UHGV virus genome: UHGV-0351038
Direction: 5' to 3' (one strand)
Length of the DNA: 34,385 bases
From: a virus
Positions within the stretch are counted from its first letter, which is position 1. The number at the start of each line of letters is the position of its first letter. A program made the translations under genes and the position numbers. Below, piece by piece: positions 1 through 34,385 of this stretch. The notes below the pieces were generated by a model. That model was given only the letters and a program-made list of their open reading frames with translations, searched no databases and was not told where the DNA came from.

Positions 1-134
1 CGCCGCCGAGCGGGTTTTTTATTGCGGAATTAATTATGGACCGTTATTATTCTGCTCCCGGCCCTTTAGCTCAGTGGTGAGAGCGAGCGACTCATAATCG
101 CCAGGTCGCTGGTTCAAATCCAGCAAGGGCCACC
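1..134. repeat. Left copy of inverted repeat (terminator-like hairpin remnant + tRNA-Ile), reverse complement of 5389-5522
   Basis: Positions 1-62 are the exact reverse complement of 5461-5522 by manual comparison; tRNA body also matches; identity ends just after the tRNA 3' end (CCT here vs CCA in the other copy). Repeat reaches the window edge so true length is unknown. Confidence 0.85.
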
Positions 135-135
135 T
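60..135 (+). tRNA. tRNA-Ile2-like, anticodon CAU (could be read as tRNA-Met)
   Basis: Cloverleaf by eye: acceptor GGCCCTT / AAGGGCC, D-arm AGCTCAGTGG, anticodon loop CTCATAA, T-arm GGTTCAAATCC; close to recalled E. coli ileX-type sequence. 3' end encoded as CCT, not CCA. Confidence 0.8.
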
Positions 136-326
136 GTCGGATCACCGGAAAGGACCCGTAAAGCGATAATGATTATCATCTACATATCACAACGTGCGTG
201 GAGGCCATCAAACCACGTCAAATAATCAATTATGACGCAGGTATCGTATTAATTGATCTGCATCAACCTAACGTAAAAACAACTTCAGACAATACAAATC
301 AGCGACACTGAATACAGGGCAACCTC

Positions 327-560
327 ATGTCAACGAAGAACAGAACCCGCAGAACAACAACCCGCAACATCCGCTTTCCTAACCAAATGATTGAACAAAT
401 TAACATCGCTCTTGTTCAAAAAGGGTCCGGGAATTTCTCAGCCTGGGTCATTGAAGCCTGCCGCCGGAGACTGTGCTCAGAAAAAAGAGTTTCGCCTGAA
501 GCAAACAAAGAAAAGAGTGACATTACTGAATTGCTCAGAAAACAGGTCAGACCAGATTGA
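327..560 (+). CDS. Arc/Mnt-like ribbon-helix-helix DNA-binding protein (77 aa)
   Basis: N-terminal basic arm then RNIRFPNQMIEQINIALVQKGSGNFSAWVIEACRRRL, which aligns by eye to P22 Arc (NLRWPREVLDLVRKVAEENGRSVNSEIYQRVMESF). ATG at 327; weak RBS. Confidence 0.5.
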   Translation: MSTKNRTRRTTTRNIRFPNQMIEQINIALVQKGSGNFSAWVIEACRRRLCSEKRVSPEANKEKSDITELLRKQVRPD

Positions 561-617
561 AGCAATTTAGATAATCGTGCAGACTACGCCCCCTCATATC
601 ACATGGAAGGTACTACA

Positions 618-1028
618 ATGGCTCAGGTTGCCATTTTTAAACAAATATTCGATAAAGTGCGAAATAATTTAAACTATCACTGGTTTTATTCTGAACTAAA
701 ACGTCACAATGTTTCACATTACATTTACTATTTAGCCACAGAGAATATTCATCTTGTTCTTGAAAACGATAATACGGTTTTAATAAAAGGACAGGGTAAG
801 GTTGTAAATGTAAGATTTTCAAAAAATAAATGCCTTATAGAAGCCACCTTAAAAGGATTCAAATCAGGAGAGTTATCATTTTACGAATACAGGAAAAATC
901 TTGCTACAGCAGGGGTTTTCAGATGGATTACAAATATCCACGAAAACAAAAGGTATTACTATACCTTTGATAATTCATTACTCTTTACTGAGAACATTCA
1001 GAACACTACACAAATATTTCCGCACTAA
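618..1028 (+). CDS. DUF1398-family protein (YbcV-like), about 136 aa
   Basis: ORF 603-1028; second ATG at 618 has a GGAAGG RBS 7 nt upstream. Sequence ([14 protein letters not shown]...[20 protein letters not shown]) recalled as the YbcV family of DLP12-type prophages; lies convergent to the lysis genes as ybcV does. Confidence 0.6.
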
Positions 1029-1335
1029 ATCATAACGTCCGGTTTCTTCCGTGCCAGAACCGGACTCGCTGGCATGATGAAATATGTGTACCCGGTAACC
1101 CCGGTGTGCATCGTTTTTGATTATTCCCCCACACTTGTGCAGAAGGAGTTCCCCGTCAGGCTACAGTCATAATTAATGCAAGAGTACAGCGACGATACAG
1201 CGCACAGAAATAAATCAGGTATCCATTGACTTCACAAAGACGGTGCATAGCATCGACAGGAGTAATTGCGTAAATTGAACTCTTGGCACACTTTAGCCAC
1301 CGGCGAATCTTCAGCGGATTATCCTTGGCCGGTTT

Positions 1336-1800
1336 TTATCTGAGGCATTGCTCTCGAATGTATAGCTGTGCCCCTTCAAGTTGTTTTTGCATTATTATCA
1401 GTCGCGCTCTGAGGGTGAAATAATCCCGTTCAGCGGTGTCTGCCAGTCGGGGGGAGGCTGCATTATCCACGCCGGAGGCGGTGGTGGCTTCACGCACTGA
1501 CTGACAGACTGCTTTGATGTGCAACCGACGACGACCAGCGGCAACATCATCACGCAGAGCATCATTTTCAGCTTTCGCATCAGCTAACTCCTTCGTGTAT
1601 TTTGCATCGAGCGCAGCAACATCACGCTGACGCATCTGCATGTCAGTAATTGCCGCGTTCGCCAGCTTCAGTTCTCTGACATTTTTGTCGCGCTGGGCTT
1701 TGTAGGTAATGGCGTTATCACGGTAATGATTCAGCCACAGACTAAGCGCACCACAGGCCACCAGCAGGGCAATGATGACCACGCACAGTACGCGGTTCAT
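1336..1800 (-). CDS. Rz: Rz inner-membrane spanin subunit (i-spanin)
   Basis: 154 aa, N-terminal TM segment then coiled-coil periplasmic domain; directly downstream of the endolysin; contains an embedded +1-frame lipoprotein ORF. Confidence 0.85.
1398..1580 (-). CDS. Rz1: Rz1 outer-membrane lipoprotein spanin (o-spanin), embedded in Rz
   Basis: 60 aa, signal peptide with lipobox LVVVGC, proline-rich mature region ([15 protein letters not shown]); fully nested in Rz in another frame, the classic Rz/Rz1 arrangement. Confidence 0.8.
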
Positions 1801-2098
1801 TTCACCACCAGCGTATCTGACCGATGAAATAACCGGAGGCCATAATCACAAACACCAGCCAGATAAGAATGAACTTCCAGGTGGATAATTTTTCAGCCAT
1901 CACTCGAATCTCCCGAATCAGTTTGCTAAAATCAAACACACTTTCTCCTTTGACTTTTCCGGAGTCAGGAAACACAAAACCCCGCTTGGTGCCAACAAAC
2001 GGGGTTTTTACTTTTATTCACTTACGTTTCGCCACTTCGCAGGATTTCATGTTATCCGCCCGCGTGGCCATGCCTTATTTTTCAGCAAAATATTCTGC

Positions 2099-2632
2099 TT
2101 ATCTGTCGATACCCCAGCACGCCAGCGCGCTCTCCTGGTCACGACGGGATACCTGACCGTAGCAGTTGTTTGAACGAATACGGCAGTCTCTGCCACCGTC
2201 CTTAATCCACCAGCGAATCGCCTCACACGCTCCCCTGCGATCACCTGCATTAATTCGTTTGTAAAACGTCGACGGGAAACACTTACCGGGACCAATGTTG
2301 TACGGACAGAATGACGCGATCCCCGCTTTCTGGGGTTCGCTCAATGGCACTTTGATGTTTTTCTCCACCCATGCCAGCGCCTTATCACGCTCAATGGCGT
2401 TGACCTGGTCGCATTTTTCCTTCGACAGTTTCATACCGGGAAAAACGGGTTTTCCATCCACCATCGTGGCCCCCCGACAGATGGTCCAGTTGCCGGAACC
2501 ATCGCGGTATGCCGTTGTGTGGTTACCCTCTTTTTCGTCCAGAAACTGGTCAAGTATCTGAGGAGCAGACGCGCCTGCAGCAATCAGCGCCAGAACAGCA
2601 GCTGACAGGCCGTATTTGATTTTTACGCTCAT
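2099..2632 (-). CDS. SAR endolysin (phage lysozyme, GH24-like)
   Basis: 177 aa; N-terminal weakly hydrophobic Gly/Ala-rich segment (SAAVLALIAAGASAPQ) typical of a signal-anchor-release domain, followed by lysozyme-like domain; positioned between holin and Rz. Confidence 0.8.
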   Translation of the reverse strand: MSVKIKYGLSAAVLALIAAGASAPQILDQFLDEKEGNHTTAYRDGSGNWTICRGATMVDGKPVFPGMKLSKEKCDQVNAIERDKALAWVEKNIKVPLSEPQKAGIASFCPYNIGPGKCFPSTFYKRINAGDRRGACEAIRWWIKDGGRDCRIRSNNCYGQVSRRDQESALACWGIDR

Positions 2633-2725
2633 GGATATTTATCAGGATGCTACCAATGAAAGATACTGGAAAGCCAACTGCAAAAAGCTAACAACCTGTA
2701 ATCGAGTTATCAGAACTGTTAATTT

Positions 2726-2986
2726 TTATGGTATACCGCGCCTCTGAACAGGGGCGCGTTTCTGGCAACAGCTCGTCCCCTTCACATAACCCGGCAGCAA
2801 CATCCAGGAAGACCTGGCTGCTGCCTCATAAAACTCCAGCGCGGCACCTTCAACACGGTCCAGCGAGATGTCCAGGTCAAAAATTTCACCGTCAAAGCGT
2901 TTTTTGTCCCGTAACGCTAAAGTTACCGTAACTTTATTCTCAAAATTGCGGATCCCTTTCACAATCAGTTCATAGTTTTGAGTCAT
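2726..2986 (-). CDS. DUF1327-like small lysis-cassette protein (YdfR-like); C-terminus possibly altered
   Basis: 86 aa MTQNYELIVKGIRNFENKVTVTLALRDKKRFDGEIFDLD...; sits between holin and endolysin as ydfR does in Qin-type cassettes; the C-terminal 25 residues look unrelated, Cys/Arg-rich. Confidence 0.5.
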   Translation of the reverse strand: MTQNYELIVKGIRNFENKVTVTLALRDKKRFDGEIFDLDISLDRVEGAALEFYEAAARSSWMLLPGYVKGTSCCQKRAPVQRRGIP

Positions 2987-2990
2987 TGAA

Positions 2991-3206
2991 TTACTCTCCC
3001 CGTGCCGCCTTACGACGGTCCTCTCTGATTTTGAAATACAGGTTAGTCAGATATGTCAGCAGCCCAAACAGCAGACTCCCCAGCACGCCTATTGCCGCCC
3101 ACTGAGACGGGGAAACCCTGTCCAGCAACTGCAGGAACCAGTAGCCCGTTCCCACCGCTGACGTAGTGTATGACACACCTGTTGTGATTTTTTCCATCTG
3201 GTCCAT
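2991..3206 (-). CDS. Class II holin / pinholin (phage 21 S-like, 71 aa) with dual-start motif
   Basis: Track ORF 2991-3311 starts at a GTG; the in-frame MDQMEK start at 3206 gives a 71-aa protein with two TM segments and charged C-terminus ([13 protein letters not shown]). Met1 and Met4 form a dual-start motif. Pairs logically with the SAR endolysin. Confidence 0.75.
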
Positions 3207-3513
3207 ACCCCGTCTCCCATTATCCGGAAGCTGACAACAATAAAAAAGCCACCAGTTAACTACTGATGGCTCTGATAACTCATGCAAGCGTCTCAGACGA
3301 TCCACTGACACTATCGGTGAGTTTAACGATACCTTCCATTTGACTGGCTCACTTTTTATGATGATGCCGGTGCATTTATCTCCAGCACCAGACTTTCTAT
3401 CTCAACGCCATACGTTGCATTTTTGGTAATATCCGTCAGCGTCAGTGCATTTAGTCCCACTGCCAGACTGTCTTTTATGGCCTGGAATGCCGGGCCAGTA
3501 CGATGACGTAGTA

Positions 3514-3717
3514 TCACTCCGGCTCAGTTGCACCGCTGACCACCACATCACCTTCTGCTGCAATCGCCTGCATCAGGGTATAAGGGGTTATGGCCACCGG
3601 ACTACCAAACGGCTGCCAGCCCTCTTTCAGTTTATGTGTCAGCTTTTCCGCAAGATCTGACGGCGGCGCCGCCCTGACAACATCATAGTGTTTAAATGCC
3701 ATGGTTCTTTCCACCAT
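3514..3717 (-). CDS. DUF1737-family small prophage protein
   Basis: 67 aa MVERTMAFKHYDVVRAAPPSDLAEKL...; recalled as a conserved small protein upstream of holins in lambdoid prophages. Confidence 0.55.
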   Translation of the reverse strand: MVERTMAFKHYDVVRAAPPSDLAEKLTHKLKEGWQPFGSPVAITPYTLMQAIAAEGDVVVSGATEPE

Positions 3718-3962
3718 CTGAAAAATAATTCTTTAAAATGCCTGACATGTAATACAGAAAAAAACACAAAACCATACCTTAAATAAAAACCTGATTATCA
3801 AGCAGATATGCATGGATAAACTACAAGACGAGATATAAACCACCCTGTATTTAAATAAACAATAAACAACATCAGAAAAATAATTCTGCTCTATGGTTTA
3901 ATTCAAAAATATCATTTATACTTTTCAGAACATCACCAGCAAGGCATAAACAAGGAAAGTAA

Positions 3963-4298
3963 ATGAAGTGGATTGTGATTGATACAGTTATCCAGCCATC
4001 ATGCGGAATATCTTTTTCAGTCATATGGAGTAAAATAAAATTAATAATCTGGTATCAATCGGATGCTTTCTTACCTCCTGAAAGTATATTTACACTGACT
4101 CACACAGGCATCATGCTCAATAACAAAGTGCTGCCTGTAACCATTTACAACGTAGTACCATTCAATAAAACATTCTGGAATTTAATCAAAAACAGCCAGG
4201 AATGCCCTACAAATACAGATAACGTATTGAATGAATGCTTTAATAACCGTTGCACTCTGCAAATATGTCCTTATGGACTAAAACAACAAAGTCCATAA
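3963..4298 (+). CDS. Hypothetical protein (111 aa) in AT-rich cargo segment
   Basis: ATG preceded by AAGGAAAG RBS; Cys-containing, no recognisable family; lies antisense to the late operon in a visibly AT-rich stretch. Confidence 0.3.
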
Positions 4299-4314
4299 GG
4301 AGTTTACTCACATC

Positions 4315-4354
4315 TGACAAAATCAATATAAACAGCCCCTCCGGAGAGGGGCTG
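4315..4354 (-). terminator. Intrinsic terminator-like hairpin (9-bp stem CAGCCCCTC/GAGGGGCTG, loop CGGA) followed by U-rich tract on minus strand
   Basis: Perfect 9-bp inverted repeat at 4333-4354; on the minus strand it is followed by TTTATATTGATTTT. Confidence 0.45.
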
Positions 4355-4745
4355 GAGAGTGGCGCTATGTGCCATTGCATGGTGCCGGGTGCCTCCCGGT
4401 GAATTCAGTACCAGCACCTGAATCCGCGATTATCCCATATACCTACTCGCTGATTGCCCCACCGCACAGGGGGATTCACCATGCCAGTTTCTTTTAACAA
4501 ACTCCCCGCAAACCAGACAACAGTCAACCGCCTGAATTGTGAAGTATTTAAAAATTTCTCCCGCTAACTGATACCCGGCTAACAGTCTGGCGTTTTCTTT
4601 TTCAGCAACGGGAAAGCAACAACCACCACACCCGCCACCAGCACACCGTCAGCCAGCACTGACATTATCCGGCTGCTGCAATGCCATTCACAAAAACAGT
4701 AAGCAATCACTTTTTACCGTAACAGGTGATAATCCAGATATGTAT

Positions 4746-5099
4746 CTACCCCAGATGAGTAATCCGAAGTTCATCCATACCACAGGTCCTGGCTATTCTG
4801 TTGTACTCCTGAACAAGAGCAAATAATTCTGAATTAGCAACCATGAACTCATCGCAAACCCTCTGTATAGCATCACTATTCAGAATAATAACGTCTCTTC
4901 CCGAAAGACGATCAGGAGTACAGAACAAAACTGTCAAACGGCTGAAGGCCTTTGCTCGTGCTGCATTGACTATATCAATACGCTGCCTAAGGATGAAACA
5001 CCCCGACGCCTCATCAATATTCACTCTACCCACACCATATGAATGATAAATATTTAATGCTGAAAAAACCATTAGACCGTATAACAAATATTCAATCAA
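4746..5099 (-). CDS. Hypothetical protein (117 aa; start uncertain, TTG at 5099 or ATG 27 nt downstream)
   Basis: ORF only; AT-rich; no family recognised. Confidence 0.25.
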   Translation of the reverse strand: MIEYLLYGLMVFSALNIYHSYGVGRVNIDEASGCFILRQRIDIVNAARAKAFSRLTVLFCTPDRLSGRDVIILNSDAIQRVCDEFMVANSELFALVQEYNRIARTCGMDELRITHLG

Positions 5100-5209
5100 T
5101 ACTTAACAGAACTTTTATTTTTGACAAACATATAATATTTTCAACAATATCCTGAGCCAGGTATATTTCAGTATAAGGCTCTGCCGGAAGGAATCTGGAA
5201 GAATGAATA

Positions 5210-5286
5210 TGGCGCGCTGTACTGGATTCGAACCAGTGACCGATTGCTTAGAAGGCAATTGCTCTGTCCGGCTGAGCTAACAACGC
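5210..5286 (-). tRNA. tRNA-Arg, anticodon UCU (phage argN/argO-like)
   Basis: Reverse complement folds as tRNA: acceptor GCGTTGT / ACAGCGC, anticodon loop CTTCTAA, T-arm GGTTCGAATCC, CCA encoded. Confidence 0.8.
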
Positions 5287-5387
5287 TGAATACCGATAAT
5301 GGACCGCCATCGGGGACCCGCCCCCCGCACCAACAACCCTGTTATCGTGTCGTCTGCTCTTCCTGATAAGCTAATGGCGGTTTGTGA

Positions 5388-5463
5388 TGGTGGCCCTTGC
5401 TGGATTTGAACCAGCGACCTGGCGATTATGAGTCGCTCGCTCTCACCACTGAGCTAAAGGGCC
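5388..5463 (-). tRNA. tRNA-Ile2-like, anticodon CAU (phage ileZ-like); CCA encoded
   Basis: Reverse complement identical to the tRNA at 60-132 and continues into an encoded CCA; lies downstream of Q as in lambdoid late regions. Confidence 0.8.
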
Positions 5464-5522
5464 GGGAGCAGAATAATAACGGTCCATAATTAATTCCGCA
5501 ATAAAAAACCCGCTCGGCGGCG
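5389..5522. repeat. Right copy of inverted repeat (tRNA-Ile + terminator-like hairpin), reverse complement of 1-134
   Basis: See left copy; manual base-by-base comparison. Confidence 0.85.
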
Positions 5523-5525
5523 GGT
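5501..5525 (-). terminator. tR'-like intrinsic terminator between Q and the tRNAs
   Basis: Minus-strand RNA CCCGCCGCCGAGCGGG followed by TTTTTT; about 80 bp downstream of the Q stop. Confidence 0.45.
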
Positions 5526-5606
5526 TGTAGAAACTCTTCTAACGTCAGGCATAAAACGCCCATCATTATGACGAATTTACCACAGATTCCGGAAAAATCA
5601 ACCTTG

Positions 5607-6428
5607 TTACCTAGTTACCTTTTTTAACTGCCGCTCAGCCCATGCTTCTTCAATATCAAACCGGGTCACCAGCGCATCATAGAATTTCTTAACTGTTTTT
5701 TCCCATGACGCGCGTGTTATCTGGTTTGTCACCTCGCATATAGCATTAAATGCCTCCGTTGATGGTAGTCTTTCATAGCCACGACCACCACAACGCTGGC
5801 AGTCTCTGATAACAGGCATACCACGTTTTACCGACTCTTCACGATGAATGGCGACACCACGCCCACGGCAATCCTTACAGGCGGTGGAAACCTCACCCTT
5901 TCCGCCACACTCCGGACAGGCAACTTTTACCACCTCCCTGACTTTTTTCCATTCTTCCCAGTAAGACGGATACACACCTTTCGTACACTTTGCCCATACC
6001 GGCGGCTTACCATCCGGATACTGGACCTTGTTTGTAAAAACTACGCTTTCAATAAATTTTTCCCCATAGCAACAAGGGCACTGCTTTTTACTCGCTGCGC
6101 TGCGGGCATAATCCTCAAAAGCGTACGAAGCCATAATGCGCATCACTAACGGTTTTATTTCTGCCGGAAGTTTTCTCAACGCCGCCACACGATCGCACCG
6201 ACTGAGTGCATAATCTGCCAGTAATTCTGTTGCCCGCGCCCTGTCATTCATACTGATGCCCATTTTCCCCAGGAACGCAGAAAACCCCATCTCAGCCCGA
6301 TTCTGTGTCATGCCCTGCGCGGCCATCACATCAGTGATACTCAGCGCATCTTTTGACGTTGAGGCCGATACATCGGTCAGGCCAGGGGATTTTGGGGAGT
6401 AGTATTTCGGTAAATCTTCCAGTTTCAT
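5607..6428 (-). CDS. Late-gene antiterminator Q (phage 82 / Qin QuuQ-like)
   Basis: 273 aa with multiple CxxC zinc-finger motifs (CPCCYGEKF, CPECGGKG, CKDCRGRG, CQRCGGRG); located between rusA and the tR'/tRNA/lysis region. Confidence 0.8.
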   Translation of the reverse strand: MKLEDLPKYYSPKSPGLTDVSASTSKDALSITDVMAAQGMTQNRAEMGFSAFLGKMGISMNDRARATELLADYALSRCDRVAALRKLPAEIKPLVMRIMASYAFEDYARSAASKKQCPCCYGEKFIESVVFTNKVQYPDGKPPVWAKCTKGVYPSYWEEWKKVREVVKVACPECGGKGEVSTACKDCRGRGVAIHREESVKRGMPVIRDCQRCGGRGYERLPSTEAFNAICEVTNQITRASWEKTVKKFYDALVTRFDIEEAWAERQLKKVTR

Positions 6429-6799
6429 TTTTTGACCTGCTCTTCATGCATTATGGGGTAAATCTTCACCCCCATACGTCCACCAGATACTGGCTGACCA
6501 CGAACGATATTGATTTCATCAAACTGCTCATCGTCCATTAACACTCCCGCATGCGTCAGCGCATCCAGCGGTGCTTTCAGGATATTGTCCAGGTCGCGAC
6601 GACGCTTATCCGGTGGCTCTGCAATCACCTTTATCGCCAGCCTTCCGGACAGGCTTAATTTCAGCCGCTGCTGGCGAACAATAAGCGCCACAGCCCGGCG
6701 ATAACGCTTTCCCTCCTCCGAGATAAAATATGTGCTGCCACGGCGTCGCCAGTAAGTGTTCACCGTCGGCGGGTAAGGTAAAACCAAATCTATGAGCAT
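6425..6799 (-). CDS. rusA: RusA-family Holliday junction resolvase
   Basis: 124 aa MLIDLVLPYPPTVNTYW...DLDNILKAPLDALTHAGVLMDDEQ, matching recalled RusA catalytic-region features; 4-bp overlap with Q. Confidence 0.85.
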   Translation of the reverse strand: MLIDLVLPYPPTVNTYWRRRGSTYFISEEGKRYRRAVALIVRQQRLKLSLSGRLAIKVIAEPPDKRRRDLDNILKAPLDALTHAGVLMDDEQFDEINIVRGQPVSGGRMGVKIYPIMHEEQVKK

Positions 6800-6811
6800 C
6801 AGTCACCTCTT

Positions 6812-7861
6812 TTACCCAAGCACGCCAGTTGCAAAGGCGTGATCAAGAAAACGAAAAATTAAATCAACCTGAGAACCATGCTTTTGTTCGAACGCCAGAG
6901 GATCCGCATGAAGCTCGTTGTGATGCTCCCGACACAGCGGTAGCGTGAAAATATCGTGAGATTTTGTCCCCATTCCGCCCTGACCATGACCAATCAGGTG
7001 ATGGGGATCGTCGGCTGGCTTACCACAACACGCACACGGCTGTGTCTTCACCCAGCGTGTGTATTTCTCGTTAACCCAGCGGCGACGTTTAGGTCGTTTC
7101 ATGAAAGATTCCGGAGACTCAGGATCAACGGCAATGCTGACCACCGTCTTTTCCTGTGGTGGGTTCTGTTGCTGGTGGGCGTGAGGCAGCGGCGCAATAT
7201 TTTTTGTGCGCTGTTTCAGTATGCTGGTGGCTGTCTGCTCTCCCGGTATGATGTCGCTCTCGCGGTAAAGCGAGCGGATTTTCTCCGCCGGTAATCCCAG
7301 TGAGCGGCGTAATACAGCCTCCGGTAGTGCGTCCGCTACCTGATTGCAGACCGCCCACCAGGATAATTCAGCCAGAGATAATTCACGCTCCTGCGTACCG
7401 CTTATTGCGTGACCGATGACGTCAATCATCCATGCTGACAGGTTTTGATGAGCAAGTTGCTCGAGTGATTCGGATGTCTGGTCACGCAGCTGGTTGTCGC
7501 AGTGCCAGCACAACACCATTGCGCCGGTACCATAACGGTGAATGACGGTTTCGCTGTGATGATAATCGCCGTGTGGCCACTGGCAGGATTTAACATGGCG
7601 CAGTAACCAGTCAGACAATGCGCCAGCGCCACCAGCAGCACGAATCACTCGTTCGTCGCTGAAAAATGGCAGTAATGATTTATCCTCCGCCAGCGGCTGG
7701 CGAACGGCAGGAACGACCCCGGACGGCAGATTACGCATGGTTTTCGGTTCCGGCTCCACCAGTACCCGGGTATTGTGGAATACCGGCATGGATTCACTGC
7801 CCGGCTTAACGATCACCAGCCCGAGTTCCGGTACCAGAACAGGTCGAAGTAATACCCGCAC
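6812..7861 (-). CDS. DUF968-family protein (YdfU-like) with C-terminal HNH-like zinc-binding motif
   Basis: 349 aa; C-terminus CACCGKPADDPHHLIGHGQGG...CREHHNELH; start is GTG at 7861, so N-terminus uncertain. Confidence 0.65.
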   Translation of the reverse strand: MRVLLRPVLVPELGLVIVKPGSESMPVFHNTRVLVEPEPKTMRNLPSGVVPAVRQPLAEDKSLLPFFSDERVIRAAGGAGALSDWLLRHVKSCQWPHGDYHHSETVIHRYGTGAMVLCWHCDNQLRDQTSESLEQLAHQNLSAWMIDVIGHAISGTQERELSLAELSWWAVCNQVADALPEAVLRRSLGLPAEKIRSLYRESDIIPGEQTATSILKQRTKNIAPLPHAHQQQNPPQEKTVVSIAVDPESPESFMKRPKRRRWVNEKYTRWVKTQPCACCGKPADDPHHLIGHGQGGMGTKSHDIFTLPLCREHHNELHADPLAFEQKHGSQVDLIFRFLDHAFATGVLG

Positions 7862-7862
7862 G

Positions 7863-8141
7863 TTACCTCCAGATGCGTTGCTGGAATGTGCGGGACAGAC
7901 GCGGTGGGCGTTCGGAGTAAGGAAGCCTGACGGAGATTATCCAGTGACGGTAGTCGAGGCTAAGGGCTTTTTTAACCTCGCATCCGCGCCTGCGGTAACA
8001 CTGAATGAGCCATTCGGCCTGTTCTTCAGTGCATGGGGGATGCTGGTACCAGTCTGACTTAAATGCGTGAGAATACCGCTCGTGCGTGTGGGCAAGAACG
8101 GTCGAATTATCATGTTTGTAATATTTTGCGTTGCGTGCCAT
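7863..8141 (-). CDS. Hypothetical prophage protein (92 aa)
   Basis: ATG start, abuts DUF968 gene; no family recognised. Confidence 0.45.
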   Translation of the reverse strand: MARNAKYYKHDNSTVLAHTHERYSHAFKSDWYQHPPCTEEQAEWLIQCYRRRGCEVKKALSLDYRHWIISVRLPYSERPPRLSRTFQQRIWR

Positions 8142-8207
8142 CGGTTTTCTCCGGTGGCACGGTGTTACTCAGCGGGAGTTCAGCCCCGCGCAAGATTGTA
8201 GATGAGT

Positions 8208-8459
8208 TTATTCTTCTGAAAAAGCAGAAAAGCCAGCTTTTATTCCGATCTCTTTCAATACCTGTAATGAAGTGACAAACTCACCGTCGCGCAAGATAAA
8301 TCCGTCCGTCACTCGGGCATCCACAAAATTAATTAACGCAGCCCCATTTTTTTGCAAACACACAATGCGGTAATGACTAACAATATTTCCATTTTCAACG
8401 CACACAGCATAGAGGCCATCTTCACAAAAAATTTTACGCAGTTCTTCGATGTTCATCAT
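8208..8459 (-). CDS. Hypothetical prophage protein (83 aa)
   Basis: ORF with ATG start; no family recognised. Confidence 0.4.
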   Translation of the reverse strand: MMNIEELRKIFCEDGLYAVCVENGNIVSHYRIVCLQKNGAALINFVDARVTDGFILRDGEFVTSLQVLKEIGIKAGFSAFSEE

Positions 8460-8573
8460 CAGAATCCTTCCGGATAATTAGCTCTCCCCTTTAAGGGACC
8501 ATCCCTCTTATCCCTGCGCGCTACTTAAGTATTTTTGATTCTATTCCGGCACCGTCCAGAACTTCAAATGCGT

Positions 8574-8607
8574 TGAAAATAAAAACAAAAACCCGCCGAA
8601 GCGGGTT
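8574..8607 (-). terminator. Intrinsic terminator downstream of hok
   Basis: 7-bp stem AACCCGC/GCGGGTT with loop CGAA; on the minus strand followed by TTTTTGTTTTT. Confidence 0.6.
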
Positions 8608-8675
8608 AAGTGCGGGTGCGTTGAGGATACCTGCCACATCAGAGGTGGCGAGGGATTTCTCCCTCGCCGGGTCTC

Positions 8676-8831
8676 TTACTCCTCAGGTTCGTAAGCTGTG
8701 AAGACAGCGACCTCCGTCTGGCCGGTTCGGATTCGTACCTCGCAGAGGTCTTTCCTCGTTACCAGTGCCGTCACTATGACGGTTAAACAGATGACGATCA
8801 GGGCGATTAACATCGCCTTTTGCTGCTTCAT
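8676..8831 (-). CDS. hok: Hok/Gef-family type I toxin (51 aa); the longer overlapping frame (to 8888) is mok-like
   Basis: MKQQKAMLIALIVICLTVIVTALVTRKDLCEVRIRTGQTEVAVFTAYEPEE: single TM helix and conserved C-terminal pattern of Hok toxins; track ORF 8676-8888 extends upstream as expected for mok. Confidence 0.8.
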   Translation of the reverse strand: MKQQKAMLIALIVICLTVIVTALVTRKDLCEVRIRTGQTEVAVFTAYEPEE

Positions 8832-9295
8832 AGCCTGCTTCTCCTTGCCTTTCGGCACGTAAGAGGCTAACCTACATGTGTCTAGCATGAAATTGGCCTC
8901 AGATTAATGTTAAGCGTCTTGCAGGACGCGTAATGTTAACTGGGGCTTTTCTCTATCTGCCGTTGGTGTTATGCCCGAGGCAGATAGCCTCAAGCACCCG
9001 CAGCCATTCTACTTAACTACCGTTACCTCGCCAATGTGAAATCAGTCAGAAAGGCGATCCATAAGAACAATAGCAAGACAATAAATCGCCATTACAGCCG
9101 TAATAGCCAGCGCACATTTGAGAACCAGCACCACAACCTCCTGTATTGGACGTACACCAGTCCTGATGAATATGAGGCTGTCTCGTCAGTGATTCAATAC
9201 AACTATTGGGTATAGTTTCTCTGATTTTTTCTGTGGAAATGGGGCTCAACCACTAGTCATTTAATACGCAAAGTCCGATACAAGCTAACCTTCTA

Positions 9296-9319
9296 GTCCG
9301 CTTTGAGCGAAAAGCGGAC
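9296..9319. repeat. Hairpin GTCCGCTTT-GAGCG-AAAGCGGAC downstream of the HAD gene; related to hairpin at 10761-10786
   Basis: 9-bp perfect inverted repeat; shares GTCCGCTT / AAGCGGAC arms with the hairpin upstream of the Nudix gene; no U-tract on either strand. Confidence 0.5.
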
Positions 9320-9379
9320 GTTGGAAGTTTAAAACTCGCGAACTACTCAGCGTCCATTGATGCGTATTGTGTAACGTGA

Positions 9380-10024
9380 TTAACCACAGATGATATTGAA
9401 ACGTTCTCCGGAAATCTTGACCATAATGTCAGACAGTTCGCTGACGGCATGGGCTTCAGATGATCCCAGAGCGTCAGGCTGAACAGCTATTACCGAAGCT
9501 CCACTTGCCAGCCCTGCTTTTATACCCGCAGATGCATCCTCAAATACCACGCATTCACCAGGCTCAAGGCCCAAAGCCAAAGCTGCTTTGATGTAACCCT
9601 CGGGACTTGGTTTTCCCGTCATTACATCTTCTGCACACACCATTACTATGGGTAAGGGGAGATTAGCCGCTTTCATCCTGTTTTCTGCAAGCATTCTGCC
9701 TGCAGAAGTGACAAGTGCCCAGCTATCCGGTGGCAGTTTTGATAAGAGTGCAGCGGCCCCTTTTACTTCAGTAACGCCTTCTGTCATGTTGATTTCAACC
9801 TCTTCGAGTGAGGCCGCGATTTTATTGGTTTTCTCACCTGCACCAATAAAATGCGTCAGTGTATCAATCGTTTGCCGCCCGTGTGCGTAAGCAATCACAG
9901 CCTGAGTATCAAGACCGTATTCTGCACAAAAATCTCTCCAGACGCTTTCCACTACGGCTGTTGAATCAACCAGCGTACCGTCCATATCGAATAAAAAACC
10001 CTTAGCGTTGAATATCATTGCCAT
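9380..10024 (-). CDS. HAD-superfamily (subfamily IA-like) phosphatase, sugar-phosphatase-like
   Basis: 214 aa; motif I FDMDGTLVDS, later conserved T/S and K, and the acidic motif ...FEDASAGIKAG...; overall resembles YfbT/YniC-type sugar phosphatases. Confidence 0.75.
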   Translation of the reverse strand: MAMIFNAKGFLFDMDGTLVDSTAVVESVWRDFCAEYGLDTQAVIAYAHGRQTIDTLTHFIGAGEKTNKIAASLEEVEINMTEGVTEVKGAAALLSKLPPDSWALVTSAGRMLAENRMKAANLPLPIVMVCAEDVMTGKPSPEGYIKAALALGLEPGECVVFEDASAGIKAGLASGASVIAVQPDALGSSEAHAVSELSDIMVKISGERFNIICG

Positions 10025-10047
10025 TCCTTAATGGTTGCAGAAGAAAG

Positions 10048-10686
10048 TTAATCAAACCATGTTTTTTCATCACCTTTCGCTACTCTCAGGCTGACAGCAA
10101 TCTGCTCAGGCACAATTCTTGAAAGCGACAATTCAGGCAGGTCGTTGACATCAAAAAAATCAGCATCGAGTGACTCATGGCTGATTGACAGGCTGCCACC
10201 TACTTCTTCACAGAGAAAAATCAGCTTGTAAACATGCCAGGGTAAAGGCGGATGGCCGTGAAGATTACGATCCCAAACTCCCAATAGTTTAGTCACTCTG
10301 ACTTTTAATCCGGTTTCTTCTTCGACTTCTCGACGCACAGCTTCAGAAGGTGTATCTCCAACATCTGCCCATCCGCCAGGAAGACTCCATAATCCATCTG
10401 CAGCCTCTTTCACCATCAGAATACGATTATTACGCAGGATAAACGCACGCACATCTGTTTTGGGCGTCGCGTAACCCGTTTCCGATACATGAAACAAATC
10501 ATTGCGGCTAATATCAAACTGCGAACTCAGCAGTCCAGCGGCAATTTCACGCAAGGCTTCATAGCGTTCCTTGTCAAAGACGTCTTTTGAATAGGTCAGG
10601 CCTGACTGCGCGAGGGCCTTTAGTCTCTGGGCAACAAAAATAAGCTTTTCTTGGGTCAACACTTCAGACATGTTTTTCATCTTCAT
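10048..10686 (-). CDS. Nudix hydrolase with N-terminal extension domain
   Basis: 212 aa; Nudix box GGWADVGDTPSEAVRREVEEETGL (GX5EX7REUXEEXGU) at residues about 104-127, preceded by an about 80-aa N-terminal domain; 23-bp gap to the HAD gene, so probably one operon. Confidence 0.8.
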   Translation of the reverse strand: MKMKNMSEVLTQEKLIFVAQRLKALAQSGLTYSKDVFDKERYEALREIAAGLLSSQFDISRNDLFHVSETGYATPKTDVRAFILRNNRILMVKEAADGLWSLPGGWADVGDTPSEAVRREVEEETGLKVRVTKLLGVWDRNLHGHPPLPWHVYKLIFLCEEVGGSLSISHESLDADFFDVNDLPELSLSRIVPEQIAVSLRVAKGDEKTWFD

Positions 10687-10760
10687 TTATGTATTCAGAG
10701 TTCCTGTTAAGGATACTGCTCAATTCAATGAAGAATAACAAATGCATCTGGCACCTGCTA

Positions 10761-10786
10761 TGTCCGCTTCTGGCACAAAGCGGACA
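10761..10786. repeat. Hairpin TGTCCGCT-(10 nt)-AGCGGACA upstream of the Nudix gene; related to hairpin at 9296-9319
   Basis: 8-bp inverted repeat sharing sequence with the hairpin downstream of the HAD gene. Confidence 0.5.
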
Positions 10787-10882
10787 ACCACGCCAGATCT
10801 ACCCTGTGCCATGAAAAATGAGAATGTCAATTCACTCCTGAACTAATGCTTTTTAATCTAGTAACGTCTAAAATACCTAACA

Positions 10883-11284
10883 TTATCCCTGATAAAATGC
10901 CAGTATGCGCTGCATAACTTCACTCATCCGGCACTCGCGACAGATTATGTTTAGGCGACTGTCGTAGCGACGTATTTCTCCATCAGGTAACGACCAGATA
11001 AGGTCCGGATCAACCACAGCTGTTTTCTTCACCTTTGCCCTCGATAGTTTTTTGCGGGCGTTTTGCCAGTCCTTACGCGCCTGTTCAGACGGGAATAACC
11101 CGTAGCCGGAGTTGTATACATCGCCACTGGCTACCAGCTCTCTGGCAAGAACGCTCATCAGATATCTAGTCGCACCTGTTTTAGCTTCCAGTTGCCGTAA
11201 CGTCTCACGACCGCTCTGGCGCACGAGTTCCACCACCTGCCCTTTAATTTTTTCCCGCTCTTCTTGTGTAAAAACTTTTGCCAC
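10883..11284 (-). CDS. Hypothetical protein (133 aa), possible winged-helix DNA-binding fold
   Basis: GTG start with strong AAGGGGGA RBS; no family recognised. Confidence 0.45.
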   Translation of the reverse strand: MAKVFTQEEREKIKGQVVELVRQSGRETLRQLEAKTGATRYLMSVLARELVASGDVYNSGYGLFPSEQARKDWQNARKKLSRAKVKKTAVVDPDLIWSLPDGEIRRYDSRLNIICRECRMSEVMQRILAFYQG

Positions 11285-11324
11285 AAGTCCCCCTTAAAAT
11301 TACCTCATGACCTGAAATCAAAAC

Positions 11325-12290
11325 TTATCCTCTGAAACCAGGCGGAATTTCTGTATCCGGTTCAGAAATATGATTCACACAACGCTGTACAGGTGAACGT
11401 CCCAGGCGGATGACCAGTTCGTCCCATTTTTCGCGGAGTTTTGACGGGCTCATGATGTTTTTTACCCAGAATGGATCCCGCTGTACCCGACCAAACATTT
11501 CGCAAATTTGTCTGTGGCTTCTGCCATCCAGCATCCGCATTGTGCGCACGTCATTGGCCCAGGCTGTCCAGTTAGGCTCTTTTGGTCGCATGATCTCTCC
11601 ATCGTCGCTGGCAGCCTGTTCGTAAAGGTTCACGATCCGCCCCCAAATCCACTGCGCACACGCCAAATCCTCCCTGCTACCCCACTGGCGTTTTTTCACA
11701 CTAAACACAACCGCGTCGGGGTTCCGGGTTAAAAAATCCTGTTCAGTCGTCTGCGGGTCCGGTTGCGAAGCTTCCGGACGAAAAGTGTTTTTATTCTCTG
11801 TAGTAATCTCTGTTGTATTCTCTGTAAGATCATCAGGCCATTTTGACCCGATGACATTGGGTCGTTTTGAACCAATGGAGCGTTTCATTTTGACCTCTTC
11901 CATCGTGTCATTTTGACCTGATGGAGCGGCGCATTTTGAACCGATGGATTCGTTCAATTTGCCACCATCTAAAAGCTCGCTCCCATAGTTGATCGTGTAG
12001 AAATTGGTCATATCGCGCTTTGATTTATTGAGCTTTTCACAACGCAAAAGCCCCTGCGTTTTCAGACTTGCAAACGCGCGTTTTAACGTTGACTCTGACC
12101 AGAATGGGAACTGTTCCAGCCATTGTTCCGTTGTGTTATAAATCCAGCGAACACCATCACATTCCATACCGGAGTTGGTATCTCTCAACCAGTAGTGCAG
12201 TTGTTGCAAAACAATGGCTTCGTTTAAGCCGATTTTCATTGCCAGCTGCGTGTTTATAACCAGTGGGCGTTCAGCAAAAAGAAGACTCAT
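11325..12290 (-). CDS. Phage replication initiation protein (lambda O-like organiser) containing an internal iteron array
   Basis: Track ORF to 12344 starts at TTG; ATG at 12290 preferred. Direct DNA repeats inside the gene map to repeated peptide motifs (SIGSK..., VIGSKWPDD), as in lambda O/ori. Family assignment from position and architecture only. Confidence 0.55.
   Translation of the reverse strand: MSLLFAERPLVINTQLAMKIGLNEAIVLQQLHYWLRDTNSGMECDGVRWIYNTTEQWLEQFPFWSESTLKRAFASLKTQGLLRCEKLNKSKRDMTNFYTINYGSELLDGGKLNESIGSKCAAPSGQNDTMEEVKMKRSIGSKRPNVIGSKWPDDLTENTTEITTENKNTFRPEASQPDPQTTEQDFLTRNPDAVVFSVKKRQWGSREDLACAQWIWGRIVNLYEQAASDDGEIMRPKEPNWTAWANDVRTMRMLDGRSHRQICEMFGRVQRDPFWVKNIMSPSKLREKWDELVIRLGRSPVQRCVNHISEPDTEIPPGFRG
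11838..11955. repeat. Iteron-like direct repeats (about 5 copies, roughly 23-bp period, core CATTTTGA(A/C)C(C/T)GATGGA) inside the replication gene: candidate origin
   Basis: Seen directly: cattttgacccgatgac / gttttgaaccaatggag / cattttgacctcttcc / cattttgacctgatggag / cattttgaaccgatggat. Confidence 0.6.
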
Positions 12291-12780
12291 AATTCCATCC
12301 AGCTTTTTGTTGGTATTGCTGTCGATACGCAAGCTTGAAAGCAATTGCTTTTTCTATAAGTTCGTCAGTTTCACGATCTACAACGGCAGGATCTGCAAAA
12401 AGCAGTCCAGATTCCACCACATCGCCATATTCTTTATTTAACCCGGCGATCATGTACGTAATACTTTTTTCACGATACAACCTGAAATCACTAATCCGGA
12501 TAGCCTCCATAATTGCAGGCACTAGCGCTGTGAACTTTTCACGCTTATCCCTGGTGTCGATAGCCTTCCAGCGTTCGAATATCTTCACTCGATTAACGCT
12601 AAGCGCTCGCTGATCAACCGCGCCACCTTCATATGTGACACGCTGAACATCGATGTTCGGGCGCTCTTTCAAAGCCCAGAATGCTTCAGTGATTAATATC
12701 GTCGCCTGCTCCTGTGTCATTCCTGGTCGACATATCCAGGCATCCAGAGCCTCACGAGCCTGTTCAGGAGTGATTTTCAT
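12271..12780 (-). CDS. Hypothetical protein (169 aa) at the YdaT position of Rac-like early operons
   Basis: ATG start; follows the cro-like gene with a short overlap; no motif recognised. Confidence 0.45.
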   Translation of the reverse strand: MKITPEQAREALDAWICRPGMTQEQATILITEAFWALKERPNIDVQRVTYEGGAVDQRALSVNRVKIFERWKAIDTRDKREKFTALVPAIMEAIRISDFRLYREKSITYMIAGLNKEYGDVVESGLLFADPAVVDRETDELIEKAIAFKLAYRQQYQQKAGWNYESSFC

Positions 12781-12991
12781 TGTTCAACCGCCCCGTCCGC
12801 TTCGTCTTACGATATTCGTCATAAACTTTGGGATCATACTGAAGCTCCCCGCCAGATGCCTCCTGTAGACGCATCGCGCGACCTTCAGGAACCAGTATCC
12901 CCCAGGCAGCAACACTTGCCAGTCTCACTCCTGCGGCATTGGCAAGCTTTGTTTTGCTGCCAAAAAAAGTAATTGCGTCAACTTTAAGCAT
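12764..12991 (-). CDS. Cro/YdaS-like HTH DNA-binding protein
   Basis: About 75 aa with motif TKLANAAGVRLASVAAWG typical of Cro/YdaS-type HTH; divergent from the repressor gene. ATG at 12991 (track start 12994 is TTG). Confidence 0.65.
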   Translation of the reverse strand: MLKVDAITFFGSKTKLANAAGVRLASVAAWGILVPEGRAMRLQEASGGELQYDPKVYDEYRKTKRTGRLNNENHS

Positions 12992-13004
12992 CAAAGCCCC
13001 CTCT

Positions 13005-13022
13005 TGTTAGACTTTTCTAACA
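13005..13022. promoter_or_regulatory. Operator-like palindrome TGTTAGA-CTTT-TCTAACA between cro-like and repressor genes (OR-like)
   Basis: Perfect 7-bp inverted repeat in the 80-bp divergent intergenic region; the same half-site recurs at 13515-13534. Confidence 0.5.
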
Positions 13023-13071
13023 TTATTGTGCGCGGGATACCTAAGTCAAGAAAAATTAGAATTACCTAACT

Positions 13072-13479
13072 ATGGATACAAGAACCCTAGGCCAGCGAGT
13101 TCTGGCGCGACGAAAAGAATTACGCTTAACACAACGAGAAGCTGCGCGCCTCGCTGGAGTTGCTCACGTCACAATTTCACAATGGGAAAGAGACGAAACC
13201 CAGCCAGTCGGAAAACGATTGTTTGCTTTAGCGGATGCTCTGAAGTGCTCACCTACATGGCTAATGTTTGGTGATGAAGACAAGGCACCAGTGCCTGCAC
13301 AAGAACTTCATGTGGAAACAGAGCTAACTCCCAACCACAAAGAATTGATCGAATTATTCGATGCTCTTCCATCTTCCGAGCAGGAAGCCTTGCTGTCTGA
13401 AATGCGCGCAAGAGTAGAAAACTTCAACAAACTCTTCGAAGAAATGCTTAAAGCGCGTAAAAATAAATCAATAAAATAA
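13072..13479 (+). CDS. XRE-family HTH repressor (cI/RacR/DicA-like), no peptidase domain
   Basis: 135 aa; N-terminal HTH (LRLTQREAARLAGVAHVTISQWERDET); too short for, and lacking, an S24 Ser-Lys peptidase domain. Confidence 0.75.
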   Translation: MDTRTLGQRVLARRKELRLTQREAARLAGVAHVTISQWERDETQPVGKRLFALADALKCSPTWLMFGDEDKAPVPAQELHVETELTPNHKELIELFDALPSSEQEALLSEMRARVENFNKLFEEMLKARKNKSIK

Positions 13480-13514
13480 CATTCTTTTCAAGTGATTAGT
13501 TGCGCCCACTCTTT

Positions 13515-13534
13515 TTGTTAGACCAACCTAACAA
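13515..13534. promoter_or_regulatory. Second operator-like palindrome TTGTTAGA-CCAA-CCTAACAA (OL-like), with a degenerate copy near 13552-13568
   Basis: Shares TGTTAG/CTAACA half-sites with the 13005-13022 site; sits at the head of the plus-strand operon (small ORFs, kil, recE-like, xis, int). Confidence 0.45.
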
Positions 13535-13647
13535 AAAACACTTGCCTCTCATGTTAGGTTATTCTAAATTACTTTCCATCAAGACACCGCACGGTGTTCT
13601 CAGCAAACAGTTCCGCTACCCCGGCGTTAAGGGGAAATGAGGTCAGC

Positions 13648-13803
13648 ATGGATACTATCGATCTTGGCAACAACGAATCTCTGGTATGAGGCGTGTTTCC
13701 CAACCAAGACGGCACGTTCACCGCGATGACGTATACCAAAAGCAAAACGTTTAAAACCGAAGCTGGCGCGCATCGCTGGCTGGAAAGAAATTCAGGTGAG
13801 TGA
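13648..13803 (+). pseudogene. YdaF-like small ORF interrupted by an in-frame TGA (13687-13689)
   Basis: MDTIDLGNNESLV-stop-GVFPNQDGTFTAMTYTKSKTFKTEAGAHRWLERNSGE in one frame; resemblance to Rac YdaF is from memory. Confidence 0.4.
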
Positions 13804-13804
13804 T

Positions 13805-13933
13805 ATGGATTTCGACGCAATCATGGAAAAGGCTTACGAAGAATACTTCGAAGGCCTTGCCGAAGGCGAAGAAGCTCTCAGCTTCAGCGAATTTAAACAG
13901 GCGCTTTCCAGTTCGGCAAAAGCTAACAACTGA
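13805..13933 (+). CDS. Small acidic protein (42 aa), YdaG-like position
   Basis: ATG 1 nt after the preceding stop (overlapping TGAnATG arrangement); MDFDAIMEKAYEEYFEGLAEGEEALSFSEFKQALSSSAKANN. Confidence 0.4.
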   Translation: MDFDAIMEKAYEEYFEGLAEGEEALSFSEFKQALSSSAKANN

Positions 13934-14087
13934 GAGGTTTATGATGGAATTGAGAGTTTGTTTCAAACTCTCAATAAACCAGAGGCAGGTAAGGAGCGTT
14001 AAATTATTGCTTGAAAGCAATAAGATCACTCAATCTCACCGCTATAGGCATTCCATCTGAGCATGAGGGTACGCCAGAAAATATCGT

Positions 14088-14558
14088 TTATGTGCAAAAC
14101 ACAGTATGGATTTTCGTCGGGAAGGAGTTGCCCTTCCATGGGGAGCAAAATATTAGCAGATACCAGTTTTTTATATCAGAATCATTGCGTACAGCATGGA
14201 TCACAGGATAGTTCCTCGATAATGCCGTAATAAGAATTTTTTTCTGACCCGCAGTCAAGGAATCGATAACTGCATTGATATGACTGATTGTTTTTTGTTC
14301 TCTTGTATTGTTCCGGTGACTTCGCCAGACCTTACGAAGAAATAAAGCTAAACGTTGGAGATTTATAGCCAGCACAAAAGAAAAGGCAAAAACGAATACC
14401 GGGTAAATATAAGGAATGCTGATTTTGTCTTGAACATACTCCGGTACAGAATCAGGCATAAAGAGCAATATCAAAACAAAGATAATAAGCATATACATAA
14501 GGCGCTCTAAGGGTTCGTTACTGAATAACTTGCTCAACAAGCCGAATACATCAGGCAT
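14088..14558 (-). CDS. Putative membrane protein (156 aa), possibly superinfection-exclusion (SieB-like) by position
   Basis: Hydrophobic N-terminal half (LIIFVLILLFMP, VFVFAFSFVLAI); AT-rich; location next to immunity region. Function is inference. Confidence 0.4.
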   Translation of the reverse strand: MPDVFGLLSKLFSNEPLERLMYMLIIFVLILLFMPDSVPEYVQDKISIPYIYPVFVFAFSFVLAINLQRLALFLRKVWRSHRNNTREQKTISHINAVIDSLTAGQKKILITALSRNYPVIHAVRNDSDIKNWYLLIFCSPWKGNSFPTKIHTVFCT

Positions 14559-15101
14559 ATTAATAACTCTCTACTGTAAGGGTATTAAAATGCTATCACA
14601 GACTCTCGCTGTAGGGGTATAGCCGAGACCACCGAGCCTGAAGTGGTAAAAAGACAGGCACACAACACGAAAGCGCACGGCGAGGCTGTTAGTTCATAAA
14701 TGGTCTGTCGTTAAATTTTCGTCGACCGTGCGCTTCCGGTTGTGGCAATCCGCGAAATGGCGCGGCGGTAAGTATGGCGGGGTTATTCCTTCCCCGTTGA
14801 GGACACCGGGTTGTCAGGTTGACCATACGCTTAAGTGACAACCCCGCTGCAGCGCCCTCTGTTATCAATTTTCTGGTGACGTTTGGCGGTATCAGTTTTA
14901 CTCCGTGACTGCTCTGCCGCCCTTTTTAAAGTGAATTTTGTGATGCGGTGAATGCGGCTGAGCGCACGCGGAACAGTTAAAACCGAAAACTGTGTTATGG
15001 GTGGATTCTCTGTATCCGGCGTTAATTGTTAACTGGTTAACGTCACCTGGAGGCACCAGGCACCGCATCAACAAAGTTCATTTGTAAAAATGGAGATAAT
15101 T

Positions 15102-15323
15102 ATGATTGCTCATCACTTCGGAACTGATGAGATTCCTCGTCAGTGCGTGACTCCCGGTGATTATGTTATTCATAAAGGAAGAACATATATTGCTTCGGTA
15201 AACAACATTAAAAAACAACGGCTCTATATTCGTGATTTTTCCACACAACACTGTATTAAGGAAACCATGATTAAAGTCTTCCTTGGTCGTGATGGTTTAC
15301 CTGTAAAAGCAGAGTCATGGTGA
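15102..15323 (+). CDS. kilR: KilR-like small protein (about 73 aa)
   Basis: [21 protein letters not shown]...[16 protein letters not shown] with GGAG RBS 8 nt upstream of the ATG at 15102; identity with Rac KilR is from memory. Confidence 0.5.
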
Positions 15324-15446
15324 GCAGTAATAAAATAACTGCCACAATACGACATTCAGCTTAATGAATACATCAGATTTGATTCTTATATGCCAGCAAT
15401 GGCAGGGATTTGTTCACCCTTAAATCTGTAATGAGGTTAAAACAAA

Positions 15447-34385: not shown

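What the first reader, a model, noticed from the sequence alone, without database searches (positions are those of the whole stretch)
137..1028. Arc-like RHH protein followed by a DUF1398 protein: candidate regulator-effector or toxin-antitoxin-like pair
A 77-aa protein that aligns by eye to the P22 Arc repressor fold sits 42 bp (to 603) or 57 bp (to 618) upstream of a DUF1398 (YbcV-like) gene on the same strand. The leader carries several palindromes (GATAATGATTATC at 165-177, ATAATCAATTAT at 222-233, TTGATCTGCATCAA at 253-266). RHH proteins are often antitoxins or autorepressors of small operons, and the function of DUF1398 is not known to me.
Basis: partly seen in the sequence, partly recalled or inferred. 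Interest (0 to 1): 0.5.

Follow-up and report, generated by a model that had tools for sequence, protein, structure and literature searches.

The report
Known prophage gene pair ynfO–ydfO
This is the already-annotated ynfO–ydfO gene pair from the right end of lambda-like E. coli prophages; the two genes are separate modules that sit side by side, not a toxin–antitoxin pair, and the main upstream palindrome is a known binding site for the host iron regulator Fur.

Summary
There is a 77-aa ORF at 327-560, a DUF1398 ORF at 603/618-1028, and the three palindromes lie at the stated coordinates. The pair is E. coli K-12 ynfO-ydfO (Qin prophage): Pfam DUF3950 / NCBIfam YlcI_YnfO_N, followed by DUF1398 (PDB 2HH8). 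Bases 132-1300 are 100% identical to many E. coli prophages.

The toxin-antitoxin or dedicated regulator-effector reading is not supported:
- 153 phage genomes carry the DUF3950 domain, but only 43 carry DUF1398.
- All 24 distant DUF1398 loci lack DUF3950.
- ydfO is a 31% GC island next to a 45-48% GC ynfO.
- The YnfO tail is swapped at a mosaic breakpoint after residue 50.

The palindrome at 165-177 is the centre of the published "nohA" Fur site (gel shift; Chen 2007). The three palindromes are absent from phages that carry the same YnfO domain next to an HNH-type packaging module.

Function remains unknown. Interest is low.

The parts
1..134 (+). Context only: a perfect inverted copy of window 5389-5522 (terminator plus tRNA with CAU anticodon, downstream of Q). 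It replaces cosN and the Nu1 gene, which normally lie upstream of ynfO.
   Evidence: the repeat finder I1, 134 nt, 100%. ARAGORN and Rfam tRNA. 100% match to the tRNA-Ile locus of E. coli prophages on the opposite strand. No complete E. coli genome spans the junction.
135..326 (+). Leader of ynfO. It is homologous to the extreme right end of the lambda chromosome, the cos-proximal DNA. It starts 4 bp inside the mature right end, and cosN itself is absent here.
   Evidence: Alignment A4 with K-12 Qin, DLP12 and other prophages, where AGGTCGCCGCCC (cosN) directly precedes CGTAACCTGTCGG. Match to lambda 46867-48498. No Rfam family and no unusual RNA fold, z = -0.06.
165..183 (.). Fur box. The palindrome GATAATGATTATC (165-177) lies within a 16/19 match to the Fur consensus. 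It is identical to the K-12 'nohA' Fur site.
   Evidence: 16/19 match; 0 of 2000 shuffles reach it. Chen et al. 2007 report a 22.3-bit site at 1634624, confirmed by gel shift and FURTA-selected. The coordinate maps to L003 5601, the centre of the same palindrome, 156 bp upstream of the ynfO ATG. The palindrome is conserved at -156 in 73 of 80 viral loci.
216..237 (.). Imperfect 22-bp palindrome CGTCAAATAATCAATTATGACG. Function unknown.
   Evidence: Conserved in lambda-cos-type leaders. Absent from HNH-type phages with the same protein.
253..266 (.). Palindrome TTGATCTGCATCAA (5-4-5). Function unknown.
   Evidence: Same conservation pattern as the element at 216-237.
327..560 (+). ynfO-type gene: a 77-aa YlcI/YnfO (DUF3950) protein. 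Residues 1-50 form a near-invariant, basic, probably ribbon-helix-helix domain. Residues 51-77 form a lineage-specific tail.
618..1028 (+). ydfO-type gene: a 136-aa DUF1398 protein (141 aa if read from ATG603). It forms an AT-rich island of 31% GC.
   Evidence: PF07166, E = 3e-43. Match to PDB 2HH8 YdfO, E = 1e-69. RefSeq annotation of the identical DNA. GC profile.

Best explanation
The region is the ynfO-ydfO segment of the non-essential right end of a lambda-type prophage. It lies between the cos site and the Rz lysis gene and is read antisense to the late operon.

ynfO encodes a small protein under strong purifying selection. Its first 50 residues probably form a ribbon-helix-helix DNA-binding dimer. 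This domain is the constant feature of the lysis/packaging boundary in lambdoid phages.

ydfO is a separate, AT-rich cargo gene ('moron') of the DUF1398 family. Mosaic recombination placed it directly behind ynfO in this lineage.

The pair is probably co-transcribed rightwards from the cos-proximal leader. The dominant palindrome there is a host Fur operator, so expression in the lysogen is most likely repressed by Fe-Fur and released under iron limitation.

What is shown and what is inferred:
- Shown: gene identities, family membership, position, independence of the two genes, and identity of the palindrome with a Fur site that binds Fur in vitro.
- Inferred: the RHH fold, co-transcription, a promoter overlapping the Fur box (candidate AGGACC-17-TATCAT at 151-179), and iron control of ynfO rather than of the divergent Nu1 gene.

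The biochemical functions of both proteins remain unknown.
For: Identity:
- Family hits.
- 100% DNA identity to annotated E. coli prophages.
- K-12 Qin ynfO-ydfO and DLP12 ylcI/ybcV.

Position:
- Alignment to the lambda right end and cosN.
- Nu1 lies upstream on the opposite strand in 77 of 80 close loci.

Real protein: pN/pS about 0.1.

RHH:
- In-register hhalign with Arc and NikR, P about 0.008, against 0.27-0.42 for non-RHH controls.
- AF2 gives two helices after an extended basic arm.

Independence of the two genes:
- 153 phage records carry the DUF3950 domain; 43 carry DUF1398.
- BP-4795 and loci L112-L115 carry DUF3950 alone, between Rz and the packaging genes.
- All 24 distant DUF1398 loci lack DUF3950.
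- GC content is 31% for ydfO against 45-48% for ynfO.
- The tail is swapped after residue 50.

Fur:
- 16/19 match to the consensus; 0 of 2000 shuffles reach it.
- Published gel shift and FURTA selection for the identical K-12 19-mer.
- The palindrome is conserved at -156 in 73 of 80 loci.

Transcription of the family: the ybcW-ylcI convergent overlap is seen in at least 50% of K-12 RNA-seq samples.
Against: - No sigma-70 promoter on the + strand passed the consensus scan in 1-1400. The candidate promoter is weak in its -35 element.
- The literature assigns the Fur site to nohA/nohB (the Nu1 homologues), not to ynfO. I found no expression data showing an iron or Fur response of ynfO or ydfO.
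- ybcV went down, not up, under copper stress, a condition that raised iron-uptake genes.
- In this window the normal upstream context (cosN, Nu1) is replaced by an inverted tRNA copy. Local transcription could therefore differ from that of other prophages.
Confidence: 0.62

Rival explanations
1. Toxin-antitoxin-like pair. YnfO is an RHH antitoxin and autorepressor, and YdfO (DUF1398) is its toxin.
For: - Gene order and sizes resemble a type II module.
- Within the close lineage the pair is stable, in 79 of 80 loci.
Against: - DUF1398 stands alone in all 24 distant loci and as ycgX in E. coli.
- At least 110 of 153 DUF3950-carrying phage genomes have no DUF1398.
- In lambda and DLP12 an opposite-strand gene, ybcW, separates the two.
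- The gap is 57 bp, and GC content is 31% against 45-48%.
- There is no significant match to any PADLOC model or to a toxin family.
- ydfO was cloned, purified and solved (2HH8).
- ydfO is called essential only by TraDIS, not by Keio. That is the opposite of what a toxin gene should show.
Confidence: 0.05
2. Dedicated regulator-effector operon. YnfO binds the leader palindromes at 216-237 and/or 253-266 and autoregulates ynfO-ydfO.
For: - The fold is RHH-like.
- The leader has an excess of inverted repeats, P about 0.02.
- The repeats are conserved in all lambda-cos-type leaders.
- Small RHH proteins commonly autoregulate.
Against: - The same domain, about 88-90% identical and with an invariant RNIRFP strand, occurs in HNH-type phages. 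Homology there begins exactly at the ATG, the intergenic region is 41 bp, and none of the three palindromes is present within 1 mismatch (4 for the extended form).
- Most carriers have no DUF1398 to regulate.
- Leader conservation is equally well explained by its being part of the conserved cos module.
Confidence: 0.18
3. The Fur box and the other leader repeats serve the packaging side, not ynfO. Possibilities are a Fur-controlled promoter for the divergent Nu1/nohA gene, or an architectural role near cosQ. ynfO-ydfO would then be driven by another signal.
For: - The literature assigns the site to nohA/nohB.
- The palindrome gives a -10-like GATAAT on both strands (read).
- The leader co-varies with the lambda-type cos/Nu1 module, not with the ynfO coding sequence.
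- ydfO responds to an ionic liquid, and ybcV to PdhR, in ways unrelated to iron.
Against: - The site is on the ynfO side of cosN. It lies 156 bp from the ynfO ATG and 233 bp from nohA.
- In a phage, Nu1 is expressed from the late transcript and needs no promoter of its own (established lambda biology).
- ynfO was not yet annotated when the site was assigned to nohA.
Confidence: 0.25

Closest known systems
E. coli K-12 Qin prophage ynfO (b4533) - ydfO (b1549)
   Same: - Same two genes, order, strand, spacing and leader.
- The Fur 19-mer is identical.
- YdfO aligns with the window protein over 140 residues (E = 1e-69), and the YnfO N-terminal 50 residues differ at one position.
   Different: - In K-12 the upstream neighbour is cosN plus nohA.
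- In this window the upstream neighbour is an inverted copy of a tRNA region.
Phage lambda right end (unannotated DUF3950 ORF at 48157-48303 complement, lambdap79/YbcW, lambdap78/DUF1398, bor) and K-12 DLP12 ylcI-ybcW-ybcV-borD
   Same: - Homologous leader.
- Same DUF3950 N-terminal domain, 98% identical.
- DUF1398 lies downstream on the same strand, 76% identical.
   Different: - Lambda and DLP12 have an extra opposite-strand gene (ybcW/p79) between the two, and bor after them.
- The YnfO tail differs.
- This window has neither ybcW nor bor.
P22 Arc / Mnt and the wider ribbon-helix-helix superfamily, including RHH antitoxins such as MazE6
   Same: - Small size and a basic N-terminal arm.
- Ungapped alignment of NIRFP with Arc NLRWP, and of the G-x-x...S helix turn.
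- Two-helix core.
   Different: - No statistically significant sequence or structure match.
- No Pfam RHH family is hit.
- No cognate operator or partner gene has been identified.
- Dimerisation and DNA binding are untested.
Lambda bor / lom-type 'morons' (prophage-expressed cargo genes embedded antisense in, or beside, the late region)
   Same: - Position between Rz and cos, antisense to late transcription.
- AT-rich composition.
- Variable presence among related phages.
- Host-regulator control is plausible.
   Different: - No phenotype is known for DUF1398.
- No signal peptide or lipobox was noted, and the 'envelope' and 'head protein' labels are unsupported.

Membership tests
YlcI/YnfO family (Pfam PF13132 DUF3950; NCBIfam NF041551) | Score above the curated cut-off of the family models | tested here: met
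   PF13132: 72.8 bits against a cut-off of 25. NF041551: 35.2 bits against 30. phrog_949: E = 6e-33.
YlcI/YnfO family (Pfam PF13132 DUF3950; NCBIfam NF041551) | Position at the lysis/packaging boundary of a lambdoid genome, divergent from the small terminase or HNH gene | tested here: inconclusive
   The Rz side and the cos-proximal leader are present. The packaging side is replaced by an inverted tRNA copy in this window.
DUF1398 (Pfam PF07166; YdfO/YbcV/YcgX) | Score above the Pfam gathering threshold, and full-length similarity to the solved member | tested here: met
   147 bits against a cut-off of 22. Match to 2HH8_A at E = 1.4e-69 over residues 1-140.
Ribbon-helix-helix (Arc/MetJ) superfamily | Significant sequence or profile similarity to an RHH family | tested here: inconclusive
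   The alignment is in register, but P is only 0.008-0.009 and hhalign probability is 4.6%. There is no Pfam RHH hit at E <= 1 and no PDB sequence hit.
Ribbon-helix-helix (Arc/MetJ) superfamily | Strand-helix-helix fold matching solved RHH domains | tested here: inconclusive
Ribbon-helix-helix (Arc/MetJ) superfamily | Obligate dimer that inserts a two-stranded sheet into the DNA major groove | not testable with these tools
   Only single-chain prediction was available. There are no binding data.
Type II toxin-antitoxin module | The two genes are inherited together across lineages and contexts | tested here: not met
   153 phage records carry the DUF3950 domain and 43 carry DUF1398. DUF3950 occurs alone in L112-L116. 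DUF1398 occurs alone in 24 of 24 distant loci.
Type II toxin-antitoxin module | The second protein belongs to a known toxin family or is growth-inhibitory | tested here: inconclusive
   No toxin family is hit in Pfam or PADLOC. The only hits are sub-threshold: HEPN_AbiA_CTD at E = 0.014 and Csx23 at E = 0.025. Toxicity itself cannot be tested here.
Fur operator (Fur box) | Close match to the 19-bp consensus GATAATGATAATCATTATC, beyond chance | tested here: met
   16/19 match at 165-183 on the minus strand; 0 of 2000 dinucleotide shuffles reach 16.
Fur operator (Fur box) | Experimental Fur binding to this sequence | tested here: met
   Taken from the literature, not measured here. The identical 19-mer in K-12 is the 'nohA' site: 22.3 bits, gel shift with 150 nM Fur, selected in vivo by FURTA (PMC2189734).
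Fur operator (Fur box) | Fur-dependent transcription of the adjacent gene (ynfO) | not tested
   No expression data for ynfO or ydfO against iron or fur were found.

The most novel reading that the evidence does not exclude
YnfO is a conserved ribbon-helix-helix regulator that marks the lysis/packaging boundary of lambdoid phages whatever the packaging type. In lambda-type prophages it would be switched on by iron starvation through the cos-proximal Fur operator. It would then act in trans on a conserved phage or host target, for example antirepressor genes, late-transcript read-through or in-situ cos cleavage. This would give prophages an iron-sensing input that has not been described.
Probability: 0.1. 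Interest if true: 0.55.

Novelty: already known. Interest (0 to 1): 0.2.

Why it matters
It matters little as a discovery. Both genes are annotated in E. coli K-12, occur in most E. coli genomes, and one has a solved structure.

Three modest points remain:
1. The DUF3950 domain is under strong purifying selection and sits at the same genome boundary in phages with unrelated packaging modules, yet it is unannotated in the lambda reference and has no known function.
2. One of the strongest Fur sites in the K-12 genome, historically assigned to nohA/nohB, lies closer to and on the same side of cos as ynfO/ylcI. The assignment may deserve re-examination.
3. The only functional claim in the literature for YdfO (oxidative-stress protection) appears to be a confusion with YfdO.

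Tried and rejected
- PDB sequence searches with YnfO alone and as a profile found only noise.
- Foldseek of the YnfO model against PDB gave nothing significant. The best compact hits were TCP domains at E = 8.
- Profile-profile comparison with a verified Arc family alignment gave the right register but only 4.6% probability, because both alignments are shallow (Neff 1.6).
- AlphaFold of the DUF1398 protein was submitted without an alignment and failed (pLDDT 46). No fold search was run on it, so I cannot say what 2HH8 resembles.
- A profile of 12 DUF1398 proteins against PDB found only 2HH8.
- The PADLOC defence models gave no hit for YnfO and only a sub-threshold hit (Csx23, E = 0.025) for the DUF1398 protein.
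- The first genome-wide locus scan failed because the alignment was too diverse. It was repeated with 4 sequences.
- The viral-contig scan with YnfO returned only near-identical loci. It was useful for checking the stability of the arrangement but not for diversity.
- Literature searches for a Fur or iron response of ydfO or ybcV found none. The Fur ChIP-exo paper is not held.
- I considered that the conserved 150 bp might be conserved as DNA for packaging rather than as protein. I rejected this because pS is about 0.5 while pN is about 0.05.
- I considered a leader RNA element and rejected it: no Rfam hit and fold z = -0.06.
- I searched for the 134/135 junction in complete E. coli genomes, IMG/VR and metagenome contigs. 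It is absent from all three.

Full report
**1. Observation**

ORF 327-560 (+) encodes 77 aa. ORF 603-1028 (+) encodes 141 aa, or 136 aa from ATG618. The three palindromes lie at exactly 165-177, 222-233 and 253-266.

The 192-bp leader holds 5 short inverted repeats (arm >=5, loop <=6), against a mean of 1.07 in dinucleotide shuffles, P = 0.017. ATG618 is the better start for the second gene:
- GGAAGG lies 7 nt upstream of it.
- RefSeq annotates the 411-nt CDS on identical DNA.
- Homologues align from query residue 6.

**2. Identity**

The small protein is a YlcI/YnfO family member:
- PF13132 DUF3950, 72.8 bits against a cut-off of 25.
- NF041551, 35.2 bits against 30.
- phrog_949.

The second protein is DUF1398: PF07166 at E = 3e-43, and a match to E. 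coli YdfO at E = 1e-69, whose NMR structure is PDB 2HH8.

Bases 132-1300 are 100% identical to prophages in many E. coli genomes, where they carry these same annotations. 4873 of 5426 complete genomes hold a match.

In K-12 the same pair is ynfO-ydfO of the Qin prophage. In DLP12 the order is ylcI, ybcW (opposite strand), ybcV, borD. Phage lambda has the same layout at its right end, and its DUF3950 ORF (48157-48303, complement) is not annotated in the reference record.

**3. Position**

Aligning the leader with other prophages shows that window 135-326 is the extreme right end of the lambdoid chromosome. In Qin, DLP12 and other loci, the cohesive-end sequence AGGTCGCCGCCC and then the Nu1-type gene (nohA/nohD) lie immediately to the left. 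To the right come Rz, the lysozyme and the holin, on the opposite strand. The pair therefore sits between cos and the lysis cassette, antisense to late transcription, in the region known for optional cargo such as bor.

**4. Is the small ORF a real protein, and is it RHH?**

Across diverged alleles the first 50 codons show pS about 0.5 and pN about 0.05. The protein, not just the DNA, is conserved. Residues 1-50 are almost invariant. The tail after residue 50 changes completely between lineages, which marks a mosaic breakpoint inside the gene.

The evidence for an RHH fold is as follows.
- hhalign places YnfO 14-33 on Arc 11-30 and YnfO 15-52 on NikR 6-43. It gives the same register for Mnt, RelB and CopG.
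- P is about 0.008 for Arc and NikR, against 0.27-0.42 for the non-RHH controls Cro, Rop and Fis.
- My recalled Arc sequence was verified against the database.
- A profile-profile comparison with the Arc family kept the register but reached only 4.6% probability.
- AlphaFold gives an extended basic arm followed by helices 19-32 and 34-54, with core pLDDT about 80.
- Foldseek found nothing significant.

I rate an RHH fold at about 65%: likely, not shown.

**5. Are the two genes a functional pair?**

The evidence says no.
- In the INPHARED phage collection, 153 records encode the DUF3950 domain but only 43 encode DUF1398. All Stx-converting phages in the list have the former without the latter.
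- In BP-4795 the DUF3950 gene stands alone between Rz and an HNH-terminase module.
- L112-L115 show it followed by unrelated small genes or a TonB_C gene.
- DUF1398 is a narrow family: 196 clusters at E <= 0.001 among 1.84 billion representatives.
- All 24 distant genomic copies lack any DUF3950 ORF within 4 kb. These include Kluyvera, Pseudocitrobacter, Raoultella, Salmonella diarizonae and E. coli ycgX next to bluR.
- ydfO is a 31% GC island beside a 45-48% GC ynfO and 52-55% GC lysis genes.
- Neither protein reaches significance against any PADLOC model.

Within the close lineage the arrangement is stable: 79 of 80 loci at 97-100% identity. That reflects relatedness, not coupling.

**6. The palindromes**

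The strongest palindrome, GATAATGATTATC, sits within a 16/19 match to the Fur consensus. None of 2000 shuffles reaches 16.

Chen et al. 2007 list a 22.3-bit Fur site 'nohA' at U00096.2 coordinate 1634624, confirmed by gel shift and previously selected in vivo. They list a 25.3-bit site 'nohB' in DLP12 as well. Both rank among the ten strongest Fur clusters in the genome.

Shifting by the 1976-bp offset between genome versions puts the nohA site at L003 position 5601. That is the centre of the same palindrome, and the 19-mer is identical to the window's.

The site is 156 bp upstream of the ynfO ATG, on the ynfO side of cosN, and 233 bp from nohA. It is conserved at -156 in 73 of 80 related loci.

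A candidate promoter overlaps it: AGGACC, 17 bp, then TATCAT (151-179). This is my reading only; the consensus scan reported no + strand promoter.

The other two palindromes are conserved in lambda-cos-type leaders. All three are absent from phages that carry the same YnfO domain next to an HNH-type module. In those phages homology starts exactly at the ATG and the intergenic region is only 41 bp. They are therefore poor candidates for a conserved YnfO operator.

The leader matches no Rfam family and has no unusual RNA fold.

**7. What the literature says about function**

Very little.
- ydfO mRNA rises about 100-fold after an ionic-liquid shock.
- ybcV and ybcW fall about ten-fold in a pdhR mutant.
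- ybcV was among the strongly down-regulated genes under copper stress.
- The ybcW-ylcI pair forms a convergent transcriptional overlap in most K-12 RNA-seq data sets, which shows that ylcI is transcribed.
- ydfO is called 'essential' only by TraDIS, not by the Keio collection.
- Frederix et al. state that YdfO over-expression protects against oxidative stress and cite Wang et al. 2010. That paper names YfdK, YfdO and YfdS of CPS-53 and does not mention ydfO. This looks like a gene-name confusion.
- The 'head protein' label from PHROG 413, now carried in RefSeq lambda, and the older 'putative envelope protein' label have no visible support.

**8. Most likely mechanism**

ynfO encodes a small, probably RHH, DNA-binding protein. 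It is the constant occupant of the lysis/packaging boundary. ydfO is independent AT-rich cargo placed behind it in this lineage.

The two are probably co-transcribed. They share a strand, the gap is 57 bp, and no terminator was predicted between them. Transcription would start in a leader whose main control element is a host Fur operator, so expression is expected in iron-poor lysogens.

Confidence in this package is about 0.6. The weakest links are the promoter and the Fur-to-ynfO assignment. Rivals:
- Toxin-antitoxin pair: 0.05.
- Dedicated YnfO-operated operon: 0.18.
- The Fur site and repeats belong to the packaging side: 0.25.

**9. Novelty and verdict**

Interest is low (0.2).

The most novel reading still open is that YnfO is an iron-gated trans-acting prophage regulator. 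I put that at about 10%.

**10. Context oddity**

Window 1-134 is a perfect inverted copy of 5389-5522, the terminator and CAU tRNA downstream of Q. The junction lies 4 bp inside the mature lambda right end and shares ACC as microhomology. So cosN and Nu1, which normally precede ynfO, are missing here.

Window 132-19609 is otherwise one contiguous prophage right arm, 99.6% identical to E. coli strains. The junction is absent from 5426 complete E. coli genomes, IMG/VR and JGI metagenome contigs. It is either a private fold-back rearrangement at a cos-cut end or an assembly artefact. Either way, it means that local upstream transcription may differ from that in other prophages.

Noticed in passing
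window 1-134 and 5389-5522: A perfect 134-nt inverted repeat runs to the first base of the window. It is a copy of the terminator plus the CAU-anticodon tRNA found downstream of Q, and it is fused 4 bp inside the mature lambda right end with ACC microhomology. It replaces cosN and Nu1. The junction is absent from complete E. coli genomes, IMG/VR and metagenome contigs. It is either a fold-back rearrangement at a cos-cut end or an assembly artefact.
   Followed up: partly
window 19949-19967 and 20044-23493: A second strong Fur box (17/19, GTTAATGATAATCATTTTC) lies just upstream of a four-gene Mn/Fe ABC transporter operon of the sitABCD type. The ATPase matches PRK15056 above its cut-off. The operon starts about 430 bp beyond position 19609, where the contiguous prophage match ends.
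   Followed up: partly
window 132-19609: This is one contiguous prophage right arm, from the cos-proximal end to about 50 bp past a 431-aa tyrosine integrase. It is 99.6% identical to E. coli SCU-125, CU37RT-2, AR_0017 and others. Beyond it lie the sit operon and then tail-fibre and J-type genes on the minus strand.
   Followed up: partly
window 4324-4513 (-), 8826-8999 (-), 14871-14922 (+), 3963-4298 (+): Rfam hits above gathering score: STnc100 sRNA, sok antitoxin RNA (a hok/sok locus) and DicF. There is also an IraM anti-adapter ORF (NF007393, 162 bits).
   Followed up: no
protein database hits P0020-P0119: Dozens of contigs of about 3.5 kb from ENA, and YlcI proteins labelled Staphylococcus aureus, Bacillus or a spider, carry the lambda-type YlcI. 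They look like contamination by lambda control DNA, since the size fits a 3.5-kb lambda right-end amplicon.
   Followed up: no
literature: PMC4077768 versus PMC3105296: The claim that YdfO over-expression increases oxidative-stress resistance cites a paper that actually reports YfdK, YfdO and YfdS of prophage CPS-53 and does not mention ydfO. This is probably a gene-name mix-up that could spread into annotations.
   Followed up: yes
lambda NC_001416 47048-47452 and 48157-48303 (complement): RefSeq and PHROG 413 label the DUF1398 gene (lambdap78) 'head protein' although it lies outside the head cluster, and no supporting evidence was seen. The DUF3950 ORF next to cos is not annotated at all in the lambda reference.
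   Followed up: partly
L116 (phage BP-4795) 2094-4281: In Stx-type phages the solitary DUF3950 gene lies next to an HNH endonuclease gene, with a 41-bp divergent intergenic region, and close to an antirepressor (ant) gene inserted between R and Rz. YlcI/YnfO genes are also reported beside AntA/AntB antirepressors in capsid-forming PICIs of Enterobacter (PMC13612085). A link between this RHH-like protein and antirepressors, as with Arc/Mnt and ant in P22, was not tested.
   Followed up: no
P0122: A 177-aa database protein fuses the YnfO C-terminal part to YdfO. It is probably a deletion or mis-call joining the two ORFs, not a natural fusion.
   Followed up: no

Follow-up and report, generated by a model that had tools for sequence, protein, structure and literature searches.

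The AT-rich cargo region of an Escherichia coli lambdoid prophage: iraL, STnc100 and a conserved late-strand reading frame between the late tRNA genes and the lysis genes

Related prophage loci and gene families

The closest described relative of the locus considered here is the iraL prophage of E. coli CFT073, which encodes the RssB anti-adaptor IraL (Hryckowian et al., 2014, mBio, PMC4045071). Deletion of iraL from CFT073 lowers the log-phase level of sigma-S (RpoS) and shortens its half-life from approximately 5 to approximately 2.5 min, and a clone carrying the native promoter complements the mutant. RssB binding and RpoS stabilization have been shown for both the CFT073 protein and its S. 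sonnei orthologue, and the N-terminal domain is the only part of RssB that IraL binds. The iraL transcript's 5′ end was mapped by 5′-RACE in uninduced log-phase CFT073, where the gene has its own sigma-70-type promoter, and in K-12 sigma-S is raised by a clone that retains just 100 bp upstream of this start. Carriage of iraL varies among E. coli pathotypes, and the gene shifts RpoS levels in exponential growth (PMC4045071).

The DNA analyzed here is a stretch of 34,385 nucleotides from UHGV virus genome UHGV-0351038, referred to throughout as the window. Its segment at 3718-5209 is 98.9% identical in DNA to the CFT073 prophage, and the sequence at the mapped transcript start is the same in both. 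The order of Q, the tRNA genes, the DUF3927 gene, STnc100, iraL, the DUF1737 remnant and the holin gene is also shared. The two prophages differ in that CFT073 possesses an IS200 element between Q and the tRNA genes and an intact middle tRNA-Arg gene, which is degenerate in the window.

The anti-adaptor IraM of K-12 (YcgW/ElbA) has a PmrD-like fold (PMC10844676). It belongs with IraL to family NF007393, and the two proteins share 62% identity and probably a PmrD-like N-terminal domain, both being encoded in or beside prophage DNA. In contrast to iraL, K-12 iraM lies beside e14/icd and outside a late operon, and its flanks and promoter are unrelated. IraL also carries four extra C-terminal residues, the QQSP extension absent from K-12 IraM, which are encoded by a hairpin at 4268-4301. 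In addition, it is reported to bind only RssB's N-terminal domain and to act in log phase. When the K-12 iraM locus was compared with the window, the coding region was 70.6% identical in nucleotides, while the promoter and flanks were unmatched. The two loci have no common flanks because only the coding region and a DUF1398 gene match, and shared ancestry of the K-12 iraM locus was rejected.

The Stx2-converting phages (for example, Lyz12581Vzw) possess a similar late region consisting of Q, tR', tRNA-Ile2 and tRNA-Arg, cargo, STnc100, nanS-p and holin, with conserved breakpoints around the cargo. In the Stx2 phage L006, the interval from this tRNA-Arg to a copy of STnc100 contains stx2AB, and homology to the window ends 8 nt past the tRNA and restarts approximately 30 nt before STnc100. 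The stx2AB genes of L006 have no counterpart in the window, where the 92/117-aa gene and the DUF3927 gene stand in place of the toxin. The segment was at first proposed to occupy the position of the Shiga toxin genes. This is correct for these two genes, but iraL lies one slot further on, past the STnc100 terminator and on the opposite strand, and nanS-p is reduced to a remnant.

Classical lambdoid morons include bor and lom of lambda and the morons of HK97 (Hendrix/Juhala definition). Like these elements, iraL is an additional gene of deviant base composition that has a hairpin and probably a promoter of its own, separates genes that relatives have side by side, and would be expressed from the prophage. 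It differs from them in lying inside the late operon and antisense to it, with its 3′ end directly against the terminator of an sRNA that converges on it.

The small RNA STnc100 (RF02076) and the related PasD prophage sRNAs are likewise found in prophage late regions (preprint 10.64898/2026.05.13.724894). Copies of STnc100 are transcribed in uninduced EDL933, and one of them has been verified by Northern analysis (PMC5331693). The copy in the window matches the family over its full length, terminal hairpin included, and has nothing distinctive.

Composition and modules of the segment

Read from its letters alone, 3718-5209 had been described as an AT-rich segment between the late tRNA genes and the lysis genes, and its composition bears this out. 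The G+C content is 39.2%, compared with 49.1% for the whole window, and is the lowest among all windows of 1492 nt, only 0.7% of which have a G+C content of 41% or less. The composition is nevertheless uneven, with 32.1% G+C in the iraL cassette (3718-4327), the lowest value for any 610-nt window of the 34 kb, 55.9% in STnc100 (4328-4513) and 38.1% at 4711-5209. The low coding density that had also been claimed is a weak description of the segment, approximately 68% of which is accounted for by iraL (336 nt), the DUF3927 gene (132 nt), STnc100 (190 nt) and the 117-aa ORF (354 nt). The segment is flanked or edged by the following features:

3356-3717, minus strand: what is left of the nanS-p esterase gene, flanking the cassette on its left side (Pfam DUF1737; phrog_143)
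5100-5209, no strand: AT-rich spacer of 31.8% G+C between the 117-aa ORF and tRNA-Arg, right edge of the stx-equivalent slot (L006 homology restarts at 5202)
5210-5286, minus strand: tRNA-Arg(tct)
5388-5463, minus strand: tRNA-Met/Ile2

Downstream of the segment on the minus strand lie the DUF1737 ORF (3514-3717), a P21-type holin gene and a lysozyme gene, and the lysis genes are intact. Further out, positions 1-140 of the window contain a putative inverted copy of 134 bp. The nanS-p remnant comprises a DUF1737 N-terminal piece, which starts at 3702 or 3717 and extends down to 3514, and a 53-aa C-terminal piece at 3356-3517. These match phrog_143 (634 aa) at profile positions 1-58 and 582-632, which indicates an internal deletion, and RefSeq flags the remnant as incomplete. 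Within the spacer at 5100-5209, promoter-like hexamers are no commoner than in shuffled sequence.

Overall, 3718-5209 is very probably the cargo region of the minus-strand late operon in a lambdoid prophage of E. coli, assembled from three separately exchangeable modules. These are an iraL moron, a module of STnc100 and the DUF3927 gene (4324-4710) and a module formed by a 92-aa gene (4746-5099), and the high confidence applies to this explanation in full. The main component, iraL, is already known, and the AT-rich stretch is known E. coli prophage cargo, real but largely ordinary. Among 5,426 complete E. coli genomes, iraL is present in 1,446, the region of the 92-aa gene in 1,186, and STnc100 together with the DUF3927 gene in 2,778.

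The initial annotation had recognized no toxin gene, and in agreement with this, no ORF in 3718-5209 matches a toxin family in Pfam, NCBIfam or PHROGs, and genes for A and B subunits are absent. Moreover, neither IraL nor the 92-aa and DUF3927 proteins match a PADLOC defence model at E <= 1. Based on these four collections, toxin or defence cargo was ruled out.

The iraL cassette and its expression

The features of the iraL cassette are all on the plus strand, opposite the late operon:

3704-4327, plus strand: iraL moron cassette (coding sequence with promoter and 3′ hairpin), whose insertion separates the STnc100 terminator from the nanS-p/DUF1737 start
3894-3930, plus strand: iraL promoter, with the -10 hexamer TATACT at 3917-3922 and the transcript start at 3930
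3963-4298, plus strand: iraL coding sequence for the 111-aa RssB anti-adaptor IraL (NCBIfam NF007393; identity to CFT073 IraL)
4268-4301, plus strand: 12-bp hairpin over the last codons and stop of iraL (RNA fold)

An ORF of 111 aa, antisense to the late operon and with a ribosome-binding site, had been noticed from the outset. Its ribosome-binding site, AAGGA, is 7-8 nt ahead of the ATG, and the search that had been proposed for this ORF identifies its product as IraL. All 111 residues are identical to those of CFT073 IraL, and RefSeq uses one accession, WP_000871291.1, for the protein of the potB prophage in CFT073 and for that of a genome with 100% identity. Against the IraM family NF007393, the protein scores 162 bits (cut-off, 121), with residues 1-110 on profile positions 1-113 of 114. 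Intact copies of the protein with the same sequence are found in both E. coli and E. albertii. A contig scan with IraL as its single query, which is blind to remote homologues such as Salmonella RssC, had hits in E. coli, Shigella and E. albertii alone. The crystallized IraM fragment (PDB 8twd) can be aligned to residues 1-78 with no gap (E 9e-32), and the protein most likely has the PmrD-like fold of IraM, with a beta-barrel in this N-terminal part. Given its identity to the CFT073 protein, the IraL of the window would be expected to stabilize RpoS. The recognition of iraL explains what the prophage gives its host.

The cassette is delimited by comparison with related prophages, which had been suggested as a means of defining insertion boundaries and which placed its edges at 3695-3703 and 4328-4368. 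In the Stx2 phage L006 and in phage JLK-2012 (L007), nanS-p follows STnc100 within approximately 150-230 bp and without iraL. Homology to the window halts at 3703 in L006 and 3695 in L007, restarting at 4328 and 4368, respectively. Because it is absent from these related phages, the cassette is regarded as a true, horizontally acquired moron, and the early designation of the segment as moron cargo is upheld for it by this absence, its deviant composition and a promoter of its own that was mapped in CFT073. It is best described as a discrete antisense moron of 0.6 kb, squeezed in where the STnc100 terminator faces a decayed nanS-p, one slot past the toxin position.

The published 5′-RACE sequence of the CFT073 iraL mRNA, ACATCACCAGCAAGGCATAAACAAGGAAA, is located exactly at 3930. 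The -35 element of the promoter is a poor match to the consensus. Relative to CFT073, the allele in the window has one C fewer in the spacer between the -35 and -10 elements, both spacer variants being natural, and near the start it carries a G>A change at -1 and ACC>AGT before the ATG. The strength of this promoter could therefore differ from that of the tested CFT073 allele as a result of the spacer and pre-ATG changes. At the other end of the gene, the hairpin at 4268-4301 is a possible terminator or 3′ stabilizer of the iraL mRNA. It was missed by the terminator scan because the U-tract after it is weak, and of the two hairpins at 4268-4301 and 4333-4354, neither has a good U-tract on the plus strand. 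The fold of 4260-4375 (116 nt) has a z of -6.3 versus shuffles.

In a lysogen, the late operon would be silent and iraL, on the other strand, would be expressed from a sigma-70-type promoter of its own, with its transcript starting at 3930; the product would bind the N-terminal receiver domain of the adaptor RssB. Bound in this way, RssB could not hand RpoS over to ClpXP, and RpoS would be stabilized in exponential growth. Upon induction, RNA polymerase modified by Q would be expected to pass the STnc100 terminator and run antisense over iraL into the lysis genes. IraL would act in lysogeny, with the other two modules providing late or constitutive functions. Silencing of iraL by the antisense late transcription is a purely inferential addition to this scheme. 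It is a rather doubtful idea that the convergent layout forms a switch by which the general stress response of the host follows whether the prophage is dormant or induced, with iraL keeping RpoS high in growing lysogens and being shut off as the late genes fire. Similarly doubtful is a separate proposal that the 92-aa and DUF3927 proteins, which occupy the exact stx slot in approximately one-fifth of E. coli genomes, have a late-phase or lysogenic-conversion function.

An alternative, contained in the initial annotation, treats the cargo and its 111-aa ORF as a late-expressed moron, induction of which would yield its products along with those of the lysis genes, in the manner of Shiga toxin. 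Like stx2AB, the cargo lies downstream of Q, tR' and the late tRNA genes, and three of its components (the DUF3927 gene, STnc100 and the 92/117-aa gene) have the late-strand orientation and could be read from pR'. However, iraL is on the opposite strand, and the 5′ end of its mRNA in CFT073 belongs to its own promoter in uninduced log-phase cells (PMC4045071); late transcription would therefore yield antisense RNA rather than iraL mRNA. The sufficiency of 100 bp upstream of the transcript start for raising sigma-S in K-12 also speaks against late expression, which is thus an improbable account of this cargo. Another possibility is that the 111-aa protein behaves as K-12 IraM does, being silent in growth, induced by Mg2+ starvation through PhoP and bound to both domains of RssB. 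The common family, the 62% identity and the probable common fold are consistent with such behavior. Nevertheless, the resemblance to K-12 iraM does not extend past the coding sequence, and the protein matches, residue for residue, one that is active in log phase and contacts only RssB's N-terminal domain. Additionally, two of the four cluster III contact residues of IraM (residues per PMC10844676) are retained in IraL, namely I61 and Y62, while H63 and I64 are replaced by N and V, and inspection by eye found no PhoP-box-like direct repeat upstream of 3930. IraM-like behavior is highly improbable on this evidence, and expression of IraL from its own promoter during lysogenic growth is the preferred reading.

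The late-strand modules

The remaining features of the segment are on the late strand:

4324-4513, minus strand: STnc100 small RNA (Rfam RF02076)
4333-4354, minus strand: intrinsic terminator of STnc100, a perfect stem with a T-rich tail
4579-4710, minus strand: gene for a DUF3927/TciB-like small hydrophobic protein of 43 aa (Pfam PF13064; phrog_1470)
4746-5099, minus strand: uncharacterized gene, maximal ORF of 117 aa from a TTG (phrog_2873)

The match to RF02076 scores 130.5 bits (gathering score, 47) over positions 1-206 of the 206 in the model, and both published STnc_100 qPCR primers match the window exactly. Other copies are found in L004, L005, L007 and L008 and downstream of stx2B in L006, where the distance of 75 nt agrees with the published placement (PMC12370729). 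The hairpin at 4333-4354, which had been noted as a strong terminator, is real, with a perfect 9-bp stem containing seven G-C pairs and a 4-nt loop. It is not free-standing, however, but forms the 3′ end of the late-strand sRNA: in the Rfam alignment it falls on the model's terminal stem, and it is kept in an Stx2 phage without iraL. Its T-rich tail is present on the minus strand only, where the sequence after 4354-4333 reads TTTATATTGA / TTTATATT. Convergent transcripts from iraL may be terminated by this hairpin as well. The 3′ part of STnc100 is also where mosaic breakpoints of three phages fall (4328, 4368 and 4376). For both STnc100 and the 92/117-aa gene, consensus promoter matches are no commoner than in shuffled sequence.

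The 43-aa protein encoded next to STnc100 (RefSeq WP_000562553.1) scores 95.6 bits against PF13064 (gathering score, 25) and matches the 'TciB-like' phrog_1470 with an E of 8e-13; it is predicted to be a small membrane protein. Both STnc100 and this gene had been overlooked in the initial annotation. The RefSeq feature 'hypothetical protein, incomplete' at 4369-4494 on the plus strand is considered spurious because it is antisense within STnc100 and has no family match.

The non-ATG ORF of 117 aa was correctly recognized and lies at 4746-5099. Its conserved core of 92 aa corresponds to 4749-5024, with a GTG start at 5024, and an ATG at 5072 and the TTG at 5099 are alternative starts. The search proposed for this ORF was productive at the sequence level, with a match to phrog_2873 of 234 bits over profile positions 1-108 of 108. 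A total of 20 relatives, 32-64% identical and 91-122 aa in length, were found among 1.84 billion representatives. The AF2 model of the 92-aa protein has a pLDDT of 90 and the order helix, beta-hairpin, helix, from which a helical hairpin is predicted. All that Foldseek retrieved for this model from PDB and BFVD were antiparallel coiled coils of a generic kind, such as prefoldin beta and EmrA, with E >= 0.1, and a function based on these non-significant matches was rejected. A profile search of PDB sequences returned nothing.

It could be argued that the 117-aa ORF is not a gene and that 4711-5209 is a degenerate non-coding spacer or remnant in which the frame is fortuitous. RefSeq has no feature there in 12 of the 12 genomes sampled, the start is non-ATG or ambiguous and lacks a clear Shine-Dalgarno sequence, Pfam and NCBIfam contain no match, and mEp460 is the only isolated phage to carry it. 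Yet relatives down to 32% identity retain the length of approximately 92 aa and common motifs, and comparison with the 57%-identical homologue in L008 gives a dN/dS of 0.27 (pS 0.58, pN 0.25). Counts by codon position (35/34/55) show an excess of substitutions at the third. The confident AF2 model and the existence of paralogous alleles of 91-92 aa, which begin with ATG and appear in NCBI annotation as 'hypothetical protein', also argue against the non-coding reading, which is unlikely; the other two frames contain 4-11 stops. A broader form of the same doubt is that a defective prophage is decaying here and that nothing in the segment still functions, as the internal deletion of the neighboring nanS-p and the degenerate middle tRNA-Arg might suggest. 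This is scarcely credible in view of the intact lysis genes and the identity of IraL across two species. Furthermore, the functional phage mEp460 carries the STnc100/DUF3927 and 92-aa modules, and vB_EcoS-640R1, a phage-collection record of a partial genome, has iraL and two STnc100 copies.

Comparative sequence evidence instead points to the 117-aa ORF as a real gene under purifying selection, so that the stx-equivalent slot holds a conserved gene that is without RefSeq annotation in the 12 sampled records. The anatomy of the cassette and this unannotated gene leave current understanding unchanged and could help prophage annotation. A scan with the single 92-aa protein returned two Citrobacter-type viral contigs, and a Citrobacter prophage (L015) has a gene of the 92-aa family at the same position in its late region.

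The prophage and its AT-rich segment

The window represents a lambdoid prophage of E. coli, its late operon lying on the minus strand. The segment at 3718-5209 lies between late tRNA genes and the lysis genes, among the following features.

Features in and around the segment
5607-6428: Q antiterminator (Pfam Antiterm)
5526-5507: tR'-like terminator (terminator scan)
5388-5463: tRNA-Met/Ile2
5210-5286: tRNA-Arg(tct)
4746-5099, minus: ORF of up to 117 aa with a conserved core of 92 aa (the 92/117-aa gene)
4579-4710, minus: DUF3927 gene (Pfam, 95.6 bits; TciB-like phrog_1470), immediately upstream of STnc100
4324-4513, minus: STnc100 sRNA (RF02076; full model, Rfam 130.5 bits vs. gathering score 47)
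3356-3717, minus: nanS-p remnants (phrog_143)
Lysis side, in order: DUF1737 ORF, P21-type holin, DUF1327 ORF, lysozyme, Rz

The AT-rich cargo described in the initial annotation is real. At 39.2% G+C, against 49.1% for the window, the segment is the lowest among all 1492-nt windows, and its low G+C is uneven (32.1% at 3718-4327, 55.9% at 4328-4513 and 38.1% at 4711-5209). Both proposed ORFs, of 111 and 117 aa, were found, and the segment contains no toxin gene, in line with the initial annotation, which recognised none. The supposed low coding density was not borne out, since the sRNA and small genes, once included, bring the assigned share of the segment to about 68%.

iraL and the two cargo slots

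By its sequence, the 111-aa ORF is iraL. Its product scores 162 bits against the NCBIfam model of the anti-adapter protein IraM (NF007393; cut-off 121), shares 62% identity with K-12 IraM and matches the crystallised IraM fragment 8twd over residues 1-78 (E 9e-32). In a genome 100% identical over the segment, the ORF is annotated as WP_000871291.1. This protein is also found in the potB prophage of uropathogenic strain CFT073, where the gene is iraL (Hryckowian et al., 2014, PMC4045071). When the window and CFT073 were compared directly, 111/111 IraL residues were identical, as was 98.9% of the DNA over 3718-5209. iraL DNA occurs in 1,446 of 5,426 complete E. coli genomes, and E. albertii carries the gene in the same context as the window.

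To the left of iraL lie two remnants of NanS-p, a sialate esterase family of 634 aa (phrog_143): the DUF1737 ORF corresponds to its N-terminus (positions 1-58) and the 53-aa ORF next to it to its C-terminus (582-632), suggesting an internal deletion. CFT073, E. albertii and the phage-collection record vB_EcoS-640R1 have the same NanS-p remnant alongside iraL. The AT-rich region upstream of iraL also holds a 21-nt direct repeat, CA[C/A]CATC[T/A]GAAAAATAATTCT, whose copies (3712-3732 and 3867-3887; 19/21 identical) are 155 bp apart, one of them at the left edge of the cassette. In DNA this rich in AT, the repeat may be due to chance.

Pairwise phage comparisons define two cargo slots. The first extends from tRNA-Arg to STnc100 (4543-5201 in the window); homology to the Stx2 phage Lyz12581Vzw stops at 5202 and restarts at 4542, and where that phage carries stx2A and stx2B the window has the 92/117-aa and DUF3927 genes. 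The second, bounded by the STnc100 terminator and the nanS-p start codon, holds the 624-bp iraL cassette (3704-4327) in the window; its length is ~230 bp in the Stx2 phage, and in phage JLK-2012 ~150 bp. Phage mEp460 shares 4376-8000 with the window at 97% identity and has other genes to the left. This homology edge and the other phage comparisons therefore place three independent breakpoints (4328, 4368 and 4376) in the 3' part of STnc100.

The hairpin previously proposed as a terminator (4333-4354) was confirmed, with a 9-bp stem and regional folding at z = -6.3 relative to shuffled sequence. It is part of a known sRNA, its stem being the terminal stem of the Rfam STnc100 model, and is followed by a T-rich tail on the minus strand only. 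The window contains exact matches to the published STnc_100 qPCR primers. The STnc100 sRNAs form a multi-copy prophage family; EDL933 has 11 copies, transcribed without induction, one of which is Northern-verified (PMC5331693). An STnc100 copy has been described 75 nt downstream of stx2B (PMC12370729), and PasD is a relative of this family (preprint 10.64898/2026.05.13.724894). In vB_EcoS-640R1, a partial genome, STnc100 occurs twice (L005 3525-3713 and 3989-4182), flanking an extra small ORF beside iraL. The principal gene is already characterised and the sRNA family catalogued, while the exact two-slot anatomy is mildly new.

Deletion of iraL lowers log-phase sigma-S in CFT073 and Shigella sonnei, and without the gene the sigma-S half-life is halved, from ~5 to ~2.5 min. 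A native-promoter clone complements the deletion and increases sigma-S in K-12 (PMC4045071). The published 5'-RACE sequence of the iraL mRNA start matches the window exactly at 3930, downstream of the -10 hexamer TATACT. Relative to CFT073, the promoter spacer is 1 nt shorter, with further differences at -1 (G>A) and before the ATG (ACC>AGT); both spacer variants are found in nature. Identity with this published work shows that uninduced, growing lysogens should make IraL from its own promoter, and that IraL should block RssB, thereby stabilising RpoS.

In the lysogen, transcripts from pR' would end at tR' and so leave the late operon silent. Upon induction, Q-modified polymerase would pass tR', the tRNAs, slot 1 and the STnc100 terminator, traverse iraL in antisense and then reach the lysis genes. 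With its own promoter in the lysogen and late read-through antisense to it, iraL would be a lysogenic-conversion gene and not, as had been suggested, one expressed with the late genes; the wider idea of a moron hot spot holds in broad terms. The STnc100 hairpin may double as a convergent terminator for iraL, although it lacks a U-tract on that strand. The other candidate is a 12-bp hairpin predicted by RNA folding at 4268-4301, overlapping the iraL stop codon.

A probable conserved gene in the slot matching stx2AB

The 117-aa ORF most probably represents a genuine gene. Its score is 234 bits against phrog_2873, a family found among 50,697 phage records in mEp460 only, and 20 relatives turned up among 1.84 billion representative proteins, some of them from E. 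coli and Citrobacter (91-95 aa, 32-64% identical). The conserved core begins VNIDE, corresponding to GTG 5024 and a 92-aa product; ATG 5072 and TTG 5099 are alternative starts. Comparison with a 57%-identical homologue on the metagenomic contig L008 gave pS 0.58, pN 0.25 and dN/dS 0.27, and the same method gave a dN/dS of 0.155 for iraL vs. iraM. Differences per codon position number 35/34/55. The gene is conserved, lies on the late strand and is under purifying selection. Its AlphaFold2 model is confident (pLDDT 90; helix, beta-hairpin, helix), and fold searches yielded only non-significant coiled-coil matches.

Although 1,186 of 5,426 complete E. coli genomes carry the DNA of this gene (within 4746-5209), none of 12 sampled RefSeq E. 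coli records annotates a feature there, which makes a conserved gene in this slot mildly new. On a Citrobacter-type viral contig, a homologue occupies the matching late-strand interval between tRNAs and lysis genes, and a DUF3927-like ORF, read from translations, lies downstream of it. In L008 (164-889), the homologue lies directly 3' of an AraC-type regulator gene and 5' of STnc100.

Other features of the window

Positions 1-134 are a perfect reverse complement of 5389-5522, in the tR'/tRNA-Met(Ile2) region. The junction at ~132-134 was found in 0 of 5,426 complete E. coli genomes, and the inverted repeat arose either by a rare rearrangement or through fold-back during assembly at a contig end. 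CFT073 and Stx2 phages carry a tRNA-Arg(tcg) between tRNA-Ile2 and tRNA-Arg(tct), whereas the window has a degenerate copy (5287-5387, minus) with alignable acceptor ends and a scrambled centre, in which ARAGORN called no tRNA.

Features elsewhere in the window
8826-8999, minus: sok antitoxin RNA (Rfam), early region of the prophage
14871-14922, plus: DicF sRNA (Rfam), early region of the prophage
18262-19557, plus: phage integrase
20044-23493, plus: sitABCD-like metal ABC transporter
23889-31554, minus: lambdoid tail genes (J, lom, tail fibre and a short ORF that matches Peptidase_S74 weakly, below threshold)

Because the transporter lies between the integrase and the tail genes, the tail end and integrase are contiguous, which is the arrangement of a vegetative phage map or of tandem prophages. 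In a genome ~99% identical over the sok stretch, hokD lies beside sok.

What the first reader, a model, noticed from the sequence alone, without database searches (positions are those of the whole stretch)
9296..10786. Nudix + HAD hydrolase two-gene cassette bracketed by related hairpins in the early-right operon
A Nudix hydrolase with an about 80-aa N-terminal extension (Nudix box GGWADVGDTPSEAVRREVEEETGL) and a HAD-IA phosphatase (FDMDGTLVDS) sit 23 bp apart, between the hok toxin locus and the replication genes. Qin-type prophages are recalled to carry relBE-like modules at this position. Both ends carry hairpins with the same arms (GTCCGCTT...AAGCGGAC at 10761-10786 and 9296-9319), neither with a U-tract, which looks like an inserted cassette rather than ordinary terminators. 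Together the two enzymes could hydrolyse a nucleoside-diphosphate-X compound to nucleoside, sugar and phosphate (for example ADP-ribose to AMP + ribose-5-P, then ribose). That would suit a counter-defence or signal-degrading role, or nucleotide detoxification; the function is inference only.
Basis: partly seen in the sequence, partly recalled or inferred. Interest (0 to 1): 0.7.

Follow-up and report, generated by a model that had tools for sequence, protein, structure and literature searches.

The report
Swappable Nudix–HAD prophage cassette between hairpins
Two small-molecule hydrolase genes sit as an exchangeable cargo module in a variable slot of an E. coli prophage, and the two hairpins at its ends are the exact recombination joints at which phages, plasmids and genomic islands swap such modules; what the enzymes do for the phage or host is unknown.

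Summary
A Nudix gene (10048-10686, minus strand) and a HAD-IA phosphatase gene (9380-10024, minus) lie 23 bp apart. They are bracketed by two 24-bp palindromes, at 9296-9319 and 10762-10785, with identical 8-bp arms, 8-bp loops and no U-tract.

The "inserted cassette" reading is strongly supported. Qin/Rac-type prophages carry at least 10 alternative cargos between the same two sites, including HEPN, RelA/SpoT, DUF4209 and SIR2 proteins. The identical Nudix-HAD cassette occurs in five unrelated flanks, including the G/FI "Z region" of P2-like phages. In every case homology breaks inside the hairpin: the outer arm stays with the flank and the inner arm goes with the cargo.

GenBank records of the P2 Z region already annotate these sequences as left and right inverted repeats, so the joints are not new. 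The palindrome family is REP-like and widespread in Proteobacteria, but low-copy in E. coli.

The Nudix is a CDP-Chase/UDP-X-diphosphatase family member, so CDP-X or UDP-X substrates are likelier than ADP-ribose. A 83-90% identical GGACT-Nudix-HAD unit lies in DNA without phage genes, apparently Erwiniaceae. A counter-defence role is untested and unsupported.

The parts
10762..10785 (.). R-type palindromic junction site, GTCCGCTT|CTGGCACA|AAGCGGAC. The inner arm (10762-10769) travels with the cargo. The outer arm (10778-10785) stays with the DUF977-side flank.
   Evidence: The same outer arm plus flank is found with seven or more different cargos. The same inner arm plus cargo is found in five flanks.
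10687..10761 (-). 75-nt leader between the R site and the Nudix start codon. It has no convincing sigma-70 promoter and is homologous to the leader of a solitary Nudix cassette (L014).
10048..10686 (-). Nudix pyrophosphohydrolase of the CDP-Chase/UDP-X diphosphatase subfamily: an N-terminal helical Nudix_N domain followed by the Nudix fold.
   Evidence: 3Q1P E 7e-50, 3O8S 4e-42, 4HFQ 2e-37; family motifs; phrog_25541.
9380..10024 (-). HAD-IA phosphatase, nearest to sugar/polyol-phosphate phosphatases. RefSeq starts it at 10018.
   Evidence: PRK11587 188 bits, cut-off 282; 2QLT glycerol-3-phosphatase, E 2e-22.
9296..9319 (.). L-type palindromic junction site, GTCCGCTT|TGAGCGAA|AAGCGGAC. The outer arm (9296-9303) stays with the hokD-side flank. 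The inner arm (9312-9319) travels with the cargo. It is an inverted copy of the R site (3 mismatches in 24).
   Evidence: (I1).
10883..11284 (-). DUF977 gene, the conserved right-hand flank of the variable slot.
8676..8999 (-). hokD toxin gene and sok RNA region, the conserved left-hand flank of the variable slot.

Best explanation
The region is one cargo cassette occupying a cargo-exchange hotspot of a Rac/Qin-type lambdoid prophage. The two hairpins are inverted copies of a REP-like palindromic unit with 8-bp arms (up to 11 bp with flanking bases) around an asymmetric 8-bp centre.

Shown: exchange with other replicons happens inside these units, so each cargo brings its own inner half-sites and each recipient keeps its outer half-sites. 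The same cassette has moved in this way between lambdoid prophages, the G/FI Z region of P2-like phages, a prophage remnant, an integrase island and a further viral contig.

Inferred (about 50% likely): the joints act as portable micro-homology between arrays in which such palindromes separate genes, with phage or host recombination functions doing the exchange. A dedicated site-specific recombinase or HUH enzyme acting on the palindrome is about 35% likely.

Inferred from family membership: the Nudix enzyme splits a nucleoside-diphosphate-X compound, most likely a CDP- or UDP-linked alcohol or sugar, into NMP and phospho-X. The co-transcribed HAD phosphatase then removes the phosphate from phospho-X.

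Inferred origin: the pair was captured from accessory DNA without phage genes, apparently Erwiniaceae. Its benefit in the phage is unknown.
For: Cassette and junctions
- The full cassette with these flanks occurs in only 18-19 of 5426 complete E. coli genomes.
- The same flanks carry many other cargos: HEPN, a 195-aa and a 257-aa protein, DUF4209, RelA/SpoT, MFS+GGCT+LysR and BCCT+DUF2254 between the two sites; SIR2, QueH and an alpha/beta hydrolase in diverged versions of the slot.
- Across seven Qin-type loci the outer arms are invariant (GTCCGCTT and AAGCGGAC). The inner arms and the adjacent loop bases change with the cargo.
- The 99-100% identical cassette in five flanks keeps its inner arms while the outer arms change: GTCTGCTT/GAGCGGAC in P2; GTCTGTTA/GAGCAGAC; GTCTGCTA/AAGCAGAA; CTCCGCTG/AAGCGGAC.

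Prior description
- GenBank AJ512685 and AJ512677 (P2 "Z-region") annotate left and right inverted repeats whose cargo-proximal 24 nt are these sites.

REP-like family
- Contigs L014, L154 and L155 show runs of units bounded by the same sites, with paired sites 9-18 bp apart between units. Klebsiella locus L130 has one such pair, 18 bp apart.
- The family is multi-copy and intergenic in Alphaproteobacteria.
- It is low-copy in E. coli.
- The prophage encodes a RecE-like exonuclease.

Enzymes
-.

Origin
-.
Against: - No recombination was observed directly; junction mapping is comparative.
- The identity shared between partner sites is only about 14-24 bp, which is short for homologous exchange.
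- The fixed 8-bp centre, the degenerate arms and the cross-phylum conservation would also fit a recombinase core site.
- No promoter was found for the cassette, so expression in the lysogen is unknown.
- Substrate class rests on about 50% identity to two characterised Gram-positive enzymes. The HAD misses the YfbT equivalog cut-off.
- The replicon type and species of contigs L154 and L155 are inferred from one neighbouring gene.
Confidence: 0.6

Rival explanations
1. The hairpins are core sites of a dedicated recombination system: a tyrosine-type recombinase, or a HUH/RAYT-like enzyme acting on the folded palindrome. Cassettes are swapped by paired L x L and R x R site-specific events, in the manner of recombinase-mediated cassette exchange with heterospecific spacers.
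For: - The centre is strictly 8 bp in every site found.
- The loops are conserved and asymmetric while the arms are degenerate.
- The two sites are inverted.
- All informative junctions fall in or next to the loop.
- The sites occur on phages, plasmids and islands.
- The arms are identical across phyla.
- The 2004 P2 study is titled "Site-specific recombination links..." (cited; its records).
Against: - No recombinase gene is consistently next to the sites.
- There is no resemblance to dif/cer/psi, attC or lox-type sequences (comparison from my own knowledge).
- Multi-copy intergenic distribution in some genomes looks like REP elements.
- No empty single-site product was found in 5426 E. coli genomes.
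Confidence: 0.35
2. The cassette is a prophage-encoded anti-phage or lysogenic-conversion module. By destroying a nucleotide-sugar or CDP-alcohol pool (for example UDP-glucose), it would alter the surface receptor or prevent modification of the DNA of invading phages.
For: - The same slots hold Shedu SduA (E 9e-163), PDC-S33, PDC-S39 and SIR2-like proteins.
- They also hold HEPN proteins, and relBE lies next to a site in K-12.
- The P2 Z region and the old/tin locus are described as variable loci that include anti-phage genes (PMC9122126).
- Family members hydrolyse UDP-glucose and UDP-MurNAc (PMC3655063).
Against: - PADLOC gives only a weak, domain-level hit for the Nudix (PDC-S07, 6.6e-10) and nothing for the HAD.
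- The slots also carry plainly metabolic cargos such as MFS+GGCT+LysR, BCCT+DUF2254 and QueH.
- Close homologues sit among ordinary genes.
- No promoter was detected.
- No literature on such a mechanism was found.
Confidence: 0.2
3. One reading: a counter-defence or signal-degrading pair that removes ADP-ribose-type products or cADPR-type immune signals for the benefit of the phage.
For: - The chemistry is generically possible for Nudix plus phosphatase.
- Phage Nudix enzymes take part in NAD+/ADPR conflicts (PMC9503650 and 10.1101/2024.02.11.579819, listed but not read in detail).
Against: - ADP-ribose, NAD and NudE models score 19-28 bits against cut-offs of 158-449.
- The subfamily signature is CDP-Chase/UDP-Xase.
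- The cassette is rare (about 0.4% of genomes).
- Its homologues are in contexts without phage genes.
Confidence: 0.08
4. The pair is a hitch-hiking house-cleaning or salvage operon with no phage-related role. It was captured simply because it lay between two palindromes in the donor genome.
For: - Solitary orthologues (66-74% identical among the named hits) are ordinary chromosomal genes in Cedecea, Pseudescherichia, Leclercia and Pantoea.
- The GGACT-Nudix-HAD unit sits among metabolic genes.
- A decayed copy lies in phage 11W and an internally deleted HAD in strain B4103-1. Both suggest weak selection.
Against: - The cassette is 99-100% conserved across five contexts and about 30 genomes or contigs.
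- The Nudix-HAD pairing is kept in three lineages at 72-100% identity.
Confidence: 0.3

Closest known systems
Inverted-repeat-flanked foreign ORFs at the P2 "TO/Z" region (Nilsson, Karlsson and Haggard-Ljungquist 2004, Mol Biol Evol 21:1; GenBank AJ512677 and AJ512685)
   Same: The cargo-proximal 24 nt of the annotated left and right inverted repeats are the R-type and L-type sites found here. The very same Nudix-HAD cassette sits at that P2 locus in Peduovirus P24C9 and phage 10W.
   Different: Here the sites bracket a slot between DUF977 and hokD in a lambdoid prophage, with unrelated outer flanks.
B. cereus CDP-Chase (PDB 3Q1P) and S. pneumoniae UDP-X diphosphatase SP_1669 (PDB 4HFQ)
   Same: Full-length similarity (E 7e-50 and 2e-37), the same two-domain build, and all published subfamily motifs.
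   Different: The family was described as confined to Gram-positive bacteria (PMC3655063). This member is from Enterobacterales, is phage-borne and is paired with a HAD phosphatase. Its substrate is untested.
E. coli sugar phosphatase YfbT/HxpA (NCBIfam PRK11587) and yeast glycerol-3-phosphatase Gpp1 (PDB 2QLT)
   Same: HAD-IA fold and catalytic motifs. These are the best family and structure matches.
   Different: The score is below the equivalog cut-off (188 against 282 bits). The nearest relatives beyond the cassette lineage (contig homologues down to about 57%) are Actinobacterial sugar phosphatases at about 50-58% identity.
Acinetobacter pdif modules (gene modules between inversely oriented XerC/XerD sites)
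   Same: Modules are bounded by inverted short palindromic sites, and the half-site next to the module travels with it (comparison from my own knowledge).
   Different: The site sequence is unrelated to dif-type sites, and there is no evidence for Xer involvement.
REP/BIME/REPIN elements
   Same: Short extragenic palindromes. Inverted pairs 9-18 bp apart lie between genes (L014, L130, L154, L155). The elements are multi-copy in some alphaproteobacterial genomes.
   Different: In E. coli they are low-copy and confined to mobile DNA. The arms are identical across phyla. No associated RAYT gene was examined.
Defence hotspots of P2/P4 and other prophages (Rousset et al. 2022, PMC9122126)
   Same: A fixed position in a phage genome with high cargo turnover, including defence genes.
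   Different: That study's hotspots lie next to cos, and its authors speculate about cos-end recombination. Here the joints are defined palindromes.

Membership tests
CDP-Chase / UDP-X diphosphatase Nudix subfamily (PMC3655063) | Length 200-210 aa with an N-terminal helical domain carrying G-U-x-ar-x2-D-x-ar-D-x-[ED]-R-ar | tested here: met
   212 aa; GLTYSKDVFDKERY at residues 29-42; Nudix_N PF12535 E 7.6e-18.
CDP-Chase / UDP-X diphosphatase Nudix subfamily (PMC3655063) | Hinge motif, LPxLS motif and the variant Nudix box GxWx[ED]Ux2[ST]x2Ex3KEUxEExGU | tested here: met
   SETGY, LPELS and GGWADVGDTPSEAVRREVEEETGL are present, with K replaced by R at one position. Alignment to 3Q1P covers query residues 19-204.
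CDP-Chase / UDP-X diphosphatase Nudix subfamily (PMC3655063) | Asymmetric homodimer; hydrolysis of CDP-choline or UDP-X; 3'-5' RNA exonuclease activity | not testable with these tools
   Needs the purified protein.
ADP-ribose / NAD pyrophosphatases (NudF, NudE, NudC) | Score above the NCBIfam equivalog cut-offs | tested here: not met
   NudE 19 bits against 169; NAD diphosphatase 27.9 against 158.
HAD-IA phosphatases | Motif I DxDGT, motif II T/S, motif III K and motif IV acidic pair, with HAD_2/TIGR01509 scores above cut-off | tested here: met
   FDMDGT, VTSAG, GKPSPE and FEDASAG in the translation. HAD_2 80.5 bits against 23.8. TIGR01509 58.9 against 29.4.
YfbT/HxpA sugar phosphatase equivalog (PRK11587) | Score at or above 282 bits | tested here: not met
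   188.3 bits. It resembles the family but is not the equivalog.
P2 Z-region inverted-repeat-flanked cassettes | Cargo bounded by the annotated left and right inverted repeats, with the palindrome at the cargo-proximal end | tested here: met
   AJ512685 92-115 and 1255-1278, and AJ512677 92-115 and 1616-1639, are R- and L-type sites at the inner ends of the annotated repeats. The same cassette is present in P24C9.
P2 Z-region inverted-repeat-flanked cassettes | Location between tail genes G and FI, with the longer 90-113-bp repeats (AATCTGACAG...) | tested here: not met
   In the window the sites lie in a lambdoid early-right region and the sequence outside the 24 bp is unrelated.
Integron gene cassettes | attC of 57-141 bp with R''-L''/L'-R' boxes, GTTRRRY crossover and an IntI integrase nearby | tested here: not met
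   The sites are 24-30 bp simple palindromes, junctions are in the loop, and the only integrase is the prophage Int about 8 kb away. The attC criteria are from my own knowledge.
Xer/dif (pdif) modules | 28-bp site with an 11-6-11 XerC/XerD consensus | tested here: not met
   The sequence GTCCGCTT-N8-AAGCGGAC does not resemble dif, cer or psi (consensus from my own knowledge). Only the inverted-site architecture is shared.
REP/REPIN elements | Short extragenic palindromes arranged as inverted pairs | tested here: met
   Inverted site pairs 9-18 bp apart in L014, L130, L154 and L155. Intergenic position in L074.
REP/REPIN elements | High copy number in the host genome | tested here: inconclusive
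   In E. coli the median is 1 and the maximum 5-7 copies. There are six copies in 8 kb of a Hyphomicrobiales MAG and many contigs per Pseudolabrys MAG. No whole-genome counts were made.
REP/REPIN elements | A cognate RAYT (Y1 transposase) gene flanked by the repeats | not tested
Intrinsic terminators | GC-rich hairpin followed by a U-tract | tested here: not met
   There is no T-run after either hairpin on either strand, and neither is listed by the terminator scan.
Known or candidate anti-phage defence systems (PADLOC 2.0) | A significant full-length match to a system model | tested here: not met
   The Nudix has only PDC-S07 at 6.6e-10 over the Nudix domain. The HAD has no hit.

The most novel reading that the evidence does not exclude
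The GTCCGCTT-N8-AAGCGGAC palindromes define a widespread cassette-exchange system that is independent of integrons. Paired, inverted, heterospecific sites would be acted on by a still unidentified enzyme, shuffling accessory and defence genes among lambdoid phages, P2-like phages, plasmids, islands and chromosomal cassette arrays across Proteobacteria. Within it, the Nudix-HAD pair would be a new kind of defence or conversion module that works by destroying a CDP- or UDP-linked metabolite.
Probability: 0.15. Interest if true: 0.85.

Novelty: new member of a known kind. Interest (0 to 1): 0.55.

Why it matters
Prophage cargo slots are where new anti-phage and conversion genes keep being found, but how cargos get in and out is mostly unexplained. 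Here the joints can be read to within a few bases. They are shared by lambdoid prophages, P2-like phages, plasmids and islands.

That gives a concrete sequence tag for finding cargo slots in genomes. It also gives a substrate for testing the exchange mechanism at the bench.

The Nudix-HAD pair itself is a defined two-enzyme candidate whose substrate class can be tested directly. If it acts on nucleotide-sugars it would point to metabolite depletion as a conversion or defence strategy. If it is only a passenger, that shows these slots also traffic ordinary metabolic genes.

Tried and rejected
- Terminator reading of the hairpins: rejected, because there is no U-tract and the scan does not list them.
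- Curated RNA family: nothing in Rfam for hairpin-bearing loci or at the hairpins in the window.
- Integron attC and Xer/dif sites: rejected on size, sequence and junction position.
- Transposon with terminal inverted repeats: rejected, because the outer half of each palindrome changes with the flank while the 99%-identical cargo keeps only the inner half.
- Literature search for the palindrome sequence: no relevant paper.
- Nilsson et al. 2004 and the P2 review (Christie and Calendar 2016): could not be opened. Citing papers give no detail on the repeats.
- A gene family recurrently next to the sites in 120 genomic loci: only an ABC substrate-binding family typical of those genomes; no recombinase.
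- An empty slot with a single hybrid site in 5426 E. coli genomes: none. The closest is strain A20, with 223 bp of non-coding DNA between the sites.
- Plasmid copies of the cassette: none.
- Alternative cargos in the high-GC viral contigs with a 1513-bp cassette: all contigs were the same element, so this was uninformative.
- Literature on Nudix-based nucleotide-sugar depletion as phage defence: none found.
Full report
**1. What is in the window**

The window is a Rac/Qin-type lambdoid prophage integrated next to rspB/ynfA. It is 100% identical over the stretches compared to E. coli AR_0017. Its genes run on the minus strand.

Reading in the direction of early-right transcription, the order is: cro-like, YdaT, replication protein O, DUF977 (10883-11284), R hairpin (10762-10785), Nudix (10048-10686), HAD (9380-10024), L hairpin (9296-9319), sok/hokD (8999-8676), rem, DUF968, RusA, Q, tRNAs, lysis genes, terminase.

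- The Nudix protein has an N-terminal Nudix_N domain.
- The HAD protein carries DxDGT.
- The gap between the two genes is 23 bp.
- The two hairpins have identical 8-bp arms and 8-bp loops. They are the only two such matches in 34 kb, against none in 100 shuffles.
- Both fold stably.
- Neither has a U-tract.

**2. The hairpins are the joints of a cargo slot**

Only 18-19 of 5426 complete E. coli genomes have this cassette in these flanks. The flanks themselves are common and carry other cargos:
- Between the same two sites: a HEPN protein, a 195-aa and a 257-aa protein, DUF4209, a RelA/SpoT protein, and a double load of MFS+GGCT+LysR and BCCT+DUF2254.
- In diverged versions of the slot, where at most a degraded site is recognisable: SIR2, QueH with a methyltransferase, and an alpha/beta hydrolase.

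In K-12, relBE lies next to hokD.

Site-by-site comparison gives two complementary patterns.

*Same flank, different cargo.* In the Qin-type flank the left site is always GTCCGCTT-TGAGC..., and what follows changes with the cargo: AAGCGGAC, CAACGGAA, AAGCAGGA, GAGCGGAC, AAACAGCC, GAGCGGAA, CTGTGGAA. The right site always ends ...ACA-AAGCGGAC, and its inner arm and first loop bases change with the cargo: GTCCGCTT-C, GTCCGCTT-T, GTCTGCTC-CTGGT, GTCCGCTG-T.

*Same cargo, different flank.* The 99-100% identical Nudix-HAD cassette occurs in five flanks:
- the Qin-type slot;
- the G/FI interval of P2-like phages P24C9 and 10W;
- a prophage remnant beside paoD;
- an integrase island;
- viral contig L252.

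In all five it keeps its inner arms (AAGCGGAC and GTCCGCTT). The outer arms differ: GTCTGCTT/GAGCGGAC, GTCTGTTA/GAGCAGAC, GTCTGCTA/AAGCAGAA, CTCCGCTG/AAGCGGAC.

The exchange points therefore lie inside the palindromes, within or next to the 8-bp centre. This excludes a transposon-type element, in which both full repeats would move together.

The two sites are best described as inverted copies of one asymmetric unit, since L on the plus strand and R on the minus strand differ at 3 of 24 positions.

**3. This was seen before in P2**

Two GenBank records titled "proviral Z-region" are annotated with a left and a right inverted repeat. They are AJ512685 (P2-EC67) and AJ512677 (P2-EC31).

The cargo-proximal 24 nt of those features are R-type and L-type sites. 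[quoted passage not shown]

I could not open that paper. Rousset et al. 2022 cite it as describing a variable P2 locus that includes anti-phage genes. A Yersinia P2-like phage lacks both repeats and cargo entirely.

The joints are therefore a known kind of feature. What I add:
- the same sites define a slot in lambdoid prophages;
- they occur on plasmids and islands;
- they separate successive units in array-like stretches (section 4);
- they belong to a much wider family (section 4).

**4. What the palindrome family looks like**

In E. coli the sites are low-copy. The R-type is in 3588 of 5426 genomes (median 1, maximum 7 copies). The L-type is in 2563 genomes (median 1, maximum 5). Some copies are on plasmids, and nearly all lie in unannotated intergenic DNA.

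Three metagenome contigs show runs of gene units bounded by R and L sites, with paired sites 9-18 bp apart between units (L014, L154, L155). A Klebsiella spallanzanii contig (L130) has one such pair, 18 bp apart. A Pantoea contig has two R sites 3.6 kb apart.

Most hits had conserved loops (TGGGTCAA and its reverse complement, TGTGCCAA, TTGGCACA) and AT flanks. They came from Alpha-, Beta- and Gammaproteobacteria and a few other phyla, often several per contig and in intergenic positions.

A viral-contig scan was dominated by the E. coli-type loops. It also showed a different two-gene cassette between the same arms in high-GC contigs.

In 156 distinct sites, arm positions 1-7 are complementary in 107-147 cases. 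Position 4 shows C-G in 107, T-A in 3, and the mixed C-A or T-G in 31. That is what exchange between C-type and T-type sites would produce.

There is no Rfam family for the element. No recombinase is recurrently adjacent to it.

This is REP/REPIN-like behaviour. The fixed 8-bp centre and the cross-phylum identity of the arms would equally suit a protein recognition site.

I put portable micro-homology at about 0.5. The prophage encodes a RecE-like exonuclease, and relaxed recombination by phage recombinases is documented in PMC3945230 (listed, not read). I put a dedicated enzyme at about 0.35.

**5. The two enzymes**

*Nudix.* It aligns over its full length with B. cereus 3Q1P (E 7e-50), S. 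suis 3O8S (E 4e-42) and S. pneumoniae 4HFQ (E 2e-37). PMC3655063 describes 4HFQ as a UDP-X diphosphatase active on UDP-glucose, UDP-MurNAc and UDP-MurNAc-L-Ala. It describes the structurally similar B. cereus CDP-Chase as a CDP-choline pyrophosphatase. That 3Q1P is the CDP-Chase structure is from my own knowledge. Both enzymes also have 3'-5' RNA exonuclease activity. The paper lists subfamily motifs, and all of them are present here (sequence). ADP-ribose, NAD and MutT models are far below cut-off.

*HAD.* It has all four HAD motifs. It is closest to the YfbT/HxpA sugar phosphatase (188 bits, cut-off 282) and to yeast glycerol-3-phosphatase.

*Inferred pathway.* NDP-X is split into NMP and phospho-X, and phospho-X is then split into X and phosphate. 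X is most likely an alcohol or sugar attached to CDP or UDP.

*Pairing.* The Nudix-HAD pairing recurs at 100%, at about 89%/84% and at 80%/72% protein identity. This supports a functional link between the two genes.

**6. Origin and role**

Solitary orthologues are ordinary chromosomal genes in Cedecea and Pseudescherichia, where I checked the gene neighbourhood. Further hits at 66-74% identity come from Leclercia, Pantoea and relatives.

The nearest relatives of the pair form a GGACT-Nudix-HAD unit, itself bounded by R and L sites. It lies among UbiD, LysR, AraC, MFS and GGDEF genes, in contigs whose UbiD is 90% identical to Pantoea/Erwiniaceae proteins.

The E. coli cassette looks composite. 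Its R site, leader and Nudix resemble a solitary Nudix cassette (L014, 78% DNA identity). From just upstream of the Nudix start codon through HAD to the L site it resembles the three-gene unit (85%).

Other cargos in the same slots include Shedu (SduA, E 9e-163), PDC-S33, PDC-S39 and SIR2-like proteins. They also include transporters and QueH. Guilt by association is therefore weak.

PADLOC does not recognise the pair. PHROGs lists the Nudix family as of unknown function and the HAD family only as a generic HAD-superfamily hydrolase. No promoter was detected. A decayed copy (phage 11W) and an internally deleted copy exist.

**7. Verdict**

- The cassette-at-hairpins interpretation is confirmed and sharpened.
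- The biochemical example (ADP-ribose) and the proposed biological role are not supported.
- The joints were already annotated in P2, so the finding is a new member of a known kind: a new cargo, and a new (lambdoid) host slot for known repeats.
- Unexplained: the same palindrome family appears from E. coli phages to soil Alphaproteobacteria.

Noticed in passing
L013 (E. coli K-12 J53, Qin) 4939-4962 and 5930-5953: In K-12 Qin the ydfV-flxA segment is bracketed by an R-like site (inside the annotated ydfV ORF, just upstream of relB) and an L-like site. Both are flipped relative to the window's arrangement, which suggests an inverted cassette or a rearranged slot.
   Followed up: partly
L144 (NZ_OZ547136.1) 938-7700; L143 (plasmid pB18271_2) 4003-7699: One Qin-type slot holds two cassettes in series: L [MFS+GGCT+LysR] R [DUF2254+BCCT transporter] R. 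The DUF2254+BCCT cassette, with its own T-type inner arms, is also on a plasmid next to relB.
   Followed up: partly
L151 (AJ512677, P2-EC31 Z region) 321-1409: The "putative lysogenic conversion protein" between the same inverted repeats is a Shedu SduA homologue (PADLOC E 9e-163). The DUF4209 and RelA/SpoT cargos in Qin-type slots match candidate systems PDC-S39 and PDC-S33.
   Followed up: partly
L096, L074, L035, L121 and other genome-contig loci: Soil Alphaproteobacteria (Pseudolabrys, Hyphomicrobiales MAGs) carry many intergenic copies of the same palindrome, (A)AT-GTCCGCTT-TGGGTCAA or TGTGCCAA-(A/T)AGCGGAC-AT, singly and in pairs. One 8-kb stretch holds six. I found no description of this repeat family.
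   Followed up: partly
L160 2224-3760 (IMG/VR contig, high GC) and at least 7 near-identical contigs: A different two-gene cassette (217 aa + 149 aa, sites 1513 bp apart) is flanked by ATGTCCGCTTCTGGCCGGAAGCGGACAT and GGTCCGCTTCTGACCGAAAGCGGACAT. These are the same arms in an unrelated phage background.
   Followed up: partly
L155 2976-7481; L154 3875-5756; L014 4190-8008: In contigs without phage genes, successive gene units are each bounded by R- and L-type sites, with paired sites 9-18 bp apart between units. The units are GGACT-Nudix-HAD, a 105-aa gene with dCache-GGDEF, and LysR-SDR. L155's UbiD is closest to Pantoea/Erwiniaceae. The layout resembles a cassette array without an integron.
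   Followed up: partly
L280 (E. coli A20) 466-736: A nearly empty slot: L and R sites separated by 223 bp of non-coding DNA. No genome of 5426 had the two flanks joined through a single site.
   Followed up: yes
window 60-134 (+) and 5388-5463 (-): There are two tRNA genes with a CAT anticodon and equal Rfam scores, in opposite orientation about 5.3 kb apart. RefSeq annotates the second as tRNA-Ile. The first lies between the DNA-packaging gene nohD and ylcI and is not annotated in the identical RefSeq record.
   Followed up: no
window 14871-14922 (+), 4324-4513 (-), 8826-8999 (-): Rfam finds DicF RNA, the sRNA STnc100 and the sok antitoxin RNA in the prophage. A sieB-like exclusion gene and a truncated dicB lie near DicF.
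   Followed up: no
L016 5558-8291 (ENA metagenome contig): A more distant Nudix-HAD pair (80%/72% identity) lies directly beside a PF12835/PF12834 tyrosine recombinase and a second phage-type integrase, without any hairpin sites. The pair may therefore move by another route as well.
   Followed up: no
L145 4003-4026 and L146 4001-4024: An R-type site lies about 150 bp upstream of yeeP-like GTPase genes of CP4-44-type islands. In L146 it is followed by the same TGTCAGATTA flank as in the P2 Z region.
   Followed up: no
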